DNA from: a bacterium
GTDB lineage: Bacteria; Fibrobacterota; Fibrobacteria; UBA11236
Length of the DNA: 64,000 bases
Direction of reading: 5' to 3'
Assembly (NCBI GenBank): GCA_900299345.1
Contig: OMJM01000031.1
Coordinates: 14,788 to 78,787, forward strand
Shown: piece after piece, positions 1 through 64,000 of the stretch
Layout: each line of letters starts with the position of its first letter
How positions within the stretch are numbered: position 1 is the stretch's first letter
The notes under the pieces: generated by a model
The model's input: only the letters and a program-made list of their open reading frames with translations
Databases searched by the model: none
Told to the model about the DNA's origin: nothing
Made by a program: the position numbers and the translations under genes

Positions 1-214
1 GCATTACCACACCTTGACGGGAGCGCTGAAACTTTTGGGTGGTGGATTTCTGATTGGATTCGGTACACGCTGGGCACGCGGTTGCACCTCCGGCCACGCC
101 ATCATGGGCTTGTCCAGCTTTCAAAAGCCGAGTTTGTACGCCGTACTATCCTTCTTCGGTGGTGGCCTGTTGGCAGCGGCTGTGGCAAAATTCCTGATCG
201 GAGGCGGGCCGTGA
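1..214 (+). CDS. YeeE/YedE family (DUF395) membrane protein, 5'-truncated at window edge
   Basis: Frame contains GCTSGH motif typical of YeeE/YedE sulfur-transport-type half proteins; hydrophobic Gly-rich TM segments; stop TGA 212-214 overlaps GTG start of next gene (GTGA). Confidence 0.6.
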
Positions 215-621
215 AACACCTCCGCTACCTGTTGCTGGGTGCTTACTTCGGAATTGTCCTGACGAAATCCGAAGTGACGACGTGGCACAAGATCCGGGCA
301 ATGTTCTACTTCCGAGAACCCGACCTTTATCTCATCATCGGGTTGGGTGTCGTCGTCGGTTCCATCTGCGTGTGGTTCGTCCGCCGCTCCAAACCGACCA
401 CGCCGTTCGGCGAGCCCGTGGTGGTACAACCCAAACCCATGCACAAGGGTGTTTTCTTCGGAAGCTTTCTGTTTGGAATCGGATGGTTTATCGCGGGGAC
501 CTGTCCCGGCCCGATTTACGCGCAACTGGGCGGCGGAGAATTCTTCGCCGTTTTCACGTTGATTGGAGCCATCATAGGAGCTTACGCCTTCGCGTTGCTT
601 AAACCCAAGCTTCCCGATTAG
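211..621 (+). CDS. YeeE/YedE family (DUF395) membrane protein, second half
   Basis: GTG start at 211 in frame with ORF 82..621; contains GTCPGP motif (CPG variant of the YeeE/YedE Cys motif); multiple TM helices; forms split pair with upstream gene. Confidence 0.6.
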
Positions 622-1148
622 TTCTTGTTTCGGCGAGTCAAGACGAAGACTGCGCCACCGATCAGCCCCAAAACCGCCACTGCAATCAACCCGTAGCCCG
701 CTCCAACCGGCCGTTTAAATACGGCCGTAAACACGATGGAGAACATCAGTACCGTGGCCGCTTCATTCCAAAGCCGCAACGATTTCGAAGACCATTTGAA
801 GACGCCACGGGCCAATTGTTTGCGGATACGACTGCAAATTCCGTGATAGCCGAAAAGCAAAAAGAGCAAGGCCAGTTTAACGTGGAACCACGGCTGAGTC
901 CAGGCATGAATCTGCCACATCAACCATAAACCAAACACGGTGGTTCCGATCAAGGCTGGATTGACGATGGCAAGCCATAGCCGCCGCTCCATCAAAGTGT
1001 ATTGGGGAATCAGCACGGCGCGTTCATGTTCTGGTTTTTCCAGCGCTTCAACGTGATAGATGAAGAGGCGCACGCTGTAGAACAAACCTGCGAACAGGCT
1101 GATGACGGAAACGAGATGAAGGGCCTTGGCCCAGGCGTAAGCATCCAT
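618..1148 (-). CDS. hemJ: HemJ-type protoporphyrinogen IX oxidase / CopD-like membrane protein
   Basis: N-terminus MDAYAWAKALHLVSVISLFAGLFYSVRLFIYH closely matches HemJ family N-terminal consensus (..KAFHIIAVV.WFAGLFYLPRLFVYH..); 4-5 TM helices, about 176 aa. Confidence 0.65.
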   Translation of the reverse strand: MDAYAWAKALHLVSVISLFAGLFYSVRLFIYHVEALEKPEHERAVLIPQYTLMERRLWLAIVNPALIGTTVFGLWLMWQIHAWTQPWFHVKLALLFLLFGYHGICSRIRKQLARGVFKWSSKSLRLWNEAATVLMFSIVFTAVFKRPVGAGYGLIAVAVLGLIGGAVFVLTRRNKN

Positions 1149-1151
1149 ATA

Positions 1152-1829
1152 TTATCCGATCAGACCCTTGACCTTGCGAGCCACGGCCTGTCCCAGTTTG
1201 AGATGTTCCCCCGCGTCGAAATGAATGCCGTCGAGTGGACTGGAGACGATCACTGTGGCGGTATCAAGGAAATCGCACCCCGCTTCTTTCGCGACAACCG
1301 CGTAATATTCCCCGAGCCGCAAGGATTTCGCTTCGGCTCCGGAGAACATCTCCAGATAATAACCTTTGAGCTTGGCCACAGGTGGTGGAGCCATGAGCAA
1401 AAGCGCCGGGGATTTTCCCTTGATTCCGGCGCCGCTGGAGTTGATCATTTTGACCAGCAACGCGGCACCTTTGGCCACATCCTGCGCCGTGACCCCGAAA
1501 CGAACCTTCAAATCGTTGACGCCCAGCATCAACACCACCATGTCCAACGGTTGATGACTCCAAAGACAGGGAAGCAGATAGTCTTTCCCATTCCGATATT
1601 CCTCAAAGGGATCATTCTGCACCGTGGTGCGTCCGTTCAGACCTTCTTCAATGACATCGTAACCCTCTCCAAGGGTTTTCGCGAGCACTCCAGTCCAGCG
1701 TGTGTCCTTGGGATAGCGTGTACCCATGCCGGGCGCAAAACCCCATGTGTTGGAATCACCGTAACAGAGGACGCGTTTCACGAAAGCCAAGATAATTCCT
1801 CGGCCCCCATTTCCTAAGTTTGCATTCAT
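1152..1829 (-). CDS. SGNH/GDSL-family hydrolase (lipase/arylesterase-like)
   Basis: VLCYGDSNTWG (GDSxx block I), LMLGVNDL block, C-terminal DxxH-like region; start chosen at MNANLG (ATG 1829-1827), alternative GTG start downstream possible. Confidence 0.7.
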   Translation of the reverse strand: MNANLGNGGRGIILAFVKRVLCYGDSNTWGFAPGMGTRYPKDTRWTGVLAKTLGEGYDVIEEGLNGRTTVQNDPFEEYRNGKDYLLPCLWSHQPLDMVVLMLGVNDLKVRFGVTAQDVAKGAALLVKMINSSGAGIKGKSPALLLMAPPPVAKLKGYYLEMFSGAEAKSLRLGEYYAVVAKEAGCDFLDTATVIVSSPLDGIHFDAGEHLKLGQAVARKVKGLIG

Positions 1830-3024
1830 GTCCGTTGATCCCAAAGCCTGGCAAACCCTGACGCGTGGAGTGGTGGAAATTCTCGGCGAAGAGGAACTGA
1901 AATCCAAACTCGCCAAAGGCAAACCGCTCAACATCAAACTCGGCGTGGATCCCACCGCCCCCGACATCCATCTCGGCTTCACCGTGGTCATGCGCAAGCT
2001 GCGCCAGTTCCAGGATTTGGGTCACCGCGTCATCCTCATCGTGGGCGATTATACGGCTACGGTCGGCGATCCCTCGGGGCGCAACAAGACGCGGCCCATT
2101 CTCAGCCACGCCGAAGTGCTGGCCAACGCCGAGACCTATAAGCAGCAGTTCTTCAAGATCGTAGATCCAAAGCGGACCACGGTGGTGTACAACGGTGATT
2201 GGTTTTCGAAAATGACTTTCACTGAGGTCACAAAACTGTTGGCGCAAATCACCGTGGCACAAATGCTCGAGCGCGAGGATTTCAAAAACCGCTACGAGAA
2301 CGGGCAGCCAATTTCGCTGCATGAGTTTCTCTACCCGCTGATGCAGGGGTACGACTCGGTGATGATCGACGCCGATGTGGAACTCGGAGGCACGGATCAG
2401 AAGTTCAACGTACTGCGCGGCCGCGAACTGCAACGTGCTCTGAACAAGGAGCCTCAGGTCGGAATGTTCCTGCCCATCCTGCTCGGCACCGACGGTCGCG
2501 AAAAGATGAGCAAGAGCCTCGGCAACACCATCGGTGTCAATGAGCCGCCGCAGGCCATGTACCACAAGCTGTATTCATTGCCCGACTCGCTGGTGGAGAG
2601 CTATTTCCAACTACTCACGAATCTTCCCATGGATTCCGTGCAAGCTCGATTGACCGATGTGAAATCCGGAAAACTCAATCCGAACATCGTGAAGGACGAA
2701 CTGGCGCGCAATATCGTGGCGCAATACCATGGAGCTGAAGCTGCGGAAAAAGCGGCGGAAGAGGAAAAGAAAATCCACTCCGGGGAAATTCTTCCCGATG
2801 ACATTCCTGTCCATCACGTCGCTGCCGGTGAACATTGGATCCCCACCTTGATGACGCAAGCCGGATTGGTGAAAAGCAACGGCGAAGGCCGACGCCTGAT
2901 CGAAAACGGTGGCGTATCCTTTGACGGCGAAAAAGTGACGGATCCCAAGGCCAATGTCCGGGTTTCGGGCGAGCATGTATTGAAATCTGGCAAGCGCGGT
3001 TTCGTCAAGATTCAGGCGATTTAG
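1828..3024 (+). CDS. tyrS: tyrosine--tRNA ligase (type with C-terminal S4 domain)
   Basis: HLG-type class I signature (PDIHLGF), KMSKSLGN motif, C-terminal S4-like RNA-binding region; 398 aa. Confidence 0.95.
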   Translation: MSVDPKAWQTLTRGVVEILGEEELKSKLAKGKPLNIKLGVDPTAPDIHLGFTVVMRKLRQFQDLGHRVILIVGDYTATVGDPSGRNKTRPILSHAEVLANAETYKQQFFKIVDPKRTTVVYNGDWFSKMTFTEVTKLLAQITVAQMLEREDFKNRYENGQPISLHEFLYPLMQGYDSVMIDADVELGGTDQKFNVLRGRELQRALNKEPQVGMFLPILLGTDGREKMSKSLGNTIGVNEPPQAMYHKLYSLPDSLVESYFQLLTNLPMDSVQARLTDVKSGKLNPNIVKDELARNIVAQYHGAEAAEKAAEEEKKIHSGEILPDDIPVHHVAAGEHWIPTLMTQAGLVKSNGEGRRLIENGGVSFDGEKVTDPKANVRVSGEHVLKSGKRGFVKIQAI

Positions 3025-3141
3025 CCGAAAATCCGCAATCAATCTGTAACTGTTCGAATATTTCGAATGGTTTTTTGAGAATCTTGTGGCCGTTATCGCC
3101 GGGATGCGTCATATTTGGGGCATACATACGGAGGTGGCCTT

Positions 3142-4611
3142 ATGAGAAGCATCTTCCTGTTTGTTGTCGCGTCAACGTTCATTCTGTCCAACGCCGCCAC
3201 TATCGGTGGCATTGTCGGTGCCCCAGCGCCCGGAACTCCGGTTGCTGGGGTAAAAGTTGTTCTCATCGACGGTAACAGCAGTGGTCCCCGCATCGACTCA
3301 ACCGTCAGCGACACTTTAGGTCAATACACTTTTTCAAACGTATCCACAGGTGCAAAGACAATACAAGCGGATAAATCCGGCTACAACAAAACTACGGTGC
3401 TAATATCCATCAATACTACGGGACAAGCGCTCATCCAAAACCTCAACATCACCATTAACAACAAAACATCCTCTTTTGTGGGGGTTGTTCGCCGTGCTTC
3501 AGATTCAACTCTGGTGGCTGGAGCCACGATAACCTTGACCGGCAATGCGGAAACCGGACGAAGCGTCACTACGGCTGCAAACGGCAGTTACCGGTTCGAC
3601 AGCGTGGGAACAGGGACGGGTTATACCGTAACCACTACGTTGACGGGCTACAACAATACCAGTGTGGGCGGCATTACCGCCACATGGAATGCAACTACGA
3701 CTATCGGCACGATGTACTTGACCCGCAATCTGGGTTCACTGTCGGGAATCATCCGACGTACCGACAGCACAACGATCCCGATTTCCGGGGCCAAGGTGGT
3801 TGTATTGCTCGGTTCCACGAAAGTGGACAGCGCCACTACAAACACGAACGGTCTGTACACTTTGATCCTGAACGCAGGAACTTACAACGTTCGAGTCAGC
3901 AAATCCGGGTTCAAAAGCAACCGCGGATTCCCGACTCGTGACACGACGAGTACGGTGATATTCAACAGCACGGTTACATTGAACATGAACCTCACTCCTG
4001 CCGCTTCCACAATTACGGGAACAATTACGAGCCGCAACACTACGAATACGGTGAGCGGTGCAAAAATCGTCTTACAGCGTCGCATGGGAAGCAATCCCGC
4101 TCCTGCCGGCAACAATACATGGTACAACCTCGATTCAACGGTCACCGGCGCCAATGGCGTTTATACTTTCACAAACCTGATTGCTGCGGGCCCCAATCCC
4201 GCTACTGCTGGGCAGTATCGGGTACTTGTCTCTTCGACTTCTGTTGCTTTCGTGTCATATCCCAATGGCACAACAGAAACCAATACCGACACGATGACCG
4301 TTGCCATCGGTGGAACGCGGATATTCGACGTGTCCGTGTGCCTCGGATTCGTCACTCCTGAGAACCCTAACCCCTGCCCTTCAGGAATACTGCCTAAAAG
4401 CATGGGGCAAGACTCCCGAAATATTCGCTTGATGCCTTACGGCAATAACTTGATCTTGAGCGTGAATCCTTCCACTTATTCTTATCAAATCTCCATCGTC
4501 GACCTGACCGGCGTCCAACGTCATACCGTCAACATCCCCGCCGGTGAAACACAGGCAGTGGTTCCGGCGATGTTCGCGCCGGAGAACGGGTATTTGCTTC
4601 TGCTGAAGTAG
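3142..4611 (+). CDS. secreted protein with repeated carboxypeptidase-regulatory-like (CarboxypepD_reg) beta-sandwich domains and T9SS-type C-terminal sorting domain
   Basis: GGAGGTG RBS 6 nt upstream of ATG 3142; signal peptide MRSIFLFVVASTFILSNAA; >=4 repeats of pattern ..G.KVVL.....TD..G.YtF..v..G.Y.v...; C-terminus NNLILSVNPSTYSYQISIVDLTGVQRHTVNIPAGETQ..LLLLK resembles Por-secretion tail. Confidence 0.65.
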   Translation: MRSIFLFVVASTFILSNAATIGGIVGAPAPGTPVAGVKVVLIDGNSSGPRIDSTVSDTLGQYTFSNVSTGAKTIQADKSGYNKTTVLISINTTGQALIQNLNITINNKTSSFVGVVRRASDSTLVAGATITLTGNAETGRSVTTAANGSYRFDSVGTGTGYTVTTTLTGYNNTSVGGITATWNATTTIGTMYLTRNLGSLSGIIRRTDSTTIPISGAKVVVLLGSTKVDSATTNTNGLYTLILNAGTYNVRVSKSGFKSNRGFPTRDTTSTVIFNSTVTLNMNLTPAASTITGTITSRNTTNTVSGAKIVLQRRMGSNPAPAGNNTWYNLDSTVTGANGVYTFTNLIAAGPNPATAGQYRVLVSSTSVAFVSYPNGTTETNTDTMTVAIGGTRIFDVSVCLGFVTPENPNPCPSGILPKSMGQDSRNIRLMPYGNNLILSVNPSTYSYQISIVDLTGVQRHTVNIPAGETQAVVPAMFAPENGYLLLLK

Positions 4612-4652
4612 CCCAAAACAAAAAGTCCCGATGCCTTTCGACACCGGGACTT
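4611..4652 (-). terminator. putative rho-independent terminator for the Gfo/Idh/MocA gene
   Basis: 8-bp stem AAGTCCCG/CGGGACTT (4623-4630 / 4645-4652) with 14-nt loop; on the minus strand it is followed by TTTGTTTTGGGC. Confidence 0.4.
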
Positions 4653-4672
4653 CAAGATTCCGACAATCCAGA

Positions 4673-5803
4673 CTACTTCGACATCGCCCAATCGGGCATG
4701 CGCAAAATCTCTCCGCCCTTCAGGGCCGAATCGTGTGCCAAGATTCCCGTGCAGGTGATATTGGCCGACTGCACCGCATTCGGGAACGGCTGGCGGTCTT
4801 TCGCCAGTGCATCCAGGAACTCATGGCACAGATGGGGATGTGAACCACCGTGGCCGCCACCTTGGGCGAAGGACAGATGGGAATGTTCATCGTCGTACAC
4901 GCCCTTGGTGGTGAAACCTTGGATCTCCGCAGGCAGACGATGCGCAAAGTCGGGGCACACCACCTTCGAGGGAATCTCCGGCTCCGGCTTCTTGGCGGTA
5001 TGCACCACCAGCGGTTCGTTCTCGACCAGCGGCCATTCCACACCCTGCTTGTCACCGTACACGTCAATGCTCTCGCGGTACTGGCGCGCCACGTCGAACA
5101 GCGAGCGAATCACGCGTGCCGAAAGATCCGAATTGCGGAACTTCAGGTGCGCAGTCTCCACCGCGAAAGGCGACTTGTAAATGGGGATCATTTCCGCGCG
5201 GATGGTGCCCGATCCGAAGCAGGATACGAATTCCACGTCTGCGCCAGCGAGGCCGACCATGGGGCCGACGCAGTGCGTCGCGTACCACATTGGCGGCAGG
5301 CCGGGCCAGTATCCGGGCCATCCGTCCATGTCCTGCTGATGGCTGGCCTGCAGATATTGCAGCTTGCCCAGTTCGCCTTTGTCCAGTTTTTCCTTCATGT
5401 ACAGATACTCGCGGGAATACACGACGGTTTCCATCATCATGTATTTCAAACCGGTCTGCTTCACGAGATCCACAATCTGCTTGCACTCGTCGAGACTCGT
5501 CGCCATGGGCACGGTGCAGGCTACATTCTTGCCAGCCTTCAACGCCTTGATCGACATCCAGCCGTGATCGGGAATGGGACTGTTGATATGCACGAAGTCC
5601 ACATTCGGATCCTTCAGCACGTCATCGAAGTTTGCATAGCGTTTTTCCACACCGAAGGCGTCCGCAATTTCCTTCATCTTCGCTTCATTGCGTTGGCACA
5701 CGGCGTACATGTTGGCAAGGGGATGACGCTTGTAAATCGGAATGAACTCGGCACCGAAACCGAGTCCTACGATGGCGACGTTGTATTTCTTCTGCTGGGC
5801 CAT
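4673..5803 (-). CDS. Gfo/Idh/MocA family NAD(P)-dependent oxidoreductase
   Basis: N-terminal Rossmann motif KYNVAIVGLGFGAEF, EKP-like region, typical length 376 aa; family-level call only. Confidence 0.85.
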   Translation of the reverse strand: MAQQKKYNVAIVGLGFGAEFIPIYKRHPLANMYAVCQRNEAKMKEIADAFGVEKRYANFDDVLKDPNVDFVHINSPIPDHGWMSIKALKAGKNVACTVPMATSLDECKQIVDLVKQTGLKYMMMETVVYSREYLYMKEKLDKGELGKLQYLQASHQQDMDGWPGYWPGLPPMWYATHCVGPMVGLAGADVEFVSCFGSGTIRAEMIPIYKSPFAVETAHLKFRNSDLSARVIRSLFDVARQYRESIDVYGDKQGVEWPLVENEPLVVHTAKKPEPEIPSKVVCPDFAHRLPAEIQGFTTKGVYDDEHSHLSFAQGGGHGGSHPHLCHEFLDALAKDRQPFPNAVQSANITCTGILAHDSALKGGEILRMPDWAMSK

Positions 5804-6086
5804 AAAGGCGTTCCTTCCGATCTGGTAGTTTGGGGAAGTCTAAGCTGCTTTTTTACCCGAAATTCGTCAATTTTTAATTGAATCGGAAGCAAAACATGTC
5901 AAAAATATCCTAGAAATACGCGCCCCACTGAAAAATTCAAGAACGATAATCTACCAAAGCCCTCATTCAGCGAAATTCGCCAAGCGTGCTGGCGAAAAAC
6001 GTATTATATTCCCTTCACTTGACACCCTCCTTGCCAGCAAGGAACTACAAGTTTTGAATCACAGACGCAATCACGGGGGAGATCCA

Positions 6087-8390
6087 ATGCCGAGAAATTA
6101 TCACATGTTCAAAGTTTTAAGCCTTTCGCTGGTCGGACTTTTCGGGGCCGTCATGGCGACACCTCCTGTTCTTAAAACTGGAGCCTGCCCGACCTTCACG
6201 CGCAGTGCTCCAGCTTCTGGCGACAACTGGGGCCAGTTTCCTATCAAGCCGACAACTGCGTTCGTCACAGCCAACTGCTCTGGTGCAGCCTGTACGCAGC
6301 AAGATCCCCTCCCGACCAATCAATCGATCAACTGCATTCAGGTTCCCTCCGGTTTGAGAGCAGAACTGGTTGCTTCCGAGTTGACCCCGGGTCCCGCGCC
6401 CAGCTTGGGATACCTGATGTATATCTCTTTTGACGAGCGTGGCCGCGTCTGGGCCGCGGAGCCCCGCGATTACCCGGCCATTGCCAACGATCCGAATCCG
6501 ACCAACCGCATCACCGGCGGCAAGGGCCGCATCCTGATTCTTGAGGACACCGATGGCGACGGCTCTCTGGACAATTACAAGGTGTTCTATGACGGCCTCG
6601 TCATGCCCACCAGCCTTGAAGTCGTGAACGGCGGCGTTATTGCCACCGTCGAACCACTCGTGGTTTTCCTCCCAAAGAGCACGACCAATCCGGACACTGC
6701 AGGTGCGCCGATCACCTTGTTCTCCGGTATGGGCAGCACGGGCAATACTTGGGACACCCATGGTGGAACCAACAGCATTACTTCCGGACTCGACAACTGG
6801 TACTACGGCCACCTCGGGTATAACGGCGGGTGCAGCGTCAACGGTGTGACCTGCGCCACGGGCGGTGTCTGGCGCTTCCGACACACGGCCATCGGCAGCC
6901 TGACAACAACGTTCCAGGCCTTTTCCACCAGCGGCCCCGCAAATGCCCACGGCGTGGGTCAGATGGAAGATGGACAAATCTTCCAGTCCGGCGCCACCGG
7001 AACTCCGCATAACAACCACGCCATCCGCCGTGGCGTTGCAGCGGTGAACATTCAAGTCAACGGCACCTACTATCCCATCACCGGCGACCGGTATCTCTGG
7101 GAAGGCTCGACGGGTATGACGAATGGTCAGTTCACTTCGAATACCACTGCTTCTTCAGGCCACGATTTCTACACCGCACGCCTGCTGCCTCAGAAGTACT
7201 GGAACACCCGTTCCTTCGTATGTGAAGGTGCCAGCAAGTTGTGCAACCAGGACAGCATGGTGATCAATGGAAGCACTTGGACCGCCGCGCGCATGCCGGG
7301 CCCGGTTACCTCCAACATTTTTGCTTCCTCCGACGCATGGGTCGCTCCGATCAAAGTGCGCACCGGACCTGATGGCGGCCTCTGGGTTGTGGACTGGCAC
7401 AACTACCTGTTCCTTCACAACCCTGCCACGCCTGCGACCAATGCGGCGTGGAACAACGCGCTGCGTACCAAGACGCGCACCCGCCTGTATCGCATCGTTC
7501 CGGATGACGGCCATACCGATCCCGTCCTGAACCTGTCCAACGCCACCACGGCGCAGTTGGTGGCCACGTTGTATCACTCCAACTTCGTGTGGCGTATGCA
7601 GGCCCAACGTCTGTTGATCGGAAAGGGCTACACCGCCGAACTGGGCGATTCTTTGCAAAGCATCCTGACCAACCACAAGACCGTGGATGCGGTCGGCATT
7701 GATGGTGCCGTCATTCACGCAATTTGGACGTTGGAAGGCCTGAACCGTTTTGTTGTGGATTCCACCCGTTGGGCTCCCATTCTGAAAAGCCTTCTCCTCC
7801 ACCCTGCATGGGGTGTTCGTGAGAACGTGTTGAAGGCGATGCCTAGAACTGCAACATCGGCACAGGCCATCAGCGATCAGTGCGCAGCAGATGATCCTCA
7901 TGCCCATGTCCGTTTGCAGGCCTATGTCGCCTTGGCTGAAAGCCCTGCCGCCACATCCGGAGCCGTGCAAGGCCATTATCGTGCCACTGATACCTACTCC
8001 TCTTCAGCTTTCGATGCGGCAGGAGCATCCAAACTGGCTGCTGCCACGCCGGCCAATACGCGGCCTACAAGCTGCCCCGACATCCAATCGACTGTCGCGC
8101 TCAGTCACGGTTCGGATCTAAAGAACACACAAATGGCCAACCCAATGCGCTTTACCATGACGCGTAACGGCTTTGAATTGGATCATCCTTATGGTAAGCT
8201 GTCTTCTGGCGATTTGGTGGTGTATGACATCACCGGTAAGGCGGCTTTCCGCTCCAGCTACAACTCCGCCACAGAGGCGTGGTCGACGACCACTGCGAAG
8301 GGTCTGAACATGTCCGTTTACTTCTATTCGTTCCATGGAACGAATGGGGACAAGTTCGAAGGACGCCTGCTCACAAATCAAGAATTCTGA
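6087..8390 (+). CDS. secreted beta-propeller ('membrane-bound dehydrogenase domain'-like) protein with C-terminal HEAT-like repeats and T9SS-type C-terminal domain; paralog A
   Basis: GGGGGAG RBS before ATG 6087; signal peptide MFKVLSLSLVGLFGAVMA; motif GRILILEDTDGDGSLDNYKVFYDGLVMPTSL matches the DTDGDG block of TIGR02604-type propellers; HEAT-like helices (..AIWTLEGL..LLLHPAWGVRENVLKAM..HAHVRLQAYVALAE); C-terminal ..LVVYDITGKAAFRS..MSVYFYSF.. tail. Confidence 0.65.
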   Translation: MPRNYHMFKVLSLSLVGLFGAVMATPPVLKTGACPTFTRSAPASGDNWGQFPIKPTTAFVTANCSGAACTQQDPLPTNQSINCIQVPSGLRAELVASELTPGPAPSLGYLMYISFDERGRVWAAEPRDYPAIANDPNPTNRITGGKGRILILEDTDGDGSLDNYKVFYDGLVMPTSLEVVNGGVIATVEPLVVFLPKSTTNPDTAGAPITLFSGMGSTGNTWDTHGGTNSITSGLDNWYYGHLGYNGGCSVNGVTCATGGVWRFRHTAIGSLTTTFQAFSTSGPANAHGVGQMEDGQIFQSGATGTPHNNHAIRRGVAAVNIQVNGTYYPITGDRYLWEGSTGMTNGQFTSNTTASSGHDFYTARLLPQKYWNTRSFVCEGASKLCNQDSMVINGSTWTAARMPGPVTSNIFASSDAWVAPIKVRTGPDGGLWVVDWHNYLFLHNPATPATNAAWNNALRTKTRTRLYRIVPDDGHTDPVLNLSNATTAQLVATLYHSNFVWRMQAQRLLIGKGYTAELGDSLQSILTNHKTVDAVGIDGAVIHAIWTLEGLNRFVVDSTRWAPILKSLLLHPAWGVRENVLKAMPRTATSAQAISDQCAADDPHAHVRLQAYVALAESPAATSGAVQGHYRATDTYSSSAFDAAGASKLAAATPANTRPTSCPDIQSTVALSHGSDLKNTQMANPMRFTMTRNGFELDHPYGKLSSGDLVVYDITGKAAFRSSYNSATEAWSTTTAKGLNMSVYFYSFHGTNGDKFEGRLLTNQEF

Positions 8391-8413
8391 GACCCCACTT
8401 TTCCTAAGAAAAA

Positions 8414-8448
8414 GGCCTTCGGGGATTCCCCGGAGGCTTTTTTCTTTG
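8414..8448 (+). terminator. rho-independent terminator after paralog A
   Basis: 11-bp stem GCCTTCGGGGA/TCCCCGGAGGC (one G-U pair) with 1-nt loop followed by TTTTTTCTTTG. Confidence 0.65.
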
Positions 8449-8617
8449 ATAACGGAAAATTCAGGATTTCGAAGGTACTTGTAGAATTCTACCCCAAAAA
8501 CCATCACCCGACCTTATATTTGAAGGGCTCGGTTATCCTCCATCTACGTTTTTGGCCGCGATAATCAAGATTATTCCGAAAATTCGGGAAACAAAAATTT
8601 CTAAGGAGAGGGTGAAC

Positions 8618-11056
8618 ATGACTAAGACGATTTTTACGAAATGTTTGGCTGCAGCCTTGATGCTGTTTGCGGTGGCTTCAAGCCAGCCCATCGGCAAAAC
8701 CGGCGCGTGTCCGACTTTAACACGCAGCAATTCCTACATGGGAATCAACCTGGTTAACGGCACGCCGTCAGGCGAGGCGTACGCGTTTACCGGCAAAAGC
8801 TGGCAGGTGACCCCTCGCTCCTGGCAGACCTCTGCGGGACAGATTCAAGACCCCCTGACGCCTGCGCAGTCCGTGAATTGCGTTCAGGTACCTACCGGTC
8901 TGAAGGCGGAAATCATCGCCTCGGAATTGACGCCCGGCAATGGCGCTCCCATGGCCTATCCCATGAATTTCACCTTTGACGAACGCGGCCGCATGTGGGT
9001 TATTGAACCTCGGGATTATCCCTTCATCCATGACACGACCACAGGTTTTCCGACAAACACCTCGAACGGTATTGCTTCGAACCGTCTTGCGGGCAAGGGC
9101 CGCATCCTGATTTTCGAAGACGTCAACGGCGACGGTGCCATGGACAACTTCAAAGTGTTTTACACCGGCTTGGCGATGCCCACCAGCATTGAACTCGTAA
9201 AGAATGGTGTGATCGTCACGGTGCCCCCCAACATCTATATCATTCCCAACGCCAACGACGTGGCCGGTACACCGCAAATCGTCGTCTCGGGCATGGGATC
9301 CAGCAGCAACAACTACGATGCCCATGGTCAGACTAACAGCCTGACCTATGGTCTCGACAACTACGTCTATGGTCACGTGGGCTACAACGGTTGCGGTTCG
9401 CCCGTGGTCGGCTCGAACCCTGGGGTGACCTGCGGTGGCGGTAACATCTGGCGCTTCAAAGCCACCGCGATCGGATCCGATACCAATCAATTCCAGATCG
9501 TTTCCAACAATGGTCCCTCCAACTCCCACGGCATCGGCCAGATGGAAGATGGTCAATGGTTCAAATCCGGCGCCACCCTCTCCTCCCACTCCAACCATCA
9601 GGTTCGCTTCGGTCAGGGCGCCAATGACATCCGTACTTCCACGGGCAGTGGCACGACGGGTACCAATCGCTTCTTCTCTATGACTTCGGACCGCTGGCTG
9701 TGGGAAGGCAACAATGACAGTTTGAGTGGCGGCACATTTGCTCCGGGCGGCTATTTCTCCACGCAGACATCTGCTGTTTCGGGTCACGATTTCTACACCG
9801 CGCGACTCCTGCCGCAACAATACTGGAACCGCTTCGGGTTCGCTTGCGAGGGTGCCAGCGGCCTTTGCAATGAAGACAGTCTTTCAGAAAACGGAAGCAC
9901 TTGGCGGGCCAATCGTATGCTGCCGCCGGGACGCAATCCGAATATCTTCGCCTCCACGGACGCTTGGACTGCACCCCTCAAAGTCCGGACCGGCCCGGAT
10001 GGCGCCCTATATGTGTTGGACTGGTACAACTACCTGTTCCTTCACAACCCTGCGACTCCGGCCACGGATGCCGCTTGGCGTAACCCGCTGCGCGCCAAAT
10101 CCCGCGCCCGGTTCTATCGCATTTTGCCTGCGGATGGTCACACGGACGTGCTACTCAACCTGACGAATGCCACACCGGCTCAGCTCGTGTCTGTTTTCTG
10201 GAGCAGCAATTTCACGTGGCGTTTGATGGCCCAACGTCAGCTTTTGTGGAGGAATTACACCACAGTCGAAAAGGATTCCCTCCTCACGTTGCTTGAAAAC
10301 GTCCTTACTCAACATCGTTATCCTGACACGGTTGGAATCGATGGACCGGTGCTTCACTCCCTCTGGACCTTGCATGGTATGGGCGAATTCAAAACAAACC
10401 CCAACCGTTGGAATCCCATCCTGAAAAACCTGCTGTTACATCCGGCTTGGAGCGTGCGCCGCAACGTGGCGCTTGCCATGCCCCGCACGGCTGCTTCGGC
10501 TCAGGCCATCGTGGATCAATGCGCGGTCAACGATACGCATGCTCATGTGCGCGTGCAGATGCTGGATGCGCTGGCCGCCATGCCGGCACCGAGCGCACCC
10601 GCTCAAATGGTCGCGACCTACCATAATACAGACACCTATTCCACCGGAGCATTTACCAGCGCCGGCGCCAGCAAGGTTGTGGAAATCACCGGCACCACAC
10701 GCCCCACGTCTTGCGCCTCTTATACGGCTCTTAGTGCCCCCGATGCCGCCAAGCCCAATGTGCCGTCTGTGGGTGTCCGCTCAACCGGATCCCTCGAAGC
10801 CCGTAATCATTTGCGCTTCAGCTTGACCCACAATGGTTTCGAGCTCCAAACGCAGCACGGACAACTGCCCTCGGGTGAATTGGTGGTGTATGATCTGCGC
10901 GGCAGCGTGGCATTCCGCTCCACCTACAACTCAGCAACGGGTACTTGGTCCCAGAAGACCGCTTCGGGCCTGAACATGTCCGTCTATTTCTACTCCTTCC
11001 GCGGAGTGAATGGCGACAAGTTCGACGGACGCATTTTCACGAACGAGGAACTGTAA
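8618..11056 (+). CDS. secreted beta-propeller/HEAT-like protein with T9SS-type C-terminal domain; paralog B of 6087..8390
   Basis: GGAG RBS, ATG 8618; signal peptide MTKTIFTKCLAAALMLFAVASS; shares TGACPT, GKGRILIFEDVNGDGAMDNFKVFY, DWYNYLFLHNPATPAT, HEAT-like region and C-terminal ..LVVYDLRGSVAFRS..MSVYFYSF.. with paralog A. Confidence 0.65.
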   Translation: MTKTIFTKCLAAALMLFAVASSQPIGKTGACPTLTRSNSYMGINLVNGTPSGEAYAFTGKSWQVTPRSWQTSAGQIQDPLTPAQSVNCVQVPTGLKAEIIASELTPGNGAPMAYPMNFTFDERGRMWVIEPRDYPFIHDTTTGFPTNTSNGIASNRLAGKGRILIFEDVNGDGAMDNFKVFYTGLAMPTSIELVKNGVIVTVPPNIYIIPNANDVAGTPQIVVSGMGSSSNNYDAHGQTNSLTYGLDNYVYGHVGYNGCGSPVVGSNPGVTCGGGNIWRFKATAIGSDTNQFQIVSNNGPSNSHGIGQMEDGQWFKSGATLSSHSNHQVRFGQGANDIRTSTGSGTTGTNRFFSMTSDRWLWEGNNDSLSGGTFAPGGYFSTQTSAVSGHDFYTARLLPQQYWNRFGFACEGASGLCNEDSLSENGSTWRANRMLPPGRNPNIFASTDAWTAPLKVRTGPDGALYVLDWYNYLFLHNPATPATDAAWRNPLRAKSRARFYRILPADGHTDVLLNLTNATPAQLVSVFWSSNFTWRLMAQRQLLWRNYTTVEKDSLLTLLENVLTQHRYPDTVGIDGPVLHSLWTLHGMGEFKTNPNRWNPILKNLLLHPAWSVRRNVALAMPRTAASAQAIVDQCAVNDTHAHVRVQMLDALAAMPAPSAPAQMVATYHNTDTYSTGAFTSAGASKVVEITGTTRPTSCASYTALSAPDAAKPNVPSVGVRSTGSLEARNHLRFSLTHNGFELQTQHGQLPSGELVVYDLRGSVAFRSTYNSATGTWSQKTASGLNMSVYFYSFRGVNGDKFDGRIFTNEEL

Positions 11057-11077
11057 TCCCGAATCCCAGACTCTCAA

Positions 11078-11108
11078 AGCCTCCCGTGAAAGCGGGAGGC
11101 TTTTTTAT
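11078..11108 (+). terminator. rho-independent terminator after paralog B
   Basis: 9-bp stem AGCCTCCCG/CGGGAGGCT with 6-nt loop followed by TTTTTTATT. Confidence 0.7.
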
Positions 11109-11140
11109 TGGATGTATTTTTTGCCTTCAAGAGGACACAT

Positions 11141-11620
11141 ATGCTGCTCGAAAAAATCAACGCCGACTTGATCGCCACCATGAAGGATCGGGAGCCCTCC
11201 CGCAAGGAGGCCAATCAGGCCAAGGTGACGAGCTTGCGCACCTTGCTCGCGGAGGTCAAGACCTTCCAGGTGAACAACCGTCGGGATCCCTCGGATGAAG
11301 AAGTCTCCGCCATCCTCCAGAAAGGTATCAAGCAATTTAAGGAGACCTTGGACAAGGCCAAGGGACAGAATCAATCGGGCATTGTCCGTGAAGACATCGT
11401 GGCGCAAGAAAACGCCAAGATCGCTCTATACGAAGCCTATCTGCCCGCCCAAATGACACGCCCCGAAATCGAAGCCCTCGTGCGTGAAGCCATTGCACAA
11501 ACAGGAGCCTCATCACCCAGGGACATGGGAGCGGTCATGGGAGCCATCCGCCCCAAGACTCAGGGAAAAGCCGATGGAAAACTGGTCAGCGATATCGTAC
11601 GGGAACTGCTTCCCAAGTAA
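11141..11620 (+). CDS. GatB/YqeY domain-containing protein
   Basis: MLLEKINADLIATMKDRE...ALVREAI..GA...DMGAVMGAI..KTQGKADGKLVSDIV pattern characteristic of YqeY/GatB-like proteins; about 160 aa. Confidence 0.8.
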   Translation: MLLEKINADLIATMKDREPSRKEANQAKVTSLRTLLAEVKTFQVNNRRDPSDEEVSAILQKGIKQFKETLDKAKGQNQSGIVREDIVAQENAKIALYEAYLPAQMTRPEIEALVREAIAQTGASSPRDMGAVMGAIRPKTQGKADGKLVSDIVRELLPK

Positions 11621-11806
11621 ATGGCCGACATCATCTGCTACTGCTTCAACGTCGAAAAACAGCGCATCACCGCAGCCATTGAAAACGGCTGCCGGACCGT
11701 GCCGGAGATCCGGGAATTACTCGGCGTGACCGGCAATTGCGCCACCTGCCAGCCCGACATCGAAGCCCTGCTGAATTTTTACGGGCGATTTCCAAAAACC
11801 AGTTAG
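11621..11806 (+). CDS. BFD-like [2Fe-2S]-binding domain protein
   Basis: 61 aa, Cys at ICYCF and CATC spaced as in bacterioferritin-associated ferredoxin/BFD-like domains; ATG directly follows TAA of upstream gene (translational coupling). Confidence 0.65.
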   Translation: MADIICYCFNVEKQRITAAIENGCRTVPEIRELLGVTGNCATCQPDIEALLNFYGRFPKTS

Positions 11807-12918
11807 ACTCTGTCCGGTTCCACGCGCAACACTGCAGCCTTGCCCAATAACCGGGTAAACACCAGGGTCGCGGAATTGGAGCCTTTGGGCTTCAATTTTT
11901 TACGCCATGTTTCGGGATCGATATCCAATCCGCGTTTCTTGATCTCCAGGATTCCAATCTCACCGGAGAGGATTTCGTTCCTCAACGCGCGTTCGTCCAA
12001 AGTAAGGGCTTTCAACACGCGGTAACGTTTAAGCAATGGCGAGACAATTCTTTTATTGCCGCTCAGATAAGCAATCCGGCCGTCCAGCTGCCACAATCCC
12101 GTTTGCTGCGCGAGGACGCCGAACAGGTGAGCGCGCACCACGCATTTGACCGGTTCATAGAACCATTCCCCCAGATCCTCAACGCGGCCGAAACTATCCG
12201 GGAGATCGCAGGCCTGCGCTTCAATTGCAACCGCAGCAGGCATTTCCACGGCACGTACCCACCCCTGACGGCCAAAGGAACCTGTGCGCACTGTCAGCTC
12301 CAGGCACTCATCCTCATCGCCGAGGTATTCCATCTCTCCCACTTCCGACAAGGCGTCCGGAATTTTCGCGCCCGGCCCCAGCTTGACCGCGCAATTGCCG
12401 TAATGCTCCACGATATCCTGAAGCGCATCCCATCCGGGCTCGGGTTCGGTGTCAAAGTCCCGATCTTTCGCAAGCGACACTAAAGCACGTCGGGCCGGAT
12501 CGATAAAAATCCCATCCACCTTTGTTTGCAACCGGGTCACATCGGCTTGAATAGCAACCGCCTTCCGGAATAGAGCGGTGTTATGGCGATAGGCCCTCAA
12601 TGCATCCACATCCCGATCCACTCCAAACACGGCTATCTGTTGCGGAAGATGGAGCGAATCCCCCCCCACCCCGCAGCAAAGATCCGCAACAGTGCGCAAG
12701 CCTTCGGGAAGACGTCCCGCTTTGTATCTCGCGAGCGGTTCGGAGGTCATCTGTTGCATGCCCAGTGGCGTAAGCAGCATCTCACGGGCGCGGCTGTGTT
12801 TGCGCAGCGCCTTGAAACGCAAAGCGCGCTGCTCCAGCAACGCCGTGCGCTGGAACACCGACAAGGTCTTCATCCATGGCGACGAAGACAGGGCCAAATC
12901 GTCGCGCTCATCCTGCAT
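11803..12918 (-). CDS. class I SAM-dependent methyltransferase with C-terminal THUMP-like region (putative RNA methyltransferase)
   Basis: SAM motif I VADLCCGVGGDSL, motif FGVDRD, post-I IFIDPARR; start taken at MQDERDD (12918) so as not to overlap divergent acpS; substrate unknown. Confidence 0.6.
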   Translation of the reverse strand: MQDERDDLALSSSPWMKTLSVFQRTALLEQRALRFKALRKHSRAREMLLTPLGMQQMTSEPLARYKAGRLPEGLRTVADLCCGVGGDSLHLPQQIAVFGVDRDVDALRAYRHNTALFRKAVAIQADVTRLQTKVDGIFIDPARRALVSLAKDRDFDTEPEPGWDALQDIVEHYGNCAVKLGPGAKIPDALSEVGEMEYLGDEDECLELTVRTGSFGRQGWVRAVEMPAAVAIEAQACDLPDSFGRVEDLGEWFYEPVKCVVRAHLFGVLAQQTGLWQLDGRIAYLSGNKRIVSPLLKRYRVLKALTLDERALRNEILSGEIGILEIKKRGLDIDPETWRKKLKPKGSNSATLVFTRLLGKAAVLRVEPDRV

Positions 12919-12976
12919 GACATTGTGCAACAACTCCGCGCCTTGCGACGAGGTTAAAAACGCTAACTTTGACGGG

Positions 12977-13348
12977 ATGATCATCGGCATCGGCACGGAT
13001 ATCGCACTTGTGGCAAGAATAAGAAAGTTGAGCGCGGCTGCCGTATCGCGATTACTCACCGAAAAAGAACTGGCTTACTGCAAGCGTTATACGGATCCCC
13101 ACGTGCGCATCACGGGAAGATTCGCCGCGAAAGAAGCCGTGCTCAAAGCTCTGGGCACAGGCTTGAGCGGAGGAATCTCATGGCGTCAAATCGAAATTCT
13201 TCCCGACGCAAAGGGTGCGCCCAAGGCATCATTCAAGGGCGAAATAAAACGTCGTTTGCGCGAGATGAATGCAACCCGTTGTCATATCTCGATTTCACAT
13301 CAGGGCGCGTATGCGGCGGCTTTTGCCGTTCTCGAAAACAAATTTTAA
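12977..13348 (+). CDS. acpS: holo-[acyl-carrier-protein] synthase
   Basis: MIIGIGTDIALVARI N-terminus, FAAKEAVLKALG and ISISH motifs typical of AcpS; 124 aa. Confidence 0.85.
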   Translation: MIIGIGTDIALVARIRKLSAAAVSRLLTEKELAYCKRYTDPHVRITGRFAAKEAVLKALGTGLSGGISWRQIEILPDAKGAPKASFKGEIKRRLREMNATRCHISISHQGAYAAAFAVLENKF

Positions 13349-13450
13349 ACGCTTGACATTGGCCCGCCATCGTAATATGTTCAAGATAGAGGCCGCGCCG
13401 AAATCCGTTTTCATCGCCGGCGCGGTATATACCCGCAACGGAGGCCTGAC

Positions 13451-13834
13451 ATGAAGCCGCTCTACGTCAAATGCCCGCAATGCAAGGAATCCAGCGAATT
13501 AATGCTGGATTCCGAAGCGCATATGATCGTGTTGCACTGCCCGTCCTGCAACGCGGCACTCATGTACTACTACGGCAAGACCTTCGCCATCGACGAGGGT
13601 GAAATGGACAAGATTCAGGGCAACGCCCAAATGACCACGGTGCGCGGCATCCTCAAAAATTCCTCGCGGGAGCCGGGGAAAAGCGCCGCCGTCGTCCGCA
13701 GGACGGAGGTTCAAGCCTCGCATCGGGCCGGTGCACCCGTTCGCGAAAAACCGTTTGCCGAAGACGATATCACCAACCTGAAGATTGACCTGGCACTCGC
13801 CAAGGACGTCAACGACTTCATTCAGGGGATGTAA
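13451..13834 (+). CDS. hypothetical zinc-ribbon protein
   Basis: CPQC...HCPSC pair (CxxC-X19-CxxC) at N-terminus; strong GGAGG RBS 7 nt upstream; no recognisable family. Confidence 0.5.
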   Translation: MKPLYVKCPQCKESSELMLDSEAHMIVLHCPSCNAALMYYYGKTFAIDEGEMDKIQGNAQMTTVRGILKNSSREPGKSAAVVRRTEVQASHRAGAPVREKPFAEDDITNLKIDLALAKDVNDFIQGM

Positions 13835-13843
13835 GACAGGGTT

Positions 13844-15637
13844 TCAAGCGTCGGCAAGGTGGCATGCCACCTTGCCTTTTTTTATGTCCCGTAGCGGGGG
13901 CAATACCGTTTCGCACTCCGCATGATGATTTCGAAGATATAACGGGCAGCGGTTTCGAAACGGACACCCTGTTTGCAGGCGCACCGGTTCCACATCGGGA
14001 AATTCAGCGCAAATACCCCTCAATTTTTCGTCATCCAGGGACGGGACCGAAGCCAACAGTAATCGGGTGTAAGGATGCCTCGCCCGTTCCACAGTGAAAT
14101 CTTCGGCAGGCGCCTCCTCAATTAAACGCCCCATGTACATCACGCCAATGCGATGCGCCAGCAACTTGACCAAGGCAAGATTGTGGGAAATGAAGAGATA
14201 CGTCAATCCCATTTTCTCCTGAAACTCCCGAAGGAGCTCCAATATCTGGGCCTGGATGGCGAGGTCGAGGCTGGCCACCGGTTCATCGCAGACCAACACC
14301 TTGGGCCGGGTGATGAGCGCACGCGCAATGGTGACACGTTGCTTTTCCCCGGAACTCAGATTGGACGGATATCTCTTCGCATGCACGGGATCAAGATGAA
14401 CCTGTTCCAGAACTTTTGAAATCCGCTCTTGGACTTCCGCAGGACTGCGGACATCTTCCCGTTCAAGCGCTTCACGAAGAGTGGCCTCCACTGTCATGCC
14501 CGCATTGAGCACGGCCTCCGGATGCTGGAACAACATCCGGATTGCGCGGCGCAACTCCCGAATCCTGGACTTCCCGGATTTCAGCCAGTTCTCACCCCGA
14601 TACAATACCTCTCCGCCATCCACGCCCTGCAAAGCCATCATGGAAAGCGCCAAAGTGGATTTTCCGGAACCGCTCTCCCCCACCACCGCGTAAGTCTCTC
14701 CTGCTCTGAGGAACAGCGAGACCTCATCGAGCGCTTCGAACGATTTTCCCGCCAAACCAAAACGCTTGCGGAGACCTTTTGCTTCCACCAAGGTTTCGGG
14801 AGTGGCCGCACCGACCAAAGCTTTTCTCTCCCCGCTTGCAAAATAAGCAAAGGCCTGGATCAAAGATTGCGTATATGGATGCTTTGAATGGTGAAGAACC
14901 TCTGCTGTCTCACCCTGCTCGACGATGTCGCCGCGGTGCATGACATAAACGCGGGAACAGGTTTCCTGAATCACCCCAATATCGTGGGATATGAGGATGA
15001 TGGACAGCCCGTGCTTGTCACGCAATCGCTTGAAAAGCTCCAACAGCTTGGCCTGCGTGGTCACATCCAGCGCGGTGGAAGGCTCATCAGCCACCAAAAG
15101 TTTGGGCTTCGCGGAGAGCGCCATGGCGATCATCACCCGCTGGGCCATACCACCGCTGATCTGATGGGGAAACACATCCCAAAGCTGTTCGGTGTCCACC
15201 AACCCGACATCACGGAGCAACTCCAATCCTTTGTTGCGGATTTCGGCTTCGCTTCCGGAACTCCCGCCACGGAGAAGCGCTTCCCGCATGTGCTCTCCGA
15301 TTCGGAAGAATGGATCGAGCGCCGCACGCGGCTCCTGGAAAATGACGGCGATATCGCGGCCTCGCAGTTCGGCCATAAGACTGGAACCTTGCGATAGCAG
15401 GGGTTTGCCTTGGAAAAAAGCTTTCCCTTCCCGCACGCCGGGTTTGCCCCGTAAAAGGCCGAGCAACCCCATCATCAAGGTCGTTTTTCCGCTACCCGAT
15501 TGACCGATAATACCGATGATTTCCCCGGATTCCACGCGCAACGAAGCCTTGTTCACCGCATGAAGAAGCCCGTTGTCCGTCTCGAACGAGATCGACAGGC
15601 CGCTGACTTCGAGCAGGGGAACTTCACCGGCCTTCAC
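13844..15637 (-). CDS. ABC transporter ATP-binding protein, fused tandem NBDs (DppD/DppF-like peptide/nickel importer ATPase)
   Basis: Two Walker A (GQSGSGKTT, GESGSGKST), two ABC signatures (LSGGMAQRV, LSSGEKQRV), two Walker B/D-loops; C-terminal oligopeptide-transporter-type extension. Confidence 0.9.
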   Translation of the reverse strand: MKAGEVPLLEVSGLSISFETDNGLLHAVNKASLRVESGEIIGIIGQSGSGKTTLMMGLLGLLRGKPGVREGKAFFQGKPLLSQGSSLMAELRGRDIAVIFQEPRAALDPFFRIGEHMREALLRGGSSGSEAEIRNKGLELLRDVGLVDTEQLWDVFPHQISGGMAQRVMIAMALSAKPKLLVADEPSTALDVTTQAKLLELFKRLRDKHGLSIILISHDIGVIQETCSRVYVMHRGDIVEQGETAEVLHHSKHPYTQSLIQAFAYFASGERKALVGAATPETLVEAKGLRKRFGLAGKSFEALDEVSLFLRAGETYAVVGESGSGKSTLALSMMALQGVDGGEVLYRGENWLKSGKSRIRELRRAIRMLFQHPEAVLNAGMTVEATLREALEREDVRSPAEVQERISKVLEQVHLDPVHAKRYPSNLSSGEKQRVTIARALITRPKVLVCDEPVASLDLAIQAQILELLREFQEKMGLTYLFISHNLALVKLLAHRIGVMYMGRLIEEAPAEDFTVERARHPYTRLLLASVPSLDDEKLRGICAEFPDVEPVRLQTGCPFRNRCPLYLRNHHAECETVLPPLRDIKKGKVACHLADA

Positions 15638-16658
15638 GATGCGCCAACCTTGCGTTCAATCCGTCACCGAGATAAAAGAAACCCAGAATGGCCAGCACAA
15701 TGGCCGCGGCAGGGAAAAAGGTGATCCAGTATTGCCCGCTGAAAAATGTCAGCCGGCTTCCCTCGATGATGTTGCCCCAGGAAACTTCCGGTGGCCGCGT
15801 TCCAAACTGGAGATAACTCAGCGTCGTCTCCACGAGGATGGATTCCGCCATGATCAGCGAAAACTGGACAAAGAACACCGCACGGTTCTGGTACCAGAAC
15901 AGATGTCGTGTCAAAATCCGGAAGTCGCCGAGGCCGCCTTCCTTGGCCGCAAGGATAAAGCCCATTTTGGACAACGCACGTACCCGCGTGGCGATCAACT
16001 CAGACACGCGGGGGATCAACGTGACTCCCAGCACCGCCATGGTCAGGTACACGTTCGGCTCTAACGCGCAGATCACCACCAGAATCAGCACCATGCGGGG
16101 CATGGAAAGCAAGGTGCCATTGAACACCTGCGCGAAGAGCCGCCAGCGCCCGTCGTAATATCCCGCAAGCAAACCCAGCCATACTCCGACTCCCAGGGCC
16201 ACGGCACAAGCCACCAATCCCGGCAGGAAACAATTGCGCGCACCGGCCACCAACAGGGCGGTCATGTCACGTCCGTTTTTATCGGTACCAAGAACATGGC
16301 CGTGAGCCGTCAAAAGACTCGCATCCGGAACCTGGGCCTTTGTTCCATCATCGAGAGCTCCCAGGATATCTTCATCCGCGGTAACCGAAGATCCACCCGC
16401 CGACCCGTTGCCTTGCAGCAAGAGTTTACGCCCCGCTTCGGTGGTGGTCAGGTGCATCAGCCAATTAGAGGAGGGTGGGACAAGTTGGTGTTCAAAATCC
16501 ATTTCATCTGATTTGAACCGGGTCCAAAAATTACCTGACACCGCCGTCAAGACAAGGAACACCACAATGGCCCCACCGGTGAGCATTCTCCAGCCGCCAG
16601 GTTTGCGCAGAAAAACCAACAAACTCATCTTCAACGCCTCAGGCGCGGGTCGATCCAC
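15624..16658 (-). CDS. ABC transporter permease (DppC/OppC-like)
   Basis: BPD_transp_1-type membrane protein, 6 TM segments, EAA-like loop; 14-nt overlap with ATPase gene. Confidence 0.85.
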   Translation of the reverse strand: MDRPAPEALKMSLLVFLRKPGGWRMLTGGAIVVFLVLTAVSGNFWTRFKSDEMDFEHQLVPPSSNWLMHLTTTEAGRKLLLQGNGSAGGSSVTADEDILGALDDGTKAQVPDASLLTAHGHVLGTDKNGRDMTALLVAGARNCFLPGLVACAVALGVGVWLGLLAGYYDGRWRLFAQVFNGTLLSMPRMVLILVVICALEPNVYLTMAVLGVTLIPRVSELIATRVRALSKMGFILAAKEGGLGDFRILTRHLFWYQNRAVFFVQFSLIMAESILVETTLSYLQFGTRPPEVSWGNIIEGSRLTFFSGQYWITFFPAAAIVLAILGFFYLGDGLNARLAHREGR

Positions 16659-17542
16659 GCGGAGAGCAGTTCATTTACCAGCATCAGAAAACGGACAATG
16701 ACCGCCATGAGGAGTGTAATCCCGAGGATCACGGGAAAATCCCGCTTGAGGGTGGCCTCCCATGACAACCAACCCAGCCCGTGGAAATTGAAGATGCGCT
16801 CAACCACAACGAGGCCGCCGAGCAGGACCGCGACATTCGTCACCGCGATGTTGAAAATCGGGGGGATCATGGATCGCAGGAAATGCGGCCACAGCCGGAC
16901 ACCACGTGCGCGCGCCGCCTTCATGAACATGGCACCGTCCACCTGGCGCGCCTCCAGCGAAATGAAGCGCACCAGTTCTCCGAGAGCGCCGTTGCCGATC
17001 GCCAGAATGCAGACTGGCAGCAGATAATAGGCGGCCCATGCGACAAGGTTAAATGGCCCTTCCGGAGGTGCGGTGATATACACCTTGAAAACACCGAAGG
17101 CCACGGCCAGTACAATGTATCCCAGCACAAAGGTCGGCGTGGAAGAAACGGCGTACATCACCGCACTCAGCATTTTCCCGGCACGCGAAGCGGGTCGCAG
17201 ACCCAGATACATGCCGGCGGGAATTGCCAACAGCAACGCCAGTAAAAGCGAACCGAAGGTCAGGAACAGCGTGGTGGGCGCGTAATCGCGAAGCAATGCG
17301 GCGACAGGTGTTCCATCCGAAAGCGAAATTCCGAAATCGAAGCGCAGACAATGGCCCAACCAGAGGAAATACTGGACAGGCAGTGGACGGTCGAGATAAA
17401 GGGATCGGGCGGTTTCCGGGGAAAGATTGTGGATCTCGGCGATGTCTCCCGGTGTAAGATGTACTACACCAAAAATGACCGCAGAGACCAGCAGCAAAGA
17501 ACCGGCAAACAGCGCCGCGCCGCGAAGAAAATTACGCAGCAA
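16631..17542 (-). CDS. ABC transporter permease (DppB/OppB-like)
   Basis: N-terminal MLRNFLRGAALFAGSLLLVSAVIFGVVHLTPGD typical of DppB/OppB; overlaps downstream permease by 28 nt. Confidence 0.85.
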   Translation of the reverse strand: MLRNFLRGAALFAGSLLLVSAVIFGVVHLTPGDIAEIHNLSPETARSLYLDRPLPVQYFLWLGHCLRFDFGISLSDGTPVAALLRDYAPTTLFLTFGSLLLALLLAIPAGMYLGLRPASRAGKMLSAVMYAVSSTPTFVLGYIVLAVAFGVFKVYITAPPEGPFNLVAWAAYYLLPVCILAIGNGALGELVRFISLEARQVDGAMFMKAARARGVRLWPHFLRSMIPPIFNIAVTNVAVLLGGLVVVERIFNFHGLGWLSWEATLKRDFPVILGITLLMAVIVRFLMLVNELLSAWIDPRLRR

Positions 17543-17548
17543 CCGTGT

Positions 17549-17965
17549 TCACTGGCTGGACTTGAGGATTTTCTCGCCAGGCCCCGCGCCGGTCTCCAAA
17601 GGTCCGTTGCCTTCCAACACGGCATCCTTGGCTTCCATTTCGCGACTCATACGCACGATCACGTCCTTGTTGCTGCCTTTCTTGGGCTTGAAACCGCGGA
17701 CATAACCGGTATTTCCCTCGCGATCCTCGGCAATCAGGGTGTACTCGTTGTCGGGAATGATTTCGCCGGAAAGCTTGTAAGAACCGTCTTTGTCCACGCG
17801 CGTGGCGGAAGTTTTGGGCGCCGTGTAAACCTTCACCTCTGCATTGGTCAGTGCGGAGCCGTCGGGACGAACCACGCGCCCGCTGATGGAGGTGGCGCAA
17901 CCCGTCACCATTGCTGAAACCGAAGCGACTAAAACAAAGGCGGGGAATCGCAAAGTCTTGGTCAT
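17549..17965 (-). CDS. small lipoprotein with carboxypeptidase-regulatory-like domain
   Basis: Signal peptide with lipobox VTGC; GRVVRPDGSALTNAEVKVY..DKDGSYKL matches CarboxypepD_reg pattern; embedded between SBP and permease genes (3-6 nt spacers). Confidence 0.55.
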   Translation of the reverse strand: MTKTLRFPAFVLVASVSAMVTGCATSISGRVVRPDGSALTNAEVKVYTAPKTSATRVDKDGSYKLSGEIIPDNEYTLIAEDREGNTGYVRGFKPKKGSNKDVIVRMSREMEAKDAVLEGNGPLETGAGPGEKILKSSQ

Positions 17966-17968
17966 GGG

Positions 17969-19630
17969 TTAATTCCTTTCGTCGCCGGAGATGAACCATT
18001 CGTTCACGAAGGTGAAGAAGCGGTAAGGGTGAACTATCACTTTCTGGACCTTGTTGGCGATGGCGGCATTCTTCTCCAGCGTCCAGAGGAAAGTGTAGGG
18101 GCTTTCCTCGGCGAGAATCTCATGCAATTGGTAGTTCAGGCGACGGCGCACCTCGTGATTGATGGTCCGCGAAAATACATCCAGCAGGCTGTCCACCTTT
18201 GGATTCTTGTAAGAGATAAAATTGTCCCCGAATGGCGGCTTGCTGTTGGCTGAATGGAACAGTGAAGAGATATCCGAGGAATTATCGAAAAGCCATTCCG
18301 CGAATACAATGTCGAAGTCATGCTTGCCCTTGACCTCTTCCTTCCACTTCTGATACTCGCGCTGCTCAATTTCAATGTCAATGCCAACGGCCTTGAGATA
18401 GTGCTTGAACCGAAGGCATACCGACAAACCGCCCTCATTGCCGCTGTAAATTGGGATCTTCAGTCTGAACTTAAGCGGCTTGCCCTTGTAGTCCAGAACC
18501 TTGTCGCCATCATTATCGCGAATGCCCGCCTTTTCCAGCAACTGCTTCGCCTTGACCGGATCATAAGGCTTGACCGGAACGTCGGGATTATAGCCCCAAG
18601 ATGCCGGGGAGAACGGACCGGAGATCAATTCACCTTTGCCGAAATAAATGTCCTCCAGCATCTTGGCACGATCCAGCGCAAGCGTAAACGCCTGACGGAC
18701 TTCCTTGATGTTGAGAACGGGATTGTCGCAGTTGTAGCCAAAAAAGGCGAAGGCCAGCGAGTTGTAAGGAATCACCTGGAATTTTCCGGCATTGGCGATC
18801 TCCGCAACCTTTCCGGGTGGAACCTCCACGACCAGATCTGCAGCATTCAACAGCAGGCTCTGCATCAACAGTGTCACTTCTGGTTGGTAAACCATCTTGA
18901 TGTCGGAAATGTTGGCGGACCCGCCATAGTGATCCTTGAAGGCGGACAGCATCACATCGTGATTCTTGCTCTCCCGATCGAACTTGTAATATCCTGTTCC
19001 AATGGGATTCTTGCTGAACTTGTCGAACTTCGAAAGTGCCGTCTTGCCTTCGAAGGCATGCTCCGGGAGGATCTTGAAGAGGAAACGACGTTCCGGTTCA
19101 GCCACGCTGGAGGCGAAATCGAACGTGATGACATTGTCACCGCGCACGGTGACACTCTTGATGACGGACAGCGCCTGGCGGGTTTCGGGGCGTACATCGG
19201 ACATCTGATCCATGATGGCGTCGTAAGTGAATTTGACGTCGCTGGCGGTGAACGGCACGCCATCGTGCCACTTCACGTCCTTGCGCAGATAAAAGGTGAT
19301 GCGCTGGTTGCCGTTGAAAGTGTTCCACTTCTCGGCAAGCCGCCCCTTGACTTCACCCTTGTAATCAATGAACACCAGCGACTCGAACAGGAGCTCGGAA
19401 AGACGCAGGGAGGTTTCATTATCAGACGTGGTGATGGGATTGTACGTGTCGGGAAGAATCGGCTCGGCGTAGGTGAGCTGACCGCCGCGTGGAGCGGCCC
19501 ACGACTGCCACGCCAGCAAGGTCGAGGCGGCCATCGCCACCGCAACGCGTGATATGCGCCGGGATTGTGGTGCTGCAAAGTTCATGTCTCGTCCGCCTTC
19601 CCTTTTCTGGGTTTTAACACTGAATCTCAT
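17969..19630 (-). CDS. ABC transporter substrate-binding protein, family 5 (DppA/OppA-like)
   Basis: 553 aa, signal peptide, SBP_bac_5-like sequence throughout; ATG 19630 overlaps TGA of upstream TPR gene (ATGA); alternative start MNFAAP at 19585. Confidence 0.85.
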   Translation of the reverse strand: MRFSVKTQKREGGRDMNFAAPQSRRISRVAVAMAASTLLAWQSWAAPRGGQLTYAEPILPDTYNPITTSDNETSLRLSELLFESLVFIDYKGEVKGRLAEKWNTFNGNQRITFYLRKDVKWHDGVPFTASDVKFTYDAIMDQMSDVRPETRQALSVIKSVTVRGDNVITFDFASSVAEPERRFLFKILPEHAFEGKTALSKFDKFSKNPIGTGYYKFDRESKNHDVMLSAFKDHYGGSANISDIKMVYQPEVTLLMQSLLLNAADLVVEVPPGKVAEIANAGKFQVIPYNSLAFAFFGYNCDNPVLNIKEVRQAFTLALDRAKMLEDIYFGKGELISGPFSPASWGYNPDVPVKPYDPVKAKQLLEKAGIRDNDGDKVLDYKGKPLKFRLKIPIYSGNEGGLSVCLRFKHYLKAVGIDIEIEQREYQKWKEEVKGKHDFDIVFAEWLFDNSSDISSLFHSANSKPPFGDNFISYKNPKVDSLLDVFSRTINHEVRRRLNYQLHEILAEESPYTFLWTLEKNAAIANKVQKVIVHPYRFFTFVNEWFISGDERN

Positions 19631-21045
19631 CCGCCCTTGCGAAAAATTTTCTGTGACTCATAGTTGCGTGCCTGCGACGCTGAAACCCCCTGCATGGCAT
19701 AATGGATCTGCCGGCACGCCGGAATCTCCTTCTGCAAATGGTACAGGGTTTCGACAATCTCCTCGTAGCGCATCTTGCTGGTCAAAAAAATGGCGTGGGC
19801 GTAATCCACCATGTATTCGGGATCAATTTCATCGATCCGGTTGCGAAACTCGATTTTGTATCCCTTGGCGTATTCCTGAAGCGCGGCATCATTCTGCCCC
19901 GAGGCGAGCAGCAAGGCGGCGAAAATGCGGAAATAACTCGCTCCATCCTTGTCCTTCAGGGCCTGCGATGCCAGCTTGAGCCCTTTTTGAAAATCAATGG
20001 CAAGAAAGTAATAACTCTCTGCGATTTCTCTCAAAATAACGGGATTTTTCTCATCTTTTGCCGCCCCTTCCAAAAGAGGTCGCGCTTCGGAAAGCTTGCC
20101 TTGTTTCCCCAAAATCCGGGCGCGCAACAGCCTGCCTTCAGTGTCGTTAGGCTGCCCCAGATATTGCAAGGCGTCTGCGTATTGACCCCGCCAGAGACAG
20201 GTTTCCGACAGGCTCGACGGAGTTTCGAATTTACGGGCCAATTCCGGAAACCTCTTTTCCTCTTTCAGTAATTGCATCTGCCGCCACTGGGACAAGGCGA
20301 AATAACCACGCTGCAATGTTTCCAGAAGAAAGGGATCATAAAAGTCTATCTGGGTGTTTTTACCCGGATCTTGAATCGTTTCAGGATCGCCGGCATCGTG
20401 CAGCACCGCCTGTAAGGCCGCGTACGTTTCATTGACGAGAGGAATCGTTGAGCGCGACAGAATGGACAATCGGCATCGGCGTGCACGGGGGGAATAGGCT
20501 TTCAATCCCGCCGGAATGCCTGAAGGCTCTCCCCCAGATAGATCCAGCACCTGCCACTGCGCAGCATTGGATTTGGGTTGCAGTGCGGGGTTGGCGCTTT
20601 TTTTCTTTCGGGCCGTCGCATAACCGAGAAAAACATCATTCTCTTCGGGAACCTTGTCTCCACCGAGCTTTCGGGCCTTTTCAAAACAGACAATGGCACT
20701 GTCCCAACGACCCCCCTGGTAATGAAGTTGTCCTAGATAGTACAGCGATAATGCCGACTTCTGTTCCGCCAGAATCCCTTTGTAGTATGTGCTCGCCACC
20801 GCGGAGGAAAAAGGCTGCAGACGGGAATAAAGCCGCCCGAGTTGATGATAAGACATCGACAATCCCTTGAGGGACCGCACGCCTTTCTCATCCAGGACAG
20901 CACCATGTACTTCTTTTTCCCATATGGCGGCTGCAGCCTCGTAGCGATGACGCCGGAACAAATCGACTGGATCCTCACCAGCACCCGCAAGCGCTGGAAG
21001 TGACATCAGGCAGAACAACACCAACAAGAAATTATCGCGTCGCAT
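19627..21045 (-). CDS. secreted tetratricopeptide-repeat protein
   Basis: Signal peptide MRRDNFLLVLFCLMSLPALAGA; multiple TPR-like helical pairs (..AIDFQKGLKLASQAL.., ..YYLGQLHYQGGRWDSAI..). Confidence 0.65.
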   Translation of the reverse strand: MRRDNFLLVLFCLMSLPALAGAGEDPVDLFRRHRYEAAAAIWEKEVHGAVLDEKGVRSLKGLSMSYHQLGRLYSRLQPFSSAVASTYYKGILAEQKSALSLYYLGQLHYQGGRWDSAIVCFEKARKLGGDKVPEENDVFLGYATARKKKSANPALQPKSNAAQWQVLDLSGGEPSGIPAGLKAYSPRARRCRLSILSRSTIPLVNETYAALQAVLHDAGDPETIQDPGKNTQIDFYDPFLLETLQRGYFALSQWRQMQLLKEEKRFPELARKFETPSSLSETCLWRGQYADALQYLGQPNDTEGRLLRARILGKQGKLSEARPLLEGAAKDEKNPVILREIAESYYFLAIDFQKGLKLASQALKDKDGASYFRIFAALLLASGQNDAALQEYAKGYKIEFRNRIDEIDPEYMVDYAHAIFLTSKMRYEEIVETLYHLQKEIPACRQIHYAMQGVSASQARNYESQKIFRKGG

Positions 21046-22345
21046 CCGGCACCGCTCCACGGAACAGGTCGTAGTCTTCCGCCGATGTCTTGCGGCCATT
21101 CAGGCGCACATCGTCGCCAATCAATACAGATGCGAAGATCTTATAATCCGCGTCCGACTCCCCCGCAAACACCACAACCGGATCGTTGGGGAGACAATCC
21201 ACATCCCGATGAATGCTTGAGGAGGTGCTTACCGTGGAGCGAAGATAGGTCGAATCATAAAGCCACTTCTGAAGGTTGACGACCTCGAGGGGGTTAAACC
21301 GCACCGATTCGCGTTTGGGGTAAATCAAAGCGCGGGAACCGGGAAGCCACGCCGGTCCTCCGTAAGAGTTGGGGTAGACGTTCTCCGCAATCTTCGGTCC
21401 GTTGCCTTGAAGATCCGCAACTTCAACAAGATGCGCAGCCGAGTCAATCTTCAACTGCATCACGCCCAAATCCACCACGCGATCGTTGAGATCATTGGAA
21501 ATCTGGTAGGCCAGAAAATGTCCGTCGAAGGACCAGGATGGATGACTCTTGTTGTTGGGTACCTGATTGTTGAAAATGGAGATCTTTCGATCCAATTTGA
21601 AATCCATAAGCGCAATAGTGAACAGCCCGCGCTTGCGCGAACCGCTGGTGCGCATCGTGAAGGCGAGAAATCTTCCATCCGGCGAAAATGCGGGCAACAT
21701 CTCCTCACCGGGTGAATTGGTCAAGCGCTGAAAGGCACCACGCGGTTCCTGCTTCAACGGTTTGCCGTAAAAATCCAAGACACCCGGAACCAGGTAAAGA
21801 TCCCCTCCTCCGGAGCGTGCAGACACGAATACAAGCCCGTTGCCATCGGGTGTCCAGCGGGGAGAGTCATCCACTTCCGGATCGTAGGTGAGACGCGTGT
21901 AGGTCGCGCAGCCGACACAGCCAAGGTAAATGTCGTGATTGTTCACGCCTCCCGCACTGACGAAAGCGAAATACTGCTTGCCATCGTGCAACACAGGACA
22001 CCACTCCAACTCATCTTCGTAACCCTTGAAAAAATTGTCCTGCTCCTCGTCTTCTGCATTGACATCTTCAATTTGGGTGGAAGTGCGCCGCGGTGTGATC
22101 TGTTCCAATCCCTTGTCGCGCGCATCGTAGAGCCACAACTGGCGATTGTCGCGCACCTGACGGACGAAGGCCACATAATTCAGCCGATTGGGACATATCT
22201 TGGGGTGAAACAATTGGCCGCTGATTTTGGGATTATCGCTGGAAACGACCACCACTGTTTTCTGAACGTAAATGGTGCGTTGTGCCATCACCGTCGGCGA
22301 TGTCACAACCAGCAACCACAAAATGATCAGACGGACAAAACGCAC
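21032..22345 (-). CDS. TolB-like periplasmic beta-propeller protein (PD40/WD40-like repeats)
   Basis: Signal peptide MRFVRLIILWLLVVTSPTVMA; repeated PD40 motifs (DDSPRWTPDGNGLVFVS, PAFSPDGRFLAFT, HPSWSFDGHFLAY). Confidence 0.8.
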   Translation of the reverse strand: MRFVRLIILWLLVVTSPTVMAQRTIYVQKTVVVVSSDNPKISGQLFHPKICPNRLNYVAFVRQVRDNRQLWLYDARDKGLEQITPRRTSTQIEDVNAEDEEQDNFFKGYEDELEWCPVLHDGKQYFAFVSAGGVNNHDIYLGCVGCATYTRLTYDPEVDDSPRWTPDGNGLVFVSARSGGGDLYLVPGVLDFYGKPLKQEPRGAFQRLTNSPGEEMLPAFSPDGRFLAFTMRTSGSRKRGLFTIALMDFKLDRKISIFNNQVPNNKSHPSWSFDGHFLAYQISNDLNDRVVDLGVMQLKIDSAAHLVEVADLQGNGPKIAENVYPNSYGGPAWLPGSRALIYPKRESVRFNPLEVVNLQKWLYDSTYLRSTVSTSSSIHRDVDCLPNDPVVVFAGESDADYKIFASVLIGDDVRLNGRKTSAEDYDLFRGAVPDATR

Positions 22346-22368
22346 CGCCGTCCTCCCCCGCTCTGGAG

Positions 22369-23634
22369 TTACATCGCCGATAGGCTCTTAAGGTAGTCGT
22401 CGGCGCGACGGTTCTCGGCACGGTACTTGGCATTCTTGCCGAACCAAGTCTGGTAATCCTTCCAGCGCATCACGGCCTGTTGCTGGTAATACGCCTGTTT
22501 GTCGGCATCACTGGAGGTTTTATACATGCGCGTCCATGCCAGCGCCCAGAAATATTTCGTGCGCTGCATCACATCGTCGTACAGAGAGGGATCGATATAA
22601 CCTTGATCGCGGATCACAGCTTCGAAGGCCTTGTTGGCCTTGAAGTACTGTTTCAGCTCCACATAGCAAATGCCCAGATTCATGTTGGCCAAGGGGTAGT
22701 ACTTCTCGTATTCCGTCACGGTGAGAAACGCCTTGAGCGCGTCCGAGGCCCGATCAGAATGAAGCAAGGAGAGTCCGAGGATGAAATTTCCCTCCACGTA
22801 CTGATCGCGTACCGGATTGCCGCGTTGTTTGGTCGAGGGCTTGGGAAGCTGCGCCAGCAACTGACTGGCGTTCGCGTAATCCTGTTTTTGATAGGCGTCC
22901 ATTCCCTTCTTGAAAGCATCTGAGGCTACGGGCGAGGCCGCCGCAGCTTCTCCCGGAGCTTCCGCCGCCTTGGGCAACGAATTCATGGCCAGCTTGCTCT
23001 CATCCGAAAGCGAAGTGTTTTCCGGCATGGGTTGATCTTCCATCGTGAAATTTTTCGCGGGAGAAGAAGGAGCCACAGGAACAGGCGCGGGTGCCGGTGT
23101 TGGAGCTGCCGGAGCCACGGGCTTGGCTTCAACAGGTTTGGGAGTGGCGGCAACGGGTTGTGGAGGAGGAACAACCACCTTGGGTTCCGGTTCCGGAGCT
23201 GGCGCCACAGGAGCGGGCGTTTCGGGCGTGACAGGCTTGGAAGCAACGGGTTTTGGAGCTTCCACAGGTTGAACAGGTTTCGGAGCGGGAGCCGCGGCAA
23301 CGGGTTCCGGTTTGGCCTTAACGGGCTTTGACTCTTCGGGTGTCGCTGCCATGGTTGTTTGTGGCTTTGCAGCCGCTGGTGCCGAAGGATTTGCAATCGG
23401 TTTGGCGGGGGCCTCCGCAACCGTGGTTTCAGGAGATGCCGAAGCGGGTGGTGCCGCCGGCGCAGCCTCTGTCGTCGTATCCGGCATGGCAGCCGTTTCC
23501 GGGGCTTTGCCTCCGCTGCGTGATTTCCAGATCAACAAGCCAATGAGAAGAACCGCCAGGATCACCAACCAGAGGACGAGTTTCCCCTTTCCTTTGGGTT
23601 GTTCAAGCTGGATTTGTGTCGAGTCGTTCATGGT
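22369..23634 (-). CDS. membrane-anchored protein: N-terminal TM, long Pro/Ala/Lys-rich linker, C-terminal TPR-like domain (TolA/CpoB/TonB-like architecture)
   Basis: Start at MNDST (23634); TM LVLWLVILAVLLIGLLIW; about 200 aa of PAP/PKP/PVA repeats; C-terminal helical TPR-like region; no clear TonB C-terminal motif. Confidence 0.55.
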   Translation of the reverse strand, partial: TMNDSTQIQLEQPKGKGKLVLWLVILAVLLIGLLIWKSRSGGKAPETAAMPDTTTEAAPAAPPASASPETTVAEAPAKPIANPSAPAAAKPQTTMAATPEESKPVKAKPEPVAAAPAPKPVQPVEAPKPVASKPVTPETPAPVAPAPEPEPKVVVPPPQPVAATPKPVEAKPVAPAAPTPAPAPVPVAPSSPAKNFTMEDQPMPENTSLSDESKLAMNSLPKAAEAPGEAAAASPVASDAFKKGMDAYQKQDYANASQLLAQLPKPSTKQRGNPVRDQYVEGNFILGLSLLHSDRASDALKAFLTVTEYEKYYPLANMNLGICYVELKQYFKANKAFEAVIRDQGYIDPSLYDDVMQRTKYFWALAWTRMYKTSSDADKQAYYQQQAVMRWKDYQTWFGKNAKYRAENRRADDYLKSLSAM

Positions 23635-23645
23635 TGTTCCTTGTT

Positions 23646-24716
23646 TTATTTCTTGAGCCCTTCCACCCACAATATCATCAAACCTCCGCCCACGCACAGC
23701 ACACCAAGCGAAATCCAAAGGGGCAGATTGGTCCGGCCGCCGGAAGATGCGGATTTTAACGTCGAAACCACCGGATGTCTCGCATCTTCTTTGGCTCTTT
23801 CCCGTTCCTTGCCTTCCAGTTCTGAAAAGAAAGCTTGCTCGTACTCCAGTACCTTGTCAAAACCGGGAGAAGGTTTGGGAGGAAATTCCAGTACCGCCGC
23901 TTTTTTCTGTATGTCGTACATGGCGAGACGGGAGGAATAATTCCCTCCTTCGCGGGAAACGCGCACGTAAATGACTCCGGAGACATCCAACCGTTCCCCC
24001 AATCCAATCATGTTCTGAGGAGAAGGAGGCATCGAATACTTATTGATGCCCAGCGCCGAGAGCAACTCGGATAGCTCCGAAGCACTGATGGGCTGATAGC
24101 GTACCAACCCATTGACATGGGTGATGACCTGTTCCGAAAAAACCCGCGCTGGATAGGCATTTTCGCTGACGTCTATCAAAGCGAGACTTCGGCGCTGGCC
24201 CGCTGGTTGCAACAGCAACTTTTCTTTTTTCGCAGAGCGAACAAGACCATCCACCACACCCGTCCATGCACTGACTCCGCCTGGAACTGCGCCGGAAACT
24301 TCTCCGACCCAATTCCATGCAATGCGTCCCTCCGGGACGTAGAGCAGTTTGAGTGTCACTGCATAACGCATGTTTTCAATGGGCGAATAAGTCCCATACA
24401 GAACGAATCCGGCCTGCAAATAGCCTCCCGCATCAAAGCTGCATTGGGGATTGTTGCAGGTTTGATTTGCCGGAACACCGAACTCCGCAAGCTTCTTCAC
24501 CATTTCAGCCTTCGGAACAATCTTGAATCCGCCGTGCTCGACGAGGTTTTGTCTCAGGTTTTCGGAAGGTTCGGAGACGGTTTGATTGCCTCCCAATTCC
24601 ACCAAATCCAGAACTGCCATCGAGTTTGAAAAAATGTCCTGATTGGCGGGTAGTGCCCTGCCGAGGGAGTAGGCGATGAATCCGAGAAACACTCCCGCAG
24701 TGGGACGGAAAATCAT
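23646..24716 (-). CDS. hypothetical envelope protein with two tandem TolB-N/LpoB/CsgG-like alpha-beta domains and C-terminal TM anchor
   Basis: Internal repeat: MAVLDLVELGG...GGYLQAGFVLYGTY....YAVTLKLLYVPEGRIAW vs LALIDVSENAY...LDVSGVIYVRVS....LAMYDIQ; C-terminal TM LPLWISLGVLCVGGGLMILWV; family assignment tentative. Confidence 0.4.
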   Translation of the reverse strand: MIFRPTAGVFLGFIAYSLGRALPANQDIFSNSMAVLDLVELGGNQTVSEPSENLRQNLVEHGGFKIVPKAEMVKKLAEFGVPANQTCNNPQCSFDAGGYLQAGFVLYGTYSPIENMRYAVTLKLLYVPEGRIAWNWVGEVSGAVPGGVSAWTGVVDGLVRSAKKEKLLLQPAGQRRSLALIDVSENAYPARVFSEQVITHVNGLVRYQPISASELSELLSALGINKYSMPPSPQNMIGLGERLDVSGVIYVRVSREGGNYSSRLAMYDIQKKAAVLEFPPKPSPGFDKVLEYEQAFFSELEGKERERAKEDARHPVVSTLKSASSGGRTNLPLWISLGVLCVGGGLMILWVEGLKK

Positions 24717-24824
24717 GGTGAAGAAAGCGAGCCCTCTTTTTCTTCAGCAAAGTAACAATCTCCCCCATTATGGCCGGAATTCCCTGTAAAAACACATCTG
24801 GATTGCTACCATTGCCCCCTGCGC

Positions 24825-24899
24825 GGCGACATACCCAAGTGGTAAGGGAGAGCTCTGCAAAAGCTTCATTCAGCGGTTCGAATCCGCTTGTCGCCTCCA
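24825..24899 (+). tRNA. tRNA-Cys (anticodon GCA)
   Basis: Cloverleaf by eye: acceptor GGCGACA/TGTCGCC, D-arm CCCA-AGTGGTA-AGGG, anticodon stem GAGCT/AGCTT with loop CTGCAAA (GCA), variable CATTC, T-arm AGCGG-TTCGAAT-CCGCT, discriminator T + CCA; 75 nt; lies on the opposite strand inside a 194-nt gap of the minus-strand gene array. Confidence 0.8.
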
Positions 24900-24910
24900 C
24901 TTCCCCGTCT

Positions 24911-25492
24911 TTATTCCCCCTTGAGATCGACAAAAAGTTCCGCTGTTTTCTCCCCGAAAATCATAACGTTATATTCCTTGCTACGCTTCCCATCCACGAT
25001 GCGTATCGCCCGGGATCCCGACCGAATGTTATTGATGGTCAAGGGCGCCCCTTGGGTACTCCCCACATCCAAGCTGTCGATGTAAACGATGCAATTGCAT
25101 TTGATGGGATCCGTGGTGATCTTCAGGCTGCCGTATGGCATCACCAAACCTTTTTCAATGACCGTTGTCGAATCGGGCCAAATATTGACCCTTTGCCGGA
25201 TTAACTCTTCGCCGTTGAGAATCACCGTCAGCGTGTGCCTTCCCGTTTGGAAAGGCGTGTCAATGGGAGTTACCCCCAGATTTTCTCCCCCGAGATACGC
25301 CGTGGCGTTAGGTGGATTGGTGGCGATGTGGATTCTTCCTTGTTTCCCTCGTGGTGGAACAGAATCTCCATCCTGGGCAAGAACAACAACCAACGCCAAT
25401 CCGGATATGAACAACATCTTCCGAACCCAGCGACCAACGGGCATTCCCACGGGAACCTCCTTTGCCGGTATGCTTCTTCCTTTAATATGCAC
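24911..25492 (-). CDS. secreted PEGA-domain protein (two PEGA-like domains)
   Basis: Signal/TM MLFISGLALVVVLA; IHIATNPPNATAYLGGENLGVTPI and LKITTDPIKCNCIVYIDSLDVGST match the PEGA pattern (..s.P.gA.v.ldG...G.TP..). Confidence 0.6.
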   Translation of the reverse strand: MHIKGRSIPAKEVPVGMPVGRWVRKMLFISGLALVVVLAQDGDSVPPRGKQGRIHIATNPPNATAYLGGENLGVTPIDTPFQTGRHTLTVILNGEELIRQRVNIWPDSTTVIEKGLVMPYGSLKITTDPIKCNCIVYIDSLDVGSTQGAPLTINNIRSGSRAIRIVDGKRSKEYNVMIFGEKTAELFVDLKGE

Positions 25493-25501
25493 TGAAATCG
25501 A

Positions 25502-27370
25502 TTAAAAAGCCTGGCTCAGATCAAGAATAAATCTCTGTTGTGAGACATTTCTCGGGTCCCATGCGTAATCGATGCGGATATTGAACAATGAAAGAAAGAT
25601 GTAGCGCAGACCGGCTCCCACCGCCCTTCCCTGTCCAACCGGTGTAAGTTGTTGTCCCACCTCCCACACATTGCCATAGTCCGCAAAGGGTACCAGCTGC
25701 AAACCCAAAAAATATCGGAACGCGCCTTCCGATGAAACCCAGGAAGGCTGAAAAGGCTGAAATCGCAACTCGGCAGATGCCAGAAAGTAGGCTGGCTCAA
25801 TGTCATTGGAACAGATGGTATCGACGATTTCGGGACATACCGCACGCCAATCCTCACTGCGGATGCTGCGCGGTCCCCCTTGGAAAAATCGTTCCGAATT
25901 AATGCTCCCTTTCCCAAAAAAACGTCCACCGTCAAGCCGCAATGCCAGCACAAGCCAATGTCCCGCGGGAATGTATGCTGCATTCTCAGCTTCCAACCAG
26001 TTATGGCGGTTTCCAAAAAGGGAGAAGTGCCCGTTGTCAAGAATGGGGCCACCATTGCCCCATGTCAATGCCGTGCGCGTACCGCGCGCTGGATTCACAG
26101 CGTCATCGAGCTGTTCCATAAAAACCGAGTTGATGTAATTCTGTGTGAAATCCCGCTGACGTCCCGAATCCGCCTGCGTACTCTTGCCCACAAACTCGGT
26201 GCCACTGACGACGCGCAACCACGGAAGCAATTGCCGTGAAAGCTTGCTCTCATTGAACACCTCGAAGTTTCCATGGAACCATCCGCGGTTCAGGACAAGA
26301 TCTTGATCCTGAAACCAGTTGACGGTGAAGTTATTGTCGAAACGCACCGAGGTTCCAAAAAGCAGCGGAGCGCCGTAACCGAGAAACAGGGATTGCTTGC
26401 GTTGCGCCACTGTCAGGGTCACATGTCCTTCCTGCAAATGCCCACCCATATTGGCGTGCGACCATCCCGTAGAACCTCCCCATCCGTAGAGGTTTTCCCA
26501 AAAGGCGGAAAGTTCGATATCTCCCGGCTGCTTCTCTTCCGCGTTCAGCAGAAGGGCACTTCTTTGCCCCGAATCCATGGAGCTGTCACGAACTCGCACG
26601 AAATTGAAGGCGCGAGTGGATTTGAGTTTCCGCTCGAATGTATTGATATCCTTCAACGAAAGCGTGTCTCCACGCCGCAACGAAAAAAGACTCCGCATCA
26701 ATGCAGGGGATGTTTTTCCGGTCGACACACCGAGGCTGTCGCCCTCGCGCAACACGTGCAACATCAAGGTGTCAAAGACCAGGGCGGATCCCGGCTCCAC
26801 GCGAAAGGCCACGTCCACCGCCTTGTGCGCGGTATCATAAAAAAGCGATTCGGCCGCCTGCGCCTTGAGGAATCCGTGATCGCCATAGAACTTGAGCAAA
26901 TCGCGCCGGTCCTTGTACAACAAGGTCTTGTCGAATGGCTTGGAGGAACGGACGCGAAGATCAGTGATTTCATAGACTGGGTAGCTCCCTTGCGGCAGGC
27001 GTACCACCACAGAGTCAAAATGGTAGCGCTCCCCTTCTTCAATGCGCACCTGCACGACGGGATGTTTCCATTGGAGCGTATCCCCGCGCGGCGGGTGAAT
27101 GGAAACCCGTACGTCGAAATATCCTTCGTCGTGATAGGCCTCTCCCAAAAGGAAGGCCGCATCCTGCGCCCAAAAATCCCAGTCCTGATCCTGCCAGTCT
27201 GCAGTCTGATCCGGAGGTTCGATGAGGGACTCAACGCGACGTTCGCTGAACACATCCGCACCCGTGATGTGAAATACGGGATTGTTCGGCGCAGCACGGA
27301 CAGCACAAAGTGCGCAAAACAAAAATGCGGGGAACAGCAAGGTCCGGAATCGCAAAGCCTTCACCACCAA
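25502..27370 (-). CDS. Omp85-family outer-membrane protein (BamA/TamA-like; POTRA + D15 surface-antigen barrel)
   Basis: Signal peptide; C-terminal barrel with ..AVGAGLRYIFLSLFNIRIDYAWD....FILDLSQAF ending in aromatic Phe as in Omp85 barrels; start overlaps stop of TamB-like gene by 10 nt. Confidence 0.8.
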   Translation of the reverse strand: MVVKALRFRTLLFPAFLFCALCAVRAAPNNPVFHITGADVFSERRVESLIEPPDQTADWQDQDWDFWAQDAAFLLGEAYHDEGYFDVRVSIHPPRGDTLQWKHPVVQVRIEEGERYHFDSVVVRLPQGSYPVYEITDLRVRSSKPFDKTLLYKDRRDLLKFYGDHGFLKAQAAESLFYDTAHKAVDVAFRVEPGSALVFDTLMLHVLREGDSLGVSTGKTSPALMRSLFSLRRGDTLSLKDINTFERKLKSTRAFNFVRVRDSSMDSGQRSALLLNAEEKQPGDIELSAFWENLYGWGGSTGWSHANMGGHLQEGHVTLTVAQRKQSLFLGYGAPLLFGTSVRFDNNFTVNWFQDQDLVLNRGWFHGNFEVFNESKLSRQLLPWLRVVSGTEFVGKSTQADSGRQRDFTQNYINSVFMEQLDDAVNPARGTRTALTWGNGGPILDNGHFSLFGNRHNWLEAENAAYIPAGHWLVLALRLDGGRFFGKGSINSERFFQGGPRSIRSEDWRAVCPEIVDTICSNDIEPAYFLASAELRFQPFQPSWVSSEGAFRYFLGLQLVPFADYGNVWEVGQQLTPVGQGRAVGAGLRYIFLSLFNIRIDYAWDPRNVSQQRFILDLSQAF

Positions 27371-30300
27371 TTCCAGAATCTATAGTGATAGCGCAGGCCC
27401 ACCTGCTGTCGGACCTGACGCTCTTCTTCTACGTCGAGGTGATCGGGCGGGCGTGTTTCGACCGAAGCTTCAACCGTCCAGCGATCCTTGATTTTTTCGC
27501 GGGAGGCGCTATCGCTGACCAGTTCCTCCAACGGTGGACGATATTCAATACCGAGCTTTCCTTCCCACGGATTGGCAAGTTTTCTTTCGGGATAGTACCC
27601 GGCGCGGCCCTTGAGGCTCACGCGGTACTTCTCCTTTGTTTGAACTTCCACCGAGTAAGGCTCATAAGTGCTGCTGCTGTCTCCACCTCCTACGTGAGCA
27701 CCCAGTCCGCTCACCTGCGTGGATTGAATGAAACCGCCGGACACCGCCTTGATCCCCTGGCTTGAAAACTGACTCACCGTGGCGTCGATCAGGGCCGCCT
27801 TCACGTCGCCCTGTACGGAGGTGGCGCAGCCCTGCTTTGCCCAACTGATCACCACAGTGGGAGACACGGGTTGCGAAGTGGTACCCACAGTTTTTCCGCA
27901 GTCGGTGTCATAACTGAAATTCATCTCACGAAGTTCGCCGTTAAGCTTGATGTAAATGGGACACGTGCTGCGGGTATTCGGTTGGCAGTCGACAAGCACC
28001 TTCTTTTCTCCCTCCGCGTAGATCGTGCCCTCGTCCAGAGTGGCATTATCCCACTTGACTTCAAAGTCCCGCAAGTCATACACCTGACCCGAAAGGCCAA
28101 TTTCACCGCGTAATCCCGAAACCTTGCCGTTGAAGAGCGTATAGGGATAAACCCCCTTGATGTGGAGGTCGCCCAAAAAATTCAGGCGTAACACATCCGT
28201 GTCTACCCGGTTGTTGGAACCGATGGCTTCCACATCCACGTCAAGTTCCCAGGGTTTGGACCGATGAGCAGATCCACCACCCCCTTTGGAACGCTTAAAG
28301 ACATTGAGATAGCCCACCACCTCTTTGAAACCCACCCGGCGTTGAAAAAAGAAATCGCGTGCTCGAGTTCGTAACAGTAGTTTGGGAACTTCCACGGCAT
28401 CGGCAGGAGGTATGGACATCGCGAATATCAAGCCATCGAACCCACTTTGCATCTGCGAGCCGGAAACCGGCATCTGGAAAGTGCCAGACGCCACGCGTGC
28501 GTTGAGATTGAACGTTGTACCGGCCGTCCAATCAAGATGACCCGTAACTCCCCGGCCATGAATCTTCTGTCCTTGAGGAAGCGCCAGTCGCAATTCGTCA
28601 CCTTCAAACTGAAAGTTGACCGACACGGGAGCTTCTAAACGTGCCCGCAATTCCCCGGTGAGGCTTCCACCCTGTGAATTACGGATACGGAGGTTCCTCG
28701 AAGTCAATACACCCCGTTCAAGCGTCAGCCCGCCATCCACGCGTTGCGTGTCCAAAGCCGAAATATACAGCAGGCTCAATGTGCGCGATGAAAAAGCCGT
28801 CCCTTCCCAGATGTTTCCGGAAAGCGGCATTGACAAATCCCCTTGCAGGTTCACAGCATCCAGAAATCCGGCTTCACCGCCGAGCTTCGCGCGGCCCGCG
28901 GCTTTCAAATTGCCACGGAGCATTGTCCAGTTTTCAAATGCCCCGGCAAAATCAACGGTCAGCGGCCCGCTCCGCGCACCGATTGTAAGACGCGGACGTT
29001 CCGTTCCCAAGCCCAGCAGCACTGCGTCCAAGGTATCAGCCAACAATGGATGTTTCGTCGATGTGCTCGACGCCGAAATAAGCAGGGAGTCTCCCCGGCC
29101 ATTGAGTGAAACGTCGGAGACCTGCAGAATTCCCTCCAAAGCCGGAACTTGTAAATCTCTGGCCTTCAGATTACCAAGCCATCCGTTGGACGCATCGTAC
29201 TGGATATTGCCGTTCAGCGTCCCGTTCACGGGTACATGACCATCCGCCGAGGCCTTTGCCAACTCCAAAACTTCACCAATCTGAAGCTCGTCAGCATGCA
29301 GACGCCACGACTTCACGGAACCGGGATGCAAATGAGACAGTCCCGCCAATGAGCGTCCTTCCAAACTTATCTCTGCCCCTCCCGACAAACTCGCAGCTCC
29401 GGAGTGCAATTCGCCGTTGAAGATTTTCATTCTCTCGCGATCCCAGGAAAATTCAGCGCGCCCTTTCAGTGACTTTCCCTCGTAGGCAAACACCGCGCTC
29501 AAGTCTGATGCGCCGCCGCCTGAAACGGGATTCCATGCAAAGTGTCCATCGACTTCCGGATGAAACCGGGAAAGCCTGTGGAGAGGTCGATAAGGGAAAT
29601 AACCCGCCTGTAAATTTTCGGCGTCCACCTCGATCGAATCAGGAACCTGCATTCTGAACCGGACACGGCCGAATTCAGCATGTGACAGATCGAATGCGAG
29701 CTTCGGACCCTTAAATCCAGGATAACGCGCCCAGATCACATGGCCTGACCCCTGGAACACCTGTCCATCGTGATAGATGCGGCTCGAACGCAAGAAGTAC
29801 CCGGCCGAATCGATATTGATGTCCTGTACCAGTTCCACGCTGTCCGCTACGGCCCCATAAGCCCTGGTGTTGCGCAGCCGGGACACCACATGCACGTTGT
29901 TCTTTTCCCAGACCCCTTCGATTTTTCCGGAATGAAAAGCCACATTGGTATCCGTCCAAATCACAGCCCAGCGTTCGCCCGGTGACACATCGCCTGAAAA
30001 TTCCAGACGCTTGGCATGTTCACCGTTCCAGCGAAGCTCGACCCGCGAACTATCGGACGAAACAACATTTGCCTCGGCAATCAGACCCTGTTCGAGACGC
30101 AGGCTCGGGATTTCAAATTCGATGGGCAATTCGTGGGTGCCGACACGCCAGTAAACCCCCTTGGTGCGCATGGCAAGCAACGCTCCGTACTTTTTCCAGT
30201 CGGGCTTTACAAGCCATTCTGGAGGGTGCCTCCATTGGCCTTCAAGATGAAGCTGCTGGCGCAGACTACCCTGGCCCGAAAGGCGCACTTCGCCTCCGAT

Positions 30301-31173
30301 GGAATCGCACACGAGTTTCAAGTGCCACAGCGCGGACTCCAAAATATGGAACGAATCCGTATGAGCCGTGAAAGCCAATGAAAACTTTTCACGCTTCCAA
30401 TCAATCTTGCCGCCGACTTTTACACCGGTAATTTCAGGCGCATTCCGCAGCCATTTTGCTGGAAGCCAGCGACGCGGGCTGCCGAGGGCGACATACAGAG
30501 AATCTTGTCCATGAGGCAAAAATTTGTTCTCGTGTTCGCCGACGACTTCAACGCTGTCGCCGGCATGCGATGCCTGAAGACGGTAATGCACGCTCTTTCC
30601 GTACCATCGAACCGCCAGCGTCAGATCCGCCTCCAGGGGCGGCAAGGCCGAATCTGCAAACACCCCTCTCACATGAAAACGGCCGTTCAATCCCCATGGA
30701 CCCGAACTGCTCCATCGTGCTCTTTCCACAGATATTGCGGGCAATGATTCTGGGACGACATTCAATATGCGCCATTCGACGGATACCGGAAGCGGAAACC
30801 GGAGGGCCGGGAACTCCGTGACGGGTTTACCCGTTTTAGGGCGCGGGACAACACGCACGTTTGCGGAATCAAGAACCACGTGGATTTCCGCGGGCCGCGA
30901 TCCGAAGTGAACCCACCCCAAGAGATGCACGGAGGCTTTCGATAGAAACACTTTTTCATAGGGTGACTCGGCAGCCCCGGAATCCACTTCAACGGCCAGC
31001 AACGGGGAAATATGTACGCCGTGAAACTGGAGTTTCCACTCACCCACTTGCCGTTCGGTAGCCAGCACATGCTCGGCCGCCTTGGCAAGCAAAAAAACCG
31101 CAACGGGAGTCCCTATCAGGATCAGTGCGAGACCGATCCAGACCATGCGGAACATCCTGTGGAATAACACCAT
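27361..31173 (-). CDS. tamB: TamB-like translocation-and-assembly-module protein (AsmA-like/DUF490 family), 1270 aa
   Basis: N-terminal TM anchor MVWIGLALILIGTPVAVFLLA, very long beta-rich periplasmic body, C-terminal region ..SVETRPPDHLDVEEERQVRQQVGLRYHYRFW typical of the TamB C-terminal DUF490 domain; genomic coupling to Omp85 gene. Confidence 0.7.
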   Translation of the reverse strand: MVLFHRMFRMVWIGLALILIGTPVAVFLLAKAAEHVLATERQVGEWKLQFHGVHISPLLAVEVDSGAAESPYEKVFLSKASVHLLGWVHFGSRPAEIHVVLDSANVRVVPRPKTGKPVTEFPALRFPLPVSVEWRILNVVPESLPAISVERARWSSSGPWGLNGRFHVRGVFADSALPPLEADLTLAVRWYGKSVHYRLQASHAGDSVEVVGEHENKFLPHGQDSLYVALGSPRRWLPAKWLRNAPEITGVKVGGKIDWKREKFSLAFTAHTDSFHILESALWHLKLVCDSIGGEVRLSGQGSLRQQLHLEGQWRHPPEWLVKPDWKKYGALLAMRTKGVYWRVGTHELPIEFEIPSLRLEQGLIAEANVVSSDSSRVELRWNGEHAKRLEFSGDVSPGERWAVIWTDTNVAFHSGKIEGVWEKNNVHVVSRLRNTRAYGAVADSVELVQDINIDSAGYFLRSSRIYHDGQVFQGSGHVIWARYPGFKGPKLAFDLSHAEFGRVRFRMQVPDSIEVDAENLQAGYFPYRPLHRLSRFHPEVDGHFAWNPVSGGGASDLSAVFAYEGKSLKGRAEFSWDRERMKIFNGELHSGAASLSGGAEISLEGRSLAGLSHLHPGSVKSWRLHADELQIGEVLELAKASADGHVPVNGTLNGNIQYDASNGWLGNLKARDLQVPALEGILQVSDVSLNGRGDSLLISASSTSTKHPLLADTLDAVLLGLGTERPRLTIGARSGPLTVDFAGAFENWTMLRGNLKAAGRAKLGGEAGFLDAVNLQGDLSMPLSGNIWEGTAFSSRTLSLLYISALDTQRVDGGLTLERGVLTSRNLRIRNSQGGSLTGELRARLEAPVSVNFQFEGDELRLALPQGQKIHGRGVTGHLDWTAGTTFNLNARVASGTFQMPVSGSQMQSGFDGLIFAMSIPPADAVEVPKLLLRTRARDFFFQRRVGFKEVVGYLNVFKRSKGGGGSAHRSKPWELDVDVEAIGSNNRVDTDVLRLNFLGDLHIKGVYPYTLFNGKVSGLRGEIGLSGQVYDLRDFEVKWDNATLDEGTIYAEGEKKVLVDCQPNTRSTCPIYIKLNGELREMNFSYDTDCGKTVGTTSQPVSPTVVISWAKQGCATSVQGDVKAALIDATVSQFSSQGIKAVSGGFIQSTQVSGLGAHVGGGDSSSTYEPYSVEVQTKEKYRVSLKGRAGYYPERKLANPWEGKLGIEYRPPLEELVSDSASREKIKDRWTVEASVETRPPDHLDVEEERQVRQQVGLRYHYRFWNWW

Positions 31174-31332
31174 CTACCCGCGCTGCCCTGTTCGCTAAAA
31201 ACCTCAAATTACTTAAGTGGCGAAGTCCCCGTACTGTATCCATGCTGTGGGCGCGTGTCTGGAATGGCTTTTTATGCTAATTTAAAGCACCCTCACAATC
31301 CAAAAGTTGTTACGCACAAAAAGGCAAACCTT

Positions 31333-33810
31333 ATGAAGAAACGCTTGCTTCTGCTCCCCATGTTCGTCGCGGTGGCTGCCTGTAATGGAGGCTTGGGCGA
31401 CAAAGGTCACATGATCGCCCGCATCGATGGAAAGCCCTTCACGGAAGAAGAACTGGATTTGCGGTTGAACACGCTCAGCGATGAACAGCGCGAGGCAATT
31501 CTTGCCAATCCGGAAGAAAAGCGCAACAACTTCGAAAACATCCTGCGCACCCGCCTCTATGCCTTGGCGGGACAACGGGGGGATTTCGCAAATGTGGACT
31601 CCCTCAAGCGGCGTCTCGCGCTGATCGATCAGCGCGTGATGACGCAGTATTATTTCGACGCTTATATCAACGAAAATGGCGGCCAGTCCCGCAAGGATCT
31701 GGAAACCTATTACCGTGCCAACCCCTCAAAATTCACTGGCGACTCCGGCAAGGTTCTTCCTTTTTCAAAAGTGTCCGCACGCGTGGCGGATTCCCTGCTA
31801 TTGTCGCACGCCAACATTGACTCGTTTTATCAGGCCAGTCGTAACATATACGTGGAAAGAGCCAACTGTCTCGTTTCCATCATCCAGACGTCAAAATTGA
31901 AAGACGCCCAAGCCGCTGTGAAGGCCATTCAAGGAGGAATGTCTTTCGGAGATGCCGCTGCCAAATTCTCCACCCACGCCACCAAGATCAGCCAGGGCAA
32001 ATTGGGGAAAGTCGTCAAGGGTGAAGGCAATTACGACATCGGTTCCACCGTCACGGTGGACAGCCTGTTGTTCAATCCCGAAACACGGCTGAAGGAAGGT
32101 CAGGTTTCCGGGCCAATCCGCAAGGATTCTGCCACATTCGTGCTGGTCCGCTCTGATTCTCTCCAGGAGGAAAGATTGCCTCCTCTGGCAAGCGTCGGCG
32201 TGCGCGTGCTGAGCGACTATGTCCGCACTTACAAGGAGCAACTCAGCCAAAATGCGATGGCTGCTCTCAAGGCAAAATACAAGGCGAAAACGGTCTCCCC
32301 CTACAAGAATCCGAGCGAAGCGGACATCAAATCCTACTACGAACAAAACCAGAGCGACTATGAAAGCCCGGAAACGTTTGAGCTTTACCACATCGAAATC
32401 TCAAACAAGGACAAGGTGGCGAAATCGTTCAAGTCCGTGAAGGATTTGAACGGCTTCAAGGCTCTGGCGGCAAAGTTTTCCGAGAATAAGATGACCAAAG
32501 CCCAGAGCGGATACTTGGGGGTAATTAAACGTGACTTCTGCTTACCCTACGGAGTAGGCATGTTGCCGGAACTTTTCACGGCTCTGGACACGATTCGCGA
32601 AGGCAAAATCAGCACGCCGGTGGAAAGCCCCGACACCCAGAAATGGCATTTCTTCTGGCTGGTCAAAAAGGAACCTCGCAAGGTCAAAACCTTGGAACGC
32701 GTCCACGCGTTGGTCATGTCCGACATGGCCGTCAACAGATTGGCCCAGATCAAGCCCACCGATACTCTGGCAGTCTATGGCGACGGCAAGGTCCTGCGCG
32801 AAAGTGATGTGATTTTCTTGAAGGACGAAATCCCCCCGCAGATGCGCGAACGTTACACGCGGGACAATCTCGTGGAATATCTCCTTACTTGGAGACTCGC
32901 CACAGATGAAGCCATGGCGCTTGGTTTGACCGATGAAAAACGCCTTATCGCACTGCGCCTTCAAAATGAGGATGGCTACTGGAGCCGCCTATATCAAGAC
33001 TCAATCATGACGAGATCCTACGAAGAGGACAGCGCCGCACTCGCAAAACTTTACAAGGAAAAACGCGGACTGTTTACCAAGGACAGCGCCGACAACGACT
33101 GGCATCGATACTCGCACGACATTGCGGGTTATCTGATGCTGACCCCGCAAGATTTCAATATCGAATACTACACCAACCCGGAACGTTACCGCCGCGATAC
33201 GGTCCTCCCTGCGCTTTCGTCGGTCATGTTCGAAGTGTTCCAGAACCTTAAGTCTGCCGCATTCCAGCGCCTGGATGAAAAAATCCTCAAAACCCTCAAA
33301 ACCCGGTTTGACGTGCAGATCGTAGATGGAAGCCTGAACCAACCCTCACTTGAGCCAGTGGGTGAAACCTACAAGAAGGCGCAAAATCTGCACTACGATC
33401 GCAAATTGGATCAGGCCCTGGGCCTTTACGGCAAGCTCCGCGATCAATTCCCGGCACGCACGGGACTGCAAGACTCGGTCTGTTTCGGAATCGCACAGAT
33501 TTATATCGAACAGGAGCGCTACCAACAGGCCTTGGCGGAATACCGCAGGGTCAGCTACCTCTATCCGAACAGTGCGAACAATTACAAGGCGATGTTCATG
33601 GTTGGGTTCATCCAGTCCGAACATCTCAAGAATGATTCCGCCGCCGTGCAATCTTTTGAGAGCATGCTGGCAAAATATCCGAATACCGACCTATCCGACG
33701 ATGCGGATTGGATGATCCGGAACATCCGCAGTGGCGGGAAACTGATGCCTGTTCTGGAAGGCGATAGCGCTTCAACACCCGCAGATTCGACAAGTGGCAA
33801 GAAGAAATAA
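31333..33810 (+). CDS. lipoprotein peptidyl-prolyl isomerase/chaperone (SurA/PpiD-like) with C-terminal TPR-like domain
   Basis: Lipobox LLPMFVAVAAC; SurA-N-like region; parvulin-like segments (..KAIQGGMSFGDAAAKFS.., ..KALAAKFSENKMTKAQSGYLGVIKRDF..); C-terminal TPR-like helices (YKKAQNLHYDRKLDQALGLYGKLRDQFP..YIEQERYQQALAEYRRV). Confidence 0.7.
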   Translation: MKKRLLLLPMFVAVAACNGGLGDKGHMIARIDGKPFTEEELDLRLNTLSDEQREAILANPEEKRNNFENILRTRLYALAGQRGDFANVDSLKRRLALIDQRVMTQYYFDAYINENGGQSRKDLETYYRANPSKFTGDSGKVLPFSKVSARVADSLLLSHANIDSFYQASRNIYVERANCLVSIIQTSKLKDAQAAVKAIQGGMSFGDAAAKFSTHATKISQGKLGKVVKGEGNYDIGSTVTVDSLLFNPETRLKEGQVSGPIRKDSATFVLVRSDSLQEERLPPLASVGVRVLSDYVRTYKEQLSQNAMAALKAKYKAKTVSPYKNPSEADIKSYYEQNQSDYESPETFELYHIEISNKDKVAKSFKSVKDLNGFKALAAKFSENKMTKAQSGYLGVIKRDFCLPYGVGMLPELFTALDTIREGKISTPVESPDTQKWHFFWLVKKEPRKVKTLERVHALVMSDMAVNRLAQIKPTDTLAVYGDGKVLRESDVIFLKDEIPPQMRERYTRDNLVEYLLTWRLATDEAMALGLTDEKRLIALRLQNEDGYWSRLYQDSIMTRSYEEDSAALAKLYKEKRGLFTKDSADNDWHRYSHDIAGYLMLTPQDFNIEYYTNPERYRRDTVLPALSSVMFEVFQNLKSAAFQRLDEKILKTLKTRFDVQIVDGSLNQPSLEPVGETYKKAQNLHYDRKLDQALGLYGKLRDQFPARTGLQDSVCFGIAQIYIEQERYQQALAEYRRVSYLYPNSANNYKAMFMVGFIQSEHLKNDSAAVQSFESMLAKYPNTDLSDDADWMIRNIRSGGKLMPVLEGDSASTPADSTSGKKK

Positions 33811-33862
33811 AACCTTTTTTTAGATTGGTGGATGTGGAAACTGCTGTTAGCACGAGGTACTT

Positions 33863-35281
33863 ATGAACCCACTTTTACAACGTTCTTTGCTTAAAAAACT
33901 CGGGTTTGCAGCGGTTGGGGTCACGTTGGGCGTTTTGCTGCTCAACAGTTGCGACGACATCGGATATAGCCCTTACGCACCGGTCATCACCTACAAGAAG
34001 GTGGCCATTTCTGCCTTCAAAAACACGGCCATTCTTCCCGATTACGTGGTGGCTTCGGGTGACGGGGTGATCGACGGGTATTCCGTCAGCCCTGCCCTTC
34101 CGACGGGTCTGACATTGGATGCAAAAACCGGCACCATCTCGGGCACTCCTACCGCCGGAACCCCCTGTCAGAACTACGTCGTCTCCGCATCTGGCCCCAG
34201 TGGCCACGATACGTCAACCGTAACGATCTGTGTGAGTGACAGCGCGAACACCTATCGTGTCAACAAAGGCCCTTTCCCGCCCTTCATTACTTACAAACGG
34301 CTTTCGATTGAGGCCGTTAAAAACAAGACTATTCGTTCGGATACTGTGATCGATACTACTGGCGGCGCCATTACCAGTTATTCAGTTACTCCCGCACTGC
34401 CGGCGGGCCTGGCCTTGAACACCGCCAACGGCGTCATTTCCGGAAAACCCACCACCACGGATACTGCAGCGCGCCTCTACACGATTACCGCAACCGGCCC
34501 CAGTGGCACGGGTGACGCCCACATAGGAATTTGTATTGCCCCCGACAGCCTGCATCCTTGCGTTGCCGATGTGCGTCCGCCCTCCGTCTATTATAACGAA
34601 AGCTTCATCTGGACGACTCCTGGAGTGGCGCTTGTACCCGACAGCGCCAACTCGTTCGCAGGACGGATTACCAAGTTTACCGTGTCTCCCGCATTGCCGG
34701 CAGGCATCAGCCTGGATTCCGTCAAAGGCATCATTTCCGGAACCCCGACGGCTACTGTCACGGCGCGTGATTACCACGTTCTGGTGACCGGACCATTCGG
34801 CATTGACTCGTCACAAATCATCTATATCGCTGTTTTCGACAACAATATTCCGCAAGCCCTGTTGAAAAAAGGAAAGGCGCGTTTCAGCGGTGTTTGTTCC
34901 GGCTGTCACGGTCAATTAGGTTTGGGTGCACCGCCTGATGTTCATCCGGGTCGTGGCGCCACTCCGCCACTGGCGCATTCCGACTTCCTGATGGCCAATC
35001 GCCATCGTCCCATCCGCATCCAAATGATGGGACTTCCCAATGCCATCGACTCCTTCGCGCCCATTATCGTGGCCGGTGACACATATGATTCTCACATGCC
35101 CTCCGTCGGAGGAAATGATTCAGACATTGCCTCTGTACTGACCTTCGTCCGAGCCATGTTCAATGGAGCCACGGATTATATAAGCGTCAGTGAAGTGGCT
35201 CATGTCCGTGACAGCGTGGCCGCATTGGATTGTGATCGCGATGGCCAGCGTGACGGTTGCGGTATCGACACGACGCACTAG
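33863..35281 (+). CDS. lipoprotein with four He_PIG (putative Ig) repeats fused to a C-terminal mono-heme cytochrome c domain
   Basis: Lipobox LLLNSC; four repeats of ..Y(S/T)V(S/T)PALPaGL.LD...G.ISGTPT.. (He_PIG signature); single CSGCH heme-binding motif followed by HMPSV (possible Met ligand). Confidence 0.7.
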   Translation: MNPLLQRSLLKKLGFAAVGVTLGVLLLNSCDDIGYSPYAPVITYKKVAISAFKNTAILPDYVVASGDGVIDGYSVSPALPTGLTLDAKTGTISGTPTAGTPCQNYVVSASGPSGHDTSTVTICVSDSANTYRVNKGPFPPFITYKRLSIEAVKNKTIRSDTVIDTTGGAITSYSVTPALPAGLALNTANGVISGKPTTTDTAARLYTITATGPSGTGDAHIGICIAPDSLHPCVADVRPPSVYYNESFIWTTPGVALVPDSANSFAGRITKFTVSPALPAGISLDSVKGIISGTPTATVTARDYHVLVTGPFGIDSSQIIYIAVFDNNIPQALLKKGKARFSGVCSGCHGQLGLGAPPDVHPGRGATPPLAHSDFLMANRHRPIRIQMMGLPNAIDSFAPIIVAGDTYDSHMPSVGGNDSDIASVLTFVRAMFNGATDYISVSEVAHVRDSVAALDCDRDGQRDGCGIDTTH

Positions 35282-35294
35282 CATTCAGAATGCA

Positions 35295-35321
35295 AAAGCC
35301 AGACCGAATCGATCTGGCTTT
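35295..35321. terminator. hairpin usable as bidirectional terminator (lipoprotein gene on + / tRNA-Gly on -)
   Basis: 9-bp stem AAAGCCAGA/TCTGGCTTT with 9-nt loop, T/A runs on both sides. Confidence 0.4.
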
Positions 35322-35397
35322 TGGAGCGGATTATCGGACTCGAACCGACGACCATCTGCATGGGAAGCAGAAGCTCTACCAACTGAGCTAAATCCGC
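35322..35397 (-). tRNA. tRNA-Gly (anticodon CCC)
   Basis: Reverse complement folds as GCGGATT-TA-GCTC-AGTTGGTA-GAGC-T-TCTGC-TTCCCAT-GCAGA-TGGTC-GTCGG-TTCGAGT-CCGAT-AATCCGC-T-CCA; 76 nt. Confidence 0.85.
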
Positions 35398-35440
35398 GTG
35401 GCGGCTTAATATAGAACAACCTGGAGAAGAGCAAAAACAC

Positions 35441-35881
35441 ATGCAAACAACTTTGGTCATCATCAAGCCCAACGGTGTGCAAGGCGGCATCATCGGTGAA
35501 ATTATTGCGCGTTACGAGAAGGCACGGCTTTCCATTGCCGCACTGAGAATACGAAACATCACCCGCGAGGAAGCCGATGGGTTTTACGCCGAGCATCGCG
35601 GCAAGGGTTTCTTCACGGAACTGGTCGATTTCATGACCTCAGGTCCGGTCGTGTTGCTCGCATTGCGCGGAGAGAAAGCCGTGGAAGCCGTGCGCCAGAT
35701 GAATGGCGCGACCAACCCCAAAAACGCACAGCCCGGCACCATCCGCTTCGACTTTGCTCCGAGCATGGGAGAAAACGTGGTGCACTCCTCGGATTCCCCC
35801 GAAAGCGCTGCGCGCGAAGTGGCGTACTGGTTCAAGGACAGCGAACTGGTGAATTACCCCGCTGCTTCTCACCTCCTGTAA
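35441..35881 (+). CDS. ndk: nucleoside-diphosphate kinase
   Basis: TLVIIKPNGV, NVVHSSDS (NxxHxSDS active-site His) motifs; 146 aa. Confidence 0.95.
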   Translation: MQTTLVIIKPNGVQGGIIGEIIARYEKARLSIAALRIRNITREEADGFYAEHRGKGFFTELVDFMTSGPVVLLALRGEKAVEAVRQMNGATNPKNAQPGTIRFDFAPSMGENVVHSSDSPESAAREVAYWFKDSELVNYPAASHLL

Positions 35882-35900
35882 TCTTTGAGGCGAAACCGCC

Positions 35901-36413
35901 ATGCTCCTCTCCTACCAAGGCCATCATCCCATCCTTGGCAGCGGAGTGTTTGTGGCGCACAATGCCGATCTGATCGGCCGCGTGACTCTCGGCGAAGACG
36001 CATCGATCTTCTTCCAATGCGTGTTGCGCGCCGACATCAACGCCATCGAAATCGGCGCCCGTACGAACATCCAGGATCACACCGTGGTTCACCTGGCAAG
36101 CGATATCCCGACTCTGGTTGGGGCGGACGTGAGCGTGGGACACCGCTGCATCCTGCATGCCTGCACAGTCGCGGATCGCGTGCTGGTGGGCATGGGGAGC
36201 ATCCTCATGGACAACGTCACCGTTGGAGAAGATTCCATCATCGGTGCAGGAAGCCTCCTACCCCGGGGAAAATCCTATCCACCAGGCTCGTTGATCGTCG
36301 GCAGCCCCGCCCGCGTGGTGCGGTCGTTGACTGATGAGGAAAAATCCGGCATTCTCGCACTGGCGAAGAAATACGTGGGCGTGAAGAATACCTATCTACA
36401 GTCCGCAGGATGA
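35901..36413 (+). CDS. gamma-carbonic-anhydrase-family / hexapeptide-repeat protein (YrdA/PaaY-like)
   Basis: Left-handed beta-helix hexapeptide repeats (IGARTNIQDHTVVH..VGADVSVGHRCILH..), typical 170-aa length. Confidence 0.85.
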   Translation: MLLSYQGHHPILGSGVFVAHNADLIGRVTLGEDASIFFQCVLRADINAIEIGARTNIQDHTVVHLASDIPTLVGADVSVGHRCILHACTVADRVLVGMGSILMDNVTVGEDSIIGAGSLLPRGKSYPPGSLIVGSPARVVRSLTDEEKSGILALAKKYVGVKNTYLQSAG

Positions 36414-37021
36414 AACGGCGCCTCGTTGCCATCGCGGCCAACCTGGCCTTTCTGGTTTTCATTGTTCTCGTTTCCGGCTGGATCATCAGCACCTACATGG
36501 AAGTAAAGGCGGTACCTGAAACCTTTGCGTCTCCAGACTCCATTCCCGTCATCGAAGCCGTGGTGGTACCAGGCGCCAGTGTTTACCGTTCTGGAAAACT
36601 TTCACCCGTGTTATTGCAGCGGATGGATGCCGCATTGGATCTGGCACGACGCCGACCCGGAGTCAAATTGGTGCTCTCAGGTCACGCCGTTCCGAAGGGA
36701 TACAGCGAAACTTCGGCGATGAGAGATCACGCGGTGGGAAAGGGATTCCCGCCACGAGACATCCTCATCGACGAAAATGGGCGAAGCACGTTTCTGACAT
36801 TGCTCAATTGCAAGAAAAAATTCGGGTTGCTCCGCGTGGCCATCGTCACTCAAGATTATCACCTCCCGCGCGCCCTCTATATCGCGCGACGACTGAAAAT
36901 GCGAGGATACGGACTGTCTCTCGCGACCCCTGAGAACGGCGGCTGGCTCGATCGGGAATGGTTCAGCCGTCTCAAAGATTTCATTCTGGTTCGTATCTTC
37001 AAGTTCTTCCACGCCAACTGA
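36410..37021 (+). CDS. SanA/YdcF-family (DUF218) membrane-anchored protein
   Basis: N-terminal TM then DUF218-like core (..EAVVVPGASVY..LVLSGH..VTQDYHLPRALYIA..); ATGA overlap with upstream gene. Confidence 0.7.
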   Translation: MKRRLVAIAANLAFLVFIVLVSGWIISTYMEVKAVPETFASPDSIPVIEAVVVPGASVYRSGKLSPVLLQRMDAALDLARRRPGVKLVLSGHAVPKGYSETSAMRDHAVGKGFPPRDILIDENGRSTFLTLLNCKKKFGLLRVAIVTQDYHLPRALYIARRLKMRGYGLSLATPENGGWLDREWFSRLKDFILVRIFKFFHAN

Positions 37022-37027
37022 GGTTCC

Positions 37028-37999
37028 ATGCTTGAACTGGCATTCCTCATCAATCCCATTTCCGGCGGCGGAGTGGGGAAACAGGTCTACCAAAGGCTGG
37101 GAGAAATCCTGGACAGTTTTGGCATGGATCGTGCGGCGTGGACGGCAGAACTCACCGATGTGCAACGCCTCTCGGAACAGACCGAGGAATTGCTGCTTCG
37201 GTCACAGACCTTGATTGCGGTGGGTGGCGACGGCACCATCGGCATGGTGTTGGACTGTGTGAGACGTTTGCGCCCCGCGACCGCCATCGGACTTATCCCG
37301 TTGGGAACCGGAAACGATCTTGGGCGGGCTTTGGGAATCTATCGCGTCTACAACGCAAAGGGATTGATCGCCTGCCTCAAACAATTGCTCAAAGCGCCCA
37401 GCCAACCTTTTGATTTGTGGGACGTCGGTGGAAAGGCGACACTCGTATCCTACCTCAGCGCCGGTCTCGACGCGGCGGTGCTCCGCGATTTCGATCGGGC
37501 CCGCAAAAAAGGAAGCATCCCGGGTGGCGCATTTGGCAACAAGCTTTATTACGCCCGCGCATTTTTCAGGCGTATGAACTACCAGTTACCGATCGGTTCC
37601 CGCGTGCGCATCGAAACTTCCGAAGGCTGGATGGAGCTTCCTTTGGAGGAACGCAGAGTGTTTCTGGCGGCCAATATCAACTCTTATGCGGCAGGAGCGC
37701 ACCCCTTTGCCGGTGGAAACTTTGATGATGGGGTGCTTGAAATCGCCGTATTCGCCTCCATCTGGAAATACGCCTTCGTCACACTCGGAGCGCGGGGATT
37801 TCCATTCCTAGGAAAGTGGATGCGCCGCAAATTACGGCGATATCACGCCAAAAACGTGGTTCTCTCGCTCCCTCCTGAGACCCCACTTCAGATTGACGGT
37901 GAGGATTTCACCGCCAAGACGGAATCTCCATTGACCGTATCCTTTGCCGCGCACGTGCGCCTGCTGGATTTGCGCTCCTCCTTCTACGCCCTTTTTTGA
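37028..37999 (+). CDS. diacylglycerol/lipid kinase catalytic-domain protein (DAGK_cat, YegS/BmrU-like)
   Basis: INPISGGG, LIAVGGDGT and LIPLGTGNDLGRALG motifs. Confidence 0.8.
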   Translation: MLELAFLINPISGGGVGKQVYQRLGEILDSFGMDRAAWTAELTDVQRLSEQTEELLLRSQTLIAVGGDGTIGMVLDCVRRLRPATAIGLIPLGTGNDLGRALGIYRVYNAKGLIACLKQLLKAPSQPFDLWDVGGKATLVSYLSAGLDAAVLRDFDRARKKGSIPGGAFGNKLYYARAFFRRMNYQLPIGSRVRIETSEGWMELPLEERRVFLAANINSYAAGAHPFAGGNFDDGVLEIAVFASIWKYAFVTLGARGFPFLGKWMRRKLRRYHAKNVVLSLPPETPLQIDGEDFTAKTESPLTVSFAAHVRLLDLRSSFYALF

Positions 38000-38028
38000 A
38001 TACGGGGGGTGTACATTTACCCACTCTT

Positions 38029-39054
38029 ATGAAACGTTTTCCCACACTCGCGTTCGCTGTACTTACACTCGGAATCTCCGCAGGATTCTCCGCTCCAGAC
38101 ACCCCCAAACCCAGTGATGCGGTGATTCAGGTGGGCAAGCAAATGATTCGGAAGGGGCAAATTGACAGCATCGTCGCCCTCCTCGAAAAGGCCCAGAGCG
38201 TATACGGAGAAATCACGGCATCAAAACGCGAGGAGATGCGGAAGCTCGTCTCTTCGAACCTCATCGGCCAAGAACTGCTGGAGCAGGAAGCGAAAGCCTT
38301 GCACGTCCAAGCCACCCCCGCCGAAGTGGATTCCGCCCTGAAACTTTTCAAAAAAAATTTTCCGGACGAAGCGAGTTTCAAAAAAACATTGAAAGACGCC
38401 GGAGACAACGAAACCAAGGTTAAAGTGAAATTATCACGGCAGATCCGCGCCGACAAGGTTCTGGCGACGCGTATCAAAAAACCCGAAATGCCTTCTGACA
38501 AGGAAATGAAAGATTTCTGGGACGAGCACAAAAAAGATTTTCCGATTAATGATTCTTTGCGTGCCCTACAAATCCTGCTCCTCACCGACGCCAAGACCCC
38601 GAAGGATGAGACCGACAAAAAATCGAAGACTTTGGAAATGGTGCGCAGTGAGATTCTCAAAGACAGCGCAAGGCCATCCGCCATGCTTCAGCGTTTCATG
38701 GCGGCGGCAGCCCAGATCGGCGAAGGCCCCGAAGCAAAAACCGGGGGCGACTTACAGCGTTTTCTTCCTTCGGACTTTAACGCAGAATTCCGCAAACAAT
38801 TGCAAACCCTCCGCGTGGGACAGCTTTCCCCTGTTTTCAAAACGCCGCTGGGCCTGCACCTTGTACTGCTGATTGAGAAATATGATGGGAAATACGACAG
38901 CTACAAACTGCAGGTTATCCAGAACTTGGTGAAGCAAAAGGCCATGATGGCAGGTGGTGAAATGCGACAGTTCCTGAAGGGCCTTGCCGCAAAGTACCCC
39001 GTCAAATACCTCAAACAGGGGTATCAAGACAGCTCAGAAGGCGGAATTTACTGA
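38029..39054 (+). CDS. secreted SurA/PrsA-like peptidyl-prolyl isomerase (parvulin-type)
   Basis: Signal peptide MKRFPTLAFAVLTLGISAGFSA; SurA-N-like helical region; parvulin core ..VGQLSPVFKTPLGLHLVLLIEK.. Confidence 0.7.
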   Translation: MKRFPTLAFAVLTLGISAGFSAPDTPKPSDAVIQVGKQMIRKGQIDSIVALLEKAQSVYGEITASKREEMRKLVSSNLIGQELLEQEAKALHVQATPAEVDSALKLFKKNFPDEASFKKTLKDAGDNETKVKVKLSRQIRADKVLATRIKKPEMPSDKEMKDFWDEHKKDFPINDSLRALQILLLTDAKTPKDETDKKSKTLEMVRSEILKDSARPSAMLQRFMAAAAQIGEGPEAKTGGDLQRFLPSDFNAEFRKQLQTLRVGQLSPVFKTPLGLHLVLLIEKYDGKYDSYKLQVIQNLVKQKAMMAGGEMRQFLKGLAAKYPVKYLKQGYQDSSEGGIY

Positions 39055-39137
39055 GAAATCCCGTTTTTCGCCTTTAAATTCAGCCCAGTCATTGGTACAT
39101 TTCTTCCGCTTTTTTCAACCCCAAGGGTGAGTTTATC

Positions 39138-39584
39138 ATGTATTCGGTCATTGCTTTCGGTGGATTCCAACACAAAGTCGTTCCCGGAGAACGCGTCAAG
39201 GTTTCAAAAATCGAGGCCGCCGTCGGCGACGTGGTCACGGTTTCTGATGTTCTCCTCTTCGCAAACGGAGATACCGTCAAAGTCGGGACTCCCAAGGTAT
39301 CCGAGGCTTTGGTCAAACTCGAAGTTTTGCAACACGACCGCGATGACAAGGTCATCATCTTCAAGCGCAAGCGTCGCAAGCGTTACCGCCTGACCAAGGG
39401 TCATCGCCAGCATTTCACCGAGGTCTTGGTGCGTGAAATCAGCTGCGGCCCAGACAAGAAGTCCGTGGATGAAAAAACAGCCCAGCGTTCGCGCGTGCGT
39501 GCACAAGCCCTTCAGCGGCAGAAAATTCAAGTCAAGAAGCCGACCCGCCGTGAAAAGGTGGCGGCTCAGTCCACGGAGAAATAG
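39138..39584 (+). CDS. rplU: 50S ribosomal protein L21 (with basic C-terminal extension)
   Basis: [38 protein letters not shown] matches bL21; immediately followed by rpmA. Confidence 0.9.
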
Positions 39585-39586
39585 AC

Positions 39587-39841
39587 ATGGCTCACAAAAA
39601 AGGCCTTGGAAGTACACGCAACGGTCGGGACTCGAATCCCAAATATCTCGGCGTCAAGAAATTCGGCGGCGAGAATGTGATCGCCGGCAACATCATCGTT
39701 CGCCAACGTGGCACCCAGTGGCATCCTGGTTTGAATGTCGGCATGGGCCGCGATCACACCCTGTTTGCCCTGACCGACGGCGTGGTCCGTTTCGAGACGG
39801 GTAAAAGTCCTAAGGTCAGCATTCATCCCGCCACAGCCTGA
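39587..39841 (+). CDS. rpmA: 50S ribosomal protein L27
   Basis: [39 protein letters not shown] matches bL27. Confidence 0.95.
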
Positions 39842-39858
39842 AAAGGCATCGGCTCCTG

Positions 39859-39882
39859 CGGTGGGTTACCTCCCGCCGTTTT
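39859..39882 (+). terminator. putative rho-independent terminator after rplU-rpmA
   Basis: 7-bp GC-rich stem CGGTGGG/CCCGCCG (one G-U) with 6-nt loop followed by TTTT. Confidence 0.4.
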
Positions 39883-39939
39883 CGTATATCATAGCGGTCC
39901 CATGTTTTTGGATGGGAATGGCTCGTTAACCGCATCCCT

Positions 39940-42528
39940 ATGAAGCGTTTCTGGCTTTTAGCGCTTTCCGGACTTTCTGTCCTGATTTTTTGGGGCTGTC
40001 CCACCTCGCCCAACACAAATAACTACGACTATCTGCGCTCGCCCATCACTTTCCGGGTCGACACACTGCCCGCTACGCATGCCTTCTGTTCGAGCTTGGA
40101 TACTCCTTTCCCAACGCCGGACAGTTGCCTGCACGCCAAGAAATACGCCCTCCGATGGGAGCGACCTGAGGATACGGCTGGATTTCTGGAATACAGGATT
40201 TATCTCGACACAACGCCTCCCAATGCAGGAAACAAATCGTGGAATGACGTCCGTCAAGACAGTTCGCTGGCCAGCGCCATCGTTCCCGGGTTGGGCGGCA
40301 CATTTGACAGCCTGATCTTTGTGTTCGGGAATACCAACTCTATGAAAAGCGCGCCCAGAAGCTCGAACCGAATCGTGTCTTTCGACACTACCGGGCGCAT
40401 CGATGGTCAAGGCAGACTCGTGTTCGCCATCGTGGCCGCGTATCAAGGACGTGCTGACGGGCCACCGCGGTATACGTGGGTCATCACCAACGATAAATTC
40501 GCCCCCTTTCCACTGCATCCTTTATACACACCGTACGACCATCGTGTGGAGATTAAATGGGCGCGACCGTTGGATCCCACCAGCTTTTTCAATCCGCTGG
40601 CCGATACCGGAATAATCCCTCACTATATCCTGCGAGTATTAAGGGGCGGAATCCTTAATGCCAGTACCTCCGCCCCCTTTCAGCCCATCGTGCATTTTGA
40701 AAATGGTGACAGCGATTGGTCGGATCGCGTACGAACGGATTCTTTCATGACTGAAAAAGGAGTGCCCGGACGCAGATACATCCTGCCAGACTCTCAACAC
40801 GTTTACAACTCAGCCGCCTATGACCCGCGTGACAGCCTCAAAGTCGTCTTGAGCGGCTTCATTCCGCAAGACACGTTGGATATCAGCTTGTGGGCCGTCG
40901 ATAATTCCGGGAACCTGACGCCCTCTGAAACCACACTGGTGAATCGTGTAATCCTCACCGACACCACGGAACCTGTCGCGCCTTTGCTCCGGTTATTGCA
41001 GGATAGCTTGTCCAGAAACCGCATCATTTACGGGTTCCAAGCAAGCCGAGATTTGGTTGAAAAAAACGGTTCAACCATTCCCGCAGACTCGCCCAACACA
41101 AACATCCGCGAATACAGGCTGACTCGCAAATTGATCTCCGGATCAGCAGGTGGTGTTCCCAGCAAGGATACGATCATTTCTGTGGACGCATCCAACCGGA
41201 AAGACACCCTATTCATAGATACTGTGCGATTTCTTCCACCGGGAGCGAACTACCGGATCTACGTGCAAGCAGTCGATTCAAGCGGGCATCTGTCCCAACG
41301 CGATTCGCTGGACGCCTCCACTGCGACAGTGGGCTTCCAAGGATCGGATTCCACCTGCCCCACAGGATTTGTCCCCATTCCTGGCGGGTCCTTTCTGCTC
41401 GGTGATACGGGGTCGATGGCGGACGCGGACGAAAAACAACCGAAGCAACGTTTCATCGGTTCCTTCTGCATCGAGAACTATGAACATCGCGACAGTGCGG
41501 GAAAATTCGAGACGCACGTGTCATGGCAGCAGGCCCAGGAGACCTGTGCGGAAATCTCTCCGGATGACAGCACGCATCTATGCACCGAAACTGAATGGGA
41601 ACGCGCCTGCGAAGGCCCGGATTCCCCACCCCTCCGCTTCGGCTTCCAGTCGGAAAATCCTGCCAATCCCAATGCCGTATTCAGCGTTTGCAATGTAGGC
41701 ACAGGCGATTCCGACATGGCCACGAATCAATCCCTGCGCAATCCCATCTGCCTGACCCGCGAAGGTGTATTCGACATGTCGGGAAATCTGGCGGAGTGGG
41801 TACTGGATCCTTATTCTTCCACCGCCTACAGCCAGACCAAGGATACTTTGATTCCCGGAGCACCTCTGGTCACCCAGACCCTCACCGGAACGCATGGATA
41901 TCGCGGAGGGTATTACCTGAATTCACATCAACCTTCCACCACGAAACTGAAGACGGCGCGTTGTTCCAACCGGGATTACCCGACACAAATCCGGCCCAAG
42001 TCCTACGCCGGATGTGTGGACTCAACCCAACCCTTGGTGGTGCTCCTCTACAACAACTCCCTGGCACCGCGCTGCCTGCCCATTCCAGACTCATTGCGCA
42101 ACAAGAAAATTGCCACTGTGTCTCCTTCACGGGACAGCACCAAAATCCTGTTCCTGGTGGAAGGCGTAACGCAACCTATCTCCTATACGCTTCCCTACAA
42201 TGCCGCATATAAATCCGGAAAGCCGCTCGACGCCAAACTCACTCCGCGAGCGCTGGCCGCTGTGGTGTTTGAGAACAGCCTGACGTCGGACATGCTGTCG
42301 GATACGCTTGATGCCACGGAAATGATCGATACCTCGCAATCCGCATTAACGGCAATCTTCAACCGTGAAATCGCCCCCCCTTGGTCCGTGCATCGCGAAA
42401 ACGGCCGCTACGCGATCAAATTCCTCTATGCATGGTCGACGCTCCATAATGTGCCCGCAGGCCGGCAATATTCCAATGCAGCCATCAGTTTCAGGTGTTG
42501 CAGCCGTCCCATCCCTCTGAGACCCTAA
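39940..42528 (+). CDS. large lipoprotein with C-terminal formylglycine-generating-enzyme (FGE/SUMF1)-like domain
   Basis: Lipobox LIFWGC; FGE-like blocks: GFVPIPGGSFLLGD, HVSWQQAQETCAE, TETEWERACEG, FDMSGNLAEWVLD, RGGYYLNS; N-terminal FN3/Ig-like regions. Confidence 0.65.
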   Translation: MKRFWLLALSGLSVLIFWGCPTSPNTNNYDYLRSPITFRVDTLPATHAFCSSLDTPFPTPDSCLHAKKYALRWERPEDTAGFLEYRIYLDTTPPNAGNKSWNDVRQDSSLASAIVPGLGGTFDSLIFVFGNTNSMKSAPRSSNRIVSFDTTGRIDGQGRLVFAIVAAYQGRADGPPRYTWVITNDKFAPFPLHPLYTPYDHRVEIKWARPLDPTSFFNPLADTGIIPHYILRVLRGGILNASTSAPFQPIVHFENGDSDWSDRVRTDSFMTEKGVPGRRYILPDSQHVYNSAAYDPRDSLKVVLSGFIPQDTLDISLWAVDNSGNLTPSETTLVNRVILTDTTEPVAPLLRLLQDSLSRNRIIYGFQASRDLVEKNGSTIPADSPNTNIREYRLTRKLISGSAGGVPSKDTIISVDASNRKDTLFIDTVRFLPPGANYRIYVQAVDSSGHLSQRDSLDASTATVGFQGSDSTCPTGFVPIPGGSFLLGDTGSMADADEKQPKQRFIGSFCIENYEHRDSAGKFETHVSWQQAQETCAEISPDDSTHLCTETEWERACEGPDSPPLRFGFQSENPANPNAVFSVCNVGTGDSDMATNQSLRNPICLTREGVFDMSGNLAEWVLDPYSSTAYSQTKDTLIPGAPLVTQTLTGTHGYRGGYYLNSHQPSTTKLKTARCSNRDYPTQIRPKSYAGCVDSTQPLVVLLYNNSLAPRCLPIPDSLRNKKIATVSPSRDSTKILFLVEGVTQPISYTLPYNAAYKSGKPLDAKLTPRALAAVVFENSLTSDMLSDTLDATEMIDTSQSALTAIFNREIAPPWSVHRENGRYAIKFLYAWSTLHNVPAGRQYSNAAISFRCCSRPIPLRP

Positions 42529-43643
42529 ACTTGCGCAACTTTCCAGATCTTGCGCGCCAGTGAACTGGTCAAAGAGCCTTCGATTTCCCCCATCGGTACC
42601 CATTGATGTGCTGAATTCCGGTTAGACGATATCTGCCTGGAACCCTGCAACACACGTATGACATAACGGTGATTCATGATGGAATGACGAATCACTTTCG
42701 TCTCTTTCAGTTTCTCCAAATCCTTGTCACGCTGAGCTTGTTCTTCCCCGAGATACAAGGGAAACATAAGGTGCCCCGCAAGGAAGGAACCTTGCGTACG
42801 CATTTCCATCAATACACGACCTCGATGCGCAATCACAACCGCCGCTCCATTGACGGCTTCTATGCGTGCACGTTGTTTGACGGGGGGCAGCAAATCCTGC
42901 CATTTATGTTTTCGCGCCCTGCAGTTCGAAGCGAACGGACACCGATGGCAGGATGGGTTTGCCGGAGTGCAAATCAGCGCTCCCAATTCCATGAGGCCTT
43001 CATTCACATCACCTGGATGTACACCCACTGCCCATGTACGGGCCAGATCCCAATAAAACTGATTTTGTTTCACGCCATCTTGCGGAATGAACCCCAACCC
43101 GAAAACACGGCTAAAGACCCGGATGACGTTTCCATCCACAATGGCTTCTGGGAGGTCTTGGGCCAACGAGGTAATGGCTCCCGCGGTGTACGGGCCAATG
43201 CCAGGCAATGCCTTCCACGCCTCCAAAGACACTGGATACCTGCCAGCTTTTACAATGGCTTGCGCCGCCCTCTGAAGATTCCGCGCGCGAGCATAGTATC
43301 CCAATCCGGCCCAAAAACGCAGAACCTCGGCTTCCGGTGCATTCGCGAGCTTGATGACATCTGGAAACCTTTCCATCCATTTTTCGAAGTAGGGAATCAC
43401 GGTGATCACCTGTGTCTGCTGCAACATGATCTCGGCGACCCATGCAGCATAGGGTGAACGTCGCAGACGCCTTCCCGGGGGGCGAAAAGAATCCACCGGC
43501 AAGGGAGGAACCCGCCATGGAAGCTCGCGCGCATGCTTGCGAAACCAACGCAGCAAGGACGGCCGCAATAATGGCATAAGCCGTCGCGCTTCGCGACTCA
43601 AGCGATGGCCTGTATCATCACGGAATTTCAACGGGATCATCAT
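42525..43643 (-). CDS. mutY: A/G-specific adenine DNA glycosylase
   Basis: HhH-GPD core (WAGLGYYARARNL, LPGIGPYTAGAI), [4Fe-4S] Cys cluster C..PANPSC..C..C, C-terminal NUDIX-like domain. Confidence 0.9.
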   Translation of the reverse strand: MMIPLKFRDDTGHRLSREARRLMPLLRPSLLRWFRKHARELPWRVPPLPVDSFRPPGRRLRRSPYAAWVAEIMLQQTQVITVIPYFEKWMERFPDVIKLANAPEAEVLRFWAGLGYYARARNLQRAAQAIVKAGRYPVSLEAWKALPGIGPYTAGAITSLAQDLPEAIVDGNVIRVFSRVFGLGFIPQDGVKQNQFYWDLARTWAVGVHPGDVNEGLMELGALICTPANPSCHRCPFASNCRARKHKWQDLLPPVKQRARIEAVNGAAVVIAHRGRVLMEMRTQGSFLAGHLMFPLYLGEEQAQRDKDLEKLKETKVIRHSIMNHRYVIRVLQGSRQISSNRNSAHQWVPMGEIEGSLTSSLARKIWKVAQV

Positions 43644-43706
43644 GACAAGATCAGGGAATCTATTATTGATCCATAAAGAAAGGAAACCCGTTTCCTGAAT
43701 CTGGTC

Positions 43707-44642
43707 ATGAAGTCATCCGTTTTCTCTCTTGCGCTTTTGCTGTTGAATGCGCTGATGTCATATGCGGACGGCGTCCGGCCTCTGCGTTTTGGCCCGTTCC
43801 TCCAGCAAAGTATCGCCTTTGAAGGCAGCCCCACGGGTTATGCCTATGTCCCACCCTCGGCCACCTACAATTTTCAGGCCGGGTGGATGGAACCCATTGG
43901 TTTTCTGCCCCGAGCCGTGTTTCACGGGGCCTACCTTGAAACCCAGGCTAATGCAACACTCTCGCCCTACCAATCCGATCTCGGGGTGATTATCAATTTC
44001 AAACCCATACGCTTTTTGGAAGGCGGCGTGGGTTACAATCGGTTGCTTTTCCCCTACACCTTGCTTGGATTTTCCTGGCCGGCCGGTGCGGGGAACGGAT
44101 GGGTTCCTTCTGTGGAACAATGGCGGACGACGCAAATTTCGAGCGGGCGAAAAAACGAAAGCGTCGGTGCAGACATTTTCACCTACCAGGCCAACTTTAC
44201 CATGGATGTGGGCAAAGTGCAGCTGCATGCAGGCGCTTTCAGGAGTCTTTGGGATGTGGACGTGCAGGATCGAGACGTTGTGCTGGAATACCGATCTGGA
44301 CTGTTGATTCAACGTCGGGACCGGATCAATTCGACCTACGCGCAGATGCTTTTGAAACTCGACCCCACCTCTGAATGGCTGGGGTTCAGGGCAAGTGGGT
44401 TTGAAATCCGCGATCAATACTGGTGGGTGACACATACTGGGTTGACTCAGAACATCGTGTCCGCAGTGTTGTCAGGCCTGCGGAGGGGACGCAACAACGA
44501 CCGGGCTTACCACGGTCTGGACATCCTGATCGGAGGTTGGACAGATCATCCCCAGTTCGAAGGCCACGAATGGTGGACACGACTTTACCTCAACCTGCGG
44601 TGGACTTGGAACATCCAGATCCTGCACCTGGGAGAGGATTAA
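43707..44642 (+). CDS. hypothetical secreted protein (possibly outer-membrane beta-rich)
   Basis: Signal peptide MKSSVFSLALLLLNALMSYA; Trp/Tyr/Gly-rich amphipathic strands; no family recognised. Confidence 0.4.
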   Translation: MKSSVFSLALLLLNALMSYADGVRPLRFGPFLQQSIAFEGSPTGYAYVPPSATYNFQAGWMEPIGFLPRAVFHGAYLETQANATLSPYQSDLGVIINFKPIRFLEGGVGYNRLLFPYTLLGFSWPAGAGNGWVPSVEQWRTTQISSGRKNESVGADIFTYQANFTMDVGKVQLHAGAFRSLWDVDVQDRDVVLEYRSGLLIQRRDRINSTYAQMLLKLDPTSEWLGFRASGFEIRDQYWWVTHTGLTQNIVSAVLSGLRRGRNNDRAYHGLDILIGGWTDHPQFEGHEWWTRLYLNLRWTWNIQILHLGED

Positions 44643-44645
44643 ACC

Positions 44646-45464
44646 TCAGTTAGCATTCGGGTCTTCCGAGCCTCCATCCGGGACTATTTCTCTTGGGGAG
44701 GCCTCCAACGTCATCTGTCTCGGAAGGCCACGCACAGGTACCCTCGTATTATCCAAATCCTTGGTACTAGAAGTCGCTTGGAACTCCCCGAGAGAAAGCC
44801 GGGCAGAAGACAGACTGTCGCTATCAAACACGTGAAACTCAACAGGCAAATAAGCCCCTCCACCTGTCTGACGATAGGTCGTAATCTCCAGCGATTTGAG
44901 CCTATTCCCACCGGGGCTGAAAAAAACCACACGGCGCAACAACACCGGCTTACGACGCAAAGAAACGTCAAGCGAACCATATCGCGAAACCGACTGTGGT
45001 TTGAGCTTCAACCTCATTTCGTAGGTGGAATCTGTATCTGGAAGCTTCTCACATGACTCGAATTCAAGCAGATAATCTGCCGGAAGCTTCATTAGATCCT
45101 CATAGGTCAACAGCGAGGCGAAGGCCGGCTTCTTTAGCGACCGCAACGGAATGCGATGTTGCCTTTTGCTGTTTGCGTCCGCCCACCATTGTTCCTGGCC
45201 GAAATTCCTGCTCCACCAGTCAAAAGCGTCGTCGCGACCCCTGAGGCGCATCTGCCGATCTCCGCTTAGATCGTCAAAGTTCAGGCGGCCCCGCAGAGAA
45301 TCCACACCATGTAAAAACGATTCACGAACAAACACGACATCCGCAGCGTAGCTTCCGCGGTACTGATTTTCAGAAGCCTGCTCCAGCAGTTTCAAAGTGG
45401 AATCCGTTTGAGACCGGGAAACGCCAAAACACAAGGCCAGAAAGGCGAAAAAATTTCGCGTCAT
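44646..45464 (-). CDS. hypothetical secreted protein (possibly LolA-like fold)
   Basis: Signal peptide MTRNFFAFLALCFGVS; no confident family assignment. Confidence 0.35.
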   Translation of the reverse strand: MTRNFFAFLALCFGVSRSQTDSTLKLLEQASENQYRGSYAADVVFVRESFLHGVDSLRGRLNFDDLSGDRQMRLRGRDDAFDWWSRNFGQEQWWADANSKRQHRIPLRSLKKPAFASLLTYEDLMKLPADYLLEFESCEKLPDTDSTYEMRLKLKPQSVSRYGSLDVSLRRKPVLLRRVVFFSPGGNRLKSLEITTYRQTGGGAYLPVEFHVFDSDSLSSARLSLGEFQATSSTKDLDNTRVPVRGLPRQMTLEASPREIVPDGGSEDPNAN

Positions 45465-45482
45465 TTCAAAGTGCCAAGATAG

Positions 45483-46730
45483 CTAGGGTGTTTTTAAGAC
45501 TACCGCTCGCGCCCGCCCGGTAGGGTGCAGCTGCGAAATCTTCCGCCCCTTCACATCAATCGGGGCCGTTCCATCGTCCAAAAGTTTTTTCAAAGCTGCT
45601 TTTCTAGTGGCGATGGAAACAGGAGGCTGCGTCGCACCCAAGGTAACCGCGGTAGCGCCGGATTTCTGGGTTTCATAACTCAACTTGGCCCAGTTGGCGG
45701 AACGAACCACATTGGAAAGCTGTGATTCATCGAGTACTCCCTGATAGTAGGCGTCGCCCGTGAAAAAGGAGCGACCCATGTAAGCGGTGCGGGCCACAAC
45801 TGCAAGCGCTGCGGTAAGGGTACCTGCCTGAGCCTGTACACCATTGTGATATACCACGGTCGACATGCCGTTCAACGTAACGAGATAATGATGCCATTGA
45901 TTCACGGTCAGCACGCCGGTGGCGGTGGTCATACCCAGCGAAGTTCCCCCGTTACGAAACTCCAGCGTCAAATTATTGGTGGTGCCATTGCGGAAAAGTT
46001 CAATATTCCCGTTGGCATTTGCGCCCGCGGCGGCTTCAAACAGTCGTGAATAGGCTCGATTGGCATCGGTGGGATAAGCCCAAACGGAATAGCTGAATCC
46101 GCTGCTGTAATCCATGTACCCTCCGCCCAACGTCAGGTGATCACTGGTGCTTCCCGCTGCGCCACCGCGCAAGGTATCCGCCAGACCAATAACTCCGGCC
46201 TTGGCGGCATAACCACCCGGAAAATTCACAGGCGTTGCAGCATTACCCCCCTGCACGGCATTGGGACGCGCAGCAGTTCCAGAAGCGTCCCCCATATGCC
46301 ACACACCTTGAAATCCATTGGCCGCAGAGAAAACCTGTCCGCCGTTGGAACTGTCACCCGCACCATTTTTTCCCCAGCACATCCGCAAGGTGGTGGTGCT
46401 GTTTCCCAACACAGTGTCCAGCAACACCCAGAATTCCGCGGCCTTGGCCGCGCTATCCCAGCGCTCGCGTTGATGGGGAAACCTTGATGTTCCATCTGCC
46501 GTGGTGAAGCGAATGTCAGCACCATTAATTGCCGCCAGCGAAAACACGTCAGCATTTAAGGGCGTGAGACGCACCAGCAAGGGAAATTTGCCGACACCCC
46601 CGGTGACATTTGCACCCGTAGAAGTTGTATTCACAGTGATCATCTTGTAATGCGACCATGTCCCATAATTCTCCTGCGCCCCGGCGGCGAAAGCACAGAC
46701 GAGCAGAAAACGGATCATCGACTGAATCAT
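45483..46730 (-). CDS. secreted DUF2341 + LamG (concanavalin-A-like lectin) domain protein
   Basis: Signal peptide; YGTWSHYKMITVNT...FPLLVRL...IRFTTADGTSRFPHQRERWD..AEFWVLL = DUF2341 signature; downstream LamG/Laminin_G_3-like region; paralogous to the N-terminus of 46743..49244. Confidence 0.6.
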   Translation of the reverse strand: MIQSMIRFLLVCAFAAGAQENYGTWSHYKMITVNTTSTGANVTGGVGKFPLLVRLTPLNADVFSLAAINGADIRFTTADGTSRFPHQRERWDSAAKAAEFWVLLDTVLGNSTTTLRMCWGKNGAGDSSNGGQVFSAANGFQGVWHMGDASGTAARPNAVQGGNAATPVNFPGGYAAKAGVIGLADTLRGGAAGSTSDHLTLGGGYMDYSSGFSYSVWAYPTDANRAYSRLFEAAAGANANGNIELFRNGTTNNLTLEFRNGGTSLGMTTATGVLTVNQWHHYLVTLNGMSTVVYHNGVQAQAGTLTAALAVVARTAYMGRSFFTGDAYYQGVLDESQLSNVVRSANWAKLSYETQKSGATAVTLGATQPPVSIATRKAALKKLLDDGTAPIDVKGRKISQLHPTGRARAVVLKTP

Positions 46731-46742
46731 GACAGGTAACCT

Positions 46743-49244
46743 TTAGAGTGACAGGATGATTTTGGACGCTGCAAGCACTTCGGGCTTCCCTGTGCCATCC
46801 GAAATCACCTGCACGAAGTAAACTCCCGGAACCGGGAAGCCACCCTCGGAATGACCATCCCACGACACCTGTGTCGCCCCACTTTTAACATGACGACTCC
46901 AGACCGAACGACCATGCACATTGAGCACGGAAACAAGAACCGGACCGATTCCATTTGGCAGACGGATGGTGATCGAAGAAAGCCCATTGATATCTATCCC
47001 ATGTAAATTGCGGATCTGCGCTTCTATTGAAGATGAGGATATCACCCAAAGCGTCAAAATCGCGGTCGTGGAACCCACTGCATTGGTCGCCGTGATAGTG
47101 AAATCCGAGTAAGACGGGGTGGATGCCGTGGGCGTTCCAGAAATAATTCCCGTCAAGGTATCGAATGCAAGACCCGCAGGCAATACGGGGGTGATACTCC
47201 ATCGCGTCACTGTTCCTGTCACCGTCGGAGTATTCGCGGCAATGGTCTGACCTTGCGTGTACGTGGCTGGATTGGCGTTATAAAACAGTCCTGATGGAGC
47301 GCCGTACACCGTAATGCTGATCGTGACGGTTGCGGAACCCGCCGCATTGGTGGCAGTGACTGTATAGGTTTTCGTGGCCACAGTAGATGTGGGTGTTCCA
47401 GAAATCACACCTGTAGTGGCATTGAGACTCAAGCCCGCCGGTAGTGCTGGGTTCACCGCATAGGTCGCCACAGTACCCGTCACAGTCGGGTTGTTGGCGG
47501 TGATCGCGATGCCGCGCGGGTAGTTCGCCGTGGGAGTGGAATAGGAAAGTCCCGTGGGAGGTGCCAACACCGTGATGTTTACAGTTGCTGTCGTGGAACC
47601 TGCAGAATTACCGGCAGTCACGATATAATTGGTCGCTGGTGAGACTGCCGTGGGCGTTCCCGAGATAACACCCGTCGAGGTGCTCATCGTCAATCCGGCG
47701 GGAAGCGCGGGGGAAATCGAATACGACGTCACCGTGCCCGTCACCGTAGGACTATTCGCAGTGATGGCCGTATTGAGACCATAAATCGCGGGAGATGACG
47801 AGTACGACAATCCCGTGGGTGCGACCAGGCTTCCGTTCACCGCTATGGATAGTTGCGCAGTGGCGGAACCTCCAGCGTTGGTGGCAGTAATCGTATACGT
47901 CGTGGCGGATGCCGTGGCTGTCGGTGTTCCGGAAATCACACCCGTCTGCGTGTCGAAGGACAATCCGGCGGAAAGCGCCGGAGAAATCGAATAGGATGCC
48001 ACGCTGCCGCTCACCCGAGGGGTGCTGGCTGGAATGGCATAACCCACCGTATACACAGCGGGATTGGGGGCATAAGAGAGATTGTAAGGTGCGATGGCTG
48101 CCGTGGCGCCCAAAAGCACAAAAGAGGAATCCGTGCGCTGAGTCTGATAGCTCAATTTGATCCAGTCCGCAGACTGCGCCCTGCCCGCAAGCTCCACTTC
48201 ATCCATTGTACCGTTGAAATACTGATCATAGGGGGCCGACGAATCCATCTTTCCAATCGTGAATGCATCGGGCCAGACTTGATCCAAAGATGTCATGCCG
48301 GTCGCCGAATTGGTGGCCCTTTGTGTGCCGTTGATGTATATGATTCTGGAATTCGCCGTGAGCGTGGCGGCCACATGGTACCACGTATTGTTCGTCGCGG
48401 TGACTGTGGAACTGAGCGTTGCATCGGCACCACCATCCAGGGAATAAAACAACGAAATAAGACCCGCATTGTTGGTCACCAAGGCATATTGACGATTCGA
48501 TCCGTTACTGTAGGTATACCGGCCGGCCATGCACTGGACGGGATTGGTATTGCTGGTATTGGTTCCGGTGCGACGCATCCAGAAGGAAAGCGTCACGCCA
48601 TCGGTGCTGTTCATGTCGAGTCCACCATTGACATTTGTGGCAGTGAGGTATTTTCCATTCAGACCCGTGGCACCCTGGCCCGAACCATTGGCAAGGTTGA
48701 CCGCCTTGCCAATCATTCCATCCACGGAAGCAGGGCTGTTCTGCCATTTCGCTTCGAGATTACTGGGAGTTGCATCCGCGGATGGCGTTGAACTTTCCCC
48801 CAAATGCCACACTGCACGGAATGAATTGTCCCTGTTGAAGACCGCCGTTCCGCTCGAACTGTCCGGGGCACCGGTCTTGGACCAATAAATCTGGAGAGTG
48901 GTCGTATCGTTCCCTTTGACGTTCGGAACACGCACCCAAAATTCCGCCAACTTATTGGTTACATCCCAACGCTCACGTTGATAGACCAGATGCGTGGTGC
49001 CTCGGGCAAAACGAATGTCGAATCCATTCGCAAGCGCCCCTGTAAAAATGTCATTGGCGTTTGTGGCGTTGAGACGCACAAGCACGGGAAAGTCCGTTTG
49101 GGCGTTGGTAACACGAGCTCCACCAGCCTGATTACGGGTATCGATGACGATGGGTTTGTAGTACCCCCATGTCGTATAATCTTCCGCAGACACCAACGTG
49201 GATAAGCCAACTAGAAAACCGAAAAAACAAGCTTTGATGGACAT
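46743..49244 (-). CDS. secreted DUF2341 + LamG + six He_PIG repeats + T9SS-type C-terminal domain protein
   Basis: DYTTWGYYKPIVIDT..FPVLVRL..IRFARGTTHLVYQRERWD..AEFWVRV (DUF2341); six repeats ..SYSISPAL.AGL.....TGVISGTPTA..; C-terminus ..GGFPVPGVYFVQVISDGTGKPEVLAASKIILSL. Confidence 0.65.
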   Translation of the reverse strand: MSIKACFFGFLVGLSTLVSAEDYTTWGYYKPIVIDTRNQAGGARVTNAQTDFPVLVRLNATNANDIFTGALANGFDIRFARGTTHLVYQRERWDVTNKLAEFWVRVPNVKGNDTTTLQIYWSKTGAPDSSSGTAVFNRDNSFRAVWHLGESSTPSADATPSNLEAKWQNSPASVDGMIGKAVNLANGSGQGATGLNGKYLTATNVNGGLDMNSTDGVTLSFWMRRTGTNTSNTNPVQCMAGRYTYSNGSNRQYALVTNNAGLISLFYSLDGGADATLSSTVTATNNTWYHVAATLTANSRIIYINGTQRATNSATGMTSLDQVWPDAFTIGKMDSSAPYDQYFNGTMDEVELAGRAQSADWIKLSYQTQRTDSSFVLLGATAAIAPYNLSYAPNPAVYTVGYAIPASTPRVSGSVASYSISPALSAGLSFDTQTGVISGTPTATASATTYTITATNAGGSATAQLSIAVNGSLVAPTGLSYSSSPAIYGLNTAITANSPTVTGTVTSYSISPALPAGLTMSTSTGVISGTPTAVSPATNYIVTAGNSAGSTTATVNITVLAPPTGLSYSTPTANYPRGIAITANNPTVTGTVATYAVNPALPAGLSLNATTGVISGTPTSTVATKTYTVTATNAAGSATVTISITVYGAPSGLFYNANPATYTQGQTIAANTPTVTGTVTRWSITPVLPAGLAFDTLTGIISGTPTASTPSYSDFTITATNAVGSTTAILTLWVISSSSIEAQIRNLHGIDINGLSSITIRLPNGIGPVLVSVLNVHGRSVWSRHVKSGATQVSWDGHSEGGFPVPGVYFVQVISDGTGKPEVLAASKIILSL

Positions 49245-49270
49245 CTTTATATCTCCGATTTTAATCTCAG

Positions 49271-49335
49271 GGGGCTAAAAAATACAAGAAAAAACAAAAA
49301 TAAGGGCCACTCCCGCACACGGCGAAAAGTGGCCC
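49271..49335 (-). terminator. rho-independent terminator downstream of recA
   Basis: Stem GGGCCACT/AGTGGCCC (49304-49311/49328-49335) followed on the minus strand by TTATTTTTGTTTTTTCTTGTATTTTTT. Confidence 0.6.
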
Positions 49336-49364
49336 CGCTCCCATCCGGAGATCGGTAATCTCAA

Positions 49365-50477
49365 TTATTCGGCAACGCGGATATCGCTCCAATCCTCATC
49401 CTGAGAAGCGGCTCCAGCGTGGGCTTGAGCCTTAACTTCATCGCGGCTGGTTTTCAAAGTCTGACGGACTTTGGCGTCGATTTCAGCCGCCAACTCCTTA
49501 TTCTCCTTGAGATAGTCGCGAGCGCGTTCACGCCCTTGGCCGATGCGTTCCTTCCCGTATGAAAACCATGTGCCTGATTTCTGGACGATTTCCAAATCCG
49601 TGGCCAGATCGAGCAGGCTGCCCTCCCGCGAGATTCCCGTTCCGTAGAGAATATCGAACTCGCATTGCTTGAACGGGGCCGCCAGCTTGTTCTTGACGAC
49701 TTTGACGCGCGTGCGGCTACCCACCGCTTCTTCACCCTCCTTGATGGATGCGACCTTGCGAATGTCGAGACGCACGGATGCATAGAACTTGAGCGCGTTA
49801 CCACCGGTGGTGGTTTCGGGGTTGCCGAACATCACGCCGATTTTCATGCGCAACTGGTTGATGAAAATAAGACAGCACTGGGAACGACTGACAATGCCCG
49901 TGAGCTTGCGCAAGGCTTGCGACATGAGACGAGCTTGAAGCCCCATGTGGGAATCCCCCATCTCGCCGTTAATTTCGGCCTGCGGAACTAGGGCCGCCAC
50001 CGAATCCACCACAATAATGTCCACAGCACCGCTGCGCACGAGAGTTTCGCAAATGTCGAGTGCCTGTTCGCCGGTGTCCGGCTGCGACACAAGCAGATTG
50101 TCGATGTCCACTCCAAGACGACGGGCATACAGCGCGTCAAAGGCGTGTTCGGCATCGATGAATGCGGCGATGCCCCCGGCCTTCTGAGCTTCGGCTACGG
50201 AATGCAGCGCCAGGGTCGTCTTTCCCGAGGATTCCGGTCCGTAGATTTCCACGATGCGCCCCTTGGGTAATCCACCCACGCCAAGCGCCATGTCGAGCTG
50301 AATACAACCTGTGCTGACGATGGGAACATCCAGGGTTTCTTGCGAACCCAAGGTCATGATCGAACCCTTTCCATGGGCCTTCTCGATCTGGGATACGGCG
50401 GTTTCCACCGCGCGCCGTTTGCTCGCGGTCTCTTCGGACTTTTGCTCGGACATCGGGGACGTTTTCTTCGCGCTCAT
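49365..50477 (-). CDS. recA: recombinase RecA
   Basis: GPESSGKTT Walker A, full-length RecA conservation (..[38 protein letters not shown]..); AAGGAG RBS. Confidence 0.97.
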
Positions 50478-50516
50478 GGCGGCACTCCTTTGAAATGGTG
50501 GAAATAATCTAATGAC

Positions 50517-50536
50517 TACTGCTCACTTGTGCAATG
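50517..50536. promoter_or_regulatory. candidate SOS (LexA-type) operator upstream of recA
   Basis: TACTGCTCACTTGTGCAATG: half-site TACTG conserved, second half weaker; 40-60 nt upstream of recA ATG; speculative. Confidence 0.25.
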
Positions 50537-50561
50537 CTTTTTTGAGTAGAAATAAATATTT

Positions 50562-51811
50562 TCATAACTCCTTTAAAATCAATAATCTAAGCCGATTTAA
50601 AGCCGAGTAGGCACTCTGCCATCGATTGGTTTTCCGATCACCGCGGAACACAAATTTTTGAACCTCAACACTTTTTTGCGATGCGACGGCGATATAAACC
50701 AGCCCTACGGGTTTTTCTTCCGAACCCCCATCAGGGCCCGCGATTCCGGTGATGGCAACAGCGTAATCCGTGTTGGAATTTTTCAAGCAGCCGCGTACCA
50801 TCGCCAATGCCACCGGCTCGGATACGGCTCCGTGTTGCTCCAATAATTCTTGCGGCACATTCAAAAGTCCATTTTTGGCCTCATAGGAATACGTGAGAAA
50901 ACCCTGACGGAACACGCTCGAGCTTCCCGGAATTTCCGTGAGCAAATATCCCAAAGCGCCGGATGTACACGACTCCGCCACGGACACAGTGCGATTGGAG
51001 TTCTTCAATAACCTGAACACCGTCTCCGTCAACGACGCTCCATTTCGCTCCACAATGCATTCGGCCGGAAACCGCTCCAGCATCTCTTCCCATGCTTGAT
51101 CGAGTCGGGTTTGCATGGCTTCTGCTTCGGCGCTATCTACGAAAGCCTCCAACGAAATCGTCACGCCGGGTTCGGACGGAAGCGAAGAGAAGCGAAACGG
51201 TTCCGGCGTCACGAACCCTTTGAGACATTCCCGTTGCCGGCTTTCGCTCAGACCGAATGTGACGACACGCTTGTGCAACAACACGGCATCACGCCGCAAC
51301 AGCAAGGGCCGGCAATGCTCATCGAACATGGTGCGAAACTCGTAAGGCACACCCGGGAAAGCAAAAATATTGATGCCGTTTTTTTCAACGCGGAAGCCGC
51401 AGGCTGTGCCCGCTGTGTTACGCAAAGGAATGGAACCACCCGGGATATGAAGTTGTTGGCGTTGCCCTTCGTTGATTTTATCCGCAGAAACACCCAGGCG
51501 CTCTGCGAGCCAAGCCTCGGCCTCCCGACTGAATTCCAAGGGCTGCCCAAGGAACTCCGCCACAGCTTCACGCGTGATGTCGTCCCGCGTGGGACCCAAT
51601 CCTCCCGTGAGGATCAGCATGCCACAGCGCGGAAGCACACCGGATTCGGACACGACGCTTCGCAATGTATGGCTGATGGCATCCGCATGATCCCCAATGG
51701 TCAGGTTGAAAGCCAGCTCGTGTCCCAACTCCGCAATCCATCCGGCCAGATCACGAGCATTGGTATTCAGAATCTTTCCAAGGAGTAATTCGTCGCCGAT
51801 ATTGATGAGAC
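50562..51811 (-). CDS. cinA: competence/damage-inducible protein CinA (MoCF-binding N-domain + CinA C-domain)
   Basis: Start at MRIGLINIGDELLLGKILNTNA (51811); C-terminal CinA-type deamidase-like domain; immediately upstream of recA as in many bacteria. Confidence 0.85.
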
Positions 51812-51868
51812 CGATGCGCATGCCATCACGAAATATAGGGAGATCCCCGGAAGTATCTTTCGATTCGG

Positions 51869-52828
51869 ATGCTTGCGCGCTTTTTCCTCCCGGTTCTGCT
51901 CCTGATTTCCATCGGCCTCTCCGCCGATCCTCGCCCGCCATCCGGCATCCCCGAAATCGACAGCTTGCCGCTGAACGACTGGAAAGCACAGAGCCATCCC
52001 CTGTCCACCTTCAAAGCGGTGTCCCTGTCCGCCGTGTTTCCCGGCGGCGGACAGTTCTACGGCGGCCATCCCGTGCGCGGAAGCTTTCTGGTCGGCCTCG
52101 AATCGGTGCTGTTCGGTTTATCCCTGTATACCTACCTCGTGGACCTCCCCCGTCTTGATCGCGTAACCAGCGATTATCTGGATTCCGCCAATTCGGCCTT
52201 TGATCGCATGATGCGCCTCACTCCGGATCAACGTGCCAGCAGTGTGGACAAATCCACCTTCGAAATTTCGATCCAACGTGCAAGGAACAACGCTTCATTG
52301 CGTTTGCAAAAAGCGGATCTCGCCAACTCGCAACTGGCATGGGCCATCGGATTGCATTTCTACGGCATGGCCGATGCGCTGGAAATCGCCCGGAAGAGCC
52401 AGAACCCCGATCCAAAATCCCGTTCCATCGAGAAGGCCATGTGGTGTGGTCTCGCCTTTCCTGGCGGTGCGCAACTCTACAACGAGCGCTACGGAAAATT
52501 CGGGATGTTGTGGATGGCGCTTGGCGCCAGCGCGGTGTCGGCTTGGTCGCGGCAAAATGTGGTCGAGTCGCTCAACCTGTCCATCGCCTCGGCCCGGGCT
52601 GAGGAAGGTACTGGAGGGATTGCGACGGACGTCGAGCAACTCGATGTGGACCGTACTCTCTACCGGAAGCGGAGGAACCAGTATTACTGGGGTATGGCCC
52701 TGCTTTACGTTTATGGGGTTCTGGACGGCATGGTGGATGCAGCTCTGTCGGACTTTGACAAACCCAACCGCTACGCCCTCGAGCCGGGTTCTACCCCCTT
52801 GTCGGCCGTAGCAGTAGTTCATTTCTGA
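51869..52828 (+). CDS. hypothetical membrane protein with two DUF5683-like motifs
   Basis: Signal/TM; repeated SAVFPGGGQFYGGHP and GLAFPGGAQLYNERYGK resembling the DUF5683 (..PGlGQiYN..) pattern. Confidence 0.45.
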   Translation: MLARFFLPVLLLISIGLSADPRPPSGIPEIDSLPLNDWKAQSHPLSTFKAVSLSAVFPGGGQFYGGHPVRGSFLVGLESVLFGLSLYTYLVDLPRLDRVTSDYLDSANSAFDRMMRLTPDQRASSVDKSTFEISIQRARNNASLRLQKADLANSQLAWAIGLHFYGMADALEIARKSQNPDPKSRSIEKAMWCGLAFPGGAQLYNERYGKFGMLWMALGASAVSAWSRQNVVESLNLSIASARAEEGTGGIATDVEQLDVDRTLYRKRRNQYYWGMALLYVYGVLDGMVDAALSDFDKPNRYALEPGSTPLSAVAVVHF

Positions 52829-52863
52829 AATTTCCACATTTTGGTTGAATTATGGACTTTATG

Positions 52864-52879
52864 CTGCACATAAAAGCAG
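52864..52879. promoter_or_regulatory. candidate SOS box (CTG-N10-CAG) immediately upstream of umuD
   Basis: TGCTGCACATAAAAGCAGTA matches about 14 of 20 positions of the E. coli-type LexA consensus TACTGTATATATATACAGTA, with CTG/CAG arms intact; 13 nt upstream of umuD ATG. Confidence 0.3.
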
Positions 52880-52891
52880 TATATTGGAAGT

Positions 52892-53269
52892 ATGTCCACA
52901 GCTGCCATCCGGGGCTTTGCCGCCATCGCAAACGACCACCTCGAGGCGCCGCTGGATATTTATCGCCTCTTGGTGAAGCATCCTGCAGCAACCTTCATCA
53001 TGCGAGCCAGCGGGCAGTCCATGAGCCCGGCGATTTGCAGCGGCGACCTGCTGTTGGTGGACAAATCGCTCACCGCGCGCGATGGCGACATCATCATCGC
53101 CTCGGTCAACGGAGAACTGATGGTCAAGCGTCTGTTCAAGCGCGAGGGCCTGCTCACCTTACTGCCGGAAAACCGTGAGTACTCCCCCATCGACGTGACT
53201 GCGGGTTTCGACTTCCAGATCTGGGGCGTGGTCACCTACATCATCCGCGACACGTGTACGCCATCGTAG
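52892..53269 (+). CDS. umuD: translesion-synthesis protein UmuD (S24 LexA-like peptidase)
   Basis: S24 catalytic Ser in ASGQSMSP and Lys in MVKRL; 125 aa; overlaps umuC start by 16 nt. Confidence 0.85.
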   Translation: MSTAAIRGFAAIANDHLEAPLDIYRLLVKHPAATFIMRASGQSMSPAICSGDLLLVDKSLTARDGDIIIASVNGELMVKRLFKREGLLTLLPENREYSPIDVTAGFDFQIWGVVTYIIRDTCTPS

Positions 53270-54507
53270 ACTGCAATAACTTCTTCGTCAGTTGCGAGCG
53301 TGTCTTCAATCCACGGCTGGAAGGCCGGCCCGTGGTGGTGCTTTCCAACAATGATGGCTGCGCGGTCTCGCGTTCCGATGAAGCCAAGGCACTGGGTGTT
53401 CCCATGGGCGCTCCGCGCTTCAAGTTCCGCGACCTCGAGAAACGTCACGGCATCGTGTGCCTGTCGTCCAATTTCGAATTGTACGCCGACATGTCGCGGC
53501 GGGTCATGTCCCTGTTCGATCAATGGTCCCCGGACGTGGAACCATACAGCATCGACGAGGCCTTTCTCTGGCTTCAAAATCCCTCGCGTGATTATCTCGA
53601 AAAAATCGCCCGGGAGATCCAGACAACGGTCAAACAGTGGACGGGAATTCCCGTGTCCGTGGGTGTCAGTACCACGAAGACGCTTTCCAAGGCTGCCAAT
53701 GACTTTGCCAAGCGCAACAAACTGGGAATCAAGATTCTGCCAATTGCAGAAGCGCCGGAAATGCTCTCCAGGCTGCACGCCAAGGATATCTGGGGCATCG
53801 GCCGCAAATTGACGGAATGGCTGGGTGAACGAGACATTCAGACGGCCCTGGAACTGAGCAACACCCCGGATCGCTGGATACGAAAACATCTCGGAGTCAC
53901 CGTGGAACGCACCGTGATGGAACTCCGGGGAATCCCCTGCATCCCCATGAACTGCCATCCCGGCGCACAGCGGAACATGGTGCATGCGCGCTCCTTCAGC
54001 CACCGGGTGGACTCCAAAGATGAACTCCGCACGGCCGTGGCCTATTACGCGGAACGCGTCGCGGCCAAACTGCGCCGGGAAAAATTGGCCGCGCAAGCCG
54101 CATGCGTTTTCCTGTCCACCGACTACCACAAGCCGCAGGACTCGCAGTATCACGGCTCGGAAACCTTGGCGTTTCAGGTGCCGACGAATTTCACCCCCGA
54201 GGTCGTGGAATACGCCCTGAAGGCGTTCGATCAAACCTTCCGTTCCGGCTTCCGCTATAAGAAAGCTGGAGTCATGATGCTGGAACTGGTCCCTCAGGGC
54301 GAGGTGCAGGGAGAACTTTTCGATAAGGTGGATCGTTTCAAAGCCAAAAAATTGATGTCCGCGTTGGATATTATGCAAGCGCGGCACGGCGAACGGGCTT
54401 TGCATTTCGCCATGGGAGGCGCGCAGGATGGCTGGCAATCGAAACGGGAATTCCGGACCCCGCGCTATACGACAAAATGGAACGAAATTCCGGTGGCACG
54501 CGCGTGA
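53254..54507 (+). CDS. umuC: Y-family DNA polymerase V catalytic subunit UmuC
   Basis: MYAIVDCNNFFVSCERVFNPRLEGRPVVVLSNNDGCAV N-terminus diagnostic of UmuC/DinB family; 417 aa. Confidence 0.9.
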   Translation: MYAIVDCNNFFVSCERVFNPRLEGRPVVVLSNNDGCAVSRSDEAKALGVPMGAPRFKFRDLEKRHGIVCLSSNFELYADMSRRVMSLFDQWSPDVEPYSIDEAFLWLQNPSRDYLEKIAREIQTTVKQWTGIPVSVGVSTTKTLSKAANDFAKRNKLGIKILPIAEAPEMLSRLHAKDIWGIGRKLTEWLGERDIQTALELSNTPDRWIRKHLGVTVERTVMELRGIPCIPMNCHPGAQRNMVHARSFSHRVDSKDELRTAVAYYAERVAAKLRREKLAAQAACVFLSTDYHKPQDSQYHGSETLAFQVPTNFTPEVVEYALKAFDQTFRSGFRYKKAGVMMLELVPQGEVQGELFDKVDRFKAKKLMSALDIMQARHGERALHFAMGGAQDGWQSKREFRTPRYTTKWNEIPVARA

Positions 54508-54555
54508 AAGGTGGTAGACTCCAGTTTCACGTTGAATTACCTTTACGGCCCCCGT

Positions 54556-54631
<76 letters not shown>

Positions 54632-54655
54632 TTTTGACCTTGATTTCCGAAACGA

Positions 54656-54690
54656 AAAAGCCGTTCCCAAAGGAACGGCTTTTTCGTTTT
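54656..54690. terminator. bidirectional rho-independent terminator between tRNA-Lys and convergent DUF1080 gene
   Basis: 8-bp stem GCCGTTCC/GGAACGGC with 4-nt loop flanked by A-run upstream and TTTTTCGTTTT downstream. Confidence 0.65.
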
Positions 54691-54703
54691 CTGTTTCGTG
54701 AGC

Positions 54704-55717
54704 CTAGTGCACGTACACCTTTTGCAACACGGTGTTTTTAGCGGAAGAAATCCGGACGATGAACATACCGGATTTCGCCAAGGCAAGGCGCTGCTCCGCG
54801 ACGGGACCGCCTTCCCCGCGCACAGAACGGATGGTTTTTCCGGACAGGTCCATGACCTCGACGGAGTATTTTCCCGGAACCGGCACGCGAATCAGCAATG
54901 AGTTTCGACCGCCTTCGACGGCATAGCGGGATTGCGATTGGAGGGCGCCATTGATGGCCGTGCCACCGCCAACGCCGTCCATGTTACGAATCTTGATGTT
55001 TTTGAACTGGGAAACCTTGACGGTTTCGTATTGAAGCGCGATAAGTCCAGGAGAGGTCGCAGCCACGTGCTGCGCGTTGGTCAGCTTGAGGGTGGTGCAG
55101 GTTATTCTCGTCGAGGGGCTCGCGAAGCCGTTGGGAAAATAGGACATGGTGATGGAGTCATTCACGATTTTGTAACTCAAATCCATGAAGTTGGTGGTGT
55201 TGAGATGGCACGAAGCAGGAGCGGTCGCCAAGGTCGTGTTCCCGCTATTGTAAACGTTACCGGTATATGTGGGGCCCAAATCGATTTGAGGGCCGAAAAC
55301 CCGGTATCCCTGACTCTGGCCTCCGCAAAGGTTGGTAATGGTTCCGCTACCGCAAAACCCACGCATGTTGAAACCGGAGTTACCGCTCGGACTACTCGTC
55401 ATACGCCAAGAGAAACGAAGCTCAATGTTCGCCTGTGTGGGAGATGCCTGAAACTTCCAAACAAGATTGGTCCATCCAGGATCTCCAGTGTGAGCCAGTC
55501 CATCGGTGGTTATCATGGCGCTGTCCGTGCCTGGATTGGCGATTCCCCAATTGGCGGTATGCGGCCAGAACTGGGTGGTGTCCAAAGTTCTCCTGTTCCA
55601 CAGGTCGTGGTACAAGGTGTCATTTTGCCAGATGGAATCCGGGATGGCGGAAAAAATCGAGGTGGCCCATACGAACGACACAAACAACGCTGAACCGAAA
55701 AGTCTTGTGGTTTTCAT
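54704..55717 (-). CDS. secreted DUF1080 (3-keto-disaccharide hydrolase-like, LamG fold) protein with T9SS-type C-terminal domain
   Basis: Signal peptide; NSGFNMRG..GYRVFGPQIDL and LQYETVKVSQFKNIKIRNM match DUF1080 blocks; C-terminal tail KYSVEVMDLSGKTIRSV...GMFIVRISSAKNTVLQKVYVH. Confidence 0.7.
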   Translation of the reverse strand: MKTTRLFGSALFVSFVWATSIFSAIPDSIWQNDTLYHDLWNRRTLDTTQFWPHTANWGIANPGTDSAMITTDGLAHTGDPGWTNLVWKFQASPTQANIELRFSWRMTSSPSGNSGFNMRGFCGSGTITNLCGGQSQGYRVFGPQIDLGPTYTGNVYNSGNTTLATAPASCHLNTTNFMDLSYKIVNDSITMSYFPNGFASPSTRITCTTLKLTNAQHVAATSPGLIALQYETVKVSQFKNIKIRNMDGVGGGTAINGALQSQSRYAVEGGRNSLLIRVPVPGKYSVEVMDLSGKTIRSVRGEGGPVAEQRLALAKSGMFIVRISSAKNTVLQKVYVH

Positions 55718-55743
55718 GAAATTCTCCCCGTTAAAAACGTCAA

Positions 55744-57156
55744 TTAAATGGCCACCTGAACGCGTAGCACGTAATACCAGGAGTCCTTCTGCAACATGAC
55801 ATCACCGTAGGACCTGTCAAAACGATTGGTAAACAACTGCATGATTTGCATGTGGTCACTGGATGCCTTGGCGGTGACGGAAAGTGATTTCCATAAGGAT
55901 TTAGTCGCAGTAACCGACCATCTAAAATCATCGCCGTCCACGGCGTCGCGAGCGGATAGGCCGAGGTTCGTATTCCCATCCAAATACGGAGCTGCCACGG
56001 GACCGGTGGTGCTATTCGCCACTTTGAAATCCGAATTCAGGTAGGGATTTTTCCAATATTCCCCTTCCACGCTCAACAGATCGAGCACGCCCCACGTCGG
56101 AATGTTCAATCCCAGCATGATCGGCATCCTCTCCATGGGTTTATCGTAGAATACGGGATAATTTTGCACTCCCAACATCGCCCATTCGCCGTAAAGTTTC
56201 AAGTCGACGGCATTTCCGAAAATAGGCTTGAAGTCGATGGAAAAACGGGTCATCAGCATCTGCCCCTTCAGCGAATAATAACCCAAGCCAGAGACTCCTG
56301 AGGGAAGCGCCTTGCTCGTGTCGTTCAACACCTGATACACGGAGTCGGCGATGGCGGAATCGGCGCCCGAGTAGTAACCGGGAATGGTGGTGTATTTTTT
56401 TCCGTTGGAATAGGTAAAATACGCGTTCAACGGTTCATTTTTATTGGTCTCCAGCTCCGATTGAACGGGGATCAGGCGAAACAGGTTGACTCCAGCCCCA
56501 AATTCAAGAACAGAATTGATCCGATAGCTTGTGATATACGCCAGGCTGAAATCCCCCAGCGGGAAGCTGGCGTTGGAGCTTATCAAAAAGAGGTCGTTCT
56601 TCCATTTCCCCCCTGCGGCGGTCTTGCTCAAAATACCGCCTAAAATATTGGCGTGTGCCGCGTTGACGACGTCAAACGGCGAGTTCAAAACAGTATTGGG
56701 ATAGGGAGTGGAACGGAAAAGATATTCCCCCAAATCTTTGGAATCCGGATTGTATTTGTAAGGAAGGGCGCCAAAGGTGATCTCGAGAGCCGGAGCTTTC
56801 ACATCGCCCCACTTGTAGGAACCCGAAGCCTGAACCATTGATACGGCGGGGAAAAGCTCGTTTTGAAAGGGATATGGAAACGTACCGGAATTGTGGGGAA
56901 GGGAGAAAACCGTGGCCCCCAAACCAAAAGTCAAATCGGTTCTCTCATTCAGAGTCGCGCCCCCGAAAACCCAGCCGGTGGGCCTTATCATAAACATGGG
57001 GGCAAAGGATTCCGTTGGCACAGAACTGATCGGCGAAAAAGTCTGAAACTGCTCCAAGGCGACGCCAGCACTAACAGGATGCACCACCACATCTGCGGGC
57101 GCTGGCAATACCGCAAGGGATGCCAGACCCAAAATGGTACTCAGGGCTTTTTTCAT
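55744..57156 (-). CDS. putative outer-membrane beta-barrel protein, tandem paralog 2
   Basis: Signal peptide MKKALSTILGLASLAVLPAPA; alternating amphipathic strands; C-terminus SWYYVLRVQVAI shared with the upstream paralog; ATG immediately follows the upstream TAG. Confidence 0.5.
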   Translation of the reverse strand: MKKALSTILGLASLAVLPAPADVVVHPVSAGVALEQFQTFSPISSVPTESFAPMFMIRPTGWVFGGATLNERTDLTFGLGATVFSLPHNSGTFPYPFQNELFPAVSMVQASGSYKWGDVKAPALEITFGALPYKYNPDSKDLGEYLFRSTPYPNTVLNSPFDVVNAAHANILGGILSKTAAGGKWKNDLFLISSNASFPLGDFSLAYITSYRINSVLEFGAGVNLFRLIPVQSELETNKNEPLNAYFTYSNGKKYTTIPGYYSGADSAIADSVYQVLNDTSKALPSGVSGLGYYSLKGQMLMTRFSIDFKPIFGNAVDLKLYGEWAMLGVQNYPVFYDKPMERMPIMLGLNIPTWGVLDLLSVEGEYWKNPYLNSDFKVANSTTGPVAAPYLDGNTNLGLSARDAVDGDDFRWSVTATKSLWKSLSVTAKASSDHMQIMQLFTNRFDRSYGDVMLQKDSWYYVLRVQVAI

Positions 57157-58458
57157 CTAGATGGCCACCTGCACGCGGAGCACATAGTACCAGGAACCCT
57201 TGCGAGACATCACGTCGCCATAAGACTTCGAAGGAAAGCCGCCCACATTGAATTCCATCATTTGCAAATGATCATTTGCCGCCTTGGCGGTCAACGAAAT
57301 TGTTTTGGCCAAAGAGCGGGTGGCCGAAACTGACCATCTCAAATCATCATCTTTCACAGCATCCGTCGGCTTCAAATCCAGCTGCTTGTAAGAGTTGGTA
57401 TAATCCAAGTTCGGCGTTCCAGAACCATTATTGATAATGCCCAGTGTGGAATTCAGATAGGGATTCTTCCAATATTCCATTTCCACGTTCAGCATGTCGA
57501 GCACCCCCCAGGTGGGGATGTTCAATCCAACCATCACGGGCAGCCTGTCCATCATCTTGTCGTAATAACGGGGAAAATTCTGGACGCCCAGCAGGGTTCC
57601 CTCCCCGTAGAGCTTCAGGTCTGTTCCAAGAACAGGCTTGAAGTCGAGAGAAAACCTCGCCATTATCATCTGCCCTTTCAGCGAATAATAGCCCGAGCTG
57701 TCAGGATAGCGGTTGGTATCAGCCTTCCACGTGGTGATTGACGGCTGAACGGGTATCAGACGAAAAAGATTGACTCCGGCACCCAACTCCAAAATCGGAC
57801 TGATCCGATAACTGGTCACATAAGCCAGGCTGAAATCGTACAAGGGGCTGGATTGGGTGGCGCTGGTGATCAACAGATCATTTTTCCAGCTTCCCCCAAA
57901 CATGTTTTTGCTCAACATCAAGGCCAGGATATTCGCCTGGGCCGAATTGACCAGATCGAAAGGTGAATTCAACACGGTGTTGGGATAGGGCGTGGAACGG
58001 AATAGGTATTCGCCCAGATTCTTTGCATCCGGATTGTACTTGTAGGGCATTTGCCCGAAGGTCAGCTTGAGCGCGGGCTCTTTCAAATCCCCCCACGTAT
58101 AGGAACCTGATGCCTGTACCAAGGCCACTGCCGGGAACAACTCAGTTTGGTAATTGGTGCTCCTCGGATATGAACCGCTGTCATGCGGCAGTGAAAAAGT
58201 GGTCGCTCCGATTCCCATGACGAGGGAGATTCTGTCGTTGATGGTGGCGCTTTCAAAAATCCACCCCGTGGGCCTCACCATGAGCAAGGGTTCGGCAGGA
58301 TGGGCCAAGTTCAAATAACTATTCGCATTGTAAAGCTGGAAAGCTTCCAGAGCCACTCCCGCATTCACGGGGTTTCGCACCACATCCGTCGAGGCGGCTG
58401 AAAACATGAGGAGCGGCAAACCGGAAAGGATCCACTTCATGCCAGACTTCATTTTCAC
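57157..58458 (-). CDS. putative outer-membrane beta-barrel protein, tandem paralog 1
   Basis: Signal peptide; collinear similarity to 55744..57156 (..RPTGW.F..AT.N.R..L..G.GAT.FSLPH.SG..P.. ; ..LFRSTPYPNTVLNSPFD.VN.A.ANIL..); same C-terminal SWYYVLRVQVAI. Confidence 0.5.
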   Translation of the reverse strand: MKMKSGMKWILSGLPLLMFSAASTDVVRNPVNAGVALEAFQLYNANSYLNLAHPAEPLLMVRPTGWIFESATINDRISLVMGIGATTFSLPHDSGSYPRSTNYQTELFPAVALVQASGSYTWGDLKEPALKLTFGQMPYKYNPDAKNLGEYLFRSTPYPNTVLNSPFDLVNSAQANILALMLSKNMFGGSWKNDLLITSATQSSPLYDFSLAYVTSYRISPILELGAGVNLFRLIPVQPSITTWKADTNRYPDSSGYYSLKGQMIMARFSLDFKPVLGTDLKLYGEGTLLGVQNFPRYYDKMMDRLPVMVGLNIPTWGVLDMLNVEMEYWKNPYLNSTLGIINNGSGTPNLDYTNSYKQLDLKPTDAVKDDDLRWSVSATRSLAKTISLTAKAANDHLQMMEFNVGGFPSKSYGDVMSRKGSWYYVLRVQVAI

Positions 58459-58474
58459 TCCTTATACCTTCGTT

Positions 58475-58521
58475 AAATCACGGAAAACACCATGAGAGAG
58501 AAACCTATCCTCCCTCATGGT
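58475..58521 (-). terminator. putative terminator/attenuator hairpin between the dehydrogenase gene and the barrel genes
   Basis: 12-bp stem ACCATGAGAGAG/CTCCCTCATGGT (one mismatch) with 9-nt loop, followed on the minus strand by GTTTTCC. Confidence 0.35.
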
Positions 58522-58537
58522 TCAGAAACGCCTCAAA

Positions 58538-60406
58538 TCAACGGGTAAACTTCGCCTGAAGAATTCCCTTTTCCAGATCACTGGGGACCTGTACGCTGGA
58601 TTCGTTGCCACGGTAAGACCAGACTTCCCTACCCTGCAGATTGTATAGCGTGACGCCGGAATATCCTTGAGGGATATTCACCATCGACCCGGGCATGGCG
58701 GAAACCATCAGCTTGCCTTGCTTGACGGAACGTCCTGTCTGCCAGATGCCTGTAGGCACGGGCACGACCTGCGAGCGCGGCGTGGCCAGCGGGGTCAGTT
58801 GGGCATGGGTGAGCATGAAAATGTCATGCCATTGAAAAGCACCACTGCTGCTCGACGACAACACAATGGGATACAGGTTGCCGTAAGAGTCCTCTGACCA
58901 AGTGGTGATTCCGTTGTGGTTTTGATCTCCACTGAAGGCGTAACTGGTGGGAAAATTCCCAACAAATACTGGAGCAACTCGATCGACCTTGGCTGCGAAA
59001 AAACGATTCCGCACGCCGTTTACGGCTCCATTGATATCGCTAATAATCATGTATCCATAAAACGGAGAGGAGACGTCCCCACGAATCACAGGGCTGATAT
59101 TTCCGACATTTGCAGACGAGTTCGCAGCAGAATTCGCAAGGTTATCGGTGGCTCCCGTGGCATGTCCGGTATACCACGCGGCGTTTTGAAAATTCGCGCA
59201 CGTGTAGGTTCCATTATAGGCAGTTCCTGTCACCGTACGAGTATACGGGGTGATGAAGCCCGCCGTGCCAGTGGTACCGATATTGGTGTTGGTCGATGTG
59301 TAACCTCCGCCCGCAGAGGTACTATCCAAATTGGCACCCACATGACAGGGACCTTCGATACCGGAGCTGTTGGCTCCCGCAGTTGAATTATCTCCGCCGT
59401 TATTCCAGCCATAGTTTCTGCCCGGAAGAATGTGGTTAATCTCTTCCCAACGGCTCTGTCCGGTTTCGGCGCCGTACAACTGGTTCGTTAAATAATTGAA
59501 AGACAACGAGTAGGTGTTGCGAAAACCGAAGGCATACACTTCCTTCCTGACGGCAGGATTGCTCACGTTGTACCAAGGATTATCGCTCGGGATCGTATAG
59601 ATTCCGCACGGAAGATTCGTGTTGGAAGGAGCCGTGTAGGCGGTGGCTCCACAAGCTCTCGCCGGATCCACTTGAGAAACATTGATGCGAAGGATCTTCC
59701 TGCCAGTGATGGTACTGTCCCAACTGGAAAGGTTGTATGCGTCAGTGGTGATGTACAGCATACCGTCGTTGCCGAAAACCATATTGCTGGAGCCATATCC
59801 TGTCCCATGAAAAAGGCGGATCATTTCAGTATCGCGTGCTACGCTCTTGAAATCGGCTGACATGATGTAACGATCCACGACCACAATGGCAGTGGGATTG
59901 TTGGGGCCATCGTTGTTTCCGCTGGGTGTCGTGCCCGCTCTGTATTGACTGGCAACAGGGTACTTGTTGTAAATGACATAGAAATAGTGGTTGGTTTTGA
60001 AATTCGGATCAAAACTGCCACCCAACGCTCCAAATTCCCAACCCTTCATCACCCATGTGTTGAAATCAGCCACCTGAGTGCGTGTGTACTTCTTGACAGT
60101 ACCGTAAGAGACGGTGGTGTCCACGGCAACACCCTGCGCGTTGGTGTCAGGATAAAGTGTCCACATGTAACCAAAGTACCCGACCACAAGGAAATGTTTG
60201 GGCTTTCCAGGAACTTCCCACATACCCACATAGGGCAGCTTGTCCTTCCTGAAGCTCAATCCTGCCTGGGTTGTGTCATAGATGGGGGTTACCGAAACGC
60301 CGGTGGGCAAGCTCTGTGCGGAAGACGTGGCCACGAGAATGGCGACTGCTGCGAAAAGCGACAAGGTAATGCGTTTACGAAATGCGGAGTCAAGAAAATT
60401 TTTCAT
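58538..60406 (-). CDS. secreted PQQ-dependent sugar dehydrogenase-like beta-propeller (soluble glucose/sorbosone dehydrogenase family) with T9SS-type C-terminal domain
   Basis: Start at MKNFLDS (60406) with signal peptide; GSDH-family blocks: HGTGYGSSNMVFGNDGMLYITTD, GRKILRIN, EVYAFGFRNTYSLSFN, GRNYGWN; C-terminal tail ..YSGVTLYNLQGREVWSYRG...GILQAKFTR. Confidence 0.65.
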   Translation of the reverse strand: MKNFLDSAFRKRITLSLFAAVAILVATSSAQSLPTGVSVTPIYDTTQAGLSFRKDKLPYVGMWEVPGKPKHFLVVGYFGYMWTLYPDTNAQGVAVDTTVSYGTVKKYTRTQVADFNTWVMKGWEFGALGGSFDPNFKTNHYFYVIYNKYPVASQYRAGTTPSGNNDGPNNPTAIVVVDRYIMSADFKSVARDTEMIRLFHGTGYGSSNMVFGNDGMLYITTDAYNLSSWDSTITGRKILRINVSQVDPARACGATAYTAPSNTNLPCGIYTIPSDNPWYNVSNPAVRKEVYAFGFRNTYSLSFNYLTNQLYGAETGQSRWEEINHILPGRNYGWNNGGDNSTAGANSSGIEGPCHVGANLDSTSAGGGYTSTNTNIGTTGTAGFITPYTRTVTGTAYNGTYTCANFQNAAWYTGHATGATDNLANSAANSSANVGNISPVIRGDVSSPFYGYMIISDINGAVNGVRNRFFAAKVDRVAPVFVGNFPTSYAFSGDQNHNGITTWSEDSYGNLYPIVLSSSSSGAFQWHDIFMLTHAQLTPLATPRSQVVPVPTGIWQTGRSVKQGKLMVSAMPGSMVNIPQGYSGVTLYNLQGREVWSYRGNESSVQVPSDLEKGILQAKFTR

Positions 60407-60656
60407 GCGCTCTCCTTTGAATTCTATGCAAGCCGGAAAAGAGTTTCGGCGTACAGCAATGTATTGTGGCTTTTGGTTCCCCGCTGGCAAAAAAAGACAA
60501 AGCGGGAAATCCCAAACACTAACGGGCCTTTAAAAAGATCCCGACATATTTGATTTGTTTGGGAGAATCCGAAGCACGCGTTCGATCGCGGAGGGAAAAT
60601 CGCTCGGGATAATGTCACAATGGCCGCGGATATTGGCCAAAAGTGACTTTTATCCT

Positions 60657-61766
60657 CTAGTATTTTTCCGTCAAAAATCTAGCGCGTAGTATTCCCTTTT
60701 CGACATCGACGGGAACGACGGCACGAACATCGGAACCCCGGAAAGACCACACAAGCCTGCCCCGAAGATTGTACAGCTGCAATCCGGAATACCCCTTGGG
60801 GATGTCTATCCACCGTTCACCCGACGCGTTCACCATCAACTCGCGGCCAGTCAGCTTCCGATTTCTCTCCTGATTCAAGAGCGCGACGGGCTTCCCGGTG
60901 GCTGAATCAAGAATTTGAATTTGGAAGTTGCGATAATAAATGACGGAGCCCTCGGATTGCAATCCAATGTTTCCACGGCTGTAAGCGACACGGGGTGTGG
61001 GATTGTTCGGATTGACCCGGGTCTGGAAATTCCACCCCTTCGTGCGGACAACACCGTTCAAGATGAAGGTTCCGCTGTCAGCACCGTACATATACGCCTC
61101 TCCCTGATTCCACTGGCCCAGAGGTTTTTCAGGGTTGGGGACAGTACTGTAAATGGTCCTGTTCCCCCACGGATTATCCGTCCATACGATTCCGGTAGGG
61201 CTGTATTTCCAGGCAACCGAATCCACCACCCGGGTGGTGATGTAAGGGCCCAGACTGGCGGCGGACCATAGGGTGAAAGGATCACCGCCGTCATTGCCGT
61301 CCCTTTTCATGTTGACTTCGATGGACTGAGGTCTGTTGTTGGTGGTGTTGTAGGACGAGGATAGCAACGAGGCGCTGTCGAGATTGATCAACAACCCGGC
61401 ATTCGCCGTCGCGGCAGTGCCCGTCGGCCACATGTACTGGACGCGGACGTGGTAATAGGAGTATTGACGGATCGTGCCGATGTAGCCGTTCGGCACACCG
61501 CTTCCACCGACCTTGATCGTCTTTCCAGTGTCCACCTGGAACATCGCGGTAGTTTGATTCGCAATGCGGACACGAGCAGAATCTTGGGCTATGGTAACCC
61601 GACCGTAACCCGCCTGTCCATTGGTGGTGGCTTTGGCGTAAACATAAAGACCGTTGAAATTGGTCCCGTTAAACAGGTTAGTCCATCCCGAATCCGCAGA
61701 AGTCTGAGCCAGAACAGCCTGACTCAGACCCAAACAATACAGCCCTGCCCTGAAAATCTTGCCCAT
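60657..61766 (-). CDS. secreted DUF1080 (3-keto-disaccharide hydrolase-like) protein with T9SS-type C-terminal domain
   Basis: Signal peptide MGKIFRAGLYCLGLSQAVLAQ; blocks GWTNLFNGTNFNGL, FILNGVVRTKGWNF, GNIGLQSEGSVIYYRNFQIQIL typical of DUF1080; C-terminal tail ..YSGLQLYNLRGRLVWSFRG...GILRARFLTEKY. Confidence 0.7.
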   Translation of the reverse strand: MGKIFRAGLYCLGLSQAVLAQTSADSGWTNLFNGTNFNGLYVYAKATTNGQAGYGRVTIAQDSARVRIANQTTAMFQVDTGKTIKVGGSGVPNGYIGTIRQYSYYHVRVQYMWPTGTAATANAGLLINLDSASLLSSSYNTTNNRPQSIEVNMKRDGNDGGDPFTLWSAASLGPYITTRVVDSVAWKYSPTGIVWTDNPWGNRTIYSTVPNPEKPLGQWNQGEAYMYGADSGTFILNGVVRTKGWNFQTRVNPNNPTPRVAYSRGNIGLQSEGSVIYYRNFQIQILDSATGKPVALLNQERNRKLTGRELMVNASGERWIDIPKGYSGLQLYNLRGRLVWSFRGSDVRAVVPVDVEKGILRARFLTEKY

Positions 61767-61772
61767 GTGGAT

Positions 61773-63722
61773 CTATCTCGTGGAGATCAAACGGGAATAC
61801 GTTTGGTTCCCCGCCTGAACCCTCACGACACTCATGCCAGATGAAAGTTCTGAAGGCTGGAACAGGATCTGCTCGCTTCCACGGCCCTGACGCGTGGCCC
61901 GCACTTCACCCTTGAGGTTGGTGACCCAGACCTTATAGGGCGCGTCCTGCGAAAGGATTAGATTCAAACGCACCATTCCTCCGGGAATCGCACTAAGCGT
62001 AAACGGATCCTTGCCCGCTGAAGTGCGATAATTTTCAATCGCAACTGCAGCCGAAGCCGGACCAAAGGCATTGAGTGTGTAAAAGGCTTCCGTGCCGTAA
62101 AGCGTTTCATTCGCATCGGTCTTCATGGCGTCAGTCCAACGGAAATAGTATTGCCAATGCGCCGTAAGCTGGCCGGCCGGGAAGGTCACAACCACCTTCT
62201 TGCGATCGGCCTGAACCGTCGCCGAAGTGACTTGAACAGTAGCCACGCTGCCTGTCGTGGCAGTGGACGTCGTGCTGGCCGCACCGATACGGCAGCAGCC
62301 ATAGTTTTCGGAAAGCCGATCCCACCATTTCTGGACCGCGATATTGGCAGTCACGTCGTTGCCAAGGCTGGTGGCCAAAGGCTTGGTGAATTCGAACTCG
62401 AAAGTGTTGGCGCCCGTGCTGCGCACGGCCAGCATTTCAAAAGGCGCTGCCGCGCCACTGACGCTGATGCGATCCAAGCCCACGCTGGTGTTTCGGGTCC
62501 AGCCGGCGGAGGTGGCTCCGTTCGCACCGCAGTAAAAATTGCCGTCGGGCCCGGTGACCAAGGCGAAACACGCATTCTTGCTGAATCCGCTCGGAGTCGA
62601 GGTTCCCCCGAACACGGTGTTCCGGGCGAACTGAAACACGGCACCCTGATATTCGCCGTCTGCGGTTTGCTCAACATAGGCGCGAACCATCACACCGGAT
62701 CCGGATTCTCCGTTGTCGGATTCCGCGATGAGAAGTTGACCGGCATAAACGCCGCTTTTGATTTCAACGAATTGGGCCGTCGATCGCTGCCACCCAATCG
62801 GACCCGCTCCGGAGGCGCTTGTATTCTTGAACGGGATGTTCAGCACGAAAGGCGTTGCGAGCGAAAACATGTCTTCCGGACTGGAATAGGGAAATTTGAC
62901 ATTGGTGGGATTCATTGCGCGCGATGTCGGCTGGAACATTGAAGGAGGATTCACGGGACGACCGTACCAACGCCCGGCCTTGGGGTTATACACCACACTC
63001 GAAGGCCGGTATCCCCCCTGGATTTCCGCCACCCAAGGCTGGCCGTAGACCATGGAGAAACCTCCGGGAACCCGCAGACCGCCGCTGAACACCTCGAGGG
63101 CGCCGTCGCTTCTGCGAACGCGCAGCACACCATTGTGGCGCCCGGCCGGAACAGGATCGATGGAAGTTCCCGAGCTGACGGTGGGATCGCCGAAGGCGGC
63201 ATAGAACCAGGTACCGTCGTACGGAAGCCCCATGGCATATTCTTTTGAGTTCACCGACTTGGTCCAGTCATAGGCGATGGCCCGGTACTCGTCGGCCGTG
63301 CCATCGTGATCGTTGTCGAGCAACAAGGTCACCTGATCCTTTTCCAGCACATAGATGGAATCGTTGACCACTTTCACACCCAGAGCTTCGACAAGCCCTG
63401 TGGCGAACTTGGTCACCGTGGCGGACTTGGGGTTGCTTCCCACGATTTCCTTGCTGACGATGAAAACTTCGTAAGGGTCCCGCCAGCTCGTCACCACGAG
63501 GCGGCCGTCGGACATGAAATCCATGCCGCCGATGGGGAAAGCCAGAGCCCCTCCCGTGGCTGGCCACGGGGTTCCAGCCGCTGCAGTGGTTCCGCTGCTG
63601 GGACGGATGTCTGTGACGGTATAGGAGGGATGGGCGCCTGCCACGGGCTGGCGGTCTCCGGCCCGTTGGGCGGAGGCAATGGAAATAAGAACGCAGGGGA
63701 TGAGGTATTTGATGAGTTTCAT
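61773..63722 (-). CDS. secreted beta-propeller protein ('membrane-bound dehydrogenase domain'-like) with T9SS-type C-terminal domain
   Basis: Signal peptide MKLIKYLIPCVLISIASAQ; MDFMSDGRLVVTSW and VTLLLDNDHDGTADEY blocks resembling the DxDGDG propeller family; C-terminal tail ..YKVWVTNLKGEVRATRQG....GMSVVRVQAGNQTYSRLIST. Confidence 0.5.
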   Translation of the reverse strand: MKLIKYLIPCVLISIASAQRAGDRQPVAGAHPSYTVTDIRPSSGTTAAAGTPWPATGGALAFPIGGMDFMSDGRLVVTSWRDPYEVFIVSKEIVGSNPKSATVTKFATGLVEALGVKVVNDSIYVLEKDQVTLLLDNDHDGTADEYRAIAYDWTKSVNSKEYAMGLPYDGTWFYAAFGDPTVSSGTSIDPVPAGRHNGVLRVRRSDGALEVFSGGLRVPGGFSMVYGQPWVAEIQGGYRPSSVVYNPKAGRWYGRPVNPPSMFQPTSRAMNPTNVKFPYSSPEDMFSLATPFVLNIPFKNTSASGAGPIGWQRSTAQFVEIKSGVYAGQLLIAESDNGESGSGVMVRAYVEQTADGEYQGAVFQFARNTVFGGTSTPSGFSKNACFALVTGPDGNFYCGANGATSAGWTRNTSVGLDRISVSGAAAPFEMLAVRSTGANTFEFEFTKPLATSLGNDVTANIAVQKWWDRLSENYGCCRIGAASTTSTATTGSVATVQVTSATVQADRKKVVVTFPAGQLTAHWQYYFRWTDAMKTDANETLYGTEAFYTLNAFGPASAAVAIENYRTSAGKDPFTLSAIPGGMVRLNLILSQDAPYKVWVTNLKGEVRATRQGRGSEQILFQPSELSSGMSVVRVQAGNQTYSRLISTR

Positions 63723-63732
63723 AGCATCTCCC

Positions 63733-63999
63733 TTAGAATGAACCGTTCACGACGGTTTGACCGTTGGCGGTTTGAACAAGTGCCCCACTTTGAATCGTCG
63801 CGGATCCCGAAGTGACCGACCATGCAGAAGCATTGCTGCCTCCCAGATGTTCCAGACGCACCGAATAACCAGCTGGGATTCCCGCGAAGGTGAAGGTGCG
63901 GATGAGATGATTTCCGGAAGGCTGATTGGAGAATTCCGGATTCTCAGACACGGTGATTTCGCTGTTGTTGGGAAGAATCAGACTGTATTTCAAAGTCAT
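63733..63999 (-). CDS. C-terminal fragment of a gene running off the window edge (hypothetical secreted protein)
   Basis: Open frame continues to window end; Ser/Thr/Gly/Asn-rich beta-type sequence; no family recognised. Confidence 0.35.
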   Translation of the reverse strand: MTLKYSLILPNNSEITVSENPEFSNQPSGNHLIRTFTFAGIPAGYSVRLEHLGGSNASAWSVTSGSATIQSGALVQTANGQTVVNGSF

Positions 64000-64000
64000 G

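Follow-up and report, generated by a model that had tools for sequence, protein, structure and literature searches.

Tandem DUF2341-LamG proteins downstream of recA in a Fibrobacterota contig are candidate surface-displayed binding proteins

Two adjacent minus-strand genes, separated by 12 nt, in the 64-kb stretch of DNA from an uncultured Fibrobacterota bacterium analyzed here (the window) encode paralogous proteins that open with the same two-domain head, a DUF2341 β-sandwich followed by a laminin G-like (LamG) domain (Table 1). We propose, with a probability of roughly 0.55 and on the strength of sequence and structure models, that both genes encode non-catalytic binding proteins that are exported by Sec and the type IX secretion system (T9SS), displayed on the cell surface, and probably bind glycans. 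The pair is genuine but unexceptional for Fibrobacterota, because the DUF2341-LamG module is very common: about 50,000 cluster representatives were found at an E value of ≤1e-30, and the module often recurs in multiple copies within giant surface proteins across many phyla.

Table 1. Features of the paralog pair and its immediate surroundings
Feature	Coordinates	Strand	Description
Long paralog	46743..49244	-	833 aa; ORF and translation; signal peptide, DUF2341, LamG, four He_PIG, C-terminal sorting-like domain
Sec signal peptide, long paralog (predicted)	49185..49244	-	aa 1-20, MSIKACFFGFLVGLSTLVSA / EDY; judged by inspection of the sequence
DUF2341 β-sandwich, long paralog	48825..49184	-	aa 21-140; PF10102 over aa 74-137
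LamG/concanavalin A-like domain, long paralog	48102..48824	-	aa 141-381; PF13385 over aa 200-362, E = 9e-20
Four tandem He_PIG Ig-like repeats, long paralog	47034..48089	-	aa 386-737; self-BLAST and Pfam
T9SS type-A-like/FlgD-Ig-like sorting domain, long paralog	46746..47033	-	aa 738-833
Short paralog	45483..46730	-	415 aa; ORF and translation; signal peptide, DUF2341, LamG, short basic tail
Basic C-terminal tail, short paralog	45486..45629	-	aa 368-415; one PIDVKGRKI strand motif, no full sorting domain
LolA_like (PF17131) gene	44646..45464	-	Pfam E = 6e-11
Hairpin and U-tract between recA and long paralog	49289..49336	-	Sequence and RNA fold

The first-pass annotation had described tandem DUF2341-LamG paralogs, and this description held. 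In the long and short paralogs, respectively, DUF2341 (PF10102; cut-off, 23.4 bits) scored 49.8 and 48.9 bits and Laminin_G_3 (PF13385; cut-off, 27.6 bits) scored 71.7 and 69.8 bits, while the first ~370 residues of the two proteins aligned with 37% identity (E = 1e-54). At this level of identity, and with the two proteins not being sister leaves in a rough neighbor-joining tree, a recent duplication as the origin of the pair was rejected. The signature quoted for the head (a Y..W box, FPVLVRL, IRF, QRERWD, and AEFWV) is present in the pair, and an alignment of 41 relatives shows its F-P and the EFWV tryptophan to be invariant. The H of VWHLGE, a G, and the D-E of the IDEVR motif are also invariant; judging from the alignment, the invariant residues probably mark fold-determining positions.

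In high-confidence AlphaFold2 (AF2) models, the head of each paralog is compact, with the DUF2341 sandwich packed against the LamG/concanavalin A (ConA)-like domain. The DUF2341 model (long paralog aa 20-145; pLDDT, 95.5) consists of a sandwich of 7-8 strands and one helix, and a Foldseek search of the PDB with it returned no significant match (best E = 0.14). For the LamG half, a family profile matched 4qvs (E = 9e-24) and domain 4 of the Geobacillus arabinanase AbnA (E = 2e-18), and the AF2 model superimposed on the latter (5hon) with a TMt of 0.76 and an rmsd of 3.5 Å. Other structural matches included the lectin domain of Trypanosoma cruzi trans-sialidase, pentraxins, and, from the tetanus and botulinum toxins, the N-terminal half of the receptor-binding (Hc) fragment. 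Like AbnA domain 4, these nearest solved structures are non-catalytic and serve in binding.

Upstream of the pair lies recA, and the hairpin with a U-tract in the intervening sequence has a folding energy of -23.4 kcal/mol (z = -3.15), with 0 of 200 shuffled sequences folding equally well. This hairpin is likely the recA terminator, and the paralog pair would therefore form a separate transcription unit. A σ70 promoter scan of positions 44400-50700 returned 5 sites, versus 4.0 expected. The LolA_like gene follows the short paralog on the same strand after 18 nt and is probably the last gene of the unit. It was dropped as a candidate conserved partner, since a check of the two nearest related loci, L040 and L038, found no homolog. 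The neighbors of the pair in the window (cinA, recA, the LolA_like gene, and mutY) gave no hint of function.

The long paralog has the more complete architecture. The start of the predicted mature protein, (E/Q)(D/N)Y..W, is kept among its relatives. Six He_PIG repeats had been counted behind the head; we found four, both as Pfam stretches (PF05345; 125 bits; cut-off, 24 bits; E = 1.3e-36) and as self-BLAST copies (aa 386-472, 476-559, 563-649, and 650-737), with a unit of ~87 aa and a mutual identity of 56-58%. One Fibrobacterota protein, P0259, is collinear with the whole long paralog, sharing 48% identity and an identical architecture, and the orthologue-like proteins P0259, P0270, P0275, and P0292 are annotated as DUF2341 + LamG + He_PIG + FlgD_ig.

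The sorting tail claimed for the long paralog was upheld in part. A T9SS type-A-like domain occupies the extreme C terminus of a protein with a predicted Sec signal peptide, and it matched TIGR04183 (T9SS type A) with 20.0 bits (E = 5e-4), under the cut-off of 23 bits; matches to PF18962 (12.5 bits; cut-off, 27) and to PF13860 (FlgD_ig; 19.5 bits, E = 1e-3) were also recorded. The TIGR04183 match, short of the curated cut-off, is suggestive of a T9SS-type tail. In an alignment, the domain shares the motifs RLP, SVxDxxGRxVWS, and GVYxV with its counterparts in relatives, and it is 37-38% identical to the C-terminal domains of the L040 paralogs (E = 1e-12). Elsewhere in the window, the product of the gene at 54704-55717 passed the TIGR04183 cut-off (28.9 bits) and several other proteins carry like tails; BLASTP of both paralog tails against all window ORFs gave weak matches, the best (E = 0.049) to the C terminus of the product of 58538-60490. 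No T9SS core component (PorK/L/M/N, SprA, PorU, or PorV) was found among the window genes scanned. For Fibrobacter succinogenes, use of a T9SS together with basic C-terminal domains was put forward earlier (PMC6851124), and Fibrobacterota have been reported to possibly have a T9SS (PMC11285876).

Related loci in reference genomes came from Fibrobacterota metagenome-assembled genomes (MAGs) in 21 of 22 cases; a scan of genome contigs gave a best match of 35% identity and did not recover the species of the window. Tandem and near-tandem paralog pairs occur at two of the related loci (L003 and L011, respectively). The cinA-recA-paralog order is kept on a syntenic relative contig (L040; P0254 and P0255 follow cinA-recA as in the window), where the array has grown to 5-6 genes, versus 2 in the window, and where RecA shares 88% identity with its window counterpart, against only 37-47% for the paralogs. 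Within the same protein pairs, DUF2341 is 51-63% identical and LamG 30-48%; by these identities, the LamG half is diverging faster than the DUF2341 half. A broader reading holds that the site downstream of recA is a conserved Fibrobacterota "diversification locus", in which T9SS-displayed DUF2341-LamG lectins duplicate and diverge fast to yield lineage-specific surface recognition repertoires, with the short forms, which lack a full sorting domain, as functional partners carried by the long surface-anchored form, or regulating it, via the conserved DUF2341 domain. Taken as a whole, this reading is doubtful.

In the mechanism that we favor, the long paralog would cross the inner membrane by Sec, its C-terminal domain would be recognized by the T9SS, and the protein would be displayed on the cell surface, where the He_PIG stalk may hold the DUF2341-LamG head off the cell. 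The fast-evolving LamG domain would be the part that recognizes the ligand, most likely a glycan (a plant, fungal, or microbial polysaccharide), while the more conserved DUF2341 may serve as a scaffold or docking surface. The short paralog, with the same type of head and a remnant of the sorting domain, would probably be periplasmic or reach the surface by another route, possibly together with the long paralog. The pair would then exemplify a locus next to recA where paralogs of this type multiply by duplication and grow apart. The candidate secreted surface lectin or adhesin of the first-pass annotation has in its favor the signal peptides of both proteins, the He_PIG stalk and T9SS-like tail of the long one, and the LamG matches. 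A glycan is the likeliest guess at the ligand and not a firmer assignment, because LamG domains bind proteins and lipids too. Fibrobacterota play an important part in breaking down plant and chitinous biomass. If surface display and glycan binding are correct, these bacteria may hold polysaccharides or partners with such proteins, and the pair would add two members to a very large class of bacterial surface proteins.

It is conceivable, if unlikely, that the two proteins belong to a surface coat or mediate cell-cell or protein binding, with a protein or lipid as the LamG ligand, e.g., in attachment to other microbes or in a structural surface layer. By sequence, the LamG half matches no PDB entry better than 4qvs, an "S-layer domain-containing protein", the LamG relatives in neurexin, pentraxin, and toxin Hc-N domains have protein or lipid ligands, and reiteration of the module in giant surface proteins fits such a role, as does the discussion of DUF2341 proteins as adhesion or pilus-tip factors (PMC11809585, PMC4858521); the quick divergence of the paralog arrays would suit recognition of a host or partner as well. 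However, relatives in the same phylum repeatedly lie beside secreted glycan-active enzymes, and the structurally nearest match, AbnA domain 4, was solved with a ligand bound, judging by the readable part of its PDB entry title.

The short paralog could instead be a decaying, functionless duplicate whose sorting domain has been lost. Its 48-aa tail gave no Pfam or NCBIfam match at E ≤ 5, and a sorting domain was not detected; the IDVKGRKI that it retains resembles the strand-3/strand-4 loop motif of RgpB. In the AF2 model (pLDDT, 86.7; pTM, 0.85), the tail forms a helix at aa 373-385 and then falls below a pLDDT of 50, with the last 20 residues disordered. The short paralog is thus without the C-terminal strand and the complete seven-strand fold that were found experimentally to be required in Porphyromonas gingivalis C-terminal domains (PMC11285876). 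While one retained motif and a disordered end would be expected of decay, the ORF is intact, the head is modeled with high confidence, and an identical protein is encoded on 15 metagenome contigs from several metagenomes. Similar basic [FIY]D.xGR tails are found in P0238, P0241, the L003 pair, L011_b697, and P0009, and like-tailed proteins of equal length occur in other organisms (P0238 and P0241, 36-37% identity; P0277, 66%), which argues that the short paralog is maintained by selection. We therefore regard decay as improbable.

An enzymatic role, in which the ConA-like fold would harbor an active site of the glycoside hydrolase, lyase, or esterase-associated type, is very unlikely. GH16/β-glucanases of the ConA-like superfamily do match weakly in a profile search (3d6e and 1gbg; E of about 0.01), and some sources name relatives "acetylesterase", but this name was most likely transferred from ~1,000-aa relatives with a separate SASA domain (PF03629), which the window pair lacks. 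Moreover, lectin-like domains, either non-catalytic ones or those of multi-domain proteins, make up the great majority of the 50 best structural matches, and the invariant residues of the module form no obvious catalytic pair.

The pair had also been singled out for standing without MotA/TolQ/ExbB, taken to be the usual partner of DUF2341. The absence itself is correct: no MotA/ExbB was found in window ORFs of at least 150 aa (Pfam) or at least 90 aa (home-made ExbB HMM), and neither paralog matched PF01618 in Pfam. The partner, in contrast, is not usual, since fused PF01618 occurred in only 3 of the 120 profile matches listed, which were the most distant ones (P0294, P0297, and P0300; 24-29% identity). 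In a neighborhood survey of DUF2341 homologs, no ExbB gene was found within 8-10 kb at about 30 distinct related loci; the home-made HMM, a narrow model built from the three fused proteins, had no match in the window or at 41 loci, and precomputed Pfam annotations agree. Absence from the window is thus unremarkable. These results correct the idea that DUF2341 normally accompanies ExbB-type motors, a correction of modest practical value. That the pair are split versions of the fusions, acting as periplasmic partners of an ExbB/TolQ-type proton motor encoded elsewhere, is the most improbable of the alternatives: fused proteins do exist, and a short paralog with no complete export domain could stay in the periplasm, but the fusions are distant, ExbB genes are absent from the window and the related loci, and a cell-surface location is indicated for the long paralog by its stalk and outer-membrane sorting-type domain.

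A separate observation concerns lipoprotein relatives of the DUF2341-LamG proteins in Fibrobacterota: nearly every one is coupled to a TIGR02147/DUF4423 gene. This gene is the recurrent partner in the phylum and goes with a distinct sub-architecture. The cassettes share with the window pair a homologous DUF2341-LamG core (26-36% identity); however, their proteins have a lipobox and an N-terminal CarboxypepD_reg extension of ~200 aa, with the core at the C terminus, and their genes overlap the upstream TIGR02147 gene, whereas in the window proteins the core follows directly after a type-I-like signal peptide and recA lies upstream. A tblastn search of the window with seven DUF4423 proteins detected no homolog (best E value, 0.076). 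The lipoprotein relatives adjoin genes for secreted CAZymes and similar proteins (GH94, fucosidase, GH28, GH43, GH39, and PA14/CHB_HEX), and the cassette could be a polysaccharide utilization-type unit particular to Fibrobacterota. Within the literature library searched, no paper was found for TIGR02147 and one unrelated paper for DUF4423, so that neither name was met in a DUF2341-LamG context. This combination of an HTH-like TIGR02147 gene and a DUF2341-LamG lipoprotein beside secreted enzymes is a more interesting lead than the window pair, and lies outside the window.

Among known systems, DUF2341 with a proposed adhesion or surface role has been described at the Methanococcus epd locus (MMJJ_08210) and in giant Patescibacteria proteins (PMC4858521, PMC10133366, PMC11809585). 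These archaeal type IV pilus-locus and Patescibacteria proteins share the DUF2341 domain with the window pair but belong to another domain of life or another phylum and have pilus-gene neighbors or giant size; no pilin, type IV pilus, or secretion ATPase gene was found by Pfam among the window genes scanned, and the pair has neither a pilus cluster nor a class III signal peptide. DUF2341-LamG is also known as an N-terminal appendage of the A subunits of ExbB/TolQ-like "generic ion transporters" (PMC12505986). There, as in the window pair, the two-domain module stands behind a signal peptide, and it is periplasmic; unlike the window pair, which has no membrane domain or ExbB/ExbD neighbor, those proteins run on into a MotA_ExbB membrane domain. 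AbnA domain 4 (5hon/5ho0) resembles the LamG half in profile and fold at an identity of only 15-19%, but is linked to a GH43 catalytic domain and lacks a DUF2341 partner, whereas LamG in the window is paired with DUF2341. The Fibrobacterota MAG proteins (P0259, P0270, P0254, and P0255) have, like the pair, a signal peptide, DUF2341, and Laminin_G_3, in some cases a He_PIG/fn3 stalk, and at the C terminus a sorting-like domain; of this last domain, the short paralog has lost the greater part.

As judged from their sequences, the two paralogs are most likely exported, non-catalytic binding proteins. Pfam scores for DUF2341 and Laminin_G_3 were well over the cut-offs in both, and their first ~370 residues are 37% identical (E = 1e-54). 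The signature motifs listed in the first-pass annotation were found in both, several being invariant across a 41-sequence alignment, and the tandem pair that it described is real. Its count of six He_PIG repeats in the long paralog was wrong: four were found, with 56-58% mutual identity. At the N-terminus of each protein, a hydrophobic signal peptide of the Sec type precedes a conserved mature start, (E/Q)(D/N)Y..W; in the short paralog (46674-46730), cleavage is predicted at AGA/QENYGTW. Elsewhere in the window, a 472-aa protein (33863-35281, plus strand) with a lipobox-like N-terminus (LLLNSCDD) has three He_PIG repeats (E = 1.7e-28); DUF2341, LamG and a sorting-type tail were not found in it.

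The gap between recA and the long paralog holds a stable hairpin with a U-tract (-23.4 kcal/mol, z = -3.15 by RNA folding). Since this element separates the two genes, the paralogs are predicted to form their own transcription unit, to which the LolA_like gene probably belongs. Near cinA-recA, a Peptidase_S24 gene (UmuD/LexA-like, ~125 aa) overlaps a Y-family polymerase gene with IMS, IMS_C and DUF4113 domains (52892-54507, plus strand); the two look like an SOS-type mutagenesis pair and are conserved on other contigs of the window organism. Contigs that carry the paralog locus are found in JGI 3300047401 and 3300051163 and in ENA ERZ27299050 and ERZ2945103.

Features of the paralog locus, of the window and of relatives (P, individual relative proteins; L, loci holding relatives)
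Feature	Position or members	Strand	Remark
cinA	50562-51989	-	before recA
recA	49365-50477	-	between cinA and long paralog
Long paralog, 833 aa	46743-49244	-	after recA
Short paralog, 415 aa	45483-46730	-	12 nt past long paralog
LolA_like gene	44646-45464	-	18 nt past short paralog
He_PIG repeats, long paralog	aa 386-472, 476-559, 563-649, 650-737		Pfam and self-comparison
Window proteins with T9SS type-A-like tail	54704-55717, 58538-60490, 60657-61766, 61773-63722, 6054-8390, 8552-11056		
SASA + DUF2341 + LamG proteins, ~1000 aa	P0252, P0257, P0260-P0262, P0266-P0268, P0271, P0280		Sumerlaeota, Planctomycetes, other MAGs
TIGR02147 + lipoprotein cassettes	L001 9177-11782; L012 7168-9731; L013 7190-9659; L014 7168-9737; L015 7174-9665, 15768-17665		
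Further cassette loci	L016, L018, L019, L021-L024, L026-L030, L032-L036		

The window's gene order recurs in L040 (3618-15249; ENA ERZ26871208, 317-kb contig), where DUF5683, cinA and recA are followed by an array of five to six DUF2341/LamG genes, including one for an fn3-rich 963-aa protein. RecA is 88% identical between L040 and the window, whereas the paralogs are only 37-47% identical. L003 and L011 likewise contain DUF2341-LamG genes paired in tandem or near-tandem. Between pairs of relatives, the DUF2341 domain shows 51-63% identity and LamG 30-48%; P0259, a relative collinear with the long paralog (48% identity), matches it at 61% over the stalk and C-terminal domain but at only 36% over LamG. 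Because LamG identity falls below that of the other parts, this putatively ligand-facing half is the fastest-changing.

Two beta-rich domains are seen in the short paralog as modelled by AF2 (pLDDT 86.7, pTM 0.85). Foldseek matches to the PDB were confined to the LamG half and comprised AbnA domain 4, pentraxins, the lectin domain of a trans-sialidase and, from clostridial toxins, the N-terminal half of the receptor-binding (Hc) fragments. A sequence profile matched 4qvs, an S-layer protein (E = 9e-24), and AbnA (E = 2e-18), with no PDB match for the DUF2341 part; that domain modelled by itself (pLDDT 95.5) likewise gave no significant Foldseek match in the PDB (best E = 0.14). Going by what kinds of LamG domain with known structure come closest, and by the many enzyme genes around relatives, our best guess is that the ligand is a glycan; that LamG binds something else is rather unlikely. 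The earlier suggestion of a surface lectin or adhesin is reasonable in view of the signal peptides and the LamG head, and stays a prediction from sequence and model.

The last 96 residues of the long paralog, proposed as a sorting tail, look T9SS type-A-like, but TIGR04183 scored 20.0 bits, under the cut-off of 23 (E = 5e-4). This tail also matches FlgD_ig (E = 1e-3) and lines up with relatives' C-terminal domains, sharing the motifs RLP, SVxDxxGRxVWS and GVYxV. Type-A-like tails also terminate several unrelated exported window proteins of the 3keto-disac_hyd, GSDH and DUF7133 families, and the 54704-55717 protein, at 28.9 bits, passes the TIGR04183 cut-off; putative T9SS cargo is abundant in the window. 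Fibrobacter has been proposed in the literature to use a T9SS (PMC6851124). The long paralog would be delivered by Sec and then the type IX system, and would be held on the cell surface by its Ig-like stalk.

The short paralog carries the same head, with an uncertain destination. Its tail is a basic 48-aa stretch with one PIDVKGRKI motif, modelled as a helix followed by disorder, and had no HMM match in Pfam or NCBIfam searches. We do not count it as T9SS cargo because experiments with P. gingivalis cargo showed that the whole C-terminal domain, including the last strand, is required (PMC11285876). Basic [FIY]D.xGR tails also terminate other relatives, among them two 409-aa proteins of like layout, and it is unlikely that the short paralog is a decaying duplicate.

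The first search returned 41 relatives (26-36% identity); those with a source name came from Fibrobacteres MAGs. A genome scan gave 22 loci, all in Fibrobacterota MAGs but one, which was in Victivallales. Among the 120 proteins listed as matches in a profile search, several have the architecture of the long paralog (DUF2341, LamG, He_PIG and FlgD_ig), and about 10, from other phyla, join the module to a SASA domain, of the sialate O-acetylesterase type in the P0252 group. The "acetylesterase" names on some Fibrobacteres relatives probably derive from these fusions, and we regard it as very improbable that the window paralogs are themselves enzymes. Fused MotA_ExbB domains occurred in 3 of the 120 listed matches, the most distant three. 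The paralogs had been considered odd for want of a usual MotA/TolQ/ExbB partner. No ExbB gene was found within the 64-kb window (Pfam scans and local HMM) or beside relatives (Pfam annotation of 11 look-ups and a local HMM over 41 loci); because none adjoins any relative surveyed, its absence is no anomaly, and that the paralogs are split ExbB partners is highly improbable.

Two sub-architectures were apparent. In type A relatives, a lipobox and ~200 aa of CarboxypepD_reg come before the DUF2341-LamG core, which is C-terminal, whereas in type B, to which both window paralogs belong, the core comes straight after the signal peptide and precedes a C-terminal extension. Many type B relatives, like the short paralog, have Gln right after the predicted cleavage site (...A/QENY...W). 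Type A genes nearly always lie directly downstream of, and overlap, a ~275-aa TIGR02147/DUF4423 gene (285 bits against a cut-off of 50), the product of which resembles an XRE-type HTH at its N-terminus. We counted 29 such pairs in the 22 Fibrobacterota loci tabulated above, at times two to three in a row and often adjoining genes for glycoside hydrolases that are secreted or for further exported enzymes. No TIGR02147/DUF4423 gene was found in the window by tblastn, and a literature search found no paper on TIGR02147. The cassette could be a phylum-specific unit of a regulator and a glycan-binding lipoprotein.

Several other arrangements were seen. Two DUF2341-LamG units are tandem-fused in one 842-aa protein in L038 (P0195, 1685-4213), and at least four, with He_PIG spacers, occur in a protein of at least 1992 aa in L041 (3199-9174), the contig of which shares a metagenome sample (JGI 3300047401) with one of the window's own contigs. 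The window also encodes adjacent exported paralogs of 470 and 433 aa (55744-57156 and 57157-58458, minus strand) with no match in Pfam or NCBIfam; L038 has three consecutive homologues (30-36% identity), adjoining 3keto-disac_hyd and DUF2341-LamG genes.

Two leads are worth keeping, the TIGR02147 cassette and the paralog array linked to recA. When cluster representatives were searched exhaustively with the profile, 417,673 proteins matched at E <= 1e-3 and 50,551 did so at E <= 1e-30, the best-ranked being giant proteins with 3-30 module copies each. The pair belongs to a known, very large, uncharacterised kind.

Follow-up and report, generated by a model that had tools for sequence, protein, structure and literature searches.

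The locus lies in a window of 64 kb (the whole stretch of DNA analysed here), which belongs to an uncultured Fibrobacteres MAG, and occupies both strands. On the minus strand, recA (49365–50477; Pfam RecA, 2.3e-140, plus RecA_C) encodes a protein 74–76% identical to the RecA of Fibrobacter and Fibrobacteria MAGs, which provide the closest RecA loci. Upstream of it, also on the minus strand, stands cinA (50562–51821), recognised by both Pfam and NCBIfam as a full-length gene with MoCF_biosynth and CinA/PncC domains; a length of 419 aa is called in five independent assemblies, and of 459 aa in a sixth, L085. The plus strand carries a gene for a DUF5683 membrane protein (51869–52828; Pfam PF18935, E = 1e-18), then a umuD-like gene for an S24 peptidase of 125 aa (52892–53269), and umuC (53254–54507), whose start overlaps umuD by 16 nt. 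UmuD passes the cut-off of NCBIfam NF007621 (121.7 bits for a cut-off of 110), and an identical protein is encoded on a contig of assembly GCA_003455335.1. UmuC, with the Pfam domains IMS, IMS_C and DUF4113, is a Y-family polymerase corresponding to Pol V's catalytic subunit; as in a pol V operon, IMS and IMS_C are accompanied by a UmuC-type C-terminal domain. Among the NCBIfam models UmuC scores highest for it, with 398 bits and so below the cut-off of 431, and an identical protein stands at NCBI under the name UmuC [Fibrobacteres bacterium]. A tRNA-Lys(CTT), found by ARAGORN and Rfam, lies directly downstream of umuC (54556–54631, plus strand). The domain searches (Pfam, NCBIfam) agree with all five gene names given in a preliminary description of this DNA: recA, cinA, DUF5683-like, umuD and umuC.

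Two palindromes, which we predict to be LexA boxes, precede recA and umuD. The first, TACTGCTCACTTGTGCAATG (50517–50536), contains the core TGCTCACTTGTGCA at 50520–50533 and stands 39 nt from the ATG of recA; the second, TGCTGCACATAAAAGCAGTA (52862–52881), has its core, TGCTTTTATGTGCA, on the minus strand at 52865–52878 and ends 10 nt from the ATG of umuD. Presence and position are here read directly from the DNA: both motif strings pointed out in the preliminary description are indeed there, and its distances, about 45 nt for recA and 13 nt for umuD, were slightly off. A 20-bp palindrome, TACTGCNC-N4-GTGCAGTA, describes both sites. Its core, TGCNC-N4-GTGCA, has a single exact copy in the window, at recA, and the umuD site departs from it by one mismatch. 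The possibility that the palindromes act as RNA hairpins was discarded, as they fold no better than shuffled sequences and Rfam matches only the tRNA.

The motif first proposed for the operator, CTG-N10-CAG, does not single out these sites: it occurs 13 times in the window for 12.7 expected, i.e. at chance frequency with no enrichment, and it is found at the umuD site, whereas the recA site reads CTG-N10-CAA and falls outside the pattern. The specificity of the longer palindrome was measured directly. When the window was scanned with a weight matrix built from the sites of other genomes only, the two boxes ranked first and second (20.3 and 19.8 bits) against 11.6 bits for the third-best score; no third match exceeded 12 bits in the 64 kb, and the other intergenic regions lack the pattern. 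Only one shuffled sequence out of 500 reached 19.8 bits.

The conservation of the boxes was likewise observed directly. A box occupies the corresponding place upstream of recA in three related genomes (L001, L002 and L003), and orthologous boxes precede umuD in five others (L167, L168, L169, L171 and L173), at 10–11 nt from the ATG; in these five, UmuC is 55–68% identical to that of the window and the flanking genes are wholly different. The site set thus comprises ten boxes in nine genomes, i.e. the two of the window plus one each, at recA or at umuD, from eight others. With weight matrices built by leaving out one genome at a time, the recA or umuD site ranks first in each of the nine. Six positions are invariant across the ten sites (T4, G5, C8, G15, C16 and A17), and the arms CTGC...GCAG are present in eight of them. 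The exact core TGCNC-N4-GTGCA is found at recA in the window and L001, and at umuD in L169, L171 and L173.

Outside the core, the umuD sites of L167, L168 and L169 read ACTGC-N8-GCAGT and that of L173 CTGC-N8-GCAGTA, while the site of L171 ends GCACTA. The arms TACTG...CAGTA noticed in the window from the start recur in this form at umuD in relatives; in about 2 Mb of loci scanned, ACTGC-N8-GCAGT occurs only at three of the umuD sites. The recA sites of the genus Fibrobacter (L002 and L003) include a GAACAC half-site and obtain lower scores, 13.6 and 14.5 bits, which are above the mean of the shuffle maxima obtained with the same loci, yet under the highest of them. Upstream of recA in L004, a Fibrobacteria MAG, no recognisable box was found. 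As for the other matches to the matrix, the one at 4681–4700 of L146 was rejected since it lies inside a coding region, and those at 7104 of L164, 4050 of L078 and 62248 of the window are GC-rich.

These sites were initially taken for E. coli-type boxes, that is for gammaproteobacterial LexA boxes whose specificity resides in the arms CTG-N10-CAG. The likeness is tangible: as the SOS box of E. coli, the sites measure 20 bp, have an AT-rich spacer and precede recA and umuDC. Moreover CTG-N10-CAG is present at the umuD sites of the window, L167, L168, L169 and L173, in most cases within TACTG...CAGTA, arms identical to the outer ones in the E. coli consensus TACTG(TA)5CAGTA (PMC9578287). The matrix also cross-detects genuine E. 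coli-type boxes: as a positive control, it picked such boxes (TACTGTATA...ACAGTA) in about ten umuC loci of other phyla, and most of those checked against the positions of the locus are found some hundreds of bases in front of umuC, the place where one would expect umuD. These control loci were obtained from a metagenome scan with a UmuC alignment; among the matches listed, UmuC is 39–48% identical. However, the arms read CTGC/GCAG and not CTGT/ACAG, so that the fourth position is C/G instead of T/A, and all ten sites have C at position 8. C8, G15, C16 and A17 are invariant, and at C8 and G15 the E. coli consensus has T and A. All four recA sites (window, L001, L002 and L003) end in CAA and the umuD site of L171 in CAC. 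Of the two sites of the window only one has CTG-N10-CAG, a pattern at chance frequency there, and T/A at the fourth and fourth-from-last positions of the 16-mer is not what the sites show, eight of the ten reading CTGC...GCAG. The phylum is also another one. We judge it very improbable that the sites are of the E. coli type.

A different box accounts better for the core. The LexA of F. succinogenes reportedly recognises TGCNC-N4-GTGCA, a consensus attributed to Mazón et al. in 2004, and we take this box to be the same as the core of the two boxes of the window. Therefore the sites do not define a new operator of the lineage, as had been suggested; we regard them as a solid but unremarkable case of a control system already known, with a type of box that has reportedly been determined before. 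Their reading as SOS operators is supported: they recur in front of recA or umuD in eight further genomes and are placed over putative promoter elements. Judging from the sequence, both palindromes are very probably binding sites for the LexA of a Fibrobacterota bacterium, that is SOS boxes of the Fibrobacter type: the core agrees with the reported consensus, the sites cover putative promoter elements and they are conserved in relatives. As with the reported F. succinogenes box, we have here the same core, in the same phylum, in a dyad-symmetric operator within an SOS promoter. On the other hand the dyad extends outward to TAC...GTA, forming the 20-bp palindrome, and the MAGs of the genus Fibrobacter itself (L002 and L003) carry GAACAC in one half of the recA site. 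This longer dyad, which shares its outer arms with the E. coli box, accords with the view, already in print, of the Fibrobacter box as a step toward the gammaproteobacterial one. A passage of PMC3091678 credits Mazón et al. (2004, Microbiology 150:3783, PMID 15528664) with the experimental characterisation of the F. succinogenes LexA. A LexA box defined by experiment in a single cultured species of the rumen would be extended to environmental Fibrobacterota that are uncultured, and the weight matrix of ten sites could be used to predict SOS regulons in this poorly studied phylum; how the SOS response is understood at present does not change.

The protein that binds the boxes might also be a repressor other than LexA, either responding to damage or unrelated to it, LexA being absent or irrelevant in the lineage. 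Control of damage-response genes without LexA exists in other phyla, and no lexA was found in about 78 kb of this genome: as already remarked in the preliminary description, there is none in the window, where tblastn with the LexA of E. coli and B. subtilis found nothing, and none is called in the flanks (about 8 kb on the left, about 5–6 kb on the right). The same queries detected no lexA in the related loci L001 to L004. Yet, since 78 kb makes up only a minor part of a genome, not finding lexA there says little. Besides, the motif coincides with the box reportedly footprinted for the F. succinogenes LexA, and in nine genomes it precedes exactly the two most canonical targets of LexA. Another repressor therefore appears very improbable, and LexA remains our predicted ligand.

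The location of the boxes with respect to the promoters is consistent with such a role. For recA we propose a sigma-70-like promoter at 50506–50534 (minus strand), with a -35 element TTGCAC (50534–50529), a spacer of 17 nt and a -10 element TAGATT (50511–50506); the box would then cover the -35 and most of the spacer. The arrangement TTGCAC-17-TAGATT or TATATT is also present in L002 and L003, and L001 has TAGATT after a spacer of 16 nt. For umuD, a putative -10 TATATT (52880–52885, plus strand) takes in the final two bases of the box, with the ATG following after 6 nt, so that the box would fill the spacer and reach the start of the -10. TAnnTT with an ATG 6–7 nt downstream is found at all six umuD loci. 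A strict consensus scan called the hexamers of neither recA nor umuD, both promoters being assigned by reading the sequence. Because the ATG follows the -10 after only 6 nt, the umuD mRNA is probably leaderless. An upstream TTTG was considered as a -33 element of the Bacteroidetes type and dropped, its distance of 30–36 nt to the -10 being too long.

Since part of each box coincides with promoter hexamers and the spacer is AT-rich, one could argue that the similarity reflects promoter architecture only (-35 TTGCAC, -10 TAnnTT, AT-rich spacer), or chance, without any operator. But the same dyad lies over different elements, the -35 at recA and the -10 at umuD, and the invariant positions fall outside the hexamers. 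Moreover the pattern is missing from the window's remaining intergenic regions and no third match exceeds 12 bits; and chance attained the observed score in a single shuffle of the 500. We regard this explanation as extremely unlikely. If the sites are LexA operators, a LexA dimer at either of them would block RNA polymerase, by analogy with the LexA of E. coli and of F. succinogenes, because the boxes overlap the promoter elements of recA and umuD. By the same analogy, DNA damage would lead to RecA filaments and these to the self-cleavage of LexA, after which recA and the overlapping umuD-umuC pair would be transcribed, making both units damage-inducible.

The gathering of these genes had been described as an SOS island. 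As a unit it is not conserved: five relatives have umuDC in other, unrelated surroundings, and the juxtaposition of recA and umuDC is species-specific. Between the two units stand cinA and the DUF5683 gene, both without operators. Homologues of DUF5683 are divergent from cinA/recA in L001 and L003 as well, and no box was found upstream of the gene, neither in 51822–51868 nor in front of the L001 and L003 homologues. With no box in front of the gene and the umuD box on its downstream side, nothing speaks for the SOS co-regulation that had been suggested for DUF5683; in the five relatives, moreover, umuDC does not adjoin DUF5683. For cinA too, no box was found upstream. The cinA-recA pair is known in Firmicutes, e.g. 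Streptococcus pneumoniae and Bacillus subtilis. As there, cinA directly precedes recA and shares its strand, in the window and in L001, L002 and L003; unlike there, a promoter and an operator proper to recA are predicted within the 84 bp that separate the two genes. In L002 and L003, tblastn with the CinA of the window matched the C-terminal (PncC) domain alone. With regard to the origin of umuDC, the idea of a recently inserted cassette was set aside, no compositional anomaly being seen, although with the adjoining tRNA-Lys and the variable context in relatives umuDC may still be such a cassette.

The UmuD of the window resembles that of E. coli (42% identity over residues 25–136) and keeps the Ser/Lys dyad of S24 peptidases, Ser43 and Lys79 aligning with Ser60 and Lys97 of E. 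coli; in relatives the catalytic Ser is lost, and in some the Lys too. As in E. coli, the S24 accessory gene overlaps the gene of a Y-family polymerase and has a predicted LexA box in its promoter. Unlike in E. coli, the N-terminus is short: Arg7-Gly8 stands at the place of Cys24-Gly25, and only seven residues precede the aligned Gly. This short form is natural, an in-frame TAA at 52871–52873 bounding the N-terminus, and the protein has no cleavable N-terminal arm with an Ala/Cys-Gly site. A RecA-stimulated removal of a 24-residue arm as in E. coli is therefore impossible.

It is tempting to go further, though on balance we lean slightly against it, and to suppose that a small clade of Fibrobacterota simplified the control of Pol V: UmuD, with its 7-residue N-terminus, no Ala/Cys-Gly site and in some members a decaying Ser/Lys dyad, would be made directly in a UmuD'-like form; its mRNA would be leaderless, and a LexA box would lie over the promoter. 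Were this true, the proteolytic checkpoint that in E. coli depends on RecA would be absent, LexA would gate mutagenic synthesis through transcription alone, and the arms TACTGC...GCAGTA of the clade, around a Fibrobacter core, would represent a living intermediate toward the gammaproteobacterial box. The truncated UmuD is in itself a small and testable hint that the two-step control of pol V might not be universal.

All five genes named in the preliminary description of this locus are borne out by ORF listing and profile searches: recA (49365-50477) and cinA (50562-51821) on the minus strand and, on the plus strand, a DUF5683 protein gene (51869-52828), a umuD-like gene carrying the S24 domain only (52892-53269) and umuC (53254-54507), which overlaps umuD by 16 nt. 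The UmuC is identical to an NCBI protein named "[Fibrobacteres bacterium]", UmuD has an identical copy on a contig of assembly GCA_003455335.1, and the closest RecA loci, from Fibrobacter and Fibrobacteria MAGs, show 74-76% identity to RecA of the window. The two motif strings proposed as LexA operators are present, slightly nearer their genes than was stated: TGCTGCACATAAAAGCAGTA (52862-52881) ends 10 nt, not 13, before the umuD ATG, and TACTGCTCACTTGTGCAATG (50517-50536) lies 39 nt, not about 45, from the recA ATG. Their definition as CTG-N10-CAG fails: this pattern occurs in the window at chance frequency (13 observed vs 12.7 expected), and the recA site, which is CTG-N10-CAA, does not fit it.

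The LexA box of F. succinogenes, reportedly determined by Mazón et al. in 2004 through mobility shift and footprinting, is said to be TGCNC-N4-GTGCA. Across the 64 kb of the window this motif is matched perfectly once, by TGCTCACTTGTGCA within the recA site (50520-50533); at umuD the opposite strand gives TGCTTTTATGTGCA (52865-52878), which departs from the motif by one mismatch. The umuD box does share its outer TACTG...CAGTA arms with the SOS box of E. coli (PMC9578287), and to this extent the resemblance noted earlier stands; the E. coli-type reading, however, does not, the arms being CTGT/ACAG in E. coli but CTGC/GCAG in the Fibrobacterota sites. Position 8 of the 20-bp box, always C in these sites, also sets them apart from the E. 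coli type, as do the recA sites by ending in CAA, because TTGCAC in that half of the box serves also as the -35 hexamer. The arms, C8 and the CAA ends at recA argue for a predicted Fibrobacter-type box whose dyad is extended, neither E. coli type nor a new type. A passage of PMC3091678 cites Mazón et al. 2004 for the characterisation of F. succinogenes LexA.

When the window was scanned with a matrix built solely from sites in other genomes, the recA and umuD sites ranked first and second (20.3 and 19.8 bits) and the third-ranked score was 11.6 bits; 19.8 bits was reached in 1 of 500 shuffles. With leave-one-genome-out matrices a recA or umuD site came top in 9 of 9 genomes, and no third site was found in the window and its flanks. 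About 2 Mb of collected locus DNA contain the string ACTGC-N8-GCAGT only at three of the relatives' umuD sites. As a positive control, the scan recovered E. coli-type boxes (TACTGTATA...ACAGTA) in at least about ten umuC loci of other phyla (L150 5452, L126 889, L136 5465, L130 9, L122 3919, L163 5545, L162 937, L139 5841, L166 4195 and 5882); where compared with the umuC coordinates, the boxes mostly stand a few hundred bases 5' of umuC, in the expected place of umuD, and the one at L166 4195 about 1.8 kb 5' of it.

Upstream of recA, alignment places the box at the equivalent position in three other genomes, L001 (TACTGCTCATTTGTGCAAGT), L002 (TAGTGTTCGTTTGTGCAAGT) and L003 (TAGTGTTCACTTGTGCAAGT), the latter two, MAGs of the genus Fibrobacter, having the half-site GAACAC in place of GAGCAG. 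In L004, a Fibrobacteria MAG, the stretch 5' of recA (7800-7975) shows no recognisable box, and 9.9 bits is the top matrix score anywhere in this locus; recA may have escaped LexA control there, or the motif may have diverged. Upstream of umuD the box is found in all five relatives fetched—L167 (TACTGCTCATAAATGCAGTA), L168 (TACTGCTCAAAAAAGCAGTA), L169 (AACTGCCCTGATGTGCAGTA), L171 (ATCTGCTCAAGCGTGCACTA) and L173 (GCCTGCCCTAAAGTGCAGTA)—whose UmuCs are 55-68% identical and whose flanking genes are unrelated. T4, G5, C8, G15, C16 and A17 are invariant in 10/10 sites, and the consensus of the ten is the palindrome TACTGCNC-N4-GTGCAGTA. The core idea, predicted SOS operators at recA and umuD, is well supported; the operator belongs to a box type reportedly determined by experiment within the same phylum. 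The window was correctly said to hold no lexA, since LexA of E. coli and of B. subtilis, used as tblastn queries, matched only the S24 domain of UmuD; none was found either in the flanks reached via the edge proteins (about 8 kb left, 5-6 kb right).

A strict consensus scan called neither the recA nor the umuD promoter, and both assignments are ours. In the 84-bp recA-cinA gap, recA would have its own promoter, with -35 TTGCAC (50534-50529), a 17-nt spacer and -10 TAGATT (50511-50506) on the minus strand, then AGGAG as ribosome-binding site and the ATG; L002 and L003 share this layout, and L001 has a 16-nt spacer before TAGATT. As the -35 element and 12 spacer nucleotides lie within the box, LexA bound there would occlude RNA polymerase. 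At umuD, the terminal TA of the box starts a -10-like TAnnTT (TATATT, 52880-52885 in the window), so LexA would sit on the spacer and the -10 edge. In 6/6 loci the umuD ATG lies 10-11 nt past the box and 6-7 nt past this hexamer, with no Shine-Dalgarno sequence at a usable distance; such proximity to the hexamer implies an mRNA that is probably leaderless. By analogy with the E. coli and F. succinogenes systems, RecA-stimulated self-cleavage of LexA would relieve the occlusion.

UmuD of the window has 125 aa; an in-frame TAA within the box (52871-52873) bounds the ORF and precludes a longer form. Only 7 residues precede the Gly aligned with Gly25 of E. coli, and the Cys24-Gly25 cleavage site of the latter is replaced by Arg-Gly. 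This short N-terminus is common to the window, L167 (9636-10016), L168 (7561-7938), L169 (2986-3363) and L173 (7624-8013), with Arg or Lys where Cys/Ala precedes Gly; the catalytic Ser has moreover been lost from L168, L169 and L173, and Lys from the last two. L171 UmuD is full length and keeps an Ala-Gly site. At least about 60 UmuDs encoded beside umuC in other phyla nearly all have Ala/Cys-Gly at position 17 or beyond, with Ser and Lys; among the protein database matches listed, the short form occurs only in the closest relatives, and nearly all matches with less than about 65% identity have at least 135 aa. The protein sequences suggest that the clade makes UmuD directly in the active UmuD'-like form, so that Pol V would be gated mainly by LexA.

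The grouping of these genes into an SOS "island" is not supported. umuDC adjoins an MFS transporter gene in L167, an SGL-family gene in L168 and a TPP-enzyme gene in L169; L173 also has a TPP-enzyme gene near umuD, with three unannotated genes intervening, and neither recA nor DUF5683 lies near umuDC in any of the five relatives. In L171 (1-15897) umuDC stands in a mobile-element-like region (TrwB-type coupling protein, RadC, BanI-type restriction and methylase, SRAP) with the same box and box-to-ATG spacing as elsewhere; the operator may travel with the cassette. SOS co-regulation of the DUF5683 gene, also proposed, is not supported, since the matrix scan found no box upstream of it and the umuD box lies 3' of its stop codon. 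Homologues stand divergent from cinA/recA in L001 (4529-5419, one extra gene intervening) and L003 (6228-7058), as in the window; therefore its conserved neighbour is recA, not umuDC. No box precedes cinA. In L002 (7421-7894) and L003 (7470-7901), tblastn with the window CinA matches, 5' of recA, the C-terminal PncC-type domain only. The L001 contig, CAZRWX010000002.1, is titled "uncultured Bifidobacteriales", yet its RecA is the closest to that of the window (76%), its DUF5683-cinA-recA synteny is the same and its box is of the Fibrobacter type, so that this label is probably wrong.

A tRNA-Lys(CTT) (54556-54631) lies 49 nt downstream of umuC, and beyond it comes a long hairpin, GC-rich and with a T-run (54640-54700); umuDC could have integrated at this tRNA gene, but no compositional anomaly is seen. 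Just 3' of recA, an 833-aa secreted protein (46743-49244) with DUF2341, Laminin_G_3 and He_PIG repeats adjoins a 415-aa paralogue; L168 also has a DUF2341 protein, about 5 kb from its umuDC.
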